A DNA stretch of 64,000 nucleotides. Origin: an uncultured Candidatus Rokubacteria bacterium. Its GTDB lineage: Bacteria; Methylomirabilota; Methylomirabilia; Rokubacteriales; DASRDR01. The notes below the pieces were generated by a model, which saw only the letters and a list, made by a program, of their open reading frames with translations, ran no database searches and was not told where the DNA came from. The stretch covers positions 176,122 to 240,121 of the forward strand of contig CAWGVS010000002.1 of NCBI GenBank assembly GCA_963826115.1, given 5' to 3'. Of the stretch, positions 1 through 64,000 are shown piece after piece (the stretch's first letter is position 1; each line of letters begins with the position of its first letter). Made by a program: the position numbers and the translations under genes.

Positions 1-784
1 AGTCCGCCGCCGGGAGGGCCGCGTACGCCTCCCGGACGGCGCCGGGCTCGGCGGGCCGTTCGAAGGCCGGCCGGGCGGCCGCGAGGGTGCGGTAGACCGC
101 CGGCAGGGTTTGCCGGACCAGCCCGATCAGGGCGCTCACCCGGGACACGATCACGAAGCTGTTCCAGAGGCAGCCCCGCGCCTCGAGCTGGGCGGCGATC
201 CGCGGCCCGGGCTTCTCCCAAAAGCGGCGGACTCGGGAGACGAGCAGCGGCCGGGGCCGCGCGAGCGGCACCACGGGCCCGCCCGGCTCGATCCAGCCGT
301 ACTCGGTCTCCGGGCGGTCCGGCCGGATCCCGAGGAGAACCGTGAGGTCGGGGCACGCCCGGACCGCGTCGAACGCGGCGTCCACGTAGGCCATGAAGGC
401 CTCGTCGTCCGAGACGTAGTGGTCCGAGGGAAAGAGCGCCACCGCGTCCGAAGCGGTCACGGTCTCGAGCCGCAGGAGCGGATAGAGGATGCCCGCGGCC
501 GTGCCGCGGTTCGCGGGCTGGACGACCACCGCGTGGGGCGGGAGATCCGCGAGCGCGTCCCGGTAGAACGGCTCGTGTTGACGCGTGACGACGACCAGCG
601 TCCGGAGCGGCGAGATCGACTGGCTCACGCGCCGGCGGGTCTGCTCGAGCAGCGTCTCGTCGCCCAGCACCCGGCAGTACTGCTTCGGCCGCTCGTCCCC
701 GGCCAGCTCCCGGGTCAGCGTCCGGAGACGCATCCCGTCCCCGCCCGCCAGGATCACCGCCCATCGCCTCCCGTAGTCGGTCAT
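1..784 (-). CDS. Sugar-phosphate nucleotidyltransferase (mannose-1-phosphate guanylyltransferase-like), 3' end runs off the window
   Basis: Absent from the ORF track; manual translation from ATG at 784 gives MTDYGRRWAVILAGGDGMRLRTLTRELAGDERPKQYCRVLGDETLLEQT, with the ILAGGxGxRL...PKQ signature. Confidence 0.85.
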   Translation of the reverse strand, partial: MTDYGRRWAVILAGGDGMRLRTLTRELAGDERPKQYCRVLGDETLLEQTRRRVSQSISPLRTLVVVTRQHEPFYRDALADLPPHAVVVQPANRGTAAGILYPLLRLETVTASDAVALFPSDHYVSDDEAFMAYVDAAFDAVRACPDLTVLLGIRPDRPETEYGWIEPGGPVVPLARPRPLLVSRVRRFWEKPGPRIAAQLEARGCLWNSFVIVSRVSALIGLVRQTLPAVYRTLAAARPAFERPAEPGAVREAYAALPAAD

Positions 785-1056
785 GGCCCCCCTCCCGCGT
801 GTCTCTGCGCCCGACAGTTCCCTTAGACACAGGCGGACGGGATCACGGTTCGACGAGGGGAGGCGGCGCTCGCTGACGGCGAGGGGGCCCCGCTCGGCGC
901 GGCGAACCGCGCGATTCCGTTGACGCGCGATGGGAGAGGTGGCCCCCTTGACGCGGGGTCCCCGGGGGGACGATTCTCGGCCCATCTCGGGGCGCGCCTC
1001 GTCCCGGGGCGGCCACAGTGCCGCGGGCCGAGACCTCACGCTCAGGGAGGACCCTC

Positions 1057-2283
1057 ATGGCGTCAGACTCGCCGGACACAGCCATTCACACGTCGATCTC
1101 GCGACGCAGACTCATCACCGGGGTCGGCTTGGCCGCCGGGGCGGCCGTCATGGCTCCCCGACTCGGGCGGGCCCAGACGGGGCCCATGGCCCCGCCGAGC
1201 ACGATCACGACGCCGCCGCGGGACTTCGGCCCGAACGGCGCGCCGACCACCTACTTCACGGACCCCGACGTCCTCAGCGTGGACCCGATGTTCAACGGCA
1301 TCGCCCAGCCGAACAGCGCCATCCAGCGCCTGTGGACCGGCGCGCTCTGGGCGGAGGGGCCGGCGTGGAGCGGCCAGGGCCGCTACCTGGTCTTCAGCGA
1401 CATCCCCAACAACCGGCAGATGCGGTGGGTCGAGGACACCGGCCACGTCAGCGTCTTCCGGATGCCGTCCAACAACAGCAACGGCAACACGTTCGACTTC
1501 CAGGGCCGCCAGCTCTCGTGCGAGCACCTGACGCGCCGGGTGGTCCGCTACGAGCACGACGGCTCCATCACCATCCTCGCGGAGGCGTTCGAGGGCAAGC
1601 GTCTGAACTCCCCGAACGACGTCGTCCCCCATCCGGACGGGAGCTACTGGTTCACCGACCCGCCGTACGGCGGGCAGCTCTACGAGGGCGCGCCGGACGC
1701 CGCGGGCGGGCCCAGCAACCCGGCCGGGCGCCTGAAGAACCGGCTGGGGCAGGCCGCGGAGATCGGCGGGGCGAAGCGGGAGCTCCCAACGAACTGCTAC
1801 CGGATCGACCCCAGCGGGCGCATCGACCTCGTCATCACCGAGGCCCAGGTGCCCGATCCGAACGGGCTCTGCTTCTCCCCCGACTACAAGAAGCTCTACG
1901 TCGCCAGCACCGGGAAGGGTCCGGGCGACCAGGGACCCGGTGGCAAGGGCGACATCCACGTCTTCGACGTGGGGAGCGACAACAAGGTCTCCAACCAGAA
2001 GCTCTTCTCCGACTGCATGGTGGACGGCGTCAAGTGCGGGCCGGACGGCGTCCGCTGCGACGTGGACGGCAACCTCTGGACGTCGAGCAACGCGGGCCGC
2101 GCGGTCGGCTACAGCGGGGTCCTCGTGTTCACGCCGGAGGCGAAGCTGATCGGGCGCATCCGGCTCCCGGAGATCTGCGGGAACGTCGCCTTCGGCGGCC
2201 CGAAGCGGAACCGCCTCTTCATGGCCGGCAGCCAGTCGCTGTACGCCGTCTACGTCAACACCCAGGGGGCCGCGCCGGGCTAG
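1057..2283 (+). CDS. SMP-30/gluconolactonase/LRE family protein with twin-arginine signal
   Basis: GGAGG RBS before ATG 1057; SRRRLITGVGLAAGAA Tat-like leader; WAEGPAW, NSPND, PNGLCFSPD and GPDGVRCD beta-propeller motifs. Confidence 0.9.
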   Translation: MASDSPDTAIHTSISRRRLITGVGLAAGAAVMAPRLGRAQTGPMAPPSTITTPPRDFGPNGAPTTYFTDPDVLSVDPMFNGIAQPNSAIQRLWTGALWAEGPAWSGQGRYLVFSDIPNNRQMRWVEDTGHVSVFRMPSNNSNGNTFDFQGRQLSCEHLTRRVVRYEHDGSITILAEAFEGKRLNSPNDVVPHPDGSYWFTDPPYGGQLYEGAPDAAGGPSNPAGRLKNRLGQAAEIGGAKRELPTNCYRIDPSGRIDLVITEAQVPDPNGLCFSPDYKKLYVASTGKGPGDQGPGGKGDIHVFDVGSDNKVSNQKLFSDCMVDGVKCGPDGVRCDVDGNLWTSSNAGRAVGYSGVLVFTPEAKLIGRIRLPEICGNVAFGGPKRNRLFMAGSQSLYAVYVNTQGAAPG

Positions 2284-2305
2284 CCGCGCCGAGCACCCCG
2301 GATTC

Positions 2306-2344
2306 ACGAGAGCCCGGCGCCGGTCAATGGCGTCGGGCTCTCGT
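2306..2344 (+). terminator. 16-bp stem-loop after the lactonase gene (terminator or mRNA-stabilising hairpin)
   Basis: ACGAGAGCCCGGCGCC-N7-GGCGTCGGGCTCTCGT, 15 Watson-Crick pairs plus one G-U pair; no U-tract. Confidence 0.5.
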
Positions 2345-2403
2345 CCTCGCACCGCGCTCCCATCCCGTTCACGGCACCAGGCCCGGAGGTCGCAGACCCA
2401 GCC

Positions 2404-3759
2404 ATGAGCATCCTCATCCGAGACGCGACGGTCATCACGGTGGACGCCCGGCGCCGCATCCTCGAGCCCGGCGCGGTCTACGTCGACGGGGCGCGCATCG
2501 TCGACGTGGGCCCGAGCGACGAGGTCGTCCGCCGGCACCCGACCGCGGGCCGGGTCATCGACGGCCGGCGCAAGGTCGTCATCCCCGGGCTCGTCAGCGC
2601 GCACAACCACGTCGGCTACACGCTCTTCCGCGGCCGGGCCGAGGACGCGGGCCTCGGCTGTGTCACCGGCATGTACTTCCCGATGACGACCGTCGTCACG
2701 CGCCCGGAGCGCCTGGCGGTGGGCTCTCTCACCTACGCGGAGCTCCTGCAGAGCGGCGTGACGACCGCGCTCGAGATGGAGGAGGACGCCGACGTCTACG
2801 CGCCCTTCGTGGAGCGGCTCGGAATCCGGAGCCTCATGGGCGTCATGACCCTCGACGTCGACGTGGACGGGCTCCGCCACAACCGGTACCACTACGACCC
2901 CGCCCTCCGGCGGGCCCAGCTCCGCCAGGCCGTCGAGTTCGCCGAGGCCTGGCACGGCAAGGCCGACGGCCGGATCTCGGTCATCATGGCGCCGAACATG
3001 ACGATCAGCTCCTCGCCGGAGCTGCTCCGGGAATCCCGCGCCGCCGCCGACCGCCTGGGGCTGCGCCTCAGCATTCACCTCGGCTGGGGTCCGGCCGAGG
3101 GGGTCGCCATCCGCCGACTCCACGGCGTCGGGGCGTTCGAGTACGCGCGGGCCAACGGGCTCCTCGCCCCCGACGTCGTCGCGGCGCACTGCTACGTCAT
3201 CGAGGACCCGGACATCGCGCTTCTCGCGGAGACGCGCACGGCCGTCGCGCACTGTCCGCTCATGAACTCGGTCCGCGGCCTCATCGCGCCCGTCGGCGAG
3301 TTCCGGCGCCGCGGCATCACCGTCGGTCTCGGCATCGACAACATGTTCGCCGACTACTTCGACGTGATCCGCGCGTGCGTCCTGATGGCGCGCATCAAGG
3401 AGCGGAACGCGCTGACGATGCTCACGCCCGAGGCGCTCGAGCTCGCCACGATGGGCGGCGCGCGGGCGCTCGGCCTCGACCGCGAGATCGGGTCCATCGA
3501 GACGGGCAAGCGCGCGGACCTGGTGGTGCTCGACTACCGGGCCTTCGGCCTCACGCCCACCCTCGACCCCATCCAGAATCTCGTCTACCACGGCCACTCG
3601 AAGGACGTGGAGACCGTGCTCGTGGACGGCCGCGTCGTCGTCGACGGCCACCGCCTGGTCCACGCCGACGCCGGCGCGCTCCTGGACGCCGCGCAGGACG
3701 CCGCGACGGCCGCCTGGGGGCGCTTCGTCGCGAAGTACGGCGGGATCATGGCCGGGTAG
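2404..3759 (+). CDS. Amidohydrolase family protein (SAH/MTA deaminase / Atz-Trz-like)
   Basis: PGLVSAHNH (HxH), AAHC, HCPLMN, LGIDN and GSIETGKRADLVV motifs. Confidence 0.85.
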   Translation: MSILIRDATVITVDARRRILEPGAVYVDGARIVDVGPSDEVVRRHPTAGRVIDGRRKVVIPGLVSAHNHVGYTLFRGRAEDAGLGCVTGMYFPMTTVVTRPERLAVGSLTYAELLQSGVTTALEMEEDADVYAPFVERLGIRSLMGVMTLDVDVDGLRHNRYHYDPALRRAQLRQAVEFAEAWHGKADGRISVIMAPNMTISSSPELLRESRAAADRLGLRLSIHLGWGPAEGVAIRRLHGVGAFEYARANGLLAPDVVAAHCYVIEDPDIALLAETRTAVAHCPLMNSVRGLIAPVGEFRRRGITVGLGIDNMFADYFDVIRACVLMARIKERNALTMLTPEALELATMGGARALGLDREIGSIETGKRADLVVLDYRAFGLTPTLDPIQNLVYHGHSKDVETVLVDGRVVVDGHRLVHADAGALLDAAQDAATAAWGRFVAKYGGIMAG

Positions 3760-3782
3760 CGGGCCATCCGGGAACGACGGCG

Positions 3783-4517
3783 ATGACGAGCCCCGCCGAG
3801 CTTCGGGCCCGGATCCGCGTGTGCATGTTCGACCAGTACGGCACCGTCGTCGACATGCAGACGGGGCTCCGGGAGGCGGTCACGCCCTATCTCCGGCAGA
3901 AGGGCTGGGCCGGTGACCCCGACCAGTTCGTGACGTGGTGGCGGCGCACCCACTTCGAGAACTCGATGATCGACGCGCTCCTCCAGCGCGAGCACACGCC
4001 CTACCGGGAGATCGGCCATCGGTCGGTGGCCTGGGTGCTCGACCGCGCGGGCATCCCCCACACGCTGGACGAGGTGCGGCATCTAGTCGCGCAGATCGAG
4101 ACGCTGCGCCCGTTTCCCGAAGTCCCCGACGCGCTCGCCCGTCTCCAGGCCCGCTTCAAGCTCGTCGTCCTCTCGAACGGCGACCCGGACATGCTCGAGG
4201 CGGCAAAGCCGCACCACCGGATCCCGTTCGACGCGGTCATCTCCGTGGCGATCGCCAATGCGTTCAAGCCACACGTGGCGACCTACACTCGCGCCGCCGA
4301 GATCCTGGACGTCCCGATGGCGGACGTCCTCTTCGTCGCCAACCACGCCTTCGACTGCGTCGGGGCCAAGTCCGCCGGCATGCACAGCGCCTTCATCGAC
4401 CGCCGCCGGCGGCCTTTCGGCGCGACGCCGCACCAGCCGGACCTGATCGTCGCCAGCATGACGGAGCTCGCGGACCTGCTCACCGGCGGGCCGAGTCCCG
4501 GAGGAGCAGACGGATGA
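3783..4517 (+). CDS. Haloacid dehalogenase, type II family
   Basis: C-terminal part of ORF 930..4517 from ATG 3783; FDQYGTVVD, LSNG, KP and FVANHAFD motifs. Confidence 0.85.
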   Translation: MTSPAELRARIRVCMFDQYGTVVDMQTGLREAVTPYLRQKGWAGDPDQFVTWWRRTHFENSMIDALLQREHTPYREIGHRSVAWVLDRAGIPHTLDEVRHLVAQIETLRPFPEVPDALARLQARFKLVVLSNGDPDMLEAAKPHHRIPFDAVISVAIANAFKPHVATYTRAAEILDVPMADVLFVANHAFDCVGAKSAGMHSAFIDRRRRPFGATPHQPDLIVASMTELADLLTGGPSPGGADG

Positions 4518-5200
4518 TCACCTGGCATCCCTCGAGACCTGTCCCCGCGCCCGCCGCTTTGGGCGCGTGCCTCCTGGCCGTGACGCTCGTCGGCTCGGAC
4601 CGCCCGGCCGCCCTGGCCGGCGGCGCCGGGGTCTCGCGCCTCGCCCAGGCCACGCCCGCTCAGGCGGACCGACCGGTCACGCTTCGGGGCAGCATCGTCA
4701 GCCTCGAGGGGACCCAGCTCCGCGTGGCCACCGCCACCGGCGTCGAGGCCGTCACCCTGGTCCCTCCGCTCACGGTCACCGGGGCGAGCCGAGCCAGCCT
4801 CGCTGACATCGGCCCCGGGACGTTCCTCGGGACGGCCGCGCGCACTCAGCCGGACGGCACGTTCCGTGCGCTGGAGGTGCACATCTTCGACGAATCCATG
4901 CGCGGGACGGGCGAGGGGCATCGGCCCATGGACGCGCCCGGCACGACCATGACCAACGCGGCCGTCGACGCCCTCGTGCAACGGGCAGACGGCCCCCTCT
5001 TGACTCTCAAGCACAAGGATGGCGTGACGCAGGTCCTGGTGCCGCCCGAGGCGCCCATCGTGCGATTCGCACCGGGGAACCCGAGCCTCCTCGTCGCGGG
5101 GGCCAGCGTCGCGGTGTTCCGAGCGACCCGGGCCACCGACGGCACCCTCAGCGCCTCGCGCCTCACCGTCGGCGTGAACGGCACGCGGCTGCCGATGTAG
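4514..5200 (+). CDS. Secreted hypothetical protein (DUF5666-like)
   Basis: ATGA overlap with the HAD stop; hydrophobic leader; ALEVHIF...GTGEGHRPMD...TMTNA segment typical of this family. Confidence 0.6.
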   Translation: MITWHPSRPVPAPAALGACLLAVTLVGSDRPAALAGGAGVSRLAQATPAQADRPVTLRGSIVSLEGTQLRVATATGVEAVTLVPPLTVTGASRASLADIGPGTFLGTAARTQPDGTFRALEVHIFDESMRGTGEGHRPMDAPGTTMTNAAVDALVQRADGPLLTLKHKDGVTQVLVPPEAPIVRFAPGNPSLLVAGASVAVFRATRATDGTLSASRLTVGVNGTRLPM

Positions 5201-5277
5201 ATCGAAGCCCGCTGGAGCACGTCACCTCGTTCGCGCTCGGGGCGAGCGTGAGCGCGTGGAAGCGGCCGCCCCTCGGT

Positions 5278-6903
5278 CTAGAGCTCCCAGGGCGGCTCGA
5301 TCGCGACGGGGACCTCGATCAGCGCGGGGCCGCCCAGGGCCAGCGCCTGGTCGAGGGTCGACCGGAGCGCGTCGGCGTCCGCCGCGCGATAGGCCTCGAC
5401 CCCGAAGGCCCGCGCCAGCGCGAGGACGTCCGGGCCCCCGAGGGCGTGCTCGCCGGTCCGCCCGTAGAGGCGGTGCTGGAGGTACCGGATCGCGCCGTAG
5501 TCCTGGTCATTCATGACGACGTACACGACCGGGAGGCGATACTTCGCGGCCGTGGCCAGCTCGGCCCCCGTGAACAGCAACCCGCCGTCGCCGACGACCG
5601 CGACCACCGCACGGTCCGGGTGCGCCACCTTGGCGCCGATCGCCGCCGGGACGCCGTAGCCGAGCGTCGCCGAGCCGATCGGGTAGAGGAACGTGCGCGG
5701 CGCGAAGACCGGCAGGTGCCACTCCATCCAGTAGTTCAGGCACGTCTGGTCGCCGACGAAGATCCCGTCCGCGGGAACCGCCTCGCGGAGGGCCCGGAGC
5801 AGGGCGTCGATGGTCGCCGTGTAGCGGGGGCTCCGCGCGTCGCGGGCCTGGCCGAGCGCCGCCCGGTCCCAGCGCGCGGCGGCAGTCCCGGCGGGCAGCG
5901 CCGCCAGGATGCCGGCGAGTCCGTCCCGCGCGTCCCCGACGAGCCCGAGCGCGGGCGCGTGCATGCGCCCGATGGCCCGCGGGTCCAGATCGAGCTGGAT
6001 CAGCGCCTGCTCGGGGCGGAGCTCGAAGTTGAGGAGCAGCCCCCGGGTCGACCGGTGCGAGAAGCGGCAGCCAACCGACAGGATCACGTCGGCGGACTCC
6101 AGCGCGGCCTGGGTGGCGCGACGGTTCGGCAGGACGCCCTGCCAGAGCGGGTCGGTCTCGGCGATGGCGCCGCGTCCCATCACGGACGTGATCACGGGCG
6201 CCCGGAGCCGGCGCGCGAGCGCCTGGAGCTCGGCCGTCGCCTCCGCCGCGATGACGCCGCCGCCCGCGACCACGAGCGGCCGCTCAGCCCGGGCGAGATA
6301 CCGAGCGGCCTCCTCGACGAGGCCGACGTCGCACGGCGGGCGGCGGCCGGCGCCCGCCGGCGTGAGCCGCGCGGCCGCGACTCCCGTGAGGAGATCGGTC
6401 GGGATCGACAGCGCGACCGGCCCGGGCCGGCCGGTGCGGAAGAGGTGGAAGGCGCCCTGTACCGCGCCGGGGATCTCGGCGCCGCTTCGCAGCGCGTCCG
6501 CCCAGCGAGAGACCGGCCGGAAGCACTCGATCTGGTTCGGGACCTCGTGGAGCGCGCCCAGCTCCCGGCCGACCAGGGCGTTCGGGATGTCGGACATGAC
6601 GAGGAGGAGCGGCTGGCACCCCGCGTGGGCCTCGACGAGCGGCGTGAGGGCGTTGGTCGCGCCGGGCCCGGTGGTCACCAGGATGACGCCGGGGCGCCCC
6701 GACGCGCGGGCGTAGCCGTCCGCCATGAATCCCGCGCCCTGCTCGTGCCGCGCGAGGACGTGCGCGATCCGGTCCTGACGGAGGAGGGCGTCGTAGATCG
6801 CGAGGTTGTGGACGCCGGGGATCCCGAACACGTGGCGCACGCCCTCGGCGTCGAGCGCCGCGACGACCCACTCGCCCCCGGTGCGCGCCACCGTGTCACT
6901 CAC
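5278..6903 (-). CDS. Thiamine pyrophosphate-binding protein (acetolactate synthase-like)
   Basis: FGIPGVHN, RHEQGAGFMADGYAR, TTGPGATN and GDGG...N TPP motif. Confidence 0.9.
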   Translation of the reverse strand: MSDTVARTGGEWVVAALDAEGVRHVFGIPGVHNLAIYDALLRQDRIAHVLARHEQGAGFMADGYARASGRPGVILVTTGPGATNALTPLVEAHAGCQPLLLVMSDIPNALVGRELGALHEVPNQIECFRPVSRWADALRSGAEIPGAVQGAFHLFRTGRPGPVALSIPTDLLTGVAAARLTPAGAGRRPPCDVGLVEEAARYLARAERPLVVAGGGVIAAEATAELQALARRLRAPVITSVMGRGAIAETDPLWQGVLPNRRATQAALESADVILSVGCRFSHRSTRGLLLNFELRPEQALIQLDLDPRAIGRMHAPALGLVGDARDGLAGILAALPAGTAAARWDRAALGQARDARSPRYTATIDALLRALREAVPADGIFVGDQTCLNYWMEWHLPVFAPRTFLYPIGSATLGYGVPAAIGAKVAHPDRAVVAVVGDGGLLFTGAELATAAKYRLPVVYVVMNDQDYGAIRYLQHRLYGRTGEHALGGPDVLALARAFGVEAYRAADADALRSTLDQALALGGPALIEVPVAIEPPWEL

Positions 6904-6941
6904 GGATCGAGGGCCGCCCCCCGTCGGATCACGGTGCCCGC

Positions 6942-6971
6942 AGCGTAATCGGGGGCGCTCCCGACCGTCAA
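6942..6971 (-). promoter_or_regulatory. Putative sigma70-type promoter of the TPP enzyme gene
   Basis: TTGACG-N18-TACGCT about 40 nt upstream of GTG 6903. Confidence 0.5.
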
Positions 6972-6994
6972 GGCGCGTCGCGCGGGTGGCCCCG

Positions 6995-9739
6995 TCAGAG
7001 GAGCTCGAATGCCTCCAGCGTCAGCCCGAGCGGCACCGGCCGGTCCCGGCCGACGACGGCCCGGACGGCCCGCGGCCCCCAGTCCTCGATCGCGTCGCCC
7101 GTGCGCGCTCCGCGCACGCCGATCAGGACGTGGGACCACCCCGGCATCCCCCTGAGATCCGCGCGACCGCCGACGGCGCCGAGCGCGCGCACGGCGCGCT
7201 CGCTGAGCTGGGACTCCGCCCCGTCCGTCGCGACCGCGACGACGATCGTGCCCTCCGGCCAGCCGCCCACGTACGCCGCGAGCCGCTCCGACTCCTCGCC
7301 GGGCTCGCGCGTGTCGAAGCGGCGCGTGCCCAGGACACGGCCGTCGGTCGGCGCCAGGGCCGCGACCCAGTAGCCGCGGCAGCGGACGCCCGCCAGCTCG
7401 CGCCCGTTGACCCGGACGGAGACGAGGCCGTGGGGGCCGCCCGCGCTCCGCACGTCCAGATCGACGGGGGAGGACTGCCCCGTCCTGCCGATCCGGTAGG
7501 GCGCGCTTCGCGTCACGGCCGACGGGATGTCGTAGACGTGCTGGAAGACCAGCTCGTTCCGATCGGCGTCGGGAAACGGCGGCGGCAGGACGGCGCGGCC
7601 GGACACGGGCCCGGTCGCGGTCTCGAGGAGCCGGCCGTTGAAGCGCACCTCGACCCGCCGGTGGACCTCCGGATCCTCCCCCGCGAGCCGGAGCGCGTAC
7701 GCGGCCTGCGGGTGGCGCCGAACGAAGTCCGACGAGAACTGGCGGCGGATCACGGCGCCCGTCTCCGGCGTCGGGGTCACCCGGTAGACCTCATCGTCGC
7801 GCTCGAACGTCCGGACGAGCCCCAGGCCCGGCACGCCACCCTCGCGCAGGAGCTCCCACATGGGCCGCCACGTCCGGCCGAGCCCCAGGCCGCGGTGGAC
7901 GACGACGTACCGGACGGGATAGATCGCCCGGATGGCCGTGCTGAGCCGGTCGGGATCCCGCGCCTCGGCGGCCCACACCAGCTCCTCCCAGTGCGGGAGC
8001 GCGAAGCCGCCGTGCCCGTTCACGACGCGCTTGCCGTGGTCCACCGCCCAGAGCATCGCCCACGCGTCCGCGCCCTTGTCGTGGATCGGCAGCTGCAGGA
8101 TGGCGAGGTCCCCGGGCTCGTCGCGGAGCCAGTCGTAGACCGCGGGCCTCGACGGGGACCGGTGCCAGGGCAGCGGCACCACGGCCAGCTCCACCAGCAC
8201 GAGGGCCAGCAGGGCGCCGGGCGCCAGCCGGGCCCACGGTCCGGAGAAGCGCGCCCCGATGGCGCGGACCCCCAGGGCCGCGAGCAGCGCGAGCGGGAGC
8301 GCGAAGACGAGGCTCCAGCGCCCCGGGGCCCGAAACGCGCTGCCGCCCGGCACGTGGAGGTACACCCAACGAAAGAGCGTCGCGCCCCACGCCTCGCCGA
8401 ACAGGATGATGGTCGGCGCCAGACAGAGAAGGTAGGCGAGGAGCGCGAGGAACAGGAGCACGAGCATCCACTCTCGCGGTCCGAGGGCACCGCGGGCGCG
8501 GCGGCGCCCCTCGAGCCCGAGCCACACCAGGGCCAGCAACGGGAGCGCGTTCACCGCCAGGGTCAGGTCGCGAACCGCCAGCGCCCCGAGAACGCCCCCC
8601 CGCGGGGCCCGACCGAGCGCGAGGGCCAGCCCGATCGCGCCGAGGACGGCCGCCGCGAGACCGAGGAGGCCCCACCGCGCGCGACGCACCCATCCCGGGA
8701 GCGCCGGCGGGCCCGACGCCCGCGCGTGGAGGACGACGGCCGCCCCCGCCAGGAGGAGCGCCGCGAACCCCGGAAACAGGCCGCCCTCCGGCCGCCCGAG
8801 CGACATGAGGCGGTGCCGGTAGAAGCGGCTGAACTCCGCCGGATCCAGGATGGACAGGAGCTCCATCCCGAACACGTCGCCCTCCGCGAGGGTTCGCTGG
8901 AACCCGAGCTCCCGGTGCACGCTCACGTACGGCCACAGGAAGGGCGCGAGGGCGAGCCCGAGCCCGGCACCGGCCACCCCGAGGCGCCCGGCGAGGCTCC
9001 ACGTCAGCCGATCCGGTCGGAGCACGAAGAGCCCGAGGAGGAGGCCGCCCACGAGGATCGCGAGCGCGTAGCCGTTGTAGAGCGACGACAGCATCTGGGC
9101 CCACCCGGCGACCGCCGCCAGCCACAGGTGGCCCGGCCGTCCGTCGATGACGAAGCGATACAGCGCCCAGACGATGAGCGGGAACAGCACCGCCTGCTGG
9201 TAGGTGAACTGCCCGAGGTGGTCCATGCGGTTCGGATAGAACGCGAAGATCGCGCCCGCCACGAGCCCCGGGATCACCCCGCCGGTCACCGCGCGCGTCA
9301 GCACGTACGTCAGGACGCCGCTCGCCGTCAGACCCGCGAGGAGGAGGAGGTTCACGGCCAGGAGCGGCTCGATCCCCGTCGCGAGGAGCGGCGCGGCCAG
9401 GAGTCCCGTGAAGAACGCCGACTGCTGGTACGCGACGCCGTTCGCGTAGGGGTAGTAGAAGGGCACCTGGAACAGGCGCGTGGGGTCGCGGAACGTCTGC
9501 CGCGCGTTCCACGCCACCATGCTGGTCTCGGTCAGGTAGTCGCCGTGGCCGCCCCGCAGGGTGAGCCGGGGGTGGAGGGCCAGCGGGTACGTGTAGACCA
9601 CCGTGGCGGCGCCGAAGAAGGCCGTGATCAGGAGCGCGTGCGTCAGGCGCCGGAGCCGCGGCCGCGCGCCGCTCACGGGCCGCGCGGTCGCGACCGACGC
9701 GGTCCCGCCGGCCGGGCGGTCAGGCGAGGTCGCGGTCAA
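6995..9739 (-). CDS. Multi-pass membrane protein, GT-C/YfhO-like glycosyltransferase with C-terminal ILEI/PANDER-like domain
   Basis: Many TM helices; GDYLTE, FYYPY, FRAPGRW and VVNGHGGF motifs; C-terminal GTIVVAVATDG...RALGAVGG...WSHVLIGVRG resembles ILEI; alternative GTG start at 9676. Confidence 0.65.
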   Translation of the reverse strand: MTATSPDRPAGGTASVATARPVSGARPRLRRLTHALLITAFFGAATVVYTYPLALHPRLTLRGGHGDYLTETSMVAWNARQTFRDPTRLFQVPFYYPYANGVAYQQSAFFTGLLAAPLLATGIEPLLAVNLLLLAGLTASGVLTYVLTRAVTGGVIPGLVAGAIFAFYPNRMDHLGQFTYQQAVLFPLIVWALYRFVIDGRPGHLWLAAVAGWAQMLSSLYNGYALAILVGGLLLGLFVLRPDRLTWSLAGRLGVAGAGLGLALAPFLWPYVSVHRELGFQRTLAEGDVFGMELLSILDPAEFSRFYRHRLMSLGRPEGGLFPGFAALLLAGAAVVLHARASGPPALPGWVRRARWGLLGLAAAVLGAIGLALALGRAPRGGVLGALAVRDLTLAVNALPLLALVWLGLEGRRRARGALGPREWMLVLLFLALLAYLLCLAPTIILFGEAWGATLFRWVYLHVPGGSAFRAPGRWSLVFALPLALLAALGVRAIGARFSGPWARLAPGALLALVLVELAVVPLPWHRSPSRPAVYDWLRDEPGDLAILQLPIHDKGADAWAMLWAVDHGKRVVNGHGGFALPHWEELVWAAEARDPDRLSTAIRAIYPVRYVVVHRGLGLGRTWRPMWELLREGGVPGLGLVRTFERDDEVYRVTPTPETGAVIRRQFSSDFVRRHPQAAYALRLAGEDPEVHRRVEVRFNGRLLETATGPVSGRAVLPPPFPDADRNELVFQHVYDIPSAVTRSAPYRIGRTGQSSPVDLDVRSAGGPHGLVSVRVNGRELAGVRCRGYWVAALAPTDGRVLGTRRFDTREPGEESERLAAYVGGWPEGTIVVAVATDGAESQLSERAVRALGAVGGRADLRGMPGWSHVLIGVRGARTGDAIEDWGPRAVRAVVGRDRPVPLGLTLEAFELL

Positions 9740-10976
9740 GGCGGAGGAGCAGCTCCAGGAGCACCCGGGCGCCGGTCACCAGGTGGTCGACGTCGGCCCA
9801 CTCCTCCGGGCAGTGGCTGCGGCCGTCGCGGCAAGGGATGAAGAGGAGCCCGATCGGGCAGAGCCGCGCCATGTGATTCGCGTCGTGGCTGGCGCCGCTC
9901 GTGAGACGCCGGTGGGGGATCCCGAGCGCCGATGCCGCGGCGTCCGCGGCGGCCACCATCTCGGGCGCCACGGTGAGGGGCGGGTCCCGCATGAGGACGG
10001 TCCACTCGACGGCGACGGCGCGCCGCGCGGCGATCTCCCGTGTCCCGGTCTCGAAGCGCGCCAGCGTCTCGGCGATCGCGGGTGGGTCGATCCCACGGAA
10101 GTCCACGAGGAGATCCGCCTCCCCGGGGACGATGTTGATCATGTTCGGGCGCGCCTCGACGACGCCGACCGTCCCCACCATCCCGCGGCCGGCCTCGCGC
10201 GCGACCTGCTCCACGAGCAGGACGATCTCCGCGGCCGCCGCGACCGCGTCCCGCCGATCCGCCATCGGCGTCCCGCCCGCGTGGTCCTGGCGGCCCCGCA
10301 CCGCGACCCGGTAGCGGCTCGGCGCCGCGATGGCGGTCACCACGCCGAGCGGCAGACCCGCCCGGTCGAGCGAGACCGCCTGCTCGATGTGGAGCTCGAG
10401 GTACCGGAGGACGTCGCCGGACGACCGCCGCGCGCCGTCGAGGGCCGCGCCACGCCCGCCCACCGAGTCGACCGCGTCGGCGAGGCTCTGTCCCACGCGG
10501 TCGCGGAGCCCGACCGCGGTGGCGGCGTCCAGCTTGCCGCTCATCGCGCGGCTGCCGATCGTCGAGAGGCCGAAGTCCGACGGCTCCTCGCAGGTGAAGT
10601 TGATCACCTCGAACGGGTGCGCGAGCCGGTGACCGGCCGCCTCGAGGCAGCGAGCCACCTCGAGGCCCGCCAGGACGCCCGCGATCCCGTCGAAGCGCCC
10701 GCCCGCCTCGACGGTGTCGAGATGCGAGCCGATCACGAGCGCGGGCCCCGGACCGCCGCGCCGCCCGATCTGGTTGCCGGCGGCGTCGACCGACGGGGTG
10801 AGCCCCGCCTCCGCCATCCGCCGGGTGAGCCACTGGCGCGCCGCGCGATCCTCGTCGGAGAAGGCCCGGCGCGTGTACGGCCGGTCCGGCCGCGTGAAGG
10901 CCTCGAGCGCGCGGAGGTCGGCCGCGAGCCGCTCCGGCGACGGGCGCGGCAGGCCCGCAGAGCGGGCGTCAGGCAC
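9720..10976 (-). CDS. M20 Zn-dependent hydrolase (allantoate amidohydrolase / N-carbamoyl-L-amino acid hydrolase family)
   Basis: GSHLDTV, GRFDG, EE, ELHIEQ, HAGGTPM, SGASHDA and SHCPEE motifs. Confidence 0.9.
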   Translation of the reverse strand: MPDARSAGLPRPSPERLAADLRALEAFTRPDRPYTRRAFSDEDRAARQWLTRRMAEAGLTPSVDAAGNQIGRRGGPGPALVIGSHLDTVEAGGRFDGIAGVLAGLEVARCLEAAGHRLAHPFEVINFTCEEPSDFGLSTIGSRAMSGKLDAATAVGLRDRVGQSLADAVDSVGGRGAALDGARRSSGDVLRYLELHIEQAVSLDRAGLPLGVVTAIAAPSRYRVAVRGRQDHAGGTPMADRRDAVAAAAEIVLLVEQVAREAGRGMVGTVGVVEARPNMINIVPGEADLLVDFRGIDPPAIAETLARFETGTREIAARRAVAVEWTVLMRDPPLTVAPEMVAAADAAASALGIPHRRLTSGASHDANHMARLCPIGLLFIPCRDGRSHCPEEWADVDHLVTGARVLLELLLRLDRDLA

Positions 10977-11009
10977 GCGCCGCGCTCCGCTGCCGGGCCG
11001 CGGCGGCGC

Positions 11010-11897
11010 TCATCGCGGCAGGACCGCCTCGGCGAGCGTCCCGGCGATCGCGGTCAAGGCCCGCGCCGCCGCCGCGTCGGGGTGCTCGAGCACGAACGGC
11101 CGGCCGCGGTCCGCGGCCGCGGCGAGCCGCGGGTCGAACGGCACGCGCCCGAGGAAGGCCACGCCGTGCTGGGCAGCCGTCGCTTCCCCGCCGGGACCGT
11201 CGAAGAGCGGCCCGACGGCGCCGCAGGTCGGACAGGCGTAGCCCGCCATGTTCTCGATCAGCCCGAGCAGACGCGCCCCCCGCTCGCGCGCGAGGGTCAT
11301 CGCGCGGCGCACGACGAGGTGCGAGACGGCCGAGGGAATCGTGACGACCACGGCGCCGGTCAGGCCGGGCAGGAGGTCGAGGAGCGTCGGCAATCGCTCG
11401 GCGCCCGGCGGCAGGTCGAGGAGCAGCACGTCGAGGGCGCCCCATGCCGTGTCCGCGAGGAACTCCCGGAGCGCGGTCCCCTCCATGGTCCCGCGCCAGG
11501 TGTGCGCCTCGGCCTGGGTCGGCGCGTCCCAGACCACGGGCGTGTCGTCGCCGGGCAGGAGGAGGTCCATCGACAGGACCCGGATCCCGTCGGCCGACAC
11601 GGCGGGGCGAACGCCGTCGGGCGCGACCTCCAGCGTCTGGCCGCGCACGCCGAGCATCTTGCCCATCGACGGGCCGTTCAGGTCCGCGTCGAGCACGCCG
11701 ACGGCGAGCCCGCGCGCGGCGAGGGCGCCCGCGAGGTTCGCGGTCACCGAGCTCTTCCCCACCCCGCCCTTCCCCGAAACGACCGCGACGCTCGCGCGGA
11801 CCGGCGCCATCCGGGCGGCGAGCCGCGTCTGCTGCGCGACCACCTGCTCCACGATGTTCGAGCCGCCGTCGCCCGCAATGTCGCGATAGCCCTTCAT
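11010..11897 (-). CDS. Mrp/NBP35 (ApbC) family Fe-S carrier P-loop ATPase
   Basis: ATG 11897 overlaps the upstream stop; SGKGGVGKS deviant Walker A, DADLNGPS, DLPPG, ENMAGYACPTC; no N-terminal MIP18 domain. Confidence 0.9.
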   Translation of the reverse strand: MKGYRDIAGDGGSNIVEQVVAQQTRLAARMAPVRASVAVVSGKGGVGKSSVTANLAGALAARGLAVGVLDADLNGPSMGKMLGVRGQTLEVAPDGVRPAVSADGIRVLSMDLLLPGDDTPVVWDAPTQAEAHTWRGTMEGTALREFLADTAWGALDVLLLDLPPGAERLPTLLDLLPGLTGAVVVTIPSAVSHLVVRRAMTLARERGARLLGLIENMAGYACPTCGAVGPLFDGPGGEATAAQHGVAFLGRVPFDPRLAAAADRGRPFVLEHPDAAAARALTAIAGTLAEAVLPR

Positions 11898-12913
11898 GCG
11901 CCGCTGCCCTCGTCGCTGGTGTCGAGCGGGGCCGACGCGGGGTCCCGCAGGTGCGCGCGGAAGCGCCGCATGAGGTCCTGCCCGAGGAAGTCCCCGGGGG
12001 CGCCATGCCGCTCGGCCTCGAAATAGTGCCGGATCCGGTCGAGCCGCTCCTGCGCCTCCGGGTTCAGACTGACGGTGCGGATCTCGGCCTTCGCGGCGTC
12101 GAACGCGTCGAAGGTGAGCTCGGTGAAGCCGAGCTCGCGGATGCGCTTGACGGCCTTCATCATCGCCTGGTTCCGGAACCGCGTGAGGAGCGGCGAGTCG
12201 ATCTCCGCCACGCCCATCCGCCGGGCGCGCCGCTCCGCCGCCTTGCGGATGCCCTCGCGCACGAACTCCGGAGCCGTCTGGAGCCGCGCCCAGGCCTCGG
12301 GGCGCCACCGGACCGGCGTGTCGGGCGCCGCCTGCCAGAGCCGGTCGACGACCTCCGCGGTGACCCGCTCGTACCCGGCGCGCCGGGCCTCGACCTCGAC
12401 GTCTCGCTGGAAGAGGCGGAGCACGAAGTCCGCCATCATGGCCGGGGCCTTGCCGAGTCGCGCGACGAGCCGGGCCTCCGCGTCGGGCGTCCAGGGGAGC
12501 GGCGCCGCGGCCGCCTCGGTCTCGGCTTCCGCCTCGGCCTCCCGGATCAGATCATGTGTCACCGCGACCGCTCCGCGCTCGGCGGCCAGCTCCTCGCAGA
12601 TCCGGCGCGTCATGGGCCGCATGAAGGAGGGCGCCGCCTCGAGCACCGCCAGCGCCTCCGGCGTCCACGGCGGGGCGGACTGCGGGACCTGGTAGGCGCC
12701 GCTCTCGGCGAGGCCCATCATCTCGCTCTTGTAGCGGGTCATGAGCTCGGGCGTGATCACCTCCACGCCCTCGGCGCGCGCCCGCCGCTCGGCCAGCCGC
12801 CGGACCATGCCCCGGAGGAAGAACGGCGCGCGCGCGACCCGCGCCTCGGCCTCCGGCGTCCAGCGCACCTCGCCGGACGGGGGCGGGGCCGGCGCGCCGG
12901 ATGCGCCGCTCAC
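11894..12913 (-). CDS. Protein of four tandem PCP_red-like (PF08369-type) domains
   Basis: GTG 12913 overlaps the upstream TGA; four repeats begin WTPEAEAR, WTPEALAV, WTPDAEAR and WRPEAWAR, each continuing P.F/M...E..A...G...I/V-T/D. Confidence 0.8.
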   Translation of the reverse strand: MSGASGAPAPPPSGEVRWTPEAEARVARAPFFLRGMVRRLAERRARAEGVEVITPELMTRYKSEMMGLAESGAYQVPQSAPPWTPEALAVLEAAPSFMRPMTRRICEELAAERGAVAVTHDLIREAEAEAETEAAAAPLPWTPDAEARLVARLGKAPAMMADFVLRLFQRDVEVEARRAGYERVTAEVVDRLWQAAPDTPVRWRPEAWARLQTAPEFVREGIRKAAERRARRMGVAEIDSPLLTRFRNQAMMKAVKRIRELGFTELTFDAFDAAKAEIRTVSLNPEAQERLDRIRHYFEAERHGAPGDFLGQDLMRRFRAHLRDPASAPLDTSDEGSGA

Positions 12914-13335
12914 GCCTCGCGGCTCCACGCCGCCCGCGCGAGGATCACGGCCGTGAAGATCGTGAGGAGGCAGAAGGCCCACGCGCCCACGCGCATCGGC
13001 ACGTCGAGCCCGAGGACGGGGATGGTCTCCGCGCGAGGCGCCCGGGCGATCCGCGCCACCTCGATCGCGCGGATGGCGACCAGCAGGGTCAGGATGCGGG
13101 CGAAGTCCCGGCGGGAGAGGAGCCAGCGATCGAGCCACCCGCGCTCCTTCACAAGGAGCCACGGAATCACGATCACGAACAGCGCGCCGACGACGAACCA
13201 CGCCGCGCCCCCACGCTCCATTCCCCGTGGGCCGAGGCCGCTCTGCGCGAGCGCGAGCCCCCCGAGCCAGTAGACGACGCCGTAGGCGACGTACGTCCAT
13301 GCGGCCTGGCGGTAGAGCGCGTCCCGCGGGGCCAT
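12910..13335 (-). CDS. Hypothetical membrane protein, about 4 TM helices
   Basis: 141 aa, hydrophobic, tightly packed in the operon. Confidence 0.7.
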   Translation of the reverse strand: MAPRDALYRQAAWTYVAYGVVYWLGGLALAQSGLGPRGMERGGAAWFVVGALFVIVIPWLLVKERGWLDRWLLSRRDFARILTLLVAIRAIEVARIARAPRAETIPVLGLDVPMRVGAWAFCLLTIFTAVILARAAWSREA

Positions 13336-13342
13336 CCCGCGC

Positions 13343-14719
13343 TCAGCCGTCCCCGGCCGTGGGCGGGCGGCCGGCCGCGGGCGTGAACGGCCGCCCCGGC
13401 GAGATGCCCCAGCGGCTCCGCACCTCGGCGAGGATCGCCGGGGTCACGGTCGTCTGCCCCTGGCCGCGCGCGTAGGCCTCGACCGCCTGGACGACCATGG
13501 CGCGGGCGAACGCCGGGATCGCGTCGAGCCGCGCCCGGGCCGCCGGCTCCCACGCGAGCGCGAACCGCGCCTCGAGCCCGAACGTCTGCTCGACCCCGAG
13601 CCGGATCAGCTCGCCGCCGTGGGCGCCGGGCTGGTAGCCGCAAGCCGGGTCCTCGGCGAGATAGTCGCCGTAGGTCGCGTAGGCGCGGCAGCGGCAGCCG
13701 CCGCAGAGCTCGCGGAACTCGCAGGCGCCGCAGCGCCCGCCGAGCGGCCGGTGACGGAGCTCCGTGAAGACTTCCGCCCGTTCCCAGAGCTCGGCGAAGC
13801 CGGTCTCGCGCAGGTTGCCGGCGGACACCGGCATGTACGGGCACGGCGTCACGTCGCCCGTCGGCGTGATGCGGCAGTAGTACTTCCCGGCCGGGCACGA
13901 GCCGTGCGCGTAGTTCGCGAGCAGCGGCGAGCTCGGGTCCAGCTCGTAGAGCACCCGCCGGAAGTGGGGCGCGCACTTCGCGCGGATCAGGAGGCCGCCG
14001 GCCCGGCCGACGGGCACGCTCCAGGGGTCCTCGCGCCGCTCGAGCACGGAGTCGGACGCGGAGCTCTCTGGCGCGCGGCCCGCCCCCTGAGTCCGGGCCA
14101 GATAGGTCAGGATCTCCTCGTACTGCGCGGGTGTGATGTCGGTGAGCCCTTCGCCGCGGCCTGTCCGGACGAGGAAGAAGAAGTTGAGGACCCGCGCCCC
14201 GAGCTCCCGCGCGAGGTCGATCATCGCGGGGATCTCGCCGACGTTCCAGTCGGTGACGCTCATGTGGAGCGAGAAGTCGATGCGCTCCGCCCGGAGGGCC
14301 TCGGTCGCCCGGATGGCGCCCTTCCAGGCGCCGGGCAGATGCCGGAACTCGTCATGACGCGCGGCATCGACCGAGTCGAGGGAGAGCGACGCCCCCTGGA
14401 CGCCGTGGGTCTTCATGAGGCGCGCCTGCTTCGCGCGGAGGAGGACGCCGTTGGTCCCGAGGACGACCGTGAAGCCGTGCTCCCGCCCCTCGGCCGCCAG
14501 CTCGAAGATGTCCGGACGCAGCAGCGGCTCGCCGCCGGTGAGGATCAGGAAGGTCCCGGGGTTCACGCGGGCCATGTCCGCCATCACCCGGCGGCACTCC
14601 TCCGTCGAGAGCTCGCCCGCCGCCGAGGCGCTCGGGGCCCCGCTGATGTAGCAGTGGGCGCAGAAGAGGTTGCAGCGCTGGGTGAGGTTCCAGGAGACCG
14701 CGTACGCCTTGTACGTCAC
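13343..14719 (-). CDS. Radical SAM/SPASM protein, AhbD/NirJ-like (tetrapyrrole-modifying family), with C-terminal PCP_red-like domain
   Basis: WNLTQRCNLFCAHC, TGGEPLLR, KCAPHF; SPASM CPAG...C...PCPY...CGACEFRELCGGCRCRAY...DPAC; C-terminal WEPAARARLDAIPAFARAMV...VT. Confidence 0.85.
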   Translation of the reverse strand: MTYKAYAVSWNLTQRCNLFCAHCYISGAPSASAAGELSTEECRRVMADMARVNPGTFLILTGGEPLLRPDIFELAAEGREHGFTVVLGTNGVLLRAKQARLMKTHGVQGASLSLDSVDAARHDEFRHLPGAWKGAIRATEALRAERIDFSLHMSVTDWNVGEIPAMIDLARELGARVLNFFFLVRTGRGEGLTDITPAQYEEILTYLARTQGAGRAPESSASDSVLERREDPWSVPVGRAGGLLIRAKCAPHFRRVLYELDPSSPLLANYAHGSCPAGKYYCRITPTGDVTPCPYMPVSAGNLRETGFAELWERAEVFTELRHRPLGGRCGACEFRELCGGCRCRAYATYGDYLAEDPACGYQPGAHGGELIRLGVEQTFGLEARFALAWEPAARARLDAIPAFARAMVVQAVEAYARGQGQTTVTPAILAEVRSRWGISPGRPFTPAAGRPPTAGDG

Positions 14720-14805
14720 TGGATGACGGCCGGTTGCGCCTCGACCGGGGCTTTTCCCGCGAGGACGCTCAGCGAGCCGGCGATGAACGCGCGCCTGGCC
14801 AGCAT
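14716..14805 (-). CDS. Possible 29-aa small ORF resembling an orphan twin-arginine signal peptide
   Basis: MLARRAFIAGSLSVLAGKAPVEAQPAVIQ*; its TGA overlaps the radical SAM GTG; no clear RBS. Confidence 0.3.
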   Translation of the reverse strand: MLARRAFIAGSLSVLAGKAPVEAQPAVIQ

Positions 14806-14879
14806 CGGAGGGCGCCCGCTCTCGCCAGCCGCCACCGTGGCAACGCCCCGCGCGGCCTCGACCGACGTGACCTCGCCGC

Positions 14880-16781
14880 CTAGCCCTGCGGCTTGTTCTT
14901 GATGTAGCCGGCGATGACCTCGTTCATCGTGGTGCGGGCGTGGCCGATCCCCTCCTCGCAGACGTCGAGATCGATGAATCCGACCTGCTTCTCCCCCGCC
15001 ACCTTCTCGATCGCCTCGCGGGTCATGTCGCGCATGAAGCCGGCCGGCACGCGGTTCAGACGGGCGACGGCGTCCTCGGTCCACGTGAAGGCGCCGTTCG
15101 GGTCGGTCACGTCCTTGAGGGTCGCCCCGGCGAACTTCGTGTTGGCAATGAGCGTGTCCCAGCCGTCGCCGAGCTTGTCGCGCCCGACCGTCTCCTCGAT
15201 GAGCGGGAAGGCGACCTCCTTCGTGATGACGGGGAGCTTCCGCGTCCGCGCGTACTTCTCGATCCGCGCCTTCGCGCGCCGGCGGAGGTAGGCGTCGGTG
15301 ACCTGGCGGAGCCCCTCCCGCGCGTCGTTGGCCCAGCGGACCGTCACGCCGGGCATGACCTCCTCCTCGGCGATCCCGCCCTCCAGGGTGGCGATCTGCT
15401 CCACCGCCTTCCGGTCGACGAGGGTGAACGCCTCCGGGCCGCCCGAGCAGACCGGGCACTTCACGACGGGGTTCGGGCCCTTCACGACGTACCCGCAGAC
15501 CGAGCAGATCGCCGTCACGGCGGCGTCCTCGGCCCGGAGCTTCGCGACCGCCAGGTCCTCGGCGAGGATCTGCATCTTCTCGGCCATGCGGCCGGGCATG
15601 AAGATCGCCATCGCCTCGTCGATGACCTTCGAGGTGATGACGGTGTGCCCCTGCTCGATCGCGTAGCGGAGGAGCGCCGTGCGCGCCACCCCGGCCACCT
15701 GCTCGGGCACGCGCTTCATCCGGTCCCGGGCCTCGTCCGTCCAGGCGATGATCTCCTCGGCCTTGACGTCGAGCGGCGGGTAGAACTTGCCGCCCACCAG
15801 CAGCACGTTGCACGGGGCCAGGCGGAGCAGGTTCTCCGTGTTCGAGCCGAGGTCCGCCTCCCGCTCGTCCGAGTGGACGCCGATGCGTCCGAGGATCAGG
15901 AGCCAGGGCTGCTCCTTCCGGCAGAACTGGAGCACCTTCTCGAAGCACTTGCCGTCGAGCAGCGTGATCGCGAGGTCGACCCCCTCATCGGCCGCGAGCT
16001 TCCGGCCGATCTCGAGGTGCGACTGGTAGATCTTCGCGAGCCCCGTGTCGATGATCTCCTCGTGGAGCTGCTCCTGCTCCTTGAAGCGGAACACCTTCGA
16101 GGCCTGCTCGGTGAGCACGCCGACGATCCCGTTGAACATGGCGTAGTGGAGGTACGGGTCGTACACCGCGACCGCGTGGACCGGCCGGCGGAGGGCCTTC
16201 CCCAGCGCGATGCCGACCTTGAGCCCGTAGAAGGACTGCGGGCTCCCGTCGAGGCCGACGACGATCGCGCCCTGCTGTGCCTCCAGGGGCTCCAGGCTCC
16301 GGATCACCAGCGTGTCGGCCGTGACCTTCCGGATGAAGCGCTCGGTCACCGAGCCGAGCTGGCTGTCGCGCACCGCGCCCAGGCCCAGCGCGCCCATGAT
16401 GACGAGGTCGTAGTCCTTGCCCTGCACGTCGTCGATCAGGGCCTTGTAGTGCTTGCCGTCCATCATCCGCGGCTCGAAGGGCAGCCCGGCGGCCTCGGTC
16501 TTCTTCCGCATGACCTCGAGGTAGGAATCGGACACGAGCTGGAGGCCCATGGCGATCAGCGAGTCGTGGATCTTTCGCTGGCGCTCGAGCTCGTGCTCGT
16601 CCCGGTACTCCTCGGGCAGCGTGTACTCCATCTGCTTGAAGCGGTAGTCGTGGAGCCGCGCCGCGTACACGTGGCAGCCGGTCAGGGTCGAGCCGAAGGC
16701 CCGCCCGAGCTCCACGGCGAGGTCGATCGCGCGGTTGGAGTAGTCCGAGTTGTCGACCGGAACGTAGATCTTGCCGAACAT
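14880..16781 (-). CDS. Universal stress protein fusion: USP-USP-PCP_red-rubredoxin-like-PCP_red-PCP_red
   Basis: AAGGAG RBS, ATG 16781; KIYVPVDNS and IVVGLDGS USP starts; GALGLG...LGSVTE and LGSNTE motifs; CSVC...CPVC; three W(T/A)xxA repeats. Confidence 0.85.
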   Translation of the reverse strand: MFGKIYVPVDNSDYSNRAIDLAVELGRAFGSTLTGCHVYAARLHDYRFKQMEYTLPEEYRDEHELERQRKIHDSLIAMGLQLVSDSYLEVMRKKTEAAGLPFEPRMMDGKHYKALIDDVQGKDYDLVIMGALGLGAVRDSQLGSVTERFIRKVTADTLVIRSLEPLEAQQGAIVVGLDGSPQSFYGLKVGIALGKALRRPVHAVAVYDPYLHYAMFNGIVGVLTEQASKVFRFKEQEQLHEEIIDTGLAKIYQSHLEIGRKLAADEGVDLAITLLDGKCFEKVLQFCRKEQPWLLILGRIGVHSDEREADLGSNTENLLRLAPCNVLLVGGKFYPPLDVKAEEIIAWTDEARDRMKRVPEQVAGVARTALLRYAIEQGHTVITSKVIDEAMAIFMPGRMAEKMQILAEDLAVAKLRAEDAAVTAICSVCGYVVKGPNPVVKCPVCSGGPEAFTLVDRKAVEQIATLEGGIAEEEVMPGVTVRWANDAREGLRQVTDAYLRRRAKARIEKYARTRKLPVITKEVAFPLIEETVGRDKLGDGWDTLIANTKFAGATLKDVTDPNGAFTWTEDAVARLNRVPAGFMRDMTREAIEKVAGEKQVGFIDLDVCEEGIGHARTTMNEVIAGYIKNKPQG

Positions 16782-16819
16782 GGAAGCCTCCTTGCGCAGC
16801 ACGGGGGGCGGCGCCGGGG

Positions 16820-17584
16820 TCACTTGAGCTCGAACTCGACCGCGACCTCGCCCTTCGCCGGCACCGTCACCTCCTGGGTGAGGACGCGGGGGGGGTCGTA
16901 GAGGGGGCGGCCGTCCTTGTCCTTGCCCGTCGCCACCCAGCCTTCGTGCCAGGCGGTGACGCGGTAGCGTCCCGGCGGGATCTCGTCGATGCGGAACTGT
17001 CCATTGTCGTCCGTGACCGCGAAGTAGGGGTTCTCGCGCACGACGATCCAGGCCCGCATGTGGGTATGCGCGTCGCAGACGACCTCGATGACGCCGGGCT
17101 TCTTGATGCGCTGCGAGACGTCGACGGCCTGGTCCTTCGTGGGCAGCGCGATGTTGAACACCGTCAGGCGATCGAGGTAGCCGTGGGTGTTGTGGAGCAC
17201 CGGATCGGTGTTCTTGATCCGCACCTTGGCCCCCGCCATCACCGCGGAGACGTGCGGCACGAAGAGGCACTTCGCGTTGTCCAGCTCGAAGTCCGGCGCG
17301 CGCTTGCCCCGCTCGACACCCTCGAGCGCCACCACCGTGCCGCGGACGCCGCCGGTCGCGCCCACCACCAGCGCCTCCGAGGGCTTGTGCTCGCCACAGA
17401 CGTCCGTGTTCTTCCGCACGGCCAGGAGCTCCGCTTTCGGCGGCTCGCCCGCGAGCCCGACGCGCCCCACCAGGACGCCGCCGTCGGGCACCGGGGCCTC
17501 GACGTAGGGCGCCGCCGACCGGGCCACGCCCGCGAGCCCGAGGCCCAGCGCGAGGAGAAGCACGGCGAGACCACGAGCGCGCAT
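16820..17584 (-). CDS. Secreted carboxypeptidase-regulatory-like / cupredoxin-like protein
   Basis: Signal peptide; LHNTH...CDAHTHM; paralogous to 24761..25459. Confidence 0.7.
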   Translation of the reverse strand: MRARGLAVLLLALGLGLAGVARSAAPYVEAPVPDGGVLVGRVGLAGEPPKAELLAVRKNTDVCGEHKPSEALVVGATGGVRGTVVALEGVERGKRAPDFELDNAKCLFVPHVSAVMAGAKVRIKNTDPVLHNTHGYLDRLTVFNIALPTKDQAVDVSQRIKKPGVIEVVCDAHTHMRAWIVVRENPYFAVTDDNGQFRIDEIPPGRYRVTAWHEGWVATGKDKDGRPLYDPPRVLTQEVTVPAKGEVAVEFELK

Positions 17585-17596
17585 CCTAGCCCCGTC

Positions 17597-17989
17597 TCAC
17601 GGCGCGCCCGCCGAGCCCGGCCCGGAGCGCCCGCCCTCGGTCGGATCCACCAGGTGATCGAGCGCCAGCCAGATGGCCTTGCTGTACCGAAACGACCAGA
17701 GCGGGAACAGCACCGCGAAGGCGCCCCAGATCGTCACCTGCCATCCCGGCGAGGGCGCGAGCCAGGCCTCCAGGAGGAAGTACCCGGCGAGGGCGAGGCC
17801 CACCGTCAGACCGTAGTTGATGTAGATCGCGCCAATGAAGTACCCCGCCTCGCGCTCGAACTGGAGCCCGCAGACCGGGCAGCGGGGCCGCATCCGGACC
17901 AGGCCGGTGAACAGCGACGCGCCGCCGCAGCGCGGGCAGCGCAGTCCGAGCCCCCGCCGGACCGCCAGGGCCAGTCGCGTGCGATCCAC
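17597..17989 (-). CDS. DUF983-family membrane protein with zinc ribbon
   Basis: RCPRCG...CPVCG...EREAGYF followed by two TM helices. Confidence 0.75.
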   Translation of the reverse strand: MDRTRLALAVRRGLGLRCPRCGGASLFTGLVRMRPRCPVCGLQFEREAGYFIGAIYINYGLTVGLALAGYFLLEAWLAPSPGWQVTIWGAFAVLFPLWSFRYSKAIWLALDHLVDPTEGGRSGPGSAGAP

Positions 17990-18011
17990 GGGCCCGCGCC
18001 CTCACGCCCGC

Positions 18012-18425
18012 TCATCCATGGTAGAGCATCCAGTACACCACCACGCCGGTCACCGACACGTAGAGCCAGATCGGGAAGGTGACGCGGGCCAGGCGCGCGT
18101 GGCGCGTGAACTGCGCCCGGAGCGCGCGGTAGAGCGTCGTCCCGACGAGGGGGACGATCGCCACCGCCAGCACGGTGTGCGTGATCAGGATCACGAAGTA
18201 GACCGGCCGCAGCCACCCGCCGCCCGCGTACGGGCGCGAGCCCACCTGCGCGTGGTAGGTCAGGTACGAGACGAGGAAGAGGACCGAGAGGGCAACCGCG
18301 GTCAGCATGCAGGCCCGGTGGACGGCGACCCGCCCCTGCCGGATGGCCACGAAGCCGGCCACGAGCGCCACCGCCGCGGAGGCGTTCAGCACGGCGTTGA
18401 CCGTGGGCAGGACCGCGAGGGTCAC
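18012..18425 (-). CDS. DUF420 family membrane protein (cox-associated)
   Basis: LPTVNAVLN, HRACM, FLVSYL, YFVILITH and IWLYVSVTGVVVY motifs. Confidence 0.85.
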   Translation of the reverse strand: MTLAVLPTVNAVLNASAAVALVAGFVAIRQGRVAVHRACMLTAVALSVLFLVSYLTYHAQVGSRPYAGGGWLRPVYFVILITHTVLAVAIVPLVGTTLYRALRAQFTRHARLARVTFPIWLYVSVTGVVVYWMLYHG

Positions 18426-18456
18426 CGGCCGGCGGGCCGCGGAGACGGGTACCCCG

Positions 18457-18783
18457 TCAATGCTTGGGTGCCTCGAGCTTCTTCTCGGCGGCGGTCTGGC
18501 GCGGCGGGTTCAGCGAGTCCGGCAGCAGCACCAGCACCAGGAGCGTGCCGATCAGGACGGGCGTCAGGGCAATGTAGCCGAGCGTCTTCGTCTCGAGCTT
18601 GAGGTGCATGAAGTAGAGGGCGACCATCGCCGCCTTCGCCGAGGCGAGCGAGACCAGCAGGATGGCGATCACGGTATGGGGAAGGGGCATGAAGATGACC
18701 CCGATCTCGACCACCGTGAGCACCGCCAGGTACCAGAAGATGGCCATGTAGCTCGGGCCGTGCTTCGCATGGGAGTCCGCCAT
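18457..18783 (-). CDS. ctaF: Cytochrome c oxidase subunit IV
   Basis: LAVLTVVE and KAAMVALYFMHLKLE motifs. Confidence 0.85.
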   Translation of the reverse strand: MADSHAKHGPSYMAIFWYLAVLTVVEIGVIFMPLPHTVIAILLVSLASAKAAMVALYFMHLKLETKTLGYIALTPVLIGTLLVLVLLPDSLNPPRQTAAEKKLEAPKH

Positions 18784-18805
18784 CGCGCGCCTCCGCCTCG
18801 TCCGG

Positions 18806-19429
18806 CTACAGGAGGTAGATGAAGGTGAACACCATGATCCAGACCAGGTCGACGAAGTGCCAGTACAGCCCGGCCACCTCCGCGACCATGTAGTTGTAGC
18901 GCATGTCCTTCACGCGGCTGATAACCCGCCAGATCACCAGGAGGTAGATCACGCCCGCCGTCACGTGGAGCCCGTGGAAGCCGGTGATGATGAAGAAGCT
19001 GGCCCCGAACAGGGTGGCGCCCCACGGGTTCCCGAAGACCATGAGCCCGCGCTCGATCAGGTGCGTCCACTCGAAGACCTGGAGTCCGACGAAGATCGCG
19101 CCGCCGGCCGCGGTCAGCAGCACGAACTTCTTCGCGCGGGCCAGGTCGGACGCCTGGAGGGCCTCGAGGGCCTTCACCATCGTGACGCTCGAGCAGATCA
19201 GGAGGAACGTCATGAGCGCGGTGAGCTGGATGCCGAGTACCTGGGCCGGGTTTGGCCAGTCGACGCTCCCCGCCCGCATCGCGCCGTAGGACGCCAGGAG
19301 TACGCCGAAGCCCACGGCGTCTCCCGCCAGGAAGACCCACATCCCGAGCTTGCCCCAGCTCTCCGGCGTCAGGGGCGACTCGGCCGGCTCGACGGCCGGA
19401 TGGTGCAGGGCAGTTGCCGCGTCGCTCAC
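18806..19429 (-). CDS. ctaE: Heme-copper oxidase subunit III (copy 1)
   Basis: GTG 19429; KLGMWVFL, TGFHGLHV and GLYWHFVDLVW motifs. Confidence 0.85.
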   Translation of the reverse strand: MSDAATALHHPAVEPAESPLTPESWGKLGMWVFLAGDAVGFGVLLASYGAMRAGSVDWPNPAQVLGIQLTALMTFLLICSSVTMVKALEALQASDLARAKKFVLLTAAGGAIFVGLQVFEWTHLIERGLMVFGNPWGATLFGASFFIITGFHGLHVTAGVIYLLVIWRVISRVKDMRYNYMVAEVAGLYWHFVDLVWIMVFTFIYLL

Positions 19430-19451
19430 GATCCGCTCTCCTTCCGTGCGG

Positions 19452-20147
19452 TCATGCGAGGTAGACGAGCACGTACAAGACCGGCCAGAGGGCCACCACG
19501 AAGTGCCAGTAGATCGCGCAGCAGTCGAGCGCCGCGTACCGCTCCGCGGTGAACCGGCCGCGCCGCGCGAGCCAGAGCATCGCGCCCAGCCAGGCCGCCG
19601 CGCCGAACACGTGGGCCGCATGCACGCCGATCAGCGTGTAGAACGTGGCTCCGTAGACTCCCGACGACACCCGCAGTCCGAAATGGACGAGCCGTGTCCA
19701 CTCGACCCCCTGGACCACCAGGAACAGCGCGCCGAGCCCCCAGGTCCAGGCGAGCCCGCGCACGAGCCCGGCCCGGTCGCCCGCCCGGACGGCGCGGAGC
19801 GCCCGCACGAGGGTCCAGCTCGACGCGAGCAGGACGAGCGTGTTCACCGCGGTGAGGCCGATGGGGAGCCGCGGCTGGCCGGGCGGCGGCCAGACCGCCG
19901 CCCCCAGCCGCAGCTGGAGGAAGGCGAGCACCAGGCCCCCGAAGAACATGCTCTCCCCGGCGAGGAGCATCCCCATCGCGAGGCGGGCGTTCGAGAGCGG
20001 CGGCCCGTCGGGCCCCGGGGCCCGCTCGCCCTCCCCGTTCCCCTCGTGGGGTCCCGGCGGGCCCGGGATCCGGCCGCCCCGATCGGGGACGCGGTCCCGC
20101 TGGATCTCCGCGGGGCGCACCTCGAGGTCGAGCACGGGCGTGGCCAC
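19452..20147 (-). CDS. ctaE: Heme-copper oxidase subunit III (copy 2)
   Basis: GTG 20147; ESMFFGGL, NTLVLLASS, FYTLIGVHAAHV and YWHFV motifs. Confidence 0.85.
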   Translation of the reverse strand: MATPVLDLEVRPAEIQRDRVPDRGGRIPGPPGPHEGNGEGERAPGPDGPPLSNARLAMGMLLAGESMFFGGLVLAFLQLRLGAAVWPPPGQPRLPIGLTAVNTLVLLASSWTLVRALRAVRAGDRAGLVRGLAWTWGLGALFLVVQGVEWTRLVHFGLRVSSGVYGATFYTLIGVHAAHVFGAAAWLGAMLWLARRGRFTAERYAALDCCAIYWHFVVALWPVLYVLVYLA

Positions 20148-20149
20148 GC

Positions 20150-20311
20150 TCAGTTCCGCAGCCAGGCCACGGCGGCCGAGACGAGCATGAGCACGACGAT
20201 CCACGCCACGAGCCCCCACGCGGTTCGGCGGTTTCGGGTCGCCAGCGAGCTCGGGAGCGCCGGGCGCGGCTCGACGGGTGACGCGGGAACCACGGACGCG
20301 CGCGGGGGCAT
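20150..20311 (-). CDS. Small single-TM hypothetical protein (53 aa)
   Basis: Fills the gap between ctaB and subunit III; RNRRTAWGLVAWIVVLMLVSAAVAWLRN. Confidence 0.55.
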   Translation of the reverse strand: MPPRASVVPASPVEPRPALPSSLATRNRRTAWGLVAWIVVLMLVSAAVAWLRN

Positions 20312-20315
20312 CGGG

Positions 20316-21227
20316 CTAGCCCACCTTGTCCAGCGCCATGAGGGCAAGGAGGAGCGGCAGGTACACGACCGAGGCGATGACGACCCGCCGCGCGGCGGAC
20401 TCGGAGGGCCGGAGGGCCTGCGCCGCGCCGGTGGCCAGGAAGAGCGCGCCGAGGAGCAGGGCGCCGAAGAAGTACACGCCGCCCGTCAGCCCCACCAGGG
20501 TCGGCAGGAGCGCCACCGCGTGGAGCGCGAGGCAACCCGTCACGATCTGGCGCTCGGTGCTCCCGCCGTCCGGGTCCACCACGGGCAGGACCCGGATCCC
20601 CGCGCGCGCGTAGTCGTCGCGGTACAGGCGGGCGATGGCCAGCGTGTGCGGGAGCTGCCAGAGGAACAGGATCGCGAAGAGCACGCCGGCGCCGATCCCC
20701 AGCTCGCCGCGCGCTGCGACCCATCCCGCCACCGGCGGCAAGGCGCCCGGCACCGCGCCGAGCACGGTGCAGAGCGGGCTCACCTGCTTGAGCGGCGTGT
20801 AGACGCCGAGGTAGAGCGCCGACGTCACCGCGGTGACCGCGGTCACCCCGGGACCGACCGCCACGAGGAGGTACAGGAGGCCGCCGAACGTCGCCAGGAC
20901 GCCGAAGGCCGCGGCCTCGCCCGGCTGGAGCCGCCCGTCGGGCAACGGCCGCCCGCGGGTACGGAGCATCCGCGCGTCCACCTCGCGCTCGAGGAACTGG
21001 TTGAGCGCGAGGGTCCCCCCGGCGGCCAGGGCGGTCCCCACGAGGACGTGGAGCACCTGCAGGTAGTCGAGGTCTCGGGACGCGCCGAGGTAGTACCCGA
21101 CGAGCGTGGTCAGCACGACCATCAGGACGACGCGGGGCTTGGCGAGCGACAGGAAGTCCGCGAGGCGGCGCCGGGTGCCCGCGAGCGCCACCGCGCTCTC
21201 GCGCACGACCGCGGTCCGGGACGTCAT
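20316..21227 (-). CDS. ctaB: Protoheme IX farnesyltransferase (heme O synthase)
   Basis: LAKPRV, NQFLEREVDARMLRTRGRPLP, YTPLK, GAVPGALPP, WQLPH and DDY motifs. Confidence 0.93.
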   Translation of the reverse strand: MTSRTAVVRESAVALAGTRRRLADFLSLAKPRVVLMVVLTTLVGYYLGASRDLDYLQVLHVLVGTALAAGGTLALNQFLEREVDARMLRTRGRPLPDGRLQPGEAAAFGVLATFGGLLYLLVAVGPGVTAVTAVTSALYLGVYTPLKQVSPLCTVLGAVPGALPPVAGWVAARGELGIGAGVLFAILFLWQLPHTLAIARLYRDDYARAGIRVLPVVDPDGGSTERQIVTGCLALHAVALLPTLVGLTGGVYFFGALLLGALFLATGAAQALRPSESAARRVVIASVVYLPLLLALMALDKVG

Positions 21228-22144
21228 GCCAGCGCCTCCGTCCGGACCGGCGCGGCCCGGCGCTGCGCGCGGGTCTCGGCGCCGAGCGCGCGCCGCCGGC
21301 CGAGCTGGAGCGCGAGGGCCACCGCGCTCCCCAGGATCAGTGCGCCCACGACCCGGTGGAGCACCGGGAGGGCGACCACGGAGAGCTGCCCCCCCGGCAC
21401 CCAGAGGCTCGTGAAGCGGACCGTGTAGGCGCCGAGCCCGAGGAGGACCTGGACCAGGAGGAGCACCTTCACGGCGCGCGCCCACCAGGCGAGGACCGGG
21501 TCCTCCCCGGCGGCCCGAAGGACCGCGAGGGCCACGCCGACCAGGACGGCGAGCGTCACGACCGCCCCGGCGACGTGCCACCAGACCGCCGGGCCGTGCG
21601 TCGTGAAGGCGCCGAGGACGACCTGGCCGTAGACGACGACCACCGCGAACCGGCCGAGCACGGCCAGCCGGTCGATCCGCTCCGGCGCGGCGGACAGCGC
21701 CTGCCAGCCGCGGCCCGTCACCACCGCGATCCCGACCAGGAGCCCGAAGAACACCTGGGCGAGACAGCCGTGGACGACGGCCAGCGCATCCTGCAGGAGC
21801 ACGACACGGAGTCCCCCGATCAGCCCCTGGATCCCCACCAGGACGACAGCCAGGGCGCCCAGGCCCCGTACCCAGCGGCGCGCCTCACCGAGCCACAGGG
21901 CCACCGCCAAGAGGGCGGTGAGGAGCCCGATCGTGGCCCCGAGGAGGCGATGGCCGTGCTCGACCAGGACGCCCCCCACCATCCCCGACCACGGGAACAG
22001 GAAGAGGTTGTGCCCGAAGGTGGTGGGCCAGTCGGGCACCGCCAGCGCCGCGCCCGTGTTGGTGACGAGCCCGCCGGCCACGATCAGGCCGGCGGTCGCG
22101 CCCGCCGTCACGCACGCCAGGCGATGCGGCCACCCGACAGCCAC
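21224..22144 (-). CDS. ctaA: Heme A synthase (COX15/CtaA), lacking the loop cysteines
   Basis: GGLVT...AVPDWP, EHGHR, QGLIGGLRV and three further conserved His. Confidence 0.85.
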   Translation of the reverse strand: MAVGWPHRLACVTAGATAGLIVAGGLVTNTGAALAVPDWPTTFGHNLFLFPWSGMVGGVLVEHGHRLLGATIGLLTALLAVALWLGEARRWVRGLGALAVVLVGIQGLIGGLRVVLLQDALAVVHGCLAQVFFGLLVGIAVVTGRGWQALSAAPERIDRLAVLGRFAVVVVYGQVVLGAFTTHGPAVWWHVAGAVVTLAVLVGVALAVLRAAGEDPVLAWWARAVKVLLLVQVLLGLGAYTVRFTSLWVPGGQLSVVALPVLHRVVGALILGSAVALALQLGRRRALGAETRAQRRAAPVRTEALA

Positions 22145-22176
22145 CCGCGTCCCCTCCCGCGTCCCGCCCGGACCCG

Positions 22177-23925
22177 TCAGTGCCCGTGTCCGCCCGATCG
22201 GGCGCCGGCCACCACCTGGGTCTGCGGCAGGAAATCCTCGGTCATGCCCGGCACGCTGTACTCGTAGGGGCCCCGGTAGACGGTCGGGATCGCGGCCTCC
22301 CAGTTACCGTGCGGGGGCGGCGAGGCTGCCTGCCACTCGAGCGTGTTCGAGTGCCAGGGGTTCCGCTCCGCCTTCTTCCCGCCGACGAGGCTCGAGATGA
22401 AGTTCCAGAGGAACAGGATCTGGGACACCCCGAGGATGAAGGCGCACACGGACATGAACACGGCGATGGGCTGGAGGTGCTGGAGGAACTCGTACTGCGT
22501 CGGGTTGTAGATCCGACGCATCATCCCGCCCACGCCCAGGAAGTGCATCGGGAAGAAGACGAGGTTGAAGAACACGAACGTCAGGATGGCGTGGAGCTTC
22601 CCGAGCGACTCGTTCATCTCCCGCCCGAAGAGCTTCGGGAACCAGAACGTGATGGCCGCGAACATCGCGAAGATGATCCCCGCCACCACGTAGTGGAAGT
22701 GCGCCACGATGAAGTAGGTGTCGTGGATGAAGATGTCGACCGGCGTGATGGCCATGAAGATCCCGGAGAGACCGCCGATCGTGAACGTCGACAGGAACGA
22801 GATCGCGTGGATCATCGGCGTCGTGAAGCGGATCGAGCCGCCCCACAGCGTCCCGAGCCAGTTGAACGACTTGATCGCGGACGGCACCGCGATGACCATC
22901 GTCGTCAGCATGAACGAGGTGCCGAGCGCGGGGCTCATGCCGCTGATGAACATGTGGTGGCCGTAGACGATCCACGACAGGAACGCGATCGAGATCATCG
23001 AGTACGCCATCGCCCGGTACCCGAAGATCGGCTTGCGCGAGAAGGTCGACAGCACGTCCGAGGTCACGCCCATCGCCGGAAGGACGAGGATGTAGACCTC
23101 CGGGTGCCCGAAGAACCAGAAGAGGTGCTGCCAGAGCAGCACCTCGCCGCCCCCCGACGGGTCGAACCAGTGGGTCCCGATCGTCCGGTCGAAGAGGAGC
23201 ATGGCGCACGCGGACGTGAGCACGGGCAGCGCCAGCAGGAGCAGGATCGCCGTGATGAAGAGGGACCAGATCACGAGCGGCATCCGGAACAGCGTCATGC
23301 CGGGCGCCCGCATGTTGACGACCGTCGTGATGTAGTTGATCGAGCCCATCATCGACGAGACCCCGAGCACGAAGAGGCTGATCAACCAGAGGTTCTGGCC
23401 CCAGTTCACCCCGGTGAACTGGGGGTTGGCGGACAGGGGGGCGTAGGCGGTCCAGCCCGCCGCCGCATGGCCGCCGGGAACGAAGAACCCGGCCAGCATG
23501 ATCACGCCCGACACCGCGCCCGTCCAGAACGAGAGCATGTTCAGCTTGGGGAAGGCCATGTCGCGCGCGCCGAGCATCAGCGGGATCAGGAAGTTCCCGA
23601 AACACCCCACCATGATCGGCATGACCACGAAGAAGATCATCAGGGTGGCGTGCATCGTGAACAGCATGTTGTAGACCTCGGGCGGGATCACGCCCTCGGT
23701 CTCGCGGAACAGCCAGCCCATGCCCGGCACCGGCGTCTCCGGCCAGCCGAGCTGCCACCGGATCAGCATGGCCAGGAAGCCGCCGATCATCAGCATGAAG
23801 AGGCCCATGAACAGGAACTGCCGACCGATCATCTTGTGGTCGGTCGAGAAGATGTACGTGCGCACGAACCCGAGGTCGTGGTGCTCGTGGACGTCGTGCG
23901 CCGCTGCCTTCGCGCTCTGAGCCAT
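22177..23925 (-). CDS. ctaD: Cytochrome c oxidase subunit I, family A1
   Basis: TDHK (D-channel), TMHAT, WFFGHPEVY (A1), GHHMF, PSAIK (K-channel), AHFHY and MMRR motifs. Confidence 0.95.
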   Translation of the reverse strand: MAQSAKAAAHDVHEHHDLGFVRTYIFSTDHKMIGRQFLFMGLFMLMIGGFLAMLIRWQLGWPETPVPGMGWLFRETEGVIPPEVYNMLFTMHATLMIFFVVMPIMVGCFGNFLIPLMLGARDMAFPKLNMLSFWTGAVSGVIMLAGFFVPGGHAAAGWTAYAPLSANPQFTGVNWGQNLWLISLFVLGVSSMMGSINYITTVVNMRAPGMTLFRMPLVIWSLFITAILLLLALPVLTSACAMLLFDRTIGTHWFDPSGGGEVLLWQHLFWFFGHPEVYILVLPAMGVTSDVLSTFSRKPIFGYRAMAYSMISIAFLSWIVYGHHMFISGMSPALGTSFMLTTMVIAVPSAIKSFNWLGTLWGGSIRFTTPMIHAISFLSTFTIGGLSGIFMAITPVDIFIHDTYFIVAHFHYVVAGIIFAMFAAITFWFPKLFGREMNESLGKLHAILTFVFFNLVFFPMHFLGVGGMMRRIYNPTQYEFLQHLQPIAVFMSVCAFILGVSQILFLWNFISSLVGGKKAERNPWHSNTLEWQAASPPPHGNWEAAIPTVYRGPYEYSVPGMTEDFLPQTQVVAGARSGGHGH

Positions 23926-23974
23926 CGTTGTTCCTATCCTCCCTTGCGAGAGACCTCAGTCCGGCGGGTCCGGC

Positions 23975-24631
23975 CTAGGAAGGCCACTTCTCCTTGAGCC
24001 ACTTCCCGTAGTCCTCGGGCGTGTGGACGAAGAGGTAACCCTTCATCCCCGAGTGGCCGAACCCGCACAGCTCGGCGCACGGGATCTCGTACTTCCCCGG
24101 TTTGGTCACCTCGATCCACTGGAGGATCTCGCGGCCGGGCACCGCGTCCTGCTTGAACCGCGCCGTGGGGATGAACACGCTGTGGATGACGTCCCGCGAC
24201 CGAAGGTGCAGCACGACCGGTTTGTTGATCGGCACGTGCACCTCGTTGTCGAACGTCTGGTCGTCGGCGGTGTCGAACTTCCCGTCCGGCCCCGGGTACG
24301 CGACCTCCCAGTTGAACTGCTTCGCGGTGATGCGCACGTGGAGGTCCGACTCGGGAACGTGGCTCTTGATCTTCGACCAGGTCGGGATGGCGAGGAACGT
24401 CAGCACCACCAGGATCAGGGAGGGGACGATCGTCCACACCATCTCGAGCGTGGTGTTGCCGTGGCTGTAGACGGCCCGCCGTCCGGGCCGTTGGCGGTAC
24501 ACGACCAGGAACCACGCCAGCAACACCGTCACGAGCACGAACGCGGCGCCGGTGATGTAGTAGATGAGATAGAAGAGGTCGTCGAGCTCCTTGCCGTACG
24601 TCGCGATGTTCTCGGGGAGCCAGCTCATCAT
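23975..24631 (-). CDS. ctaC: Cytochrome c oxidase subunit II (CuA), no fused cytochrome c
   Basis: LEMVWT, DVIHS and CAELCGFGHSGM motifs. Confidence 0.93.
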   Translation of the reverse strand: MMSWLPENIATYGKELDDLFYLIYYITGAAFVLVTVLLAWFLVVYRQRPGRRAVYSHGNTTLEMVWTIVPSLILVVLTFLAIPTWSKIKSHVPESDLHVRITAKQFNWEVAYPGPDGKFDTADDQTFDNEVHVPINKPVVLHLRSRDVIHSVFIPTARFKQDAVPGREILQWIEVTKPGKYEIPCAELCGFGHSGMKGYLFVHTPEDYGKWLKEKWPS

Positions 24632-24760
24632 CGCAGTCGGCCCGTCCTTTTCGATCGAAGGGGGGTCACGGTCTCGTTCCGCACCGGGGCCGACGCCCCG
24701 GCGTCCGGCGCGCGCTCCCGGCGGCCCATCCGGCCCCGGGAGCGCACGCCTGCCGGAGTC

Positions 24761-25459
24761 CTACTTTTTCAACTCGAAGGCGACCTTCGTGTCCTGCCCG
24801 GCCTTGACCTCGACTTCCTTGGTCTGCTTGCCGAGCACCGGGTGGATCACCTCCACCTTGTGCTTCCCGGGCGGCACGTTCTCCAGCTTGAAGGCGCCGT
24901 TGGCGTCGGTGACGGCCGTCGGACTCTCGGTCACGAAGATCCAGCCGTGCATCCAGCTGTGGGCGTCACACTGGACCTTCACGAGCTCGGGCTTGTCCAG
25001 CTTCTCCACCATCTCCTTCTTGAATTTCGGCTGCGCCTTGTTGATCGGCGGGTTGGCCGTCGAGAAGGTGTGGATGTTGTGGAGGACGCCGTCCGAATTG
25101 AGGATCTTGACCTCGCCCGGCGCCATCACGAGGACCTCGGGGTGGAACTCGCACCCCTTCTGGTCGAGGACCGCCGGCTTGGAGGGCTTGGCGCCCTTGG
25201 CGCTGGGGACCGACACCAGCGTGTCGGCCAGGCCGCCCCCGGCGCCCACCGCGACCTCGGCGATCTTCTTCTCCTGGCCGCAGACCTCGTTGTCCTTGTT
25301 GACCTTGATCACCTTGGGCGCGGGCGCGGCACCGGCGAACTTCACCTCGCCGCTGATGGACCCACCGCCCTGGGCGCCCGCCGGCCAGCCGGCCACCAGG
25401 ACGACTCCCGCCGCGGTTGCCACGACGGCCAGCATGCTCACCACGATCGACTGCTTCAT
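24761..25459 (-). CDS. Secreted carboxypeptidase-regulatory-like / cupredoxin-like protein
   Basis: AAGGAGG RBS before ATG 25459; signal peptide ending AGA-Q; LHNIH...CDAHSWM. Confidence 0.7.
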   Translation of the reverse strand: MKQSIVVSMLAVVATAAGVVLVAGWPAGAQGGGSISGEVKFAGAAPAPKVIKVNKDNEVCGQEKKIAEVAVGAGGGLADTLVSVPSAKGAKPSKPAVLDQKGCEFHPEVLVMAPGEVKILNSDGVLHNIHTFSTANPPINKAQPKFKKEMVEKLDKPELVKVQCDAHSWMHGWIFVTESPTAVTDANGAFKLENVPPGKHKVEVIHPVLGKQTKEVEVKAGQDTKVAFELKK

Positions 25460-25476
25460 CGAAACCTTCCTCCTTG

Positions 25477-27762
25477 TCATCGAGTCTCGCGCGACGCGGC
25501 GTCTTGCCGCCCGCGGGCCCACCGGGCGAGCCCGAGGCCGGCGGCGCCCGACGCCAGCGCCAGGATCGGCGGTACGACGAACTGCCGCTTCGAGGGCGGC
25601 GGCTCGAGCCGCGCATAGTACCAGGTGGAGACGGCGGCCTTCGGGCCGTCGTCCCCCTCCGAGCCGTCCCATGCCCAGAAGGCCACCGGGAAGAACTCCC
25701 CGGGGCGGAAGACGAAGTCCTGCGAGTCCGAGGTCTTGAGCGGCCGCCGGATCACCGCCCGGTACTGGCCGGCGTCGTAGACGACCTGTCCCTTGGCTTG
25801 CACGGCTTCCCCCGCCTGGGGCGTCATCTTCCCCGCTCCCGTTGCCGTGGCCTCGCCCACGTCCCCGCCCGCGCGCCACGTCAGCAAGTAGACGGGATGG
25901 CTGCCGTCTCCCATCAGGAAGTACGGGCGGTCCCCCGTCCCCTGCCCGGTCGGGAACTGGATGGCGACCATGTCCGGCTTCGGCGCCCCCTTGGTCGGAT
26001 CGGACGCCGTCGGGTCGTCCCAGGTCAGGTGAAACACCGCCTCGCGCTCAGTGTACACCGCCCGCACCGTGACGATGTCGACGGTGGGGTTGAAGTTTCG
26101 CGGGTCGACGATGACCTGGCCGACCATGGGGATCGGCCCGCCCGGGCGGCGGGTCCAGAACTCGGCGTTCGGGTCGCTCGGCACCTCGCCCGCGACCGGT
26201 AGAATCGTCAGCAGCGCCGCCAAGTTGAGGCGCTCCGGCCCCAGGGACCGCACGTAGTTCGCGAGGTCCCAGAGGCTCGCGTCCTTGACGTCGGCGTCCT
26301 TCTCGTCCGACTTTCGGTAGTCCTCGACCGAGTCGGCGATGGCCGGCATCGGCGTCCCGGCGACGCCGGTCAGGAGCCGCATGACCACGTCCTTCCGCTC
26401 CGAGCCCCCCCGGAAGTTCCACGGGCTGTGGAGGTTGGCAGGCCGGATCGGGTGGCCCCAGTCGTCCTTCAAGTCGGATCCCGGCGCGGGATCCCCGCGA
26501 CCCGCCTGGCCGTGGCACTTGACGCACTCGAAGGCGTCGAACATCTTCTTGCCCCGGCGCAGCGACGCCTCCGACGAGGCAACCTCCTTGGGCACGGCGA
26601 CGGCCTCGAGCTTCGCCCCCTTGTAGCCGTCCGCGAAGGTCTTGATGTAGGCCACGACCGCCGAGCGCTCCTTCTCGGGGAGCGACCGCCAGGCGGGCAT
26701 CGACGTCCCGGGCATGCCGTCGGTCACGATCCGGAGCAGATCCTGGTCCGAGGCCAGGGGGCCCCCCACGCTGCGGATCTTGTACTTCCCGGCGGTGAAG
26801 TCGCGCGGCCGCGGGACGAGCAGCTCGGCCGCGGGCCCGTCGCCCTTGCCGGTCGCGCCGTGGCAGCCCACGCAGCGCTTCTCGTAGACCTGCTTGCCGA
26901 GTGCGACGTCGCCCGACTGGGCGGCCGCGGACCGCGGCGCGAGAAGCTCGGCGCCGCCGGCGAGGAGGCCCGTCGTCGGCCCCGGCTCGACCGGCCGGGC
27001 CGCGTGCGACTCCATCACCCGCGGCGGATGGCCCGTCGTCTCGTAGAGGTAGTAGATCACCTGCCAGATCTGCTCGTCGGTCAGCCGGTCTTCCCAGGCC
27101 GGCATCGCCGAGTTCCAGGGCGTCGACTCCTTCGGCAGGCCCGGGCCGCCCTTCGCGATGCGCCAGAACACGTAGCCCTCGGAGAGCTGGGCGATCGTGT
27201 TCGGGCCGGCGAAGTCCGCCGGCTGCGGGTTGAAGCCGTGGGCGAAGTGCCCCCGGCCGTCCAGCAGGTCGCCATGGCAGTACATGCAGTTCCGGATGTA
27301 GGTCGCGGCGCCCGCCGCGAGGTGCTTCTCGCGGTTCCCGGGGTTCGCCTTGATGTCCTTCCGGATCGGCGTGTCGGCGTGCTGGAGGTTGATCTCCTTC
27401 CCCCGGAAGCTGATGGAGTCGGGGGGCGCCGGGTGGACCGCGCGGAGCTCGAGCGGCGCCTCGGCGCGGGCCGCCGCCTGCGAATACGCGTAGTAGCCGA
27501 TCAGGAGGGGGATCACCACGCCGAGGACGAGCCGCAGTGGCCGCCGGCGGGGCTCGGTGAGCATCGCCCAGATCGGCGCCACGAAGGCGCGCCACGAGTC
27601 GGAGTCCGACGAGACGTACACCAGGACGGCCATGACCGTGATGGCCATGTACATCGAGAACACGCTGAACGGCATGGGCGGCCGGATCCCGTACCGGAAC
27701 AGGAGGGCGGCCGCGACCACGACCAGGGCGGCCTGGAGGAACTTCCCGCGCGGGGTCGGCAT
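25477..27762 (-). CDS. Membrane-anchored trihaem cytochrome c fused to an ethylbenzene-dehydrogenase-gamma-like (EB_dh) haem-b domain
   Basis: CMYCH, CVGCH, CVKCH; C-terminal WDDPT...DMVAIQFP...YFLMG...RRPL...AFWAWDG...K...STWYY; N- and C-terminal TM segments. Confidence 0.8.
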   Translation of the reverse strand: MPTPRGKFLQAALVVVAAALLFRYGIRPPMPFSVFSMYMAITVMAVLVYVSSDSDSWRAFVAPIWAMLTEPRRRPLRLVLGVVIPLLIGYYAYSQAAARAEAPLELRAVHPAPPDSISFRGKEINLQHADTPIRKDIKANPGNREKHLAAGAATYIRNCMYCHGDLLDGRGHFAHGFNPQPADFAGPNTIAQLSEGYVFWRIAKGGPGLPKESTPWNSAMPAWEDRLTDEQIWQVIYYLYETTGHPPRVMESHAARPVEPGPTTGLLAGGAELLAPRSAAAQSGDVALGKQVYEKRCVGCHGATGKGDGPAAELLVPRPRDFTAGKYKIRSVGGPLASDQDLLRIVTDGMPGTSMPAWRSLPEKERSAVVAYIKTFADGYKGAKLEAVAVPKEVASSEASLRRGKKMFDAFECVKCHGQAGRGDPAPGSDLKDDWGHPIRPANLHSPWNFRGGSERKDVVMRLLTGVAGTPMPAIADSVEDYRKSDEKDADVKDASLWDLANYVRSLGPERLNLAALLTILPVAGEVPSDPNAEFWTRRPGGPIPMVGQVIVDPRNFNPTVDIVTVRAVYTEREAVFHLTWDDPTASDPTKGAPKPDMVAIQFPTGQGTGDRPYFLMGDGSHPVYLLTWRAGGDVGEATATGAGKMTPQAGEAVQAKGQVVYDAGQYRAVIRRPLKTSDSQDFVFRPGEFFPVAFWAWDGSEGDDGPKAAVSTWYYARLEPPPSKRQFVVPPILALASGAAGLGLARWARGRQDAASRETR

Positions 27763-27766
27763 GGGG

Positions 27767-28603
27767 TTAGGGCTTGGCCTTGGCGGCGGGCTGGCCGGCG
27801 GCGGGAGCCGCGCCGCCCTTGAGCGTCAAGAGGAACGCGACGAGATCGAGGTACTCCCGGGCCGCGAGCTGCTGCCCGAAGGTCTTCGGCATGACGTTCG
27901 GCGGGAACCCGGAGACCGTGCCCTTCGAGGCGGGGTCCAGGATCTTGCCCATGATGTACTCCGGCGTCTGGCTGCCGGCGATGTTCGAGAGGTCCGGCCC
28001 GACCGGGCTCGCCCCGATCGCCCCCGCCTTGTGGCAGGCGATGCACGCGCCCTTGCCCATGAACACCGCCTGGCCCGCCTTCGGATCGCCCGGCAGCTCG
28101 ATCGAGGCGGCGGCGCCGGCGGCGGCCGCCGCGATCTGCGGCACGTCGTCGAGCTTGACGTCCACGCTGCCGCCCTGGCTCTCCAGGAAGGCCACCACGG
28201 CCCAGAGCTCGCTCCGGTTCAGGCCGATCGGCGGCTTCGACACGTTCGGCATGATGTTGGGGAAGCCCTCGACCACGTAGGCGGACGGGGTCAGCAGGGA
28301 CTCGACCAGGTACGCGGCCGCCCGGGTCCCGGGCTTCCGGGTCGCCGCGCGCCCGCCCACGCCCGCGAGGTCGGGCCCGCGCCCGGCCCGGCCGATGCCG
28401 TGGCAGGTCGTGCACTGGCCCTTCTCGCGGAAGATCCGCTCGCCGGCGGCCACGAGCTGCTCAGGGGTCACGCTGCCGCCCTCGAGCGAGAGCTCCTCGG
28501 GAGGCTTCGACTCGATCTGGGGGATCGAGTTCGCGTACCAGGTGTAGCTGCCCATCACCGCCAGGGCGAACGCGCCCACCTTGACCGTCACGGGCAGCGC
28601 CAT
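27767..28603 (-). CDS. Dihaem cytochrome c with N-terminal membrane anchor
   Basis: ATG 28603; CTTCH...GPDL...MP and CIACH...GPDL...MP. Confidence 0.85.
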   Translation of the reverse strand: MALPVTVKVGAFALAVMGSYTWYANSIPQIESKPPEELSLEGGSVTPEQLVAAGERIFREKGQCTTCHGIGRAGRGPDLAGVGGRAATRKPGTRAAAYLVESLLTPSAYVVEGFPNIMPNVSKPPIGLNRSELWAVVAFLESQGGSVDVKLDDVPQIAAAAAGAAASIELPGDPKAGQAVFMGKGACIACHKAGAIGASPVGPDLSNIAGSQTPEYIMGKILDPASKGTVSGFPPNVMPKTFGQQLAAREYLDLVAFLLTLKGGAAPAAGQPAAKAKP

Positions 28604-28611
28604 GGCGCGGG

Positions 28612-30438
28612 CTACGCCTCCGGGCTCCCGCCGGCGATGGGGGCGGGCGCCGGATGTCCGCCGGGCGCCTTGGCGTCCGTGAGGGGCCCCTTCTCTCCGA
28701 GACCGCCGAGCCAGAAGATGAACATCACCATCAGGAAGAACAGGATGGTGGTGATGGTGATGATGTTCGCCGCGTAGCCGAGGGCCGGTGTGAGCGCGTC
28801 GGGCGACCGGTCCTGCATCACGCCATAGACGTGCCAGTGCTGCCGGATCCCCGACCGCGCGAAGCCCATGAGACCCATCAGCCAGGTGAAGGTCACGGCC
28901 AGCAGGATCAGCACGTACTGGGAGCGCGGCGCGATCGTGCCCCAGCGGATGGTCCCGGTGGATCGGGCCCCCTTGAACATCGGGATGTCGATCGCCATCA
29001 CGATGACGATGCAGAGCAGGACCGACCCCACCTGCAACGGCGAGAAGCGCCGGATCCGGACAATGGCCTCGACGAAGTACCCGCCGAGGCCCAGGCCGAT
29101 CACCGCGGCGCCCGCGAGGGCGAACGTCAGGTACTGGAGCATCATCCCGAAGCGGGCCCACGACACGGTCGGCTCGCGGTTCGCCCGCCGATACAGGAGG
29201 TACGAGAAGAAGGTCGTCAGGATCATGAGGTTCACCGCGGTGTTCTTCGCGGTCATGACCCCGAAGAACCGCAGGAACCGGTGGTCCGACCCGCCCATGG
29301 CGCGGACCTCGCCGAGCGACGCGATGAGGCTTCGCGGGGTGGCCCACACCATGAACCCGAGCGCGATGATCAGGAGGAGGTACTTGATCCAGGGTCGGAA
29401 GCGCTCGGCCCCGGGGATGCGCTCCATCCCGAGCCAGAGGTAGTAGTTCGAGCCCAGGAAGAGCACGCCGATGAGGATGGCCTGGACGATCCAGAGCCAC
29501 GACATGAAGCCGCCCATCATCGTGATGCCCATCGTCTGGTTGTAGCCGTAGATCTCGAAGCCGAGCCAGTACCCGGCGAACGGGAGCACCATCAGCGCCG
29601 AGAGCGCCACGAAGTTCCCGATGTACCCCATCCAGTCGTAGCGCGCCCGCTCCTCGTCCGTCTTGGCGCCCAGGAACCGGAACGCGGCGTACCCGGCGAC
29701 GATGGTCCCCCCGAACACGAGGTTGGCGATGAGGCGGTGGATGTTGACCGGCATCCAGGTGAAGTTGTTCACGGCTTGCCAGAGGGTGCCCGTGAACTTC
29801 CCGCTCTCGTCCACGCCGGCCGGCGAGATCATGAAGGTGACCCACGAGTTCGAGACGAACAGGATGGCCGTGCCGAGGAGGTTCGACAGCACCCCGATCG
29901 CCACGTGGAGCCCCTTCCGCGGCCCCGACAGCCAGTGCCAGCCGTAGTACCAGAGGTACACGGTGAACGTCTCGGCGAAGAACAGGCCCGCGTAGAGCCA
30001 CATCGTGGGCGCGAAGATGCCGCTCATGAACGTCCAGAACCGCGGGTACAGCGTGATCAGGAGGAACAGGAGCAGGCCGCCCAGGAGCGCCGTGGTCGAG
30101 AACGCCGCGAACGTGAGCTTGACGAACTCGTGGGAGAGCCAGTCGTACCGGCGCCCCTCCTCGCGGTCCATCCCGATCCGCCAGCCCATGAACTCGATGA
30201 TCACGGCGAAGATCGGAACGCCCAGGATGAACGCCGCGAAGTTGAGGTGGATCTGCGCGATCACCCAGATGGCAAGCCGCGAGCCGATGAAGGGGAAGGC
30301 CCGGTAGGCGGCGTCCTTCTGCTCCTGGGCCCAGCCGGGCGTCGCCAGGAGCGCGACCGCGGCGGCGGCCAGGACCAGCGGAAGGACGCGCGCGAGCCGC
30401 GACGGTGCGGGCTCGCTCGGGGTCACGGGCGGCCGCAC
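28612..30438 (-). CDS. Cytochrome bd-like oxidase subunit I (Nitrospira-type, non-quinol clade)
   Basis: AQIHLNFAAF, FFAET, FMISPAG, NIHRLIAN and SGIRQHWHVYG motifs; no QPxK Q-loop motif; no adjacent cydB. Confidence 0.8.
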   Translation of the reverse strand: MRPPVTPSEPAPSRLARVLPLVLAAAAVALLATPGWAQEQKDAAYRAFPFIGSRLAIWVIAQIHLNFAAFILGVPIFAVIIEFMGWRIGMDREEGRRYDWLSHEFVKLTFAAFSTTALLGGLLLFLLITLYPRFWTFMSGIFAPTMWLYAGLFFAETFTVYLWYYGWHWLSGPRKGLHVAIGVLSNLLGTAILFVSNSWVTFMISPAGVDESGKFTGTLWQAVNNFTWMPVNIHRLIANLVFGGTIVAGYAAFRFLGAKTDEERARYDWMGYIGNFVALSALMVLPFAGYWLGFEIYGYNQTMGITMMGGFMSWLWIVQAILIGVLFLGSNYYLWLGMERIPGAERFRPWIKYLLLIIALGFMVWATPRSLIASLGEVRAMGGSDHRFLRFFGVMTAKNTAVNLMILTTFFSYLLYRRANREPTVSWARFGMMLQYLTFALAGAAVIGLGLGGYFVEAIVRIRRFSPLQVGSVLLCIVIVMAIDIPMFKGARSTGTIRWGTIAPRSQYVLILLAVTFTWLMGLMGFARSGIRQHWHVYGVMQDRSPDALTPALGYAANIITITTILFFLMVMFIFWLGGLGEKGPLTDAKAPGGHPAPAPIAGGSPEA

Positions 30439-30505
30439 GGTGGTCGTGCCGAGGCTCCTTCGGGTCGAGGCATTGCGAGCGCGCCGGCGGGGGGCCCCGG
30501 CCCGC

Positions 30506-30523
30506 TTGTTCCAATCGTCACAA
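30506..30523. promoter_or_regulatory. Palindromic operator candidate (Rex- or CRP/FNR-like)
   Basis: Minus strand TTGTGACGATTGGAACAA (TTGT-N10-ACAA), just downstream of the -10 box. Confidence 0.45.
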
Positions 30524-30535
30524 GGGCGACGCCTC

Positions 30536-30565
30536 TTTGTAGGGCAGCGAGGGGTCCCCTGTCAA
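30536..30565 (-). promoter_or_regulatory. Putative sigma70-type promoter of the respiratory cluster
   Basis: TTGACA-N18-TACAAA. Confidence 0.55.
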
Positions 30566-30802
30566 GGGCGAGTCGGGCCGTTTCGCCCGCGCGGCGGCGC
30601 GCGCGCGGGACGCCGTGGGCGCGACGCGCACCGCGCATCCGCGGCGTGCCGTCGGCGCGGGGACGCGCGCGCCCCGACACGGGTCCCGGCGGCCGAGGAG
30701 CGCGCGCGGCACTGCGGGCGGGGCGCGCGCCGCGTGGTCGAGCGATGCGTGAGGAGCGCGATGTCGTCCCGCGCGACCACGGCGCGCGGCGCCGGGCCGC
30801 GA

Positions 30803-30832
30803 TTGCCCGACGCGGCGCCGCTGTGCTACCGT
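30803..30832 (+). promoter_or_regulatory. Putative promoter of trxA-thiL operon
   Basis: TTGCCC-N18-TACCGT with TGn extended -10. Confidence 0.35.
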
Positions 30833-30905
30833 GAATGGTGCATTTCGCTCGTCTCGTGATGAGCGTCACCCCCGACCGACCGGTCATCCTGAGCGGAGGA
30901 ACTCC

Positions 30906-31235
30906 ATGGCAAGCCAGGCCACGTTGCACCTGACCGAGGCCGCATTCGACCAGACCCTGGCCGAGCACCAGGAAGCGGTGGTCGTCGACTTCTGGGCCGA
31001 GTGGTGTGGCCCGTGCAAGGCGATCGCGCCCACGCTGGACGAGCTCGCGCAGGAGTACGCCGGTCGGGTGACGATCGCCAAGGTCAACGTCGATGAGCAC
31101 CCCGGCCTGGCCGCGCGCTTCCAGGTGCGCTCCATCCCCACCCTCCTCTTCTTCAAGGGCGGGCACGTCATCGACCAGGTCATCGGCGCAGTCCCGAAGG
31201 CGCAGATCAAGAAGCGCTTGGACGCGGTCGCCTGA
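30906..31235 (+). CDS. trxA: Thioredoxin
   Basis: GGAGG RBS; DFWAEWCGPC and SIPTL motifs. Confidence 0.95.
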   Translation: MASQATLHLTEAAFDQTLAEHQEAVVVDFWAEWCGPCKAIAPTLDELAQEYAGRVTIAKVNVDEHPGLAARFQVRSIPTLLFFKGGHVIDQVIGAVPKAQIKKRLDAVA

Positions 31236-31247
31236 GGGAGCCCGCTG

Positions 31248-32291
31248 GTGAGGGCTGGCGAGGACCCTGACCCGTCCGGGGCCTCCCAAGCAACGCTCGC
31301 GGCGCTCGGCGAGCGCGGGCTGATCACCCGCCTCCGCCAGCGGCTGCCCGCGCCCGGCCCCGAGGTCCTGCTCGGGATCGGGGACGACGCGGCCGCCATC
31401 CGCTGGGACGGGTCGACCCTCTTGCTGACCACCGACACCCTGCTCGAGGGCATCCACTTCCGGCGGTCAACCGCCACGCTCCGGGACATCGGGGCCAAGG
31501 CCATCGCGGTCAACGTCTCGGACATCGCGGCGATGGGCGGGGAGCCCCGCTACGCGCTGCTCGCCCTGGCCCTCCCGCCGAGCCTCCCGGTCGACGAGGT
31601 CGACGCCCTCTACGCGGGTGTCCAGGAAATGGCCGGCCGGCATGGCGTGACGGTCGTCGGCGGCGACACGTGCGCCGCGCTCGAAGGCGTCGTGCTGTCG
31701 GTGACCCTGGTCGGGCGCGTGGCGGGCGCGCCCCTCCGGCGGAGCGGCGCGCGCCCGGGTGACGCGATCCTGGTGACCGGGAGCCTGGGGGCGGCCGCCG
31801 CGGGCCTGGCCGTCCTCGAGCGCGGCGATGGCGGGCTGCCGCCGGCGGTGGTGGCGGCGGTCGTCGGTCCGCACCGGGTGCCGACCCCTCGCGTCGCCGA
31901 GAGCGGGGTGATCCGGGCCTCGGGATGGGCGACGGCCATGATCGACCTCTCGGACGGCCTCGCGACCGACCTCGGACACATCGCGGCCGAGAGCCGGGTG
32001 GGGGCCCGGGTCGAGCTCGACCTCGTCCCGGTGAGCGACGCGACACGCCGGGTGGCGGAGGTCCAGGGCGTCGATCCCCTCTGCTGGGCGCTGAGCGGCG
32101 GCGAGGACTACGAGCTCCTGTTCACCGCCGAGCCCGGGCGCGCAGCCGAACTGGCGCACCTGGTGACGGCCCGGACCGGCACCCCGGTCCACCGGATCGG
32201 CGAGGTGCGGCCGGCCGCGGAGGGCGTGCGCTTCGTGGACCGGCAGGGGCACGCGCGCCCGGTCGCCCCGGGCTTCGACCACTTCGGCTAG
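31248..32291 (+). CDS. thiL: Thiamine-monophosphate kinase
   Basis: GIGDDAA, VNVSDIAAMGG, GGDT, MIDLSDGL, GGEDYEL and GFDHF motifs. Confidence 0.93.
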   Translation: MRAGEDPDPSGASQATLAALGERGLITRLRQRLPAPGPEVLLGIGDDAAAIRWDGSTLLLTTDTLLEGIHFRRSTATLRDIGAKAIAVNVSDIAAMGGEPRYALLALALPPSLPVDEVDALYAGVQEMAGRHGVTVVGGDTCAALEGVVLSVTLVGRVAGAPLRRSGARPGDAILVTGSLGAAAAGLAVLERGDGGLPPAVVAAVVGPHRVPTPRVAESGVIRASGWATAMIDLSDGLATDLGHIAAESRVGARVELDLVPVSDATRRVAEVQGVDPLCWALSGGEDYELLFTAEPGRAAELAHLVTARTGTPVHRIGEVRPAAEGVRFVDRQGHARPVAPGFDHFG

Positions 32292-32294
32292 ACG

Positions 32295-33620
32295 ATGGAA
32301 CGGCTGGTCCTCGACATCATCCTGCTCGCGACGTTCCTCGGCATCTCGGCGCTCCTCGCCGGCGCGGAGGCGGCGTACTTCTCCCTCTCGCGCCTGGGGA
32401 CCGCGCACCTCGAGCCCGAGGAGACCCCGGGACACGCCCTCCTCGAACGGGTCCTGCGCGATCCGCGGGACCTCCTGATCACGCTCCTGGTCGGCATCAC
32501 GCTCGTGAACATCGCCGCCGCCGCCGTGGCCGCGCAGGTGGCCACCACGCTCTTCGGCCCGCGCGGCATCGGGGTCGCGATCCCGGTGATGGTGTTCCTC
32601 ATCGTCGTGTTCGGCGAGGTGCTGCCGATGACCATCGCCGTCGGGATGCCGCACCGCTTCGGCCTCCTGGTGGCGCGGCCGGTGCTGGCCCTCCAGTGGC
32701 TGCTCACGCCGGTCCGGCTCCTCCTGGGCGCCTTCACCAGCCTCGTCTCGCAGGCGACGGACGGCGAGGGCGGCGTGGCCAAGGCCGCGATCACGGAGGC
32801 GGAGCTCCGCACGCTGGTCGAGGTCGGCCACCAGGAGGGCGTGGTCCAGCGCAAGGAACGGGAGATGATCCACGGGGTCTTCGAGCTCGGGGAGACCACC
32901 GTGGCCGAGGTCATGGTCCCGCGGACCGACGTGTTCGGCCTCGACGTGGCGACGCCGCCCGACCGGCTGCTGCCGTCGATCCGGGCGAACCTCCACCACC
33001 GGGTGCCCGTGTACGAGGGGAGCCTCGACCACGTCCTCGGCATCCTCCTCACGACGGAGCTCCTGCCGTACTACGCGGGGCTGCCGGCCGGCTTCGACCT
33101 CCGGGCCCACCTCACGGCACCCTACTTCGTGCCCCAGTCCAAGCGCGCGGACGCGCTCCTGCGGGAGTTCAAGGCCAAGAAGCTCCGCACGGCCATCGTC
33201 GTCGACGAGTACGGGGGCACCGCGGGGCTGGTCACGCTGGAGGACCTCCTGGAGGAGGTCGTCGGCGAGATCCGCGACGAGTTCGAGGCCGAGGAGCGCC
33301 TGGCCCAGCCGGTGGACGACCGCACGTGGCGCGTCGCGGCCAAGATGGCGATCGGCGACTTCAACGCGGTCACCCGGCTTACCATCTCCGACGAGCACTT
33401 CGACACGGTCGGCGGCTGGGTGCTGGATCTCTTCGGCCGTGTGCCCCACCGGGGCGAGAGCCTCGAGGGCGAGGGCATCCGCGTCACCGTGGAGACCATG
33501 CACCGGAACCGCATCCTCCAGGTCCTGGTCCGCCTGCCGGCCGCCCCCACCGCCGGAAGCCCCGCCCCGGAGGCGGGCGCGGCCCCGAGCGCGCACGCGC
33601 ACCCGGAGGGTGAGGCGTGA
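32295..33620 (+). CDS. CNNM(DUF21)-CBS-CorC/HlyC 'hemolysin family' protein
   Basis: AEAAYFSL, FGEVLP, VMVPRTD, VVDEYGG...EDLLEE and DTVGG motifs. Confidence 0.9.
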   Translation: MERLVLDIILLATFLGISALLAGAEAAYFSLSRLGTAHLEPEETPGHALLERVLRDPRDLLITLLVGITLVNIAAAAVAAQVATTLFGPRGIGVAIPVMVFLIVVFGEVLPMTIAVGMPHRFGLLVARPVLALQWLLTPVRLLLGAFTSLVSQATDGEGGVAKAAITEAELRTLVEVGHQEGVVQRKEREMIHGVFELGETTVAEVMVPRTDVFGLDVATPPDRLLPSIRANLHHRVPVYEGSLDHVLGILLTTELLPYYAGLPAGFDLRAHLTAPYFVPQSKRADALLREFKAKKLRTAIVVDEYGGTAGLVTLEDLLEEVVGEIRDEFEAEERLAQPVDDRTWRVAAKMAIGDFNAVTRLTISDEHFDTVGGWVLDLFGRVPHRGESLEGEGIRVTVETMHRNRILQVLVRLPAAPTAGSPAPEAGAAPSAHAHPEGEA

Positions 33621-34906
33621 CCCTCGGCGCGACGCTCACGATCGTCTTCCTGTGCCTCCTCGCGTCCGCCTTCTTCTCGAGCGCGGAGATCGCGTTCCTG
33701 GCCGCCAACCGCGTCCGCCTCCGCCACCTGGCGGAGCAGGGTCGCCGGGTGGCCCGGGGCTACATGGAGGCGTTCCAGCACCCGGAGCAGCTCCTGTCCA
33801 CCGCGATGATGGGGGTGACGATCGCCCACGTCGTGTCCTCGGCGATGGCGACGGCCGCCCTGCTCCCGTGGGTGGGCGGCCAGGCCTCGCTCTGGGCGAC
33901 GGTGGTGCTGACGCCGCTCATGCTGGTGTTCGGCGAGATCCTGCCGAAGGCGCTGACCCAGCCCCGGGCGACCGAGATCGCGCTCCGCACCTTCGACCCC
34001 TTGCGCGCCGTCGCCTGGCTCCTCGCCCCCGTGGTGGGCCTCGCGAACCTCCTCGTGCGCGCGATCCTGGGTGGCCTCGGTCACGGGGAGCGCCGGGACC
34101 CGTTCGTCTCGCGGGCCGATCTCCGGCTCCTCGTCGAGCGCGAGCCGGACGGCACGACGGACGTCCGCGAGGAAGAGCGGGAGATGATCGAGGGGATCTT
34201 CGATCTCGTGGAGACGTCGGTGCGCGAGGTCATGGTGCCCCTGGTCGACGTCGTCGCCGTGCCCGAGGACGCGACCATCGACGAGGCGGTCGCGAAGGTG
34301 CGGGAGAGCGGGCACTCCCGCCTGCCCGTCTACCGGGAGCGCATCGACAACGTCGTGGGCGTCCTGGCCGCGCTCGACATCCTCGGCCGCGGGGCCGCCG
34401 GCGAGACGCTCCGCACGCTCATGCGGCCGGCCCACTACGTCCCGGCCACCAAGCGCGTCAGCGACCTCCTGCCGGAGATGCAGCGGCGCCGGATCCAGCT
34501 CGCCGTCGTGGTGGACGAGTACGGCGCGAGCCAGGGCATCGTGACGGTCGGGAACGTCATCGAGGAGATCGTGGGTGAGATCCCCGACGACCGCGAGCGC
34601 ACGCCCGCCCAGCTCGTGCGGCTGCCCGACGGGAGCTACCTCGTGAACGGCCGCATGTGGCTCGAGGAGCTGAACGAGGCCCTGGACTGGGAGCTGCCGA
34701 CCAAGAAGGGCTACGAGACGGTGGCGGGGCTGATCCTGGCGTCCCTCGGCCGCATCCCCCGGCCCGGCGAGCAGGTCACCGTCGGCAACTACGAGCTCGC
34801 CGTCGTCGACGCCGACGAGCGTCGCATCCTCAAGGTGAAGGTCCGGGCGCGCGAGCGGAAGGCCGACCCCGCTCCCGCGGCCCCCCAAGGAGGACACCCA
34901 GCATGA
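33617..34906 (+). CDS. CNNM(DUF21)-CBS-CorC/HlyC 'hemolysin family' protein (second paralog)
   Basis: FFSSAEIA, FGEILPK, HSRLPVY, VVDEYG and YETVAG motifs; GTGA overlap. Confidence 0.9.
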   Translation: MTLGATLTIVFLCLLASAFFSSAEIAFLAANRVRLRHLAEQGRRVARGYMEAFQHPEQLLSTAMMGVTIAHVVSSAMATAALLPWVGGQASLWATVVLTPLMLVFGEILPKALTQPRATEIALRTFDPLRAVAWLLAPVVGLANLLVRAILGGLGHGERRDPFVSRADLRLLVEREPDGTTDVREEEREMIEGIFDLVETSVREVMVPLVDVVAVPEDATIDEAVAKVRESGHSRLPVYRERIDNVVGVLAALDILGRGAAGETLRTLMRPAHYVPATKRVSDLLPEMQRRRIQLAVVVDEYGASQGIVTVGNVIEEIVGEIPDDRERTPAQLVRLPDGSYLVNGRMWLEELNEALDWELPTKKGYETVAGLILASLGRIPRPGEQVTVGNYELAVVDADERRILKVKVRARERKADPAPAAPQGGHPA

Positions 34907-35577
34907 CCGGCAGCATGGTGACGTTTCCCGCGAACGGGACCTCGACGTCCGGGTACCTCGCGACGCCCAAGCCGGGCGCGGGGCCGGGCGTCCTCGTCAT
35001 CCAGGAGTGGTGGGGCCTGGTCCCCCACATCAAGCACGTGTGCGACCGTCTCGCCGCCGAGGGCTTCGTCGCGCTGGCGCCCGACATGTACCACGGACAG
35101 ACCGCCAGCGAGCCCGACGGCGCGGGCAAGCTCTTCATGGCCCTCAACATCGCGCGCGCCGAGAAGGACCTCCGGGGCGCCGCGACGTACCTCCTCGGGC
35201 ACTCGTCGTCGAAGACGCTCGGCGCGATCGGCTTCTGCATGGGCGGGCAGCTGGCGCTGTTCGCGGCGACGCTGAACCCCGCGGTGGGGGCGTGCGTGAA
35301 CTTCTACGGCATCCACCCGAACGTGAAGCCCGACTACGCGAAGCTCGCCGGGCCCGTGCTCGGGCTCTACGCGGAGCAGGACGGCTTCGTCACGCCGGCG
35401 GTCGCGCGGCAGGTCGACACGGACATCCGGAAGGCGGGCAAGGCCTCGGAGATCCACATCTACCCGGGTGTCGACCACGCCTTCTTCAACGACGAGCGCC
35501 CCGACGTCTACAACCGGGCCGCCGCCGAGGACGCCTGGCGGCGGACGCTGACCTTCCTCCGCCAGCACCTCCGGTAG
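34903..35577 (+). CDS. Dienelactone hydrolase family protein
   Basis: AAGGAGG RBS, ATG 34903; IQEWWGL, GFCMGG and HAFFN motifs. Confidence 0.9.
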   Translation: MTGSMVTFPANGTSTSGYLATPKPGAGPGVLVIQEWWGLVPHIKHVCDRLAAEGFVALAPDMYHGQTASEPDGAGKLFMALNIARAEKDLRGAATYLLGHSSSKTLGAIGFCMGGQLALFAATLNPAVGACVNFYGIHPNVKPDYAKLAGPVLGLYAEQDGFVTPAVARQVDTDIRKAGKASEIHIYPGVDHAFFNDERPDVYNRAAAEDAWRRTLTFLRQHLR

Positions 35578-35595
35578 CCGCGGGCCCCGAAACGC

Positions 35596-35624
35596 CGCGA
35601 GGGGGGCCCGGGGCCCCCCTCGCG
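35596..35624. terminator. Perfect 14-bp inverted repeat between convergent genes
   Basis: CGCGAGGGGGGCCC-G-GGGCCCCCCTCGCG. Confidence 0.6.
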
Positions 35625-35654
35625 CAGAACCGTCTCGGCCGGCCGCGCGCCGCG

Positions 35655-36119
35655 CTAGGCGCCGCGGGCGGCGGCCGCCGCGGCCTTCCGCGCCTTCTTG
35701 GCTTCCTTGCCCTTCGGCTCGGCGGACTTCTTGCCCTTCTCGGACTTCTCCTTGGGGGCCTCGGGCCGGTCGACCAGCTCGAGGATCGCCAGCGGCGCGG
35801 CGTCGCCCCGCCGGGTCCCCATCTGGAGGATGCGCGTGTAGCCGCCGCGCCGGTCCGCGTAGCGGGCGCCGACGGTGTCGAAGAGCCGGTGCACGACCTT
35901 GACGTCGGGCACCAGGGTGAGCGCCTGGCGCCGCGCGTGGAGGTTGTCCGCCTTCGCGAGCGTCACCAGATGGTCCGCCAGCGGCCGCACGGCCTTGGCC
36001 TTGGCCAGGGTCGTCGTGATCCGCTCGTGGGTGAACAGCGCCGTGAGGAGGTTCCGGAACAGGGCCCAGCGGTGGGCCGTGAGCCGGCCGAGCTTCCAGC
36101 CGTCGCGCCTGTGTCTCAT
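35655..36119 (-). CDS. rplQ: 50S ribosomal protein L17
   Basis: MRHRRDGWKLGR...GGYTRI...RRGDAAP; Lys/Ala-rich tail. Confidence 0.95.
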   Translation of the reverse strand: MRHRRDGWKLGRLTAHRWALFRNLLTALFTHERITTTLAKAKAVRPLADHLVTLAKADNLHARRQALTLVPDVKVVHRLFDTVGARYADRRGGYTRILQMGTRRGDAAPLAILELVDRPEAPKEKSEKGKKSAEPKGKEAKKARKAAAAAARGA

Positions 36120-36865
36120 GCGTCCCTCGAAGACTCCACCGAGGCCGCGGCCGCCGTAGGCTCGTCGTCCTCCTCCTCCGCCCCCGCCGGCGTGAACAGG
36201 TCGAAGTGGTCGCGCAGGAGCTTCGACGCCTGGAGGAAGGCATGGTCCGGGGCGATGCTGCCGTCGGTCGTGATCTCGACCAAGAGTTTCTCGTAGTCGG
36301 TGATGTTGCCGAGCCGGGACATCTCCACCTGGTAGTTCACGCGCCGGATCGGCGAGAACGCCGAGTCGAGGCCGATCGCGCCCGCGGGCACGCTGTCCCC
36401 GTGCCGGTCGGCGGACACGTAGCCCCGGCCGGCGCGGATGCCCACGTCGAGCGTCAGCTTCCCGCCCGCCGTGACGGTGGCCAGGTGGAGGTCGGGGGTC
36501 ACCACCTCGACCCCAGGCCCCGCGAGGTCGGCGCCGGTGGCGGCGCGCGGGCCCCGCACGTCGAGATGGGCCGTGCCCGTCTCGGCGTTGCCGGGAAGCC
36601 GCACGACCAGCTTCTTCATGTTGAGCAGGAGGTTGGCGAGATCCTCCTCGACGCCTGCCACGCGCTCGGCGTTCGCGCTCACGCCCGCGATCTTGACCCA
36701 GACCGGAGCCGTGCCGGGGACCGCCGACAGGAGCACCCGGCGGAGGGAGCCGCCGACCGTCAGCGCGTAGCCCTTCTCGAACGGTTCGGCCGCCATGCGG
36801 CCGAACGTCGGGGTCAGGTTCTCCCATTCGATGCGACGAGGACGCTGGAACATCAACCGCGGCAT
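36116..36865 (-). CDS. rpoA: RNA polymerase alpha subunit, divergent, N-terminal domain only (249 aa)
   Basis: Lies between rpsD and rplQ; EPFEKGY, LRRVLLS, GRGYV, DSAFSPIRRV and TDGSI motifs; stop overlaps rplQ ATG. Confidence 0.9.
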   Translation of the reverse strand: MPRLMFQRPRRIEWENLTPTFGRMAAEPFEKGYALTVGGSLRRVLLSAVPGTAPVWVKIAGVSANAERVAGVEEDLANLLLNMKKLVVRLPGNAETGTAHLDVRGPRAATGADLAGPGVEVVTPDLHLATVTAGGKLTLDVGIRAGRGYVSADRHGDSVPAGAIGLDSAFSPIRRVNYQVEMSRLGNITDYEKLLVEITTDGSIAPDHAFLQASKLLRDHFDLFTPAGAEEEDDEPTAAAASVESSRDA

Positions 36866-36879
36866 TCGTCCGACCTCTC

Positions 36880-37503
36880 TTACTTCGAGTACAGCTCGAC
36901 GATGAGCTGCTCCTGCACCGGAATCTGGATGTCGTCGCGGAGCGGCAGGCTCCGGACGGTGCCCGACTTCTCGGGGGCCGCCAGCTCGAGCCACTGGGGC
37001 ACGTGGCCCCGGCCCGCCGACAGGTTGTCCGTCACCCGGTCCTGGAACTTCGAGGTCGGCCGGAGCCGCACCTGGTCGCCGACCCGCACCAGGAACGACG
37101 GGACCGACACCCGTCGGCCGCTCACCTGGAAGTGCCCGTGCGCCACCATCTGCCGCGCCTCGGCCCTCGAGGCGGCAAAGCCGAGCCGGAACACGACGTT
37201 GTCGAGCCGCCGCTCCAGGAGCCGCAGGAGGTTCTCGCCCGTCACGCCCTTCTGGCCTTCGGCCTGGGCGAAGTAGCGCCGGAACTGACCCTCGAGGAGC
37301 CCGTAGATGCGCTTGGCCTTCTGCTTCTCCCGCAACTGCTGCCCGTACGCCGACTGCTTGGAGCGGCCCAGCCCGTGCTGGCCTGGCGGGTAGTTGCGGC
37401 GCTCGATGGCGCACTTGTCCGTGAAGCAGCGTGAGCCCTTGAGGAAGAGCTTCAGGCCCTCCCGCCGGCACAGCCGGCAGACCGCGTCGTTATACCTGGC
37501 CAA
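36880..37503 (-). CDS. rpsD: 30S ribosomal protein S4
   Basis: [21 protein letters not shown] and LERRLDN motifs; TTG start. Confidence 0.97.
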
Positions 37504-37518
37504 CTTCCATCCTCCTCG

Positions 37519-37923
37519 CTACACCCGGCGCCGCTTGGGTGGGCGGCAGCCGTCGTGCGGGATCGGCGTGACGTCGTGGATCGCCGTGATCTCCAGGCCC
37601 ACCGCCTGCAGCGAGCGGATCGCGGCTTCCCGGCCCGCGCCGGGACCCTTCACGTAGACCTCGACCTGCTTGAGTCCGATCTCCATGGCCTTCCGCGCCG
37701 CCGACTCGGCCGCCATCTGCGCGGCGAACGGGGTGCTCTTGCGCGAGCCCTTGAAGCCCACGCTCCCGGCGCTCGCCCACGCGACCACTCCGCCCATCTT
37801 GTCGGTGAGGGTCACGATCGTGTTGTTGAACGTCGCCTGCACGTGGGCGATCCCCGTGCGGACCTCGCGCCGTTCCTTCTTCTTCCCGCTCTTGCGCGGC
37901 TTGCCGGTCCCCGCTTCAGCCAT
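37519..37923 (-). CDS. rpsK: 30S ribosomal protein S11
   Basis: [18 protein letters not shown] and DVTPIPH motifs. Confidence 0.97.
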
Positions 37924-37929
37924 GGTGCC

Positions 37930-38331
37930 CTATGCCTTCCCCGTCGTCGGGTTCTTGCTGGTGGCCTTCTTCCGGATGCCGACCCCGCGCCGGGGGCCCT
38001 TCCGGGTCCGCGCGTTCGTATGGGTGCGCTGCCCCCGGACGGGCAGGCCCTTCCGGTGCCGGATGCCCCGGTAGCTGCCGATGTCCATGAGGCGCTTGAC
38101 GTTCATGGTGACCTCGCGCCGGAGGTCGCCTTCGACCCGCTGCTCGCGGTCGATCACCTCGCGGACCCGCGCGGTCTCGTCCTCGGTCCACTCCCGCACC
38201 CGGCGGTTCAGATCCACCGCCGCCCGGTTCAGGATGCGCCGGGCCGACGAGCGCCCGATGCCGAAGATGTACGTCAAGGCGACCTCGCCCCGCTTGTCCC
38301 GGGGCAGATCCACTCCCGCCACGCGTGCCAT
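37930..38331 (-). CDS. rpsM: 30S ribosomal protein S13
   Basis: [10 protein letters not shown] and [18 protein letters not shown] motifs. Confidence 0.97.
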
Positions 38332-38355
38332 ACGCCTGTCCTCTCCCGCCGCGCG

Positions 38356-38469
38356 TCAGCCCTGGCGCTGCTTGTGGCGCACGTTCGTGCAGATGACCCG
38401 CACGACGCCCTTGCGCCGGATGATCTTGCACTTCTCGCATCGCGTCCTGACCGATGGTCGTACTTTCAT
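38356..38469 (-). CDS. rpmJ: 50S ribosomal protein L36 (Zn-binding type)
   Basis: Manual translation [37 protein letters not shown]. Confidence 0.95.
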
Positions 38470-38496
38470 CGTCGGTTCTTCCTGACCCCGGTCGCT

Positions 38497-38763
38497 CTAC
38501 TTGAACCGGTACGTGATCCGGCCCCGCGTCAGGTCGTACGCCGACAGCTCGACCTTGACCCGGTCGCCGGGCAGGATCCGGATAAAGTGCATGCGCATCT
38601 TGCCCGAGACATGGGTCAGCACGCGGTGCCCGTTGTCCAGCTCGACCCGGAACATGGCATTCGGCAGGGGCTCGACCACCTTGCCCTCCACCTCGATCGC
38701 GTCGTCCTTGGGCTTCTTGCCCTCCCGCTCCTCGGGAAACTGGCCGCGTCGCCGCCGCCCCAT
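38497..38763 (-). CDS. infA: Translation initiation factor IF-1 with N-terminal extension
   Basis: KDDAIEVEG...LPNAMFRV...SGKMR...[11 protein letters not shown]; TGATG overlap with map. Confidence 0.93.
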
Positions 38764-39527
38764 CAGGCCGCCTCCCTCGCGTCCGCCGTGAGCACGTCCG
38801 GGCCGCGCTCGGTGACGGCCACCGTGTGCTCGAAGTGCGCCGCCAGGCTCCCGTCCGCGGTCACCGCCGTCCACCGGTCCTCGAGCACGCGCACCTCCCA
38901 GTGCCCCATCGTGACCATGGGCTCGAGGGCGAGCACCATGCCAGCCCGCAGCAAGGGCCCCCGGCCGGGCTCCCCGAAGTTCGGCACCTGGGGGTCCTCG
39001 TGGAGCGCGCGGCCGATGCCGTGCCCGACGAAGGCCCGCACGATCCCGAAACCCGCCGCCTCCACGTGCCGCTGGACCGCCGCCGACACGTCGCCCAGGC
39101 GCTGGCCGGGCCGACACTGCGCGATGGCCAGCTCCAGCGACTCGCGCGTCACGTCGAGCAGGCGCCGCGTCTCCTCGGCCACCTCGCCGACCGGCAGCGT
39201 CACGGCCGCGTCCGCGTAGTACCCCTCGACGATGGCGCCCAGGTCCAGGCCGATGATGTCCCCCTCCCGCAACCGGCGGCGGGCCGCCGGAATGCCGTGG
39301 ACGACCTCCTCGTTGATCGAGGCGCAGATCGTGGCCGGGAAGCCGCGGTACCCCTTGAACGCCGGCTTCGCCTTCCGCTCCCGGATCAAGCCCTCCACTT
39401 CGCGGTCGATCTCGAGGGTCGACACCCCCGGCTTCACGAGGTCGCGGCACATCCGGAAGGCGTCGGCCAGGATCTGGCCGGCCTCGCGCATGTGCGCGAT
39501 CTGGGCGGGCGACTTCAGCTCGATCAC
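38763..39527 (-). CDS. map: Methionine aminopeptidase type I
   Basis: [22 protein letters not shown] and AHFEHT motifs. Confidence 0.96.
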
Positions 39528-40174
39528 CGTGGACCCTCGGTGGCCGCCACGAGGTCCGCGTGGACGGCGTCCATCGTGCCGGCGCCGGTGATCGCGGTGA
39601 GGAGTCCGCGCCGCTGGTAGTAGTCGACGAGCGGGCGCGTGTCCCGCGCGTAGACGGCCAGCCGCCGCCGCACCGTCGCCTCCTCGTCATCCGTGCGCTG
39701 GTAGAGCTCCCCCCCGCACGCATCGCACCGGCCCGGCACCCGGGGCGGCGAGAGCGTCACGTGGTAGTTGCGGCCGCAGCTCCGGCACACCCGTCGACCG
39801 GTGAGGCGCGCCACCAGATCCTCGTCGGCGATCTGGAACAGCACCACGCGGTCGAGAGGCGTGCCCTCGGCCTCGAGGAGCTGGTCGAGGGCCGCCGCCT
39901 GGGCCGCCGTGCGCGGGAAGCCGTCCAGGACGAACCCCTTCCGGCCGTCCGGCTGGGCGAGCCGCTCGCGGACGAGCCCGATGATCACGGCGTCGGGCAC
40001 GAGCTCCCCGGCGTCCATGTACCGGCGCGCCTCGAGCCCGAGCTGGGTCCCGTGGGCAACGGCCTCCCGGAGCATGTCCCCCGTCGCGACCTGGGGCACG
40101 CTCCACCGCGTGGCGAGACGCCGCGCCTGCGTCCCCTTTCCCGCGCCCGGAGGGCCGAGCAGCACGACCCGCAT
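39524..40174 (-). CDS. adk: Adenylate kinase (Zn-binding LID)
   Basis: [17 protein letters not shown] and CRSC...CDAC motifs. Confidence 0.96.
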
Positions 40175-40175
40175 G

Positions 40176-41498
40176 TCAGGCGCGCGCCTTCGTGCGGCGG
40201 CGGAGGAATCCCTCGTAGTGCCGCATCAGGAGGTGCGACTCCATCTGCCGCACGGTGTCGAGGGCCACGCCGACGACGATGAGGAGGCTCGTGCCGCCGA
40301 AGTAGAACGGCACGTTGAACGCCCGGATCAGGAAGTCCGGCAAGACCGAGATCATGGCCAGGAAGATCGCGCCCGGCAGGGTGATCCGGGTCAGCACGCG
40401 GTCGATGTACTCCGAGGTCTTCTTCCCGGGGCGCACGCCGGGGATGAAGCCGCCGTACTTCTTCATGTTGTCCGCGAGGTCGTTCGGATTGAAGATGATC
40501 GCGGTGTAGAAGTACGTGAAAAAGATGATGAAGCCCATGTAGAGGACGTAGTAGAGGCCGTGCTGCGGCAGGGGGCCCGGCGAGAGCGCGTCGGACACCG
40601 CCTGCATCCACCAAGTCGGGACGAATCGGGCGAGCGTCGCCGGGAACAGGATCAACGACGAGGCGAAGATCACCGGGATCACGCCGGCCGTGTTGATCCG
40701 GAGCGGGATGTGGGTCGATTGCCCTCCGTAGACCCGCCGCCCGACCACGCGTTTGGCGTACTGGACCTGGATTTTCCGCTGGCCCTCCTGCATGACGATG
40801 ACCGCGGCGGTCACCCCCAGCATGAGCGCGATCACGCCCAGCAGCGCGAGCGGCTTGATCTCACCCGTACGGAGGAGCTGGAAGGTCCCCTCGAGCGCCG
40901 ACGGCAGCCGGACCACGATGCCGGCGAAGATGATCAGCGAGATGCCGTTCCCGATCCCCTTCTCGGAGATCTGCTCGCCGAGCCACATGATCAGCGCGGT
41001 CCCCGACGTCAGCGTCATCATCGTGATCACGCGGAAGGCCCAGCCCTTGTTCGGCACCAGGGTGACCCCGCCCGCGTCCATGCTCTCCAGGCCGATGGCG
41101 ATGAACAGCGACTGGAACGCCGAGAGCACGATCGTGCCGTAGCGCGTGTACTGCGTGATCTTCTTGCGCCCGGCCTCGCCCTCCTTGGCCAGCCGCTCGA
41201 GGGCCGGCACCACGACCGTCAGGAGCTGGAGGATGATCGAGGCGGAGATGTACGGCATGATCCCGAGGGCGAACACCGTCAGGCTGCGGAGGTTGCCACC
41301 CGAGAAGAGATCCACCAGCCCCAGGAGGGTTCCCTGGACGCTGTCGAAGAACCGCGCGAGCGCGGCGGCGTCGACGCCCGGGGTGGGCACGTGCGCGCCG
41401 AGCCGGTACGCGGCCAGGAGCCCCGCCGTCACCAGGAGCCGGCGCTTGAGCTCCGGGATCTTGGTGACGTTCTGGAGGTTCTGGAGGATCTCGATCAC
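40176..41498 (-). CDS. secY: Preprotein translocase SecY
   Basis: GTG 41498; [32 protein letters not shown] and [12 protein letters not shown] motifs. Confidence 0.97.
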
Positions 41499-41953
41499 GC
41501 CGACAGCACCTCGGTCCGGCCGCCCGCCGCCGCGATCTTGGCCGCCGCCGCCTTGGAGAAGGCGTGGGCGCGCACCATCAGCGCGGTCCCGGCCGCCAGC
41601 TCGCCGTCGCCCAGCACCTTGACCAGGCCGCTCTCGCCCGCCTTCACGAGCCCCGCGCCCACGAGGGCCTCGGGACCGACCTCCCCGCCCTTGGGGAAGC
41701 ACCGGGCCAGGTCGCTCAGGTTCACCACGGCGAACTCGCGGTGGAACCGGTTCTTGAAGCCCCGCTTGGGGATCCGGCGGTAGAGCGGCATCTGCCCGCC
41801 CTCGAAGCCCGGGCCCTTGCCGCCGCCCGAGCGCGCCTTGTGCCCCTTGTGCCCCTTCGTGGACGTCTTGCCGTGGCCCGACCCGGGCCCGCGACCCACG
41901 CGCTTGCGTGGCTTCCGGGCGCCGCGCGGGGGCCGGAGATCCCCGAGCTTCAT
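41495..41953 (-). CDS. rplO: 50S ribosomal protein L15
   Basis: [13 protein letters not shown] and GFEGGQMPL motifs. Confidence 0.96.
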
Positions 41954-42201
41954 GCCGAGCGCTCCTTCGTGGGCCGGGCGGCCGTGGCGGTCCCGCGGCT
42001 CGTGGGGACGGCGCCCGTCACCGGCATCACCTCGATGGCGTACGACACCCGCGCGATCATGCCGCGGATCACCGGCGTGTCGTGGTGGACGACGCTCGCG
42101 CGGATCCGCCGCAGCCCGAGCGCCTCGAGCGTGCGCACGTGACCCGGCAGGAGGCCGATCCGGCTGCGCACGAGGCTGATCTTCAGCTTGCTGCTAGACA
42201 A
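41950..42201 (-). CDS. rpmD: 50S ribosomal protein L30 with C-terminal extension
   Basis: [11 protein letters not shown]...ALGLRRI...IRGMI; operon position. Confidence 0.9.
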
Positions 42202-42712
42202 GGACGGTCTCCTCCGCCTCCGCGGTCCCCTTGCGCCGGAGCCCCTGGAGATCCTGGAGCTTCCGGATTCGCCGGAGCGCGTCCAGGGTCGCCTTGAGCA
42301 CGTTGTGCGGGTTGTGCGAGCCCAGCGTCTTCGTCAGCACGTCCTGGATACCCGCCGCCTCCAGCACCGCCCGGACCGCGCCGCCCGCGATCAAGCCCGT
42401 GCCCTGCGTGGCCGGGCGGAGGAACACGCGCCCCGAGCCGTAGTGCCCGGTGATCTCGCAGGGGAGCGTCGTGTCGCGGAGCGGGACGTAGAGCAGATCC
42501 TTCTTCGCGTGCTCGACGGCCTTCCGGATCGCCTCGGGGACCTCGTGCGCTTTCCCGAGACCCACGCCCACGTGCCCGCCGCCGTCGCCCACGACGACGA
42601 GGGCGGTGAAGGAGAACCGACGTCCGCCCTTCACCACCTTGGCCACGCGATTGATGGCGACCACCTTGTCCTTCAGCTCGAGCCCGCTCGGATCGATGCG
42701 CCCCTCCGCCAT
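42194..42712 (-). CDS. rpsE: 30S ribosomal protein S5
   Basis: [24 protein letters not shown]. Confidence 0.97.
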
Positions 42713-42735
42713 GTCCTCTCCAGTCGTCCCGGCCG

Positions 42736-43101
42736 CTAGAACACGAGGCCCGCGGCGCGCGCCGCGTCCGCCAGGGCCTTCACGCGGCCGTGGTACTTGT
42801 AGCCGCCGCGGTCGAACACGACCGCCGCGATCCCCCCGGCCTTGGCCTTCCGGGCGATCAGGTCGCCCACCGCCTTCGCCGCCGCCACGTTGCCGCCCGT
42901 GCGCAGCGTGTCCCGGAGCTCGGGCGACAGGCTGCCCGCCGCGACCACCGTGACGCCCCGCTCGTCGTCGACCACCTGGGCGTAGATGTGCTTGACGCTC
43001 CGGAACACCACCAAGCGGGGGCGCTCCACCGATCCGCGCACGACGCGCCGGATGCGGCGGTGCCGCTTCACCCGTCCCTCCACGCGCTCTCTCACGCCCA
43101 C
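42736..43101 (-). CDS. rplR: 50S ribosomal protein L18
   Basis: RPRLVVFRS and [13 protein letters not shown] motifs. Confidence 0.97.
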
Positions 43102-43128
43102 CGTCGTCTCTCCTCGGGGAATCGCCGG

Positions 43129-43668
43129 CTACTTGGCGCCGGTCTTCCCGACCTTCTTGCGGACCACTTCGCCCGCGTAGCGCACGCCCTTGCCCTTGTA
43201 CGAGTCGGGCGGCCGCAGGGCCCGAAGCTGCGCCGCGGTCTGGCCGACCAGGTACTTGTCCACGCCGCGGAGCGTGATCGCCGTCTGCTTGTCCACCTCG
43301 GCGGTCACACCGTCCGGCAGCGGGAACACGATCGGGTGCGAGTAGCCCAGGGCGAACGTGAGGTTCTTCCCGGCCTGCTGGACCCGGTACCCGATCCCCT
43401 GGATCTCGAGCTTCCGCTCGAAGCCCTCGGTGACCCCCTGGACCATGTTCGCGACCAGGGCCCGCGTGAGCCCGTGGAGCGCCCGCGCCGTCCGGTTCTC
43501 GGCGCCGCGCGCCACCACCACGCTGCCCTCGGCGACCTTCACCGAGCAGAGCTCGTGGACGCGAAGCTCGAGGCGGCCCTTCGGACCCTTGACCTCGACC
43601 TGCTGCCCCTGGATGCCCACCTGGACACCCTTGGGGATCGTGATCGGCTTCCTGCCTATCCTCGACAT
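43129..43668 (-). CDS. rplF: 50S ribosomal protein L6
   Basis: [14 protein letters not shown] and YKGKGVRY motifs. Confidence 0.97.
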
Positions 43669-43708
43669 CGTCTCGTCCCTCGCCCCGGTCGCAGCCCGGC
43701 GGGCCGCG

Positions 43709-44110
43709 CTACCAGACGTAGCAGAGGACCTCCCCGCCCACCTTCGCCTTGCGGGACTCCCGGTCCGTGAGCACGCCGCGCGGCGTGGACAGGATCGCCA
43801 CACCCATCCCGCCGAGCACGCTCGGGATCCGGTCGGCCCCCACGTACAGCCGGCGCCCCGGCTTGGACACCCGCCGGAGCCCGCTGATCACCCGCTCCTG
43901 CCCCGGGCCGTACTTCAGGTAGACGCGGAGCACGCCCTGGTGCTTGTCCTCGAGGAGCCGGAAGTTCTTGATGAACCCCTCCTCCTTCAGGATCTCCGCC
44001 AGCCGCACCTTCAGCTTCGAGGCCGGGATGTCGACCTTCTCGTGCTCGGCCAGGCTGCCGTTGCGGATGCGCGTCAGCAGGTCCGCCACCGGATCCGTCA
44101 CCATCGCCAT
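43709..44110 (-). CDS. rpsH: 30S ribosomal protein S8
   Basis: [21 protein letters not shown] and GGEVLCYVW motifs. Confidence 0.97.
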
Positions 44111-44133
44111 GAATCGCTCTCCCTCGGCCCGGC

Positions 44134-44319
44134 CTACCAGGAGGCCTTCGCCACGCCCGGGATCTCGCCGCGCAGGGCCAGGCCTCGGAAGCAGATGCGG
44201 CACAGCATGAACTTGCGGAGGTAGCCCCGCGGCCGCCCGCAGAGCCGGCACCGCGTGTAGGCGCGCACCTTGAACTTCGGCGTGCTCCGCTGCTTGTTGA
44301 TCAGGGACGTCTTTGCCAT
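44134..44319 (-). CDS. rpsN: 30S ribosomal protein S14 type Z
   Basis: RCRLCGRPR...LCRICFR...ASW. Confidence 0.96.
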
Positions 44320-44334
44320 GGGCTTGTTCTCCGC

Positions 44335-45039
44335 CTACTCGCGGAACGGGACGCCGAGGTGCGTCAGGAGGGCCTTCGCTTCCTCGTCGGTCTCGGCCGT
44401 CGTGCAGATGATGATGTCCATCCCCCGGACCTTGTCGATCTTGTCGTACAGGATCTCCGGGAAGATGATCTGCTCCTTGAGTCCGAGGGCGTAGTTCCCG
44501 CGCCCGTCGAACGACTTGGGGGAGACCCCCCGGAAGTCGCGCACGCGCGGCAGGGCCACGCTCACCAGACGGTCGAGGAACTCGTACATCCGCGCGCCGC
44601 GGAGCGTCGTCTTCGCCCCCACCGGCATGCCCTCGCGGACCTTGAACGCGGCAATCGACTTCTTCGCCTTTGTGATCACGGCCTTCTGGCCCGTGATCGC
44701 CACCATGTCGGCGGCGGCGGCGTCCAATGCCTTCGCGTTCTCCTTGGCCTCGCCGAGTCCCATGTTGAGCACGATCTTGACGAGACGCGGAGCCTGGTGC
44801 GGGTTCTTGTACCCCCGCTCCTGCATGAGGGCGGGCACGATGGCGGTCCGGTACCGCTCGCGCATCCGCGGCGGGACCGTCCCCGTGCCGCGCGCCTTGG
44901 TTGGCGCCGCCGCCGGGGCGGCCTTGGCCGCCGTGGCGCCCTTGCCGCCGCGCGCGGGCGTCCCGGGCTTGCCACCCCCCGCCGGCTTGGCCCCGGGCGC
45001 CTTCGCCGGCGCGCCCTCGGGCTTGTCTCCCTTCGCCAT
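44335..45039 (-). CDS. rplE: 50S ribosomal protein L5 with N-terminal low-complexity extension
   Basis: [22 protein letters not shown] and FDGRGNY motifs. Confidence 0.96.
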
Positions 45040-45051
45040 CGCCCGTCTCCT

Positions 45052-45384
45052 CTAGCTCTTGTCGACGATCTCGCCGCAGCGCTTGCAGACGCGCGTCCGG
45101 CGGCCGTTCGCCAGCACTTGCTTGCCGATCCGAGTCGGCTTGTCGCACTTCCCGCAGACCAGCATCAGGTTCGAGACGTGCAGCGGCGCCTCGCGCTCGA
45201 TGATCCCGCCCTGACGGAGCTTCTGCGTCGGGCGCTGGTGCCGCTTGACCATGTTCACGCGCTCTACGAGCACGCGCTCCTTGGCCGGCAGCACGAAGAG
45301 GACCTTCCCGCGCTTGCCCTTCTCCCGCCCCGCGATGACCACCACCGTGTCGTTCTTCCGAATCGCCAGCCCTGGACCCGTCAT
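45052..45384 (-). CDS. rplX: 50S ribosomal protein L24
   Basis: [13 protein letters not shown] and EAPLHVSN motifs. Confidence 0.96.
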
Positions 45385-45391
45385 GGCCGCC

Positions 45392-45760
45392 TCAGATGAC
45401 CTCGGGCGCGAGCGAGATGATCTTCAGGAACTGCCGGTCGCGCAGCTCGCGCGCCACGGGCCCGAAGATACGCGTCCCGATCGGATTGTTCTGGGGGTTC
45501 AGGAGCACCGCCGCGTTCCGGTCGAACTTGATGTGCGAGCCGTCCGGCCGCCGGATCTCCTTCGCCGTCCGCACCACGACCGCGCGGGCCACGTCGCCCT
45601 TCTTGACGGAGCCATCGGGGGTGGCTTCCTTCACCGCCACGATGATCGTGTCCCCAATCGACGCGTACTTCTTGTTCGAGCCGCCCATCACCCGGATGCA
45701 CTGGACCTTCCGGGCGCCCGAGTTGTCGGCGACGTCCAGCATCGTCCGCGGTTGAATCAT
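45392..45760 (-). CDS. rplN: 50S ribosomal protein L14
   Basis: VADNSGA and [13 protein letters not shown] motifs. Confidence 0.97.
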
Positions 45761-45784
45761 GGCTGTCCGCTCCCCGGGTCGGGC

Positions 45785-46027
45785 TCAGGAGGCCCGCTCG
45801 AGGATCTCCTTGATCCGCCACCGCTTGTCCTTGGACAGAGGGCGGGTCTCCACGATGAGCACGCGGTCCCCCACGTGCGCCTCGTTCTTCTCGTCGTGCG
45901 CCTTGAACCGCGTCGCGCGCTTGACGACACGCTCGTAGCGAGCGTGGCGGAACGCGCGCTCCACCACGACCACTCGCGTCTTGCTCATCTTGTCGCTGAC
46001 CACCAGCCCGACTCGCGTCTTCAGCAC
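45785..46027 (-). CDS. rpsQ: 30S ribosomal protein S17
   Basis: [13 protein letters not shown] and [11 protein letters not shown] motifs. Confidence 0.96.
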
Positions 46028-46044
46028 GCCTCGCCTCCCGCCCC

Positions 46045-46251
46045 TCAGCCGCGCCGGAGCCCGAGCGCCCGCTCCCGGAGGAGCGTCTGCACGCGGGCCA
46101 GCTCGCGCCGGGCCTGGCCGATGCGCGCCGGATTCTTGGCCATCGCCATCGAGACCTGGAACCGGAGGTTGAAGACTTCCTCCCGGAGCTCACGGGCCTT
46201 CTGCCCGAGCTCGGCCTCGCTCAGATCGCGCATGTTCGTCTTGTTCTTCAT
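46045..46251 (-). CDS. rpmC: 50S ribosomal protein L29
   Basis: FNLRFQ...RRELARVQT; operon position. Confidence 0.93.
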
Positions 46252-46261
46252 CGCGCTGTCC

Positions 46262-46675
46262 TCACGCCCGCTCGCGCTTGACCATCTTGGTCCGGATGGG
46301 CAGCTTGTTACCCGCCAGGCGGAACGCCTCCCGCGCGACGTCCTCGGTCAACCCCTCCATTTCGTAGAGGATCCGGCCCGGCTTGACGACGGCCACCCAG
46401 TACTCCGGGTTCCCCTTGCCCTTGCCCATGCGGGTCTCCGCCGGCTTCTTGGTGAAGGGCTTGTCCGGGAAGATCCGGATCCAGATCTTGCCGCCCCGCT
46501 TGACCGCCCGCGTCAGGGCGACCCGGCCGGCCTCGATCTGGCGGTTCGTGAGCCAGCACGGCTCGAGCGCCTTCAGGCCGAAGTCGCCGAAGGCGAGCGT
46601 CGCCCCCCGGTGCGCGGTACCCTTCATCCGGCCACGCTGGGCCTTGCGGTACTTGACGCGCTTGGGTTGGAGCAT
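46262..46675 (-). CDS. rplP: 50S ribosomal protein L16
   Basis: [11 protein letters not shown] and ETRMGKGKG motifs. Confidence 0.97.
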
Positions 46676-46684
46676 GGCGCCCGA

Positions 46685-47335
46685 CTAGCCCAGCTCGGCA
46701 GCCCGCGCCGCCGGCAGGACCTCACCCTTGAAGATCCAGACTTTCACGCCGATCGTCCCGTACGTGGTGTGGGCGGTCGCGATCCCGAAGTCGAGGTCGG
46801 CCCGGAGCGTCTGGAGCGGCACCCGCCCGTCGCGGTACCACTCGCGACGCGCGATCTCGGCGCCGCCGAGCCGCCCCGCGCACGCGATCCGCACGCCCTC
46901 GGCCCCGAGCCGCACCGAGCTCTGCACGGCCTTCTTCATCGCGCGCCGGAACGCGACCCGCTTCTCGAGCTGGAGCGCGATGTTCTCGGCGACCAGCTGC
47001 GAGTCGAGCTCGGGGTGCACCACCTCCTGGATGTCGAGGTGAATCTCCTTCCCCGTCCGGACTTGCAGCTCGTTCTTGAGCTTCTCGACCTCCGCCCCCT
47101 TCCGGCCGATGATGATCCCGGGCCGCGCGGTGTGCACGATGATCCGGGCCCGGTTCGCCGAGCGCTCGACGTCGATGCGCGAGATGCCGGCGTGGTAGAG
47201 GGCGTCCTTGATGTAGCGCCGGATCTTCACGTCCTCGTGGAGCATGTTCGCGTACTCCTTCCCCGCGAACCACCGCGAGCTCCACGTCCGGGTCGTGCCG
47301 AGCCGGAATCCGATCGGGTGGACCTTCTGCCCCAT
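46685..47335 (-). CDS. rpsC: 30S ribosomal protein S3
   Basis: [13 protein letters not shown] and [10 protein letters not shown] motifs. Confidence 0.97.
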
Positions 47336-47767
47336 CTACGCGCTCCTCGTCGTCGTCTTGGCCGGGCGGCGTCCGCCGGCGGCGCGCGCCCGCGTCGCCA
47401 CAGCGGGCCGTCGCCGCGCCGGCGCCGCGCCCGGGCCGGCCTCGGCCAGGGACACCGTGATGTGGGCGAGCCGGTGGCGGATCCAGAAGGCGCGGCCCAT
47501 GGCGCGCGGCTGGATCCGCTTGAGCGACGGTCCCCCGTCGATCACCGGGTTCACCCGGAGGTCGTCCAGGCTCCGCACCTGGTGGTTGTGCTCCGCGTTG
47601 GCGACCGCCGACCGCAGCACCTTCTCGATGTGCCGCGCGGCCACCTGGGGCGAGTACTGGAGGATGGCCAGCGCCTCCGCCACCGTCTTGCCGCGGACGA
47701 GGTCCGCGACCAGACGCGCCTTGCGGGGCGACACCCGGATGTACCGTGCGACGGCCTTGGTCAGCAT
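47336..47767 (-). CDS. rplV: 50S ribosomal protein L22 with C-terminal extension
   Basis: SPRKARLV, SAVANA and PRAMGRA motifs. Confidence 0.96.
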   Translation of the reverse strand: MLTKAVARYIRVSPRKARLVADLVRGKTVAEALAILQYSPQVAARHIEKVLRSAVANAEHNHQVRSLDDLRVNPVIDGGPSLKRIQPRAMGRAFWIRHRLAHITVSLAEAGPGAAPARRRPAVATRARAAGGRRPAKTTTRSA

Positions 47768-47779
47768 GGAGTCTCCGTC

Positions 47780-48064
47780 CTACTTGAGCGCCGTCGACTT
47801 CTCGGTGTGCGAGCCGTGGGCCCGGAAGGTCCGCGTCGGCGAGAACTCCCCGAGCTTGTGGCCGACCATGTTCTCCGTCACGTACACCGGGATGAACTTC
47901 TTCCCGTTGTGGACCGCCAGCGTGTGGCCGACGAAATCCGGGCTGATCGTCGAGCGGCGCGACCAGGTCTTGATGACCTTCTTCTGCCGCGACGCGTTCA
48001 GCGCCTCGACCTTCTCGATGAGGTGCTGGTCGATGAACGGCCCCTTACTGACCGAGCGTCCCAC
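47780..48064 (-). CDS. rpsS: 30S ribosomal protein S19
   Basis: KTWSRRSTI and [13 protein letters not shown] motifs. Confidence 0.97.
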
Positions 48065-48073
48065 GTCGTCCTC

Positions 48074-48895
48074 CTACCGGCGCCGCCGCGCCACGATGTA
48101 GCGGTCCGAGGGCTTGCGCCGGCGCGTCTTGGCGCCCTTGGTGGGCTTGCCCCACGGGGTCATCGGGTGGTTGCCCTTGCCCCGACCCTCGCCGCCGCCC
48201 ATAGGATGGTCCACGGGGTTCATGGCCGTTCCGCGCACCGTCGGCCGGATCCCGTACCACCGGCTCCGCCCCGCCTTCCCGACGGAGACGTTCTCGTGGT
48301 CGAGGTTCCCCACCTGTCCGATCGTCGCCAGACAGGTCTGGTGGATCAGCCGGATCTCGCCCGAGGGGAGCTTGACGTGCGCCATCTCCCCTTCCTTCGC
48401 CACGAGCTGGGCGCCGGTGCCGGCGCTCCGGCAGAGCTGCCCCCCCTTGCCGGGCTGGAGCTCGACGTTGTGGATCGTCGTGCCCGCCGGGATCGCCCGG
48501 AGCGGCAGCGCGTTGCCCGGCAGGATGTCGGCGGTCGGTCCCGACACCACGGTGTCCTCGACCTTGAGGCCGTGGGGCGCGAGGATGTATCGCTTCTCCC
48601 CGTCACGGTAGTGGAGCAGCGCGATCCGGGCGCTGCGATTCGGGTCGTACTCGATCGCCGCCACCTTCGCCGGCACGCCGAACTTCTCGCGCCGGAAGTC
48701 GACCAGCCGAATCTTGCGCTTGTGGCCGCCCCCGATGTGCCGGGTGGTGATGCGCCCCAGCGCGTTCCGCCCGCCGGTCCGCTTCTTGGTGACGACGAGC
48801 GCCTTCTCGGGCCGGGTCTTCGTGATCTCGTCGAACGAGAGCACGGTCTGGAACCGTCGACCCGCCGACGTCGGCTTGAGCGTCCTAACCGCCAT
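48074..48895 (-). CDS. rplB: 50S ribosomal protein L2
   Basis: [12 protein letters not shown] and [14 protein letters not shown] motifs. Confidence 0.97.
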
Positions 48896-48923
48896 GGTCT
48901 CCGTCCTGTCTTTCGGTGTTCGG

Positions 48924-49211
48924 CTACGACTCGAAGAGCTCGATCTTGTTGTCCGGCGCGAGCTGGACCACGGCCTTCTTCCACGACGGCCGGCGGCCCA
49001 CGAAGCGGCCCATCCGCTTCTCCTTGCCGTACACCACCTGCGTCCGCACGTCGGTCACCTTCACGTTGAAGATCTTCTCGACGGCCCGCCGGATGTCGAC
49101 CTTGTTGGCGTCGAGCGCCACCTGGAAGCTCACCTGGTTGCGGTCGTCCTTGAGCGTCGTCGCCTTCTCGGTCACGAGCGGCCGGAGCACGACCTGCCGG
49201 GAGTCCCTCAT
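48924..49211 (-). CDS. rplW: 50S ribosomal protein L23
   Basis: PLVTEKA and WKKAVV motifs; ATG 49211. Confidence 0.95.
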
Positions 49212-49843
49212 GCGAGTCCCTCCTGCGTCGCCACCAACGCCTGCCGCTCCGCCACCACCCGGTCGTGCCGGAGGAGGTCGGCGACCGAGACGTGTCCCGG
49301 CCGTCCGATCTTCAGCCACGAGACGTTCCGGCACGCACGCGCCAGCGCGTCGCTGTGCTGCGCGACCACGAGGAGCGTGCGCGTCTTGGAGACCCCGAGT
49401 CCGGCCAGCCAGGTGACCACCGCCTTCGTCTTCGGCTCCGCGAGCTCGAGCCGCTCGACCACGAGGAGCTGCCCGCCGGCGACCTTGTCGGTCCACGCCG
49501 CCCGGAGGGCCCCGCGGCGCGCGCTCCGCGGCATCGCCTGGTCGTACCGGCGCGGCGTCGGCCCGAAGGGCTTGCCGCCGCCCTTCCACTGGGTCGCGCG
49601 GATCGAACCCTGGCGGGCGCGCCCGGTCCCCTTCTGCTTCCAGGGCTTCCGGCCGCCGCCCGACACCTCACTCCGGCCCTTCGTGTCGTGGGTGCCGGCG
49701 CGCTGGCCGTTCAGCTCCCGCACGACCGCCTGGTGGAGGAGCGCCTTGTGGATCGGCGCGCCGAACACCGCCGCGTCGAGCTCGAGCGTGCCGCGGGCCT
49801 TGCCGCCCGCATCGATCACGTTCACGGTCACCGTGCTCGCCAT
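49208..49843 (-). CDS. rplD: 50S ribosomal protein L4
   Basis: KPWKQKGTGRARQGS. Confidence 0.96.
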   Translation of the reverse strand: MASTVTVNVIDAGGKARGTLELDAAVFGAPIHKALLHQAVVRELNGQRAGTHDTKGRSEVSGGGRKPWKQKGTGRARQGSIRATQWKGGGKPFGPTPRRYDQAMPRSARRGALRAAWTDKVAGGQLLVVERLELAEPKTKAVVTWLAGLGVSKTRTLLVVAQHSDALARACRNVSWLKIGRPGHVSVADLLRHDRVVAERQALVATQEGLA

Positions 49844-49850
49844 CGCTCGC

Positions 49851-50522
49851 TCACGCCTTCTTCGCAGCCTGCTGCTGCGCCTTCGACAGCTTCACGCTCT
49901 TCCGCACCAGCAGGAGCCCGCCGGTGGCGCCGGGGATGGCGCCCTTCACCACGAGGAGGTGCTGCTCGGGGAGCACGCGGACCACCTCGAGGTGCGGGGT
50001 CGTGACCTGAACGGCCCCCATCCGGCCCGGGAGCCGGTGGCCGGGGAACACGCGCGAGGGATCGGACGACGCGCCGATGGAGCCGGGCGCCCGGTGGAAC
50101 ATCGAGCCGTGGCTCGCCTCGCCGCCGGTCCACCCGTGGCGCTTGATGCCGCCCTGGAAACCGCGGCCCTTCCGGAGGCCCGTGATGTCCACCAGCTCGC
50201 CGGGCTTGAACAGGTCCACCGTCAGCGTCTGCCCGACCTGGTACCCGTCGACCGACTCGAGCCGCACCTCGCGCAGGACGCGCGACGCCCCGACGCCGGC
50301 CTTCTTGAAGTGCCCGGCCATCGGCTTTCGCACCTTCTTCCGCTTCGGCTCGAACCCGAGCTGGAGGGCGGTGTAGCCGTCGGTCGCCTGGGTCTTCACC
50401 TGCACGACGGTGCAGGGCCCGGCCTCGAGCACGGTCACCGGCACGATGTTCCCGTCGTCGGCGAAGACCTGCGTCATGCCGCGCTTGCGCGCGATCAACC
50501 CCTGCTTCATCGCCTTGGCCAT
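49851..50522 (-). CDS. rplC: 50S ribosomal protein L3
   Basis: GMTQVF, DGYTALQLG, KGRGFQG and HRAPGSIG motifs. Confidence 0.96.
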   Translation of the reverse strand: MAKAMKQGLIARKRGMTQVFADDGNIVPVTVLEAGPCTVVQVKTQATDGYTALQLGFEPKRKKVRKPMAGHFKKAGVGASRVLREVRLESVDGYQVGQTLTVDLFKPGELVDITGLRKGRGFQGGIKRHGWTGGEASHGSMFHRAPGSIGASSDPSRVFPGHRLPGRMGAVQVTTPHLEVVRVLPEQHLLVVKGAIPGATGGLLLVRKSVKLSKAQQQAAKKA

Positions 50523-50540
50523 GATGGACGCCCCGTTTGC

Positions 50541-50858
50541 CTAGAACTTGATCTCGACGTCGACGCCGGACGGCAGGTCGAGCTTGGTCAGGGCGTCGAC
50601 CGTCTGCGGGGTCGGATCGAGGATGTCGAGGAGCCGCTTGTGGGTCCGCATCTCGAACTGCTCCCGCGACTTCTTGTCGACGTGGGGCGACCGGAGGACC
50701 GTCCAACGGTTGATCGCGGTCGGGAGCAGAACCGGCCCCGCGACGCGGGCCCCGGTGCGGCGCACCGTCTCGACGATCTCCTTCACGGAGCGGTCCAGGA
50801 GGCGGTGGTCGTACGCGCGCAGGCGGATCCGGATCTTCTGATCGGTCAACAGGACCAC
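50541..50858 (-). CDS. rpsJ: 30S ribosomal protein S10
   Basis: [11 protein letters not shown] and [13 protein letters not shown] motifs. Confidence 0.97.
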
Positions 50859-50862
50859 GGCG

Positions 50863-52059
<1,197 letters not shown>

Positions 52060-52084
52060 CTGTCCGTCCTCCCGAGCCTCTCGC

Positions 52085-54193
52085 TCAGCGGGAGCCCGCG
52101 CGGGCGGGAGCTCGGCCGGCCACCTTGGCCATGATCTCTTCGGCCAAGCTGGTCGGGACCTCCTCGTAGCGGGCGAACTGCATGGTGTACGTGGCGCGCC
52201 CCTGGGTAGCGGAGCGCAGATCGGTCGCGTAACCGAACATGGTGGCGAGCGGAACGGTGGCGCGGATCACCTGCGAGGAGCCCCGGGCCTCCATCGACAC
52301 GATCCGGCCGCGCCGCGATGCGAGGTCGCCGTGGACGGCGCCCATGTACTCCTCGGGCGTTACGACCTCGACCTGCATGATCGGCTCCAGGAGCACCGGG
52401 CTGGCGCGCTTCACCGCGTCCTTGAACGCCATCGAGCCCGCGATCTTGAACGCCATCTCGGAGGAGTCGACGTCGTGGTACGACCCGTCCATGAGCGACA
52501 CCTGGACGTCGACGACCGGGTAGCCGGCGAGCACCCCGCTCTCCAGCGCCTCCCGGATGCCCTTTTCCACGGCCGGGATGTACTCGCGGGGCACCGACCC
52601 GCCCACGATCTTGTTCTCGAAGACGAACCCCTTGCCCGGCACGGGCTCCACCTCGATCTCCACGTCGCCGTACTGGCCCCGGCCGCCCGTCTGCCGCACA
52701 AACCGCCCGCGGGCCTCGGCCTTGCGGCGGATCGTCTCGCGGTAGGCCACTTCCGGCCGCCCGACATTGGCCTCGACCTTGAACTCCCGCAGAAGCCGGT
52801 CGACGATGATCTCCAGGTGGAGCTCGCCCATCCCCGAAATGAGCGTCTGGCCGGTCTCAGCGTCGACGGCGACCCTGAACGTCGGATCCTCGAGGGCCAG
52901 CCGGCCCATGGACAGGCTGAGCTTCTCGTCGTCGGCCTTCGTCTTCGGCTCGATCGCCACCGAGATCACGGGCTCCGGAAAGTCCATCCGCTCGAGCACG
53001 ATCGGCCGGTTCGGGTCGGCGAGCGTGTCGCCGGTGCGCGCGAACTTGAGGCCGACCACGGCGGCGATGTCCCCCGCGCCGACGCTCTCGATCTCCTCGC
53101 GCTTGTTCGCGTGCATCCGGAGCAGGCGTCCGATCCGCTCCTTCTTCTGCTGCGTCGAGTTGTAGACGTGCATGCCGGACGCGAGCGTCCCCGCGTACAC
53201 GCGGAGAAACGTCAACTGGCCCACGAAGGGGTCGTTCATCAGCTTGAACGCGAGCGCCGTGAACGGCTCGGCGTCCGAGGCCTGCCGCGTCTCCGGCTCA
53301 CCGGTCTCGGGGTTGATCCCCTCCATCGGCGGGATGTCGAGCGGCGACGGGAGATAGTCGACGACGGCGTCGAGGAGCGGCTGGACGCCCTTGTTCTTGA
53401 AAGACGCCCCGCAGATCACCGGCACGTACTTCATGGCGAGGGTGCCGGCCCGGACCGCCGCCCGGAGATCCGCGGGCTCGATCTTCTTGTCCTCGAGGTA
53501 GTGCTCCATCAGCTTCTCATCGACGTCGGACAAGGCCTCCACCAGATGCTCCCGGTACTCGCGCACCTGGGCCGCGTACTCGGCGGGGATTGCCACGCGC
53601 TCGAACTCCGTCCCGAGATTGGCGTCCGTCTCCGGCCAGATCAGCGCGGTCTCCTCGATCAGGTCGATAACGCCCCGGAAGCCATCCTCCGCCCCGAGGG
53701 GCAGCTGGAGGACCACCGGGATCACGCCGAGCCGGCTCCGAATCATGTCCAGCGAGCGGGTGTAGTCCGCGCCGGTGCGATCCATCTTGTTGACGTAGAT
53801 GATGCGGGGGACCCGGTACTTGTCGGCCTGTCGCCAGACCGTCTCCGTCTGGGGCTCGACCCCCGCCACCGCGTCCAGGATCGCGACCGCACCGTCGAGG
53901 ACGCGGAGCGAGCGCTCCACCTCCATCGTGAAGTCGACGTGGCCTGGCGTGTCGATGATGTTGATGCGGCAGTCGCGCCAGAAGCACGTGGTCGCGGCGG
54001 ACGTGATGGTGATGCCGCGCTCCTGCTCCTGGACCATCCAGTCCATCGTGGCGGTCCCCTCGTGCACCTCGCCGATCTTGTACGACCGGCCGGTGTAGTA
54101 GAGGATCCGCTCGGTGGTGGTGGTCTTCCCGGCATCAATGTGCGCCATGATGCCGATGTTGCGCGTCCGATCCAGCGGATACTGCCGTTCCAT
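52085..54193 (-). CDS. fusA: Elongation factor G
   Basis: [23 protein letters not shown] and GMGELHL motifs. Confidence 0.98.
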
Positions 54194-54298
54194 CGACTCT
54201 AGCTCCGACCCTTTTCCCGGCCCACCGCCGATGCCGACACCCGCGCCGCGGTCACGCGGGTGGGTGGAGGCGGGCGCGGGGGCCCGATTCGTTACGAG

Positions 54299-54769
54299 CT
54301 ACCAGCGGTAGTGCGCGAACGCCTTGTTGGCCTCGGCCATGCGGTGGGTGTCCTCACGCTTCTTCACGGCCGTCCCGCGGTTGTTCGCCGCGTCAAGAAG
54401 CTCCGCCGCCAGCCGCTCCTGCATCGTCTTCTCCGGCCGTGACCGCGCGAACCCGACCAGCCAGCGCATCGACAGCGACGTCCGGCGCTCCGGCCGCACC
54501 TCGACCGGCACCTGGTACGTCGAGCCGCCCACGCGGCGCGACTTCACCTCGAGCGCCGGCTTGACGTTGTCCACCGCCTGCTTGAACAGCTTGAGGGGAT
54601 CCTGCTTGGCGCGATCGGCCATGAGGTCGAGCGCGTTGTACATGATCCCTTCGGAGAGGCTGCGCTTCCCCCCGTGCATCATCACGTTGATGAACTTCGC
54701 CACCAGGCGGCTCCCGTACTTCGGATCCGGGTTGACCTCTCGGCGCTGGATGATGGCTCGTCGCGGCAT
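54299..54769 (-). CDS. rpsG: 30S ribosomal protein S7
   Basis: [12 protein letters not shown] and [12 protein letters not shown] motifs. Confidence 0.97.
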
Positions 54770-54784
54770 CGTCGAGGCTCCTGG

Positions 54785-55168
<384 letters not shown>

Positions 55169-55253
55169 CGAACCCCTTCCGCTACGGCTCGTTGACAGGT
55201 TTCCCGGGGACGGCGTCGCAGGGCACGGCCGACACCAGGGCCAAAACTCCAGT

Positions 55254-59528
<4,275 letters not shown>

Positions 59529-59654
59529 TCATCGGGGGGTGGTCCCCCCCGCGCCGTCCAACGGGGACGGCCGCCGCCCCGGCGCGCGCGCCGGGGATGC
59601 CCTTCCAACGACCCGCGCTAGGGGCGCCGGGTCGAGATAGCCGCGTCCTGCACG

Positions 59655-63663
<4,009 letters not shown>

Positions 63664-63834
63664 CTATCCCCTCAGCCCCGGTGTTCCGGGGTGCTCGGAG
63701 TCAATCTGCGCACGTTCCGTCCCGAGCCGGCTCGGACGGTCTGCCGCCTGGGCCCGCGGGAATGCCCCGCGAGCGACGCAAGCTCGCCCCATCCCAGCGC
63801 GCTTGGTCAGGCGCGCGACCGTCGGCACGCGGCC

Positions 63835-64000
63835 CTACTTGACCTCGACGGCGGCGCCGACCTCCTCGAGCTTCTTCTTCATGTCCTCGGCCTCGGCCTT
63901 CGACACCTTCTCCTTCACCGGCTTCGGCGCCTCGTCGACGACGGCCTTGGCCTCCTTCAGGCCGAGCCCCGTCAGCTCGCGCACGACCTTGATGACCTGG
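63835..64000 (-). CDS. rplL: 50S ribosomal protein L7/L12, C-terminal part
   Basis: Manual translation [54 protein letters not shown]. Confidence 0.95.

Follow-up and report, generated by a model that had tools for sequence, protein, structure and literature searches.

The genes at positions 11010 to 16781 of the window (the whole 64,000-nucleotide stretch of DNA that was analysed) form a real, conserved and uncharacterised oxidase-biogenesis module, which is probably the cofactor-supply kit of a poorly understood bd-like oxidase. What we observe directly is how the proteins are built, how far they are conserved, how their genes are ordered and that these genes co-occur with the bd-like gene; the mechanism is inferred. 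The fuller reading that we favour, and hold tentatively, is of an accessory module of several phyla that supplies cofactors to the bd-like (OR-N-type) oxidase with its EB_dh/cytochrome c partner and helps to assemble them. The genes of this pair often lie in the same supercluster as those of an A-type haem-copper oxidase. We found no description of the module in print, and none in the literature of a radical SAM, USP or Mrp-type factor that serves an oxidase.

Organization of the gene row

All the genes described in the window lie on the minus strand. The gene at 14880-16781 encodes a 633-aa USP fusion (Pfam Usp x2, 3.9e-36; PF08369 x3, 1.3e-22; rubredoxin-like PF21349, 1.1e-06), in which two ATP-type USP domains are followed by a PCP_red domain, a Cys4 rubredoxin-like knuckle and two further PCP_red domains (approximately 15597-15749, 15189-15344 and 14937-15092 by the repeat HMM and genome scan). 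Next is an AhbD/NirJ2-like radical SAM/SPASM enzyme of 458 aa (13343-14719; Radical_SAM 5.1e-22, SPASM 3e-10) with a C-terminal PCP_red domain (residues 390-434, approximately 13409-13561; PF08369 1.6e-11). The 429-bp 'gap' between this gene and the gene for the 4x PCP_red protein contains a gene whose translation is a predicted membrane protein of 141 aa (12910-13335); a Pfam search with this protein gave no matches at E≤1. Its stop codon overlaps the start of the 4x gene as GTGA. The 4x protein (339 aa, 11894-12913; PF08369 x4, E 4.5e-42, 142.3 bits) has repeats at approximately 12716-12871, 12524-12676, 12326-12502 and 12161-12316 (Pfam and HMM) and an 85-aa helical tail after them. Coupling of the 4x gene to the gene for an Mrp/NUBPL-type P-loop ATPase (295 aa, 11010-11897; PF10609 3.6e-72, 243 bits), claimed in the preliminary description, can be read in the sequence, where stop and start overlap as ATGA. 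The genes named in that description are all present, but it overlooked the membrane protein and a Cys4-PCP_red protein.

Immediately upstream of the USP gene is a gene for a CarboxypepD_reg-like protein of 254 aa (16820-17584; Pfam). Related loci also have such a gene next to USP or COX genes, and there is a paralogue with 36% identity at 24966-25616. Directly upstream comes the operon of an A-type haem-copper oxidase, which includes assembly genes (17597-24760; by Pfam COX2, COX1, CtaA, CtaB, two COX3, COX4_pro, DUF420 and DUF983). Upstream of this operon are a fusion of a cytochrome c (three motifs) with an EB_dh haem-b domain (25477-27825; Pfam) and the bd-like (CydA-related) oxidase subunit I (28612-30561; PF01654, 50.7 bits, matching positions 2-240 of the 418 in the profile), which is present in single copy in the genome. 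These two genes adjoin in related loci. Pfam annotation agrees with the earlier observation that both are co-oriented with the module, but the intervening aa3-type operon had been missed.

PCP_red domains are confined to the module

It had been noticed that one motif occurs eight times in three adjacent genes and resembles PCP_red. Pfam assigns PF08369 in all three, with four copies in the 4x protein (11894-12913), a single C-terminal one in the radical SAM enzyme and three in the USP fusion. A six-frame scan of the 6.24-Mb genome gave nine PF08369 matches, seven of which exceed the individual cut-off, and because eight of the nine fall in one 5.8-kb stretch these eight are not chance matches. 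An HMM trained on the eight repeats finds the same eight domains again. The ninth domain belongs to the Cys4-PCP_red protein, which is encoded elsewhere in the genome; in most other phyla its gene comes after Mrp, and in several the Mrp stop overlaps its start. All nine PCP_red domains of the genome belong to the module and none is in a BchB. Potential haem ligands (His, Cys or Met) are not conserved in the domain.

The repeats had been proposed to serve as a docking tag. For a complex of the Mrp dimer and the Cys4-PCP_red protein of this genome the prediction scored 0.56 (weak support; best of three controls, 0.00). In the calibration, 58 of 80 solved complexes attained the mark, as did 2 of 110 mismatched pairs; at scores of 0.60 or below, only seven of the 80 did so, yet both of the mismatches that passed. 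The runs share at least 65% of contacts and partner pLDDT is at least 64; no interface is reported. PCP_red is a candidate docking tag.

The module accompanies terminal oxidases across phyla

USP-fusion relatives are encoded in at least 594 of 599 candidate stretches of species genomes, and 343 clusters (50% identity) match at E≤1e-30. Locus statistics refer to the best 80 loci, many of which are cut by contig ends. In these the USP fusion with three PCP_red domains is found in 71, Mrp in 63, a PCP_red ORF directly after Mrp in 47 and the radical SAM gene in 45, with the C-terminal PCP_red in 41 of the 45. Stand-alone multi-repeat proteins are restricted to five loci (four repeats in L019-L021, three in L037 and L081), and the 4x protein is a lineage-specific scaffold. 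Homologues of the membrane protein occur in 16 loci, 14 of them Rokubacteria-type (from among L019-L036, plus L076) and the others L082 and L087.

There is an oxidase gene within 10 kb in 67 of the 80 loci. The bd-like gene directly adjoins the module in loci from Acidobacteriota, Rhodothermales, Calditrichia, Latescibacterota and Methylomirabilis, and in Poribacteria it lies just past the haem-copper oxidase operon (5/5). Where the module has no oxidase neighbour the bd-like gene is elsewhere in the genome (5/5); in total, it was present in all ten of these further genomes. The locus survey thus supports the earlier proposal in so far as these genes form a conserved module that accompanies terminal oxidases across phyla.

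The same pattern is seen within 151 Methylomirabilota genomes, where the USP fusion and the bd-like gene occur together in 87, the USP fusion alone in 10, the bd-like gene alone in seven (several of these 17 genomes are incomplete) and neither in 47. The USP fusion and radical SAM gene are likewise paired (90 both, 7 and 5 single, 49 neither), as are the radical SAM and bd-like genes (88 both, 7 and 6 single, 50 neither). Related genomes are not independent, so these tallies overstate the association; some of them also count as many as five genomes that are unpublished (G034, G052, G063, G105 and G147). The module tracks the bd-like gene, but in the suggested comparison with aa3 the linked-type COX1 is likewise missing from the Methylomirabilota genera without the module, so the data from this phylum cannot tell whether the bd-like or the aa3 oxidase is the client.

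The radical SAM enzyme and the haem route

The best NCBIfam matches of the radical SAM enzyme are AhbD (298.6 bits, cut-off 500, profile positions 2-339) and NirJ2 (292.4, cut-off 500), followed by TIGR04053 (249.8, cut-off 395). This agrees with the earlier assignment to tetrapyrrole-type enzymes, but every curated cut-off is missed. C16, C20, C23 and eight other Cys positions show no variation among 30 sequences, and the structural model has a pLDDT of 82.8 and a pTM of 0.82.

The nearest solved folds are the peptide or protein SPASM enzymes PqqE, SkfB, SuiB, CteB and anSME, which would fit an enzyme that acts on a peptide or an oxidase subunit, with PCP_red in RRE-like substrate recognition and the 4x protein as possible substrate or decoy. 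A small domain that is both stand-alone and fused is also the pattern of the RRE in RiPP maturases. However, no solved chain named AhbD, NirJ or AhbC is among the sequence matches (E≤1e-5) and fold matches listed, so the fold ranking is uninformative. Tetrapyrrole enzymes score 250-300 bits in NCBIfam against 143 or less for peptide maturases, 23 related loci have no conserved small ORF upstream of the radical SAM gene, and most lineages have no 4x protein. A protein-modifying role is therefore very improbable.

The genome carries a ferrochelatase and a ChdC-like gene, and searches of it for HemF, true HemN and AhbA/B found none. It looks like the genome of a coproporphyrin-pathway organism, which makes oxygen-independent decarboxylation of coproheme the most economical chemistry. 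CtaA and CtaB in the gene row are a further haem link, and a ChdC-like gene is inside the cluster in two of the best 80 loci. These findings would also suit an AhbD that decarboxylates coproheme without oxygen and provides haem b for the whole cell; its neighbours would then be helpers or mere bystanders, and haem demand alone would account for the linkage to the oxidase. A ChdC-like match and no HemF were found in 5/5 other module genomes, some homologues are labelled 'AdoMet-dependent heme synthase' by JGI, and the available text of two reviews places AhbD in organisms with the coproporphyrin route but without the remaining Ahb genes (PMC13564367, PMC7242693). Against this, the AhbD score is far below its cut-off, 120 of the 120 best homologues have the extra PCP_red domain, and the gene comes and goes with the USP and bd-like genes although 142 of the 151 Methylomirabilota genomes have haem-requiring COX1 homologues. 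Between the USP fusion and the ChdC-like gene there is only a weak association (57 both, 40 and 21 single, 33 neither), and 33 of the 151 genomes lack both the module and this ChdC-like gene. The distribution of the radical SAM gene thus argues against a housekeeping role, which we consider unlikely, and the missing AhbA/B and the link to the bd-like gene bear out the view that it is not a siroheme-route housekeeping AhbD.

The preliminary description also raised a non-standard haem. This could be, for example, a chlorin-type or otherwise altered active-site haem used only by the bd-like oxidase or only by the EB_dh cytochrome, with Mrp as a BchL-like ATP-driven reductase. The enzyme is as far from AhbD as from NirJ2 and scores under both cut-offs, the phyletic link to the bd-like gene is tight, and Mrp and BchL share one ATPase class, with weak NCBIfam matches of Mrp to BchL and CfbC. 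The accessible parts of two papers on OR-N oxidases give no description of their cofactor content (10.1101/2021.01.16.426971, PMC12342949). However, the BchL match of Mrp spans only the P-loop, and the data are explained more simply by known AhbD chemistry on coproheme, which fits the haem route of the genome. This proposal is not borne out and is in our view distinctly doubtful. To our knowledge, moreover, Mrp-type proteins are cluster carriers and not reductases.

Proposed roles of the module proteins

In the cofactor-supply reading that we prefer, the radical SAM/SPASM enzyme would modify side chains of an iron tetrapyrrole by AhbD-type chemistry that needs no oxygen, most likely in the conversion of Fe-coproporphyrin III to haem b. 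Haem for the oxidase could thus be made when O2 or H2O2 is scarce. The Mrp paralogue, as a dimer with a bridging [4Fe-4S] cluster, may load or repair the metal centres of Cys-rich clients. These would be the radical SAM enzyme with its three clusters, the USP fusion with its Cys4 knuckle, and the Cys4+Cys protein. Mrp has the GKGGVGKS and CxxC motifs; across 29 sequences Walker A does not vary, and at least 90% of them keep the CxxC cysteines. Another copy with 40% identity is on contig C5, and the Mrp of the module is a second, dedicated copy. PCP_red would be a small three-helix protein-protein module uniting clients, 4x scaffold and ATPase, the tandem USP domains may gate assembly through nucleotide binding, and the 141-aa membrane protein could anchor the assembly at the membrane.

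Comparison with known systems

The module enzyme has in common with AhbD (haem b synthase, TIGR04545) and NirJ2-type relatives the CxxxCxxC motif and a SPASM domain with two auxiliary-cluster Cys sets; its match runs along the whole AhbD profile, and coproheme is likewise a likely intermediate in its organism. It differs from AhbD in an insertion of about 35 residues (low pLDDT at 220-233), in the C-terminal PCP_red and in its gene neighbours, which are those for USP, Mrp and Cys4-PCP_red and a bd-like oxidase in place of ahbABC or hem genes.

By Pfam the PCP_red domains are the same helical domain, about 45 residues long, as in BchB/ChlB of DPOR, and their sequence matches are 2kru, 3aek_B 468-520, 2ynm_D and 2l09 (2KRU and 2L09 are NMR structures of stand-alone PCP_red). 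Here, in contrast, they are repeated and fused to unrelated enzymes, and the module proteins are without the nitrogenase-like core of BchB (BchB equivalogs, 95 and 85 bits; cut-offs, 509 and 490). The pigment-contacting helix of DPOR is BchB 398-420, outside the region aligned with PCP_red (468-520), so DPOR is no direct functional precedent; the available portions of the literature gave no description of the role of PCP_red within DPOR.

The module Mrp shares the GKGGVGKS P-loop, the bridging-cluster CxxC and a strong PF10609 match with Mrp/NBP35/ApbC/NUBPL carriers. It lacks the N-terminal DUF59 part of ApbC, of which only profile positions 103-351 are matched, and unlike these carriers it is below the equivalog cut-offs (ApbC, 167.3 against 348; MrpORP, 238.7 against 450) and is a module-specific copy coupled translationally to PCP_red proteins.

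Oxidase assembly sets (CtaA/CtaB, SCO1 and DUF420/CtaM-like) are likewise found in oxidase gene rows for cofactor provision, although the module proteins belong to none of those families. Finally, the top Foldseek matches of the USP fusion (model pLDDT 89.8, pTM 0.65) are the tandem ATP-binding USPs Rv2623 and TTHA0350-ATP, with which both USP halves share the fold and the G-x2-G-x9-G motif, whose glycines are invariant in both. In contrast with these proteins, it has a long helical insertion in each half (H62-97 and H233-265) and a 290-residue C-terminal extension with the three PCP_red domains and the Cys4 knuckle, and most of the matches listed have 52-57% identity across phyla, which is unusually high for a USP.

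Organization of the gene cluster

Pfam annotation of the window, which has a G+C content of approximately 72%, shows a compact row of genes on the minus strand that runs from bd-like subunit I (30561-28612) down to an M20 peptidase (10976-9720). The bd-like protein matches PF01654 with 50.7 bits over profile positions 2-240 of 418. It is followed by three cytochrome c domains fused to EB_dh (27825-25477), a CarboxypepD_reg-like paralogue (25616-24966) and the haem-copper oxidase operon: COX2 (24760-23975), COX1 (23955-22177), CtaA (22303-21224), CtaB (21581-20316), a first and a second COX3 (20315-19452 and 19630-18806), COX4_pro (18909-18457), DUF420 (18509-18012) and DUF983 (18001-17597). 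Next come a CarboxypepD_reg-like protein (17584-16820), the USP fusion (16781-14880), the radical SAM protein (14719-13343), a membrane protein of 141 aa recognized from its translated sequence (13335-12910), the 4x protein, named for its four PCP_red repeats (12913-11894), and Mrp (11897-11010). A consensus scan of 9000-26000 for promoters and terminators gave counts that were not above those in shuffled sequence (1 versus 0.8; 4 versus 3.6).

The two COX3-family ORFs (18806-20315, minus strand) are consecutive and overlapping and precede COX4_pro, DUF420 and DUF983. The operon is bracketed by the two CarboxypepD_reg-like paralogues (16820-17584 and 24966-25616, minus strand), which share 36% identity and have relatives adjoining COX1 or USP in other phyla. 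Upstream of the bd-like gene, the plus strand carries a thioredoxin gene (30831-31235).

The 4x gene ends within the start of Mrp, stop and ATG sharing the sequence ATGA, in agreement with the translational coupling noted in the preliminary description. The 429 bp between the radical SAM and 4x genes, which had been taken for a gap, are in fact a gene (12910-13335, minus strand); it encodes the 141-aa hydrophobic membrane protein and its TGA overlaps the GTG of the 4x gene (GTGA). This protein has no Pfam family and its homologues are found in 16 of 80 related loci, mostly in Rokubacteria. A UPF0093/CopD-like protein occurs in 16 other loci, and homology between the two was rejected (hhalign probability 0.5%).

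The PCP_red repeats

Eight PCP_red-like repeats had been counted in three neighbouring genes, and Pfam gives the same number: four PF08369 domains in the 4x protein (339 aa; E 4.5e-42, 142.3 bits), one in the radical SAM/SPASM protein (residues 390-434; E 1.6e-11, 44.5 bits) and three in the USP fusion (E 1.3e-22, 79.9 bits). PF08369 is a 45-position profile with a gathering score of 32.5 bits per protein, and all three proteins lie above it. Taken singly in a six-frame scan, six of the eight domains exceed the cut-off and the other two score 26.6 and 23.5 bits. The repeats resemble one another, as had been claimed, in that an HMM built from the eight recovered the same eight domains. Six-frame scanning of the whole 6.24-Mb genome gave nine PF08369 matches, eight at the module and one on another contig (C4), and none of the nine lies in a BchB-sized nitrogenase-like ORF. 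BchB models are matched far below the equivalog level (NF002789, 95.5 bits versus a cut-off of 509; TIGR01278, 85.3 versus 490) and only around profile positions 455-533, so that the nitrogenase-like core is not covered.

By sequence, PCP_red corresponds to the last 50 or so residues of BchB (3aek_B, 468-520) and to the stand-alone domains 2KRU and 2L09. In DPOR, Pchlide is contacted in trans by the BchB helix 398-420. We considered PCP_red as the pigment lid of DPOR and rejected this, because the pigment-touching helix is 398-420, a different stretch from 468-520, to which PCP_red aligns. The conserved positions of the repeat are W, A, R, P, E and A. The usual haem ligands are absent from them, and PCP_red would therefore fit a protein-protein module.

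The ninth PCP_red protein of the genome (178 aa; contig C4, approximately 90133-90669, plus strand, the site L001:1117-1653 of the related-loci set) has an N-terminal Cys4 site, an invariant C-P-F motif and a C-terminal PCP_red domain. Its orthologue is the ORF directly after Mrp in 47 of 80 loci of other lineages, where its start often overlaps the Mrp stop. In the window's genome it is unlinked and the coupled position is taken by the 4x protein. Stand-alone multi-repeat PCP_red proteins were seen in only five of the 80 loci, and the repeat counts of the loci indicate that the usual complement is five or six PCP_red domains. The eight at this locus (nine genome-wide) are thus a lineage variant. 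A feature search of the protein atlas with the Cys4 N-terminal part returned PCP_red clusters only (scores 0.83-0.85), which are leads.

Conservation of the module

Among 8000 scored candidates there were 6322 relatives of the USP fusion, and in a representative library 343 clusters (50% identity) matched at E<=1e-30; their lengths point to differing numbers of repeats. The locus query was a 13-sequence alignment, a 43-sequence alignment being too diverse. With one genome taken per species, a USP-fusion relative is encoded in at least 594 species genomes (594 of 599 candidate stretches). For annotation of the best 80 of these at least 594 loci we used the repeat HMM and the window proteins. 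The lineages represented are Rokubacteria/Methylomirabilota, Poribacteria, Rhodothermales, Acidobacteriota, Latescibacterota, Calditrichia, Planctomycetota, Tectomicrobia/Entotheonella, Deferribacteres-labelled MAGs, TA06 and Krumholzibacteriia.

Many of the 80 loci are cut by contig ends and all feature counts are therefore lower bounds. The USP fusion carries three PCP_red domains in at least 71 loci, two in at least 6, one in at least 2 and five in at least 1. Mrp is present in at least 63 of the 80 and the radical SAM gene in at least 45, with a C-terminal PCP_red domain in at least 41. A stand-alone PCP_red ORF was found in at least 55 loci, and in at least 47 a PCP_red ORF directly follows Mrp. 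At least one oxidase gene is present in at least 67 loci (COX1, at least 38; cytochrome c/EB_dh, at least 29; bd-like, at least 17).

Several loci contain further genes. The UPF0093 (HemJ family)/CopD-like membrane protein (approximately 170-185 aa; L045:14992-15549 in a Poribacteria locus, and 15 other loci) is a weak match, below the cut-off. Its gene follows the Cys4-PCP_red gene or immediately precedes the radical SAM gene in Poribacteria, Calditrichia and two unclassified MAGs, and upstream of the radical SAM gene in a Latescibacterota locus (L060). The additional genes of the Poribacteria cluster (L045:8892-9545, 12092-13375 and 17464-18317) include SCO1/SenC. This cluster also has a BamB/PQQ-like beta-propeller between USP and Mrp (23 loci), a 144-aa protein without assignment (11 loci, Rhodothermales too) and a PBS-lyase-type HEAT-repeat protein (5 loci).

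Association with the bd-like oxidase

The bd-like gene comes first in Rhodothermales, Calditrichia, Acidobacteriota, Latescibacterota and Methylomirabilis, followed by cytochrome c/EB_dh and then by all or part of the module, sometimes with a haem-copper oxidase after the module. Rokubacteria and Poribacteria have a haem-copper oxidase operon, including CtaA and CtaB, between bd-like/EB_dh and the module. The bd-like gene of Poribacteria is just upstream of this operon in five of five genomes, beyond the 10-kb flank. Where the module has no oxidase neighbour, a bd-like homologue (45-61% identity) is encoded elsewhere in five of five genomes.

Presence and absence were tallied in 151 Methylomirabilota genomes at least 80% complete. 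These genomes are related and the tallies hence non-independent, with at most five unpublished genomes included: the USP fusion and the bd-like gene are both present in 87, the USP fusion alone in 10, the bd-like gene alone in 7 and neither in 47. The figures for the USP fusion and the radical SAM gene are 90 with both, 7 with USP only, 5 with radical SAM only and 49 with neither; those for the radical SAM and bd-like genes are 88, 7 (radical SAM only), 6 (bd-like only) and 50. The expected co-occurrence of the module genes with the bd-like oxidase is therefore borne out by these tallies, and also by the two sets of five genomes described above, all ten of which have a bd-like gene.

COX1 homologues are present in 142 of the 151 genomes, and the genera that lack the module keep only a paralogue of 47-49% identity. 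This indicates that in this phylum the supercluster is present or absent as a whole. The co-occurrence with bd-like versus aa3 oxidase, put forward in the preliminary description as a way of distinguishing them, could be profiled, but the client is not separable within the phylum because the supercluster moves together.

Taken together, the gene set is a conserved, previously undescribed oxidase-associated module. Full-text searches found no functional description of it, and the main-text passages covered from a preprint on the cytochrome bd superfamily (10.1101/2021.01.16.426971) do not mention a radical SAM. The passages on bd-like oxidases in a 2025 comparison of Nitrospirales (PMC12342949) mention no accessory genes and state that the oxygen affinity of the OR-N oxidase is unknown.

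The radical SAM enzyme and the haem route

The radical SAM protein matches both PF04055 and PF13186. In NCBIfam it scores highest against AhbD (298.6 bits, cut-off 500), NirJ2 (292.4, cut-off 500) and TIGR04053 (249.8, cut-off 395), and models of peptide maturases give at most 143 bits. It covers the AhbD profile in two stretches, 2-203 and 211-339, that flank an insertion. The AhbD cut-off (TIGR04545) is reached neither by this protein nor by any other of the genome. In 30 sequences from several phyla the CxxxCxxC cysteines (C16, C20 and C23) are invariant, as are eight further cysteines (C249, C275, C293, C330, C333, C339, C342 and C360). In the AlphaFold model, which is confident (pLDDT 82.8, pTM 0.82), a short linker of low confidence leads into the PCP_red helices (392-437). 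Among solved structures, the closest folds belong to SPASM enzymes, for example PqqE, SkfB, SuiB and anSME. No chain named AhbD, NirJ or AhbC is among the sequence or fold matches listed, and the fold ranking therefore says little about the substrate.

The genome encodes ferrochelatase and a ChdC-like gene (Chlor_dismutase family, 237 aa; contig C5, 904976-905686, minus strand). AhbA/B (PF17805) and HemF were not found in it, and no HemN match exceeds 119.6 bits (cut-off 325). Ferrochelatase and a ChdC-like protein without HemF or a true HemN suggest a coproporphyrin route in this organism. In five of five other module-bearing genomes HemF is likewise absent and there is a ChdC-like match. In some coproporphyrin-route organisms without other Ahb enzymes, AhbD is the oxygen-independent coproheme decarboxylase, according to two reviews (PMC13564367, PMC7242693). 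Coproheme decarboxylation would be the simplest chemistry for the radical SAM enzyme.

Such an enzyme could be purely a housekeeping one. Among the same 151 related, non-independent Methylomirabilota genomes, the ChdC-like gene and the USP fusion are both present in 57, USP only in 40, ChdC-like only in 21 and neither in 33. The distribution of the ChdC-like gene is thus nearly independent of the module, and the radical SAM gene instead tracks the bd-like gene. A purely housekeeping role therefore fits poorly. As core chemistry, decarboxylation of a tetrapyrrole in the manner of AhbD is most likely, and it would be dedicated to the bd-like/EB_dh oxidase complex.

The ChdC-like gene was itself considered as a member of the module and rejected: it is inside the cluster in only two of the 80 loci, both from Poribacteria (L045:18935-19690 and L052:19380-20144), and its phyletic pattern is nearly independent of USP. 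This ChdC-like gene is divergent and covers the C-terminal half only of the Pfam profile; the clustered Poribacteria gene has 56% identity to the copy in the window's genome. A precursor peptide 5' of the radical SAM gene was also rejected. There is a 29-codon ORF (14720-14806, minus strand) with an RR-x-F-I twin-arginine-like motif in the 160-bp spacer, ending on the GTG start of the radical SAM gene, and it has no counterpart upstream in 23 related loci. In one related locus (L019) this spacer holds what appears to be the tail of another gene. In about 20 related genomes the six-frame match to the radical SAM protein crosses one TGA close to its C-terminus. The orthologue probably stops there, and the alignment runs on into the spacer.

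Mrp and the USP fusion

Mrp matches PF10609 (243.2 bits) and falls short of the equivalog level (ApbC NF008669, 167.3 versus 348 bits; MrpORP NF041136, 238.7 versus 450 bits). Its deviant Walker A motif (G44-S49) is invariant in 29 sequences, and C222 and C225 of the CxxC are retained in at least 90% of these. A second Mrp copy with 40% identity is encoded on another contig of the genome.

The USP fusion matches PF00582 in two stretches (E 3.9e-36, 125.1 bits) and has a rubredoxin-like Cys4 knuckle (PF21349, E 1.1e-06). In its model (pLDDT 89.8) the USP part is similar in fold to Rv2623 and TTHA0350, both tandem USPs that bind ATP (Foldseek, E 3e-17 to 4e-15). The motif G-x2-G-x9-G(S/T) is invariant in both halves (G130, G133 and G143; G298, G301 and G312). 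With two PF00582 domains, the glycine motif and the USP fold, the protein belongs with the tandem ATP-binding USPs.

Every conserved PCP_red carrier has a Cys-rich metal site: the radical SAM/SPASM protein, the USP fusion with its Cys4 knuckle and the Cys4 protein with its additional Cys. This suggests that the conserved carriers are clients of the dedicated Mrp. Complex prediction from alignments for the Mrp dimer with the genome's Cys4-PCP_red protein gave a score of 0.56 (best of three controls, 0.00), within a range, up to 0.60, that in the calibration held 7 of 80 solved complexes and both of the mismatched pairs that passed, the mark being reached by 58 of those 80 complexes and 2 of 110 mismatched pairs. 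Contact agreement between runs was at least 65% and the pLDDT of the partner at least 64. The prediction weakly supports binding of the Mrp dimer to the Cys4-PCP_red protein.

Possible function of the module

Nitrospira-type nitrifiers, Rokubacteria, Poribacteria and many other uncultured lineages are presumed to use bd-like (OR-N) oxidases as terminal oxidases, and we found no description of the cofactors or assembly of these oxidases in the literature searched. A module centred on a haem-type radical SAM enzyme provides an experimental handle on them, and an active recombinant bd-like oxidase may need the module to be co-expressed. There may be a direct link between haem supply that needs no oxygen and respiration at low oxygen.

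The roles of PCP_red, USP and Mrp in the module are inferred. In a far-reaching reading, which we consider improbable as a whole, PCP_red would serve dimeric SIMIBI ATPases of the NifH/BchL/Mrp class as a general docking module. In the present gene set, PCP_red would tether the tetrapyrrole radical SAM enzyme, the Cys4 protein and the ATP-sensing USP protein to the dedicated Mrp. The tethered assembly would use ATP to drive Fe-S delivery and reduction, and it would make or insert the active-site haem, possibly modified, of the OR-N bd-like oxidases, which serve nitrite oxidisers and many uncultured bacteria of soils and sponges. No function of PCP_red outside DPOR has been described, and the module is possibly its first role outside chlorophyll synthesis. 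In DPOR itself, a side-on state of the L-protein reported from cryo-EM touches BchB alone; taken as a lead, this state would have PCP_red hold BchL on BchB.

Follow-up and report, generated by a model that had tools for sequence, protein, structure and literature searches.

A lineage-specific rpoA duplication in Rokubacteriales with a CTD-less operon copy, and a proposed oriented alpha heterodimer

The window (the whole stretch of 64,000 nucleotides that was analysed) belongs to a 99%-complete Rokubacteria genome of family f1, genus g1 (G000), and carries an rpsK-rpsD-rpoA-rplQ operon in which the usual place of rpoA is occupied by a gene for an alpha subunit of RNA polymerase without the C-terminal domain (CTD), consisting of the N-terminal domain (NTD) only (Table 1). 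We call this subunit alpha-S, and use OP for the operon copies of rpoA and EX for the extra-operon copies, represented in G000 by alpha-S and alpha-L, respectively. The three neighbouring ORFs, named from position and sequence recognition, are presumably those of L17, S4 and S11.

Table 1. Features of the alpha-S locus (positions in the window) and the second rpoA gene of the genome (position on its contig)
Feature	Position	Strand	Basis and remarks
rplQ (presumed ribosomal protein L17)	35655..36119	-	ORF; tblastn 50-93% identity in relatives
ATGA overlap, alpha-S stop/rplQ start	36116..36119	-	read from sequence
alpha-S (rpoA paralog, OP)	36116-36865	-	ORF and translation; 249 aa, alpha NTD only
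Shine-Dalgarno-like GAGAGG	36874..36879	-	read from sequence; ends 8 nt upstream of the alpha-S ATG
rpsD (presumed ribosomal protein S4)	36880-37503	-	ORF, directly upstream of alpha-S; tblastn 54-97% identity in relatives
rpsK (presumed ribosomal protein S11)	37519-37923	-	ORF; tblastn in relatives
alpha-L (full-length rpoA, EX)	G000:C2:115659-116651	-	330 aa, canonical CTD

The alpha-S reading frame opens with an ATG at 36865, and the GAGAGG upstream of it directly follows the rpsD stop codon (36882-36880). At its other end the protein finishes in a short, acidic and variable tail, and its TGA (36118-36116) overlaps the ATG of rplQ (36119-36117) as ATGA, which suggests that the translation of the two genes may be coupled; the alpha-S and rplQ matches likewise have a base in common in 14 of the 17 short OP copies with an intact stop found in relatives. 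Because rplQ begins inside the alpha-S stop codon, no room remains for CTD-coding DNA in any frame. The preliminary description had deduced this from the overlap; the overlap and the acidic tail can both be read in the sequence, and the 249-aa rpoA without CTD that it described between rpsD and rplQ is borne out by the ORF, the translation and Pfam alike. Both NTD domains are present, namely the dimerisation domain (RNA_pol_L, PF01193, 67.6 bits, cut-off 24, residues 27-221) and the insert domain (RNA_pol_A_bac, PF01000, 65.7 bits, cut-off 33.9, residues 57-171); the same Pfam search gave no match of the alpha-S protein to RNA_pol_A_CTD (PF03118) at E <= 0.01. Alpha-S aligns with residues 20-244 of Thermus alpha (E 3e-49), and all NCBIfam rpoA equivalog models match it over their first ~220-240 positions only, and all below cut-off (220.8 bits versus 277 for NF003519, 210.4 versus 227.8 for TIGR02027).

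A short gene lies between rpsD and rplQ in all 12 usable genomes of relatives in the genus (247-249 aa, G000 included in this range), in 5/5 other genera of f1 that were recovered (249, 273, 249, 255 and 249 aa), and at the same position in the sister family f4 (237 aa). Among the relatives compared, a CTD-bearing operon copy is found only in the sister families f2, f3 and f5, and none within f1. Since these three families still carry the CTD in OP, its loss is a real evolutionary event and not an artefact. A database search with alpha-S points the same way: the 120 best matches listed (66-88% identical) are all proteins of 206-268 aa with PF01000 and PF01193 and without PF03118. The junction of alpha-S and rplQ is moreover bridged by contigs from the independent public runs X2 and X16. 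Contigs of all four public runs (X1, X2, X15 and X16) derive from relatives, with at most 34% of words. Stretches of alpha-S left uncovered by X1 and X15 carry no evidential weight, and X16 is an RNA library whose contigs are no proof of transcription. Indel-like frame breaks do occur in rpoC of the G000 assembly, but with the same architecture in 12/12 usable genomes of the genus, produced by different assemblers, and in six further genomes of other genera (five in f1, one in f4), the bridging contigs, the CTD-less matches, and rplQ starting within the stop codon, we regard an artefact of assembling or sequencing this MAG, whether deletion or frameshift, as having practically no chance of explaining the missing domain.

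The second rpoA, alpha-L, lies ~96 kb from alpha-S in G000 and, unlike alpha-S, passes the NCBIfam equivalog cut-offs; its CTD matches PF03118, scoring 92.7 bits in the protein search and 95.9 bits when the genome was scanned. That scan returned two alpha NTD matches and exactly one PF03118 match, which lies inside alpha-L. The preliminary description had offered three ways in which the organism could cope with alpha-S: a heterodimeric alpha with a second rpoA elsewhere, a separately encoded alpha-CTD, or a wholly CTD-less polymerase. The first agrees with the presence of alpha-L, and the reciprocal motif loss described below suggests that such a heterodimer may indeed form. As to the second, no stand-alone alpha-CTD gene was found in the PF03118 scan of the 99%-complete genome. 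The third is an unlikely sole form of the enzyme, given that the genome encodes a canonical CTD, which is conserved to an extreme degree. Extra weak PF03118 matches were seen in two relatives, G002 (24 bits) and G037 (31 bits). A second polymerase marked by duplicated beta or beta-prime genes was also considered and rejected: rpoC (PF04997) has one match in G000, rpoB (PF00562) has one full copy and, where contig C8 ends, a partial one of 97.2% aa identity that we take to be a strain variant or haplotig rather than a paralog, and these scans revealed no diverged second rpoB or rpoC.

The two genes are a property of the order. In published genomes with a completeness of 90% or more, at least two alpha NTD matches occur in 71 of 80 genomes of f2 and 12 of 13 of f1, and a single match in 35 of 37 genomes from other orders of Methylomirabilota. 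We count both paralogs in 11 of the 13 f1 genomes, because the second match of G020 (L040, G020:C358) looks foreign, being a partial alpha at a contig start that is 39% identical to alpha-L. In an LG+C20 tree (28 of 66 OP, EX and outgroup rows plus 26 of 38 representative rows), OP and EX form clades (support 100/99 and 100/100) that are mutual sisters (99/93) on stems 0.34 and 0.49 long, respectively, and an f1+f4 subclade is found inside OP and likewise inside EX. This sister relationship, and not a nesting within the phylum, indicates that OP and EX arose by one rpoA duplication, basal to the order Rokubacteriales; the position of the pair with respect to the phylum's other orders has a support of 40/0. 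A first tree had been built with genus g1 thinned to five relatives and G000 and with every third of 112 full-length representatives, and a horizontal transfer of EX from outside the phylum is not supported, as OP is its nearest relative in both trees; outside the Rokubacteriales-like sequences, the best matches are at most 48% identical. The surroundings of EX are conserved, with comEC, EX, mltG and argH in this order (neighbours named by Pfam), and the MltG ORF adjoining EX has its match in 33 fetched loci. L040 and G013, a 70%-complete assembly in which both copies are frame-broken, were left out of trees, motif tables and dN/dS.

Which subunit contacts each paralog may have kept can be gauged from E. 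coli footprinting as quoted second-hand in the excerpted text of PMC3294249, according to which beta protects alpha residues 30-55 and 65-75 and beta-prime residues 175-185 and 195-210. The same text names K86, V173 and insertions at positions 180 and 200 as influencing the binding of beta-prime. When beta-prime binds, alpha-II undergoes a rearrangement of residues 186-201 (PMC13202282, in excerpt), and the available part of a B. subtilis study describes alpha interfaces as varying among lineages. Site conservation was judged in E. coli numbering against 117 background alphas, where the HEF motif is conserved to 0.93 (H), 0.95 (E) and 0.85 (F), and the conservation comparison covered 109 of the 112 full-length representatives (P0003, P0062 and P0018 left out). 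In alpha-S the HEF motif is absent, H66-E67-F/Y68 having become A-N-A, and N41 is replaced by G; R44, R45, L48, K86 and K200 are present. Across the order, H66/E67/F68 is retained in only one of 37 OP copies, that of the apparently single-copy G022, and the OP copy of f4 has the whole HEF loop deleted; OP nevertheless retains K86 (34/37), R191, G193 and D197 (37/37 each) and K200 (35/37). EX presents the mirror image, with H66 (35/35), E67 (34/35) and F68 (35/35) retained, K86R and K200R in 35/35, R191K and D197G in nearly all copies and G193 kept in 0/35. The replacements K86R and K200R are conservative changes. G022, with one rpoA copy, keeps both residue sets, its single-copy status being taken from a 73%-complete genome. 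The pattern indicates that OP has lost the HEF motif of a beta-protected segment, and that EX has remodelled the beta-prime determinants K86, K200 and the 191-197 hairpin. Consistent with this, of the six changes specific to EX, four lie in beta-prime determinants (post hoc hypergeometric P 0.012); three of five OP-specific changes fall in beta-protected segments, an enrichment that is not significant (P 0.28). Because R45 is kept in both paralogs, neither is plainly disabled for beta binding. R44 is likewise found in both and T38 in all copies, positions 35, 38 and 39 of the dimer interface are invariant within the OP and EX clades, and the interface changes F35Y and S50A/V/I occur in OP only.

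Alpha-S is under purifying selection, with a dN/dS in the genus of 0.19 (78 pairs) and of 0.17 for its core, compared with 0.065 for EX (65 pairs). The preliminary description had called the NTD degenerate: the motif changes it named are there, but this core constraint and the small share of widely conserved NTD positions changed OP-specifically (5 of 55; of the other 50, two changed in both paralogs) make the term too strong.

We propose that an ancestor of Rokubacteriales (phylum Methylomirabilota) duplicated rpoA, that OP remained in rpsK-rpsD-rpoA-rplQ and that EX came to lie between comEC and mltG. The copies would then have split the two roles held by identical alphas in other bacteria, EX keeping the beta-side determinants as alpha-I and OP the beta-prime-side determinants as alpha-II, and this split would result in a Francisella-like, oriented OP/EX heterodimer in the core enzyme; we favour a heterodimer because the motif loss is reciprocal between the paralogs. 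On the branch leading to f1 (with G000) and f4, a later deletion, reaching from the interdomain linker as far as the start of rplQ, would have removed the OP CTD, so that the resulting polymerase would have a single alpha-CTD, attached to the alpha that binds beta. That alpha-S is a real and functional CTD-less alpha paralog within such an oriented heterodimer is, taken as a whole, the best explanation and in our view a fairly likely one, and the polymerase probably has an uneven alpha pair with a single CTD. We are evenly divided on the stronger reading, in which f1 and f4, abundant bacteria of soils, would possess a naturally asymmetric core with obligate alpha-I and alpha-II and the single CTD on the beta-bound alpha, a step towards Rpb3/Rpb11, and f2, in which both paralogs still bear CTDs that are distinct from each other, would represent an intermediate.

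The same residues could instead be accommodated by two polymerase populations, with alpha-S homodimers in a CTD-less housekeeping enzyme and alpha-L homodimers in a conventional, activator-responsive one; the CTD-less enzyme would then be co-expressed with ribosomal proteins. R44/R45 and most dimer-interface residues are in both copies (T38 in all), both copies are under purifying selection, and weak alpha-1 homodimer activity is known in Francisella (PMC3294249, in excerpt). Yet a homodimer has to bind beta as well as beta-prime, and each paralog has lost different near-universal residues, the f4 copy even the entire HEF loop, while G022, the only one-copy genome, keeps both sets and F35Y and S50A/V/I affect OP only; we consider two populations unlikely. 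A heterodimer of opposite orientation, with alpha-S on beta (alpha-I) and alpha-L on beta-prime (alpha-II), would agree with R45 in alpha-S and with the excerpted report that the operon copy is the proposed beta binder in Francisella (PMC3294249); it is also helped by the second-hand source of the footprinting that makes HEF a beta contact. It appears improbable to us, since K86, K200 and the 191-197 hairpin are all kept in alpha-S and altered in alpha-L, and 186-201 is the alpha-II element that rearranges on beta-prime binding (PMC13202282, in excerpt). We think it very doubtful that alpha-S is a decaying relic outside RNA polymerase, kept for translational coupling with rplQ, or has a new role there: it evolves ~3x faster than alpha-L, scores below the equivalog cut-offs and has lost a near-universal motif, but its core dN/dS speaks for protein-level constraint, 50 of 55 widely conserved NTD positions show no OP-specific change, the OP paralog persisted while the whole order diversified, and the conservation of K86, the 191-200 hairpin and the dimerisation helices is unexpected for a spacer ORF.

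To our knowledge, identical alphas (alpha2) are treated as near-universal in bacteria, with Francisella cited as the exception. Rokubacteriales would add a second lineage that has two specialised alphas; it is much older and widespread in the environment, and in one of its branches one of the two alpha-CTDs was dropped. If the single CTD does sit on a defined side, these bacteria would provide a natural experiment on the number of CTDs required by UP elements and class I activators, on which alpha's CTD matters, and on how a homodimer turns into an obligate heterodimer after duplication. Marker-gene pipelines may handle Rokubacteriales genomes inconsistently, because OP fails and EX passes the rpoA equivalog cut-offs.

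Among the matches listed for rpoA duplication, paralogs or CTD loss, in a literature search that left most subscription journals uncovered, this case is undescribed; those listed on rpoA paralogs concern Francisella, plastids or unrelated subjects only, and Rokubacteria together with rpoA gave no match. The closest parallel is alpha-1/alpha-2 of Francisella (Mukhamedyarov et al. 2011, PMC3294249), for which the excerpted text describes, as we find here, a lineage-specific duplication with one copy in the operon and one elsewhere, acceleration of both paralog branches, and differences in beta/beta-prime determinants that imply an oriented heterodimer. Diverged paralogs throughout the lineage, long stems on both and complementary loss of determinants are all found in Rokubacteriales. 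The heterodimer was shown biochemically in Francisella, whereas for Rokubacteriales it is a proposal. The excerpts also reveal differences, as both Francisella alphas have a CTD, which is absent from the f1 operon copy; R45, a key beta determinant, was lost by Francisella alpha-2 but is kept in both copies here, whose losses concern HEF (OP) and K86/191-200 (EX); and the operon copy is the proposed binder of beta in Francisella and of beta-prime in Rokubacteriales. Unlike that of Francisella, the Rokubacteriales duplication extends over an entire order in an uncultured soil phylum.

Engineered E. coli RNA polymerase can contain one CTD-truncated alpha, with each alpha on a defined side. The R45A oriented-heterodimer reconstitutions (PMC13202282, in excerpt) resemble our proposal in combining one full-length and one altered alpha, but are laboratory constructs, whereas in Rokubacteria the arrangement would occur naturally and be fixed in a lineage. 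Chloroflexus and Streptomyces avermitilis also have two rpoA genes per genome, but according to the excerpted text of PMC3294249 these copies are full length and are reported to have no drastic changes in the regions of dimerisation or beta/beta-prime binding. The archaeal and eukaryotic-type pair Rpo3-Rpo11 (Rpb3-Rpb11) is, like the proposed OP/EX pair, an obligate asymmetric pair of alpha homologs with one partner on the beta-like and the other on the beta-prime-like side, and its reduced partner is on the beta-prime side, as we propose for alpha-S (PMC3294249, in excerpt). Rpo11/Rpb11 is without the insert domain, and an alpha-CTD is missing from both partners, whereas alpha-S has both NTD domains and alpha-L a CTD; the likeness implies no common origin of the asymmetry.

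The operon copy of rpoA in the genome under study (alpha-S; OP for the corresponding paralog clade across the Rokubacteriales) is preceded by a GAGAGG motif that directly follows the rpsD stop, and its TGA stop overlaps the rplQ ATG as ATGA. The protein matches both alpha N-terminal domain (NTD) families of Pfam (PF01193, 67.6 bits; PF01000, 65.7 bits), whereas a Pfam search of it gave no match to the C-terminal domain (CTD) family PF03118. It covers only the first ~220-240 positions of the NCBIfam rpoA equivalog models and scores below their cut-offs, and among solved chains it comes closest to Thermus alpha, residues 20-244 (E 3e-49). Since the ORF layout, the Pfam and NCBIfam results and the solved-chain matches agree, the preliminary description of a 249-aa rpoA without a CTD, its stop overlapping the rplQ start, is correct as written. 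The tail consists of a conserved acidic stretch followed by ~15 variable residues; this stretch represents the beginning of the ancestral linker, a segment likewise acidic in the outgroup and in f2 and f3, two sister families of the family studied here (f1).

Features of the Candidatus Rokubacteria genome (G000) relevant to its RNA polymerase; positions refer to the window unless a contig (C) or fetched locus (L) is named
Feature	Position	Strand	Remarks
rplQ	35655-36119	-	downstream of alpha-S
alpha-S (operon rpoA)	36116-36865	-	249 codons; ATG at 36865
rpsD	36880-37503	-	upstream of alpha-S
rpsK	37519-37923	-	upstream of alpha-S
rpoC	55368-59528	-	spread over three frames
rpoC frame 3	55368-57344	-	domain 5
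rpoC frame 2	56500-57891	-	end of domain 3 and domain 4
rpoC frame 1	57714-59528	-	Rpb1 domains 1-3
rpoB	59353-63663	-	full copy
alpha-L (second, extra-operon rpoA)	C2:115659-116651 = L001:1414-2406	-	full-length, 330 aa; protein row P0002
partial rpoB copy	G000:C8:1-3033		outside the window; cut off at the start of contig C8

The assembly (6.24 Mb, 12 contigs, 99% complete), in which the window occupies C2:176122-240121, contains indel-like breaks elsewhere, in rpoC, and a cross-check against relatives therefore matters. We retrieved the two rpoA loci of 38 relatives within the order, along with the rpoA locus of seven genomes from other orders, defining genes by tblastn and ORF extension. 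A full-length rpoA in close relatives would have spoken for an assembly deletion; instead, the operon copy (rpsK-rpsD-X-rplQ) measures 247-249 aa in 12 of the 12 usable genomes of the genus (the frame-broken G013 was dropped, and G007, 71% complete, gave no match), 249, 273, 249, 255 and 249 aa in five other f1 genera, and 237 aa in the single genome of sister family f4. These relatives stem from differing assemblers and projects, and in 14 of the 17 short operon copies whose stop is intact, the match to rplQ begins at the final base matched by the short gene (exceptions: G016, G018, G023). The junction is also crossed by public-run contigs, namely record 26 of run X2, spanning 35686-36211, and records 18 and 19 of X16, these runs representing relatives with at most 34% of sampled words. 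The best 120 matches listed in a collection of 5.8 billion proteins (66-88% identity) are 206-268 aa long and carry PF01000 and PF01193 without PF03118. Relatives, public-run contigs and protein collection together rule out an assembly artefact as the cause of the missing CTD. On contig G013:C6 (L027, L028) both alpha genes are frame-broken, alpha-L lying in pieces and alpha-S being fused in frame into a 402-aa ORF; the state of this genome (70% complete, 20 contigs) points to uncorrected indels behind the broken genes.

Both a second rpoA elsewhere in the genome and a separately encoded CTD had been proposed, and the former was found. Alpha-L (paralog clade EX) holds all three canonical alpha domains (CTD, 92.7 bits), scores above the equivalog cut-offs, and is flanked by a ComEC-type competence gene on one side and by mltG/yceG and then an argininosuccinate lyase gene on the other. 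It shares 37% identity with alpha-S over 236 residues. Profile searches of the whole genome returned two matches each to PF01193 and PF01000 and exactly one to PF03118 (C2:115746-115925), which sits within alpha-L, and hence no stand-alone CTD gene. Weak extra PF03118 matches in two relatives (G002:C121:2474-2557, 24 bits; G037:C178:2342-2503, 31 bits) fall outside rpoA, within large frames, and may represent helix-hairpin-helix domains from other proteins.

Using E. coli RpoA (NC_000913.3) as the numbering reference, we compared the paralogs at the 55 NTD positions where the commonest residue accounts for at least 75% of a background of 109 full-length alphas, 7 outgroup alphas and E. coli. 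OP-specific changes affect H66, E67, F68, I81, A112 and, mostly, S50, and the 37 OP copies keep K86 (34/37), K200 (35/37) and R191, G193 and D197 (37/37 each); the f4 copy has the entire ten-residue HEF loop deleted. EX copies keep H66 (35/35), E67 (34/35) and F68 (35/35) and are altered at L43 (mostly F), L83 (mostly M), K86 and K200 (both to R in 35/35); nearly all carry R191K and D197G, and G193, lost or replaced, is kept in none. R44 and R45 are retained in all copies of both clades. The sole genome with a single copy found (G022, f3, 73% complete) has the OP-lineage residues Y35 and A36 but also retains HEF, K86 and the residues at 191-200, which is how, from its sequence, an alpha still doing both jobs should look.

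According to the discussion in a study of Francisella RNA polymerase (PMC3294249), E. coli beta protects alpha residues 30-55 and 65-75 and its binding is impaired by R45A, and beta-prime protects 175-185 and 195-210 and its binding is impaired by K86A, V173A and insertions at 180 and 200; a second source (PMC13202282) describes alpha-II residues 186-201 as refolding into a hairpin that closes on beta-prime. Set against these segments, the site table indicates that OP has lost a motif from a segment protected by beta and retained its beta-prime elements, and that the pattern in EX is the reverse. EX-specific changes fall in the beta-prime set at 4 of 6 sites (P 0.012) and OP-specific ones in beta segments at 3 of 5 (P 0.28), both values being post hoc, over adjacent sites, and a rough guide. 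From this reciprocal loss we infer an oriented heterodimer, in which EX would act as alpha-I on the beta side and OP as alpha-II on the beta-prime side; in f1 and f4 the enzyme would carry a single CTD.

The genome has one rpoC match in a profile search, and one full rpoB plus a partial N-terminal copy (1011 aa, 97.2% amino acid identity) that looks like a co-assembled strain variant, fitting the contamination estimate of 5.3%. With a single rpoC and, this variant apart, a single rpoB, both alphas therefore have to serve the same beta and beta-prime. The two frame breaks in rpoC, near 57700 and 57340, are probably long-read indel errors, but the gene may carry a real break instead. Elsewhere in the window, two adjacent, overlapping plus-strand ORFs (32295-33620, 441 aa; 33617-34906, 429 aa) look, by eye, like tandem paralogs of a CorC/HlyC-like membrane protein with CBS-type domains.

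Among published genomes at least 90% complete, at least two NTD matches occur in 71 of 80 f2 genomes (one in 7, none in 2) and two in 12 of 13 f1 genomes (one in G015), and other orders of the class have one in 35 of 37 (two in G061 and G068); the unpublished G038, G062, G081 and G142 served for copy tallies only and are left out of these counts. At least two CTDs were found in 16 of 17 f2 genomes, a tally that takes in G038, which has one, and exactly one in 11 of 14 genomes of the genus (G002 has the additional 24-bit fragment, and none was found in G001 or G007, each ~70% complete). The length comparison proposed for the phylum bears out a short operon copy in f1 and f4, but not in f2 (16/16 fetched), f3 and f5, where this copy carries a CTD and measures 323-347 aa. 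A quick tree (104 rows) and a careful LG+C20 tree (54 rows) agree: OP (100/99) and EX (100/100) are each monophyletic and sister to one another (99/93), on long stems (0.34 and 0.49), and an f1+f4 subclade is present within OP (98/92) and EX (99/98); the placement of OP+EX relative to other orders has a support of just 40/0. EX synteny is kept in f1, f2 and f4, the MltG ORF beside EX being matched at 33 of the loci retrieved. In the simplest scenario, rpoA was duplicated once at the base of the order, both copies were inherited vertically, and the OP CTD was lost a single time, on the stem of f1+f4.

Two genomes stand apart. The second NTD match of G020 (f1) looks foreign: its locus L040 (G020:C358:1-2637) has a partial alpha at the contig start, with a canonical CTD and followed by rplQ, that is 39% identical to alpha-L and scores 124 bits, like outgroup orders, and is probably a foreign contig in this MAG; the loci retrieved yielded no OP copy for G020. 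In G068, from family f10 of another order, L085 (G068:C3:120000-129400) holds a pair of full-length rpoA genes separated by 4 kb. The second adjoins an extra rpsK, carries K191, H197 and R200, clusters in the quick tree with database representatives and not with its neighbour, and may be an independent duplication or acquisition.

Pairwise NG86 dN/dS within the genus is 0.19 for alpha-S (78 pairs, 13 genomes; core 0.17, last ~20 residues 0.53) and 0.065 for alpha-L (65 usable pairs, 12 genomes): alpha-S is under constraint, yet evolving faster than alpha-L. The OP CTD of f2 retains R265, N268, G296, K298 and S299 and has fixed changes at 263, 264, 269, 290, 295 and 300 (e.g., L072 of G036 and L043 of G021), residues whose role we take to be DNA binding; the EX CTD hardly varies. 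Divergence of the OP CTD therefore predates its loss in f1 and f4, and each f2 enzyme would, judging from these sequences, carry two different CTDs.

In the literature searched, whose coverage leaves out most subscription journals, we found no prior description of paired or CTD-less alphas in Rokubacteriales. The nearest known case is the alpha-1/alpha-2 pair of Francisella: there, as in Rokubacteriales, rpoA was duplicated within one lineage, both copies are accelerated, and their determinants complement each other. The Rokubacteriales differ from Francisella in that the duplication extends across an entire order, the paralogs are not told apart by R45, beta-prime is the proposed partner of the operon copy, and one paralog in f1 and f4 is without any CTD.
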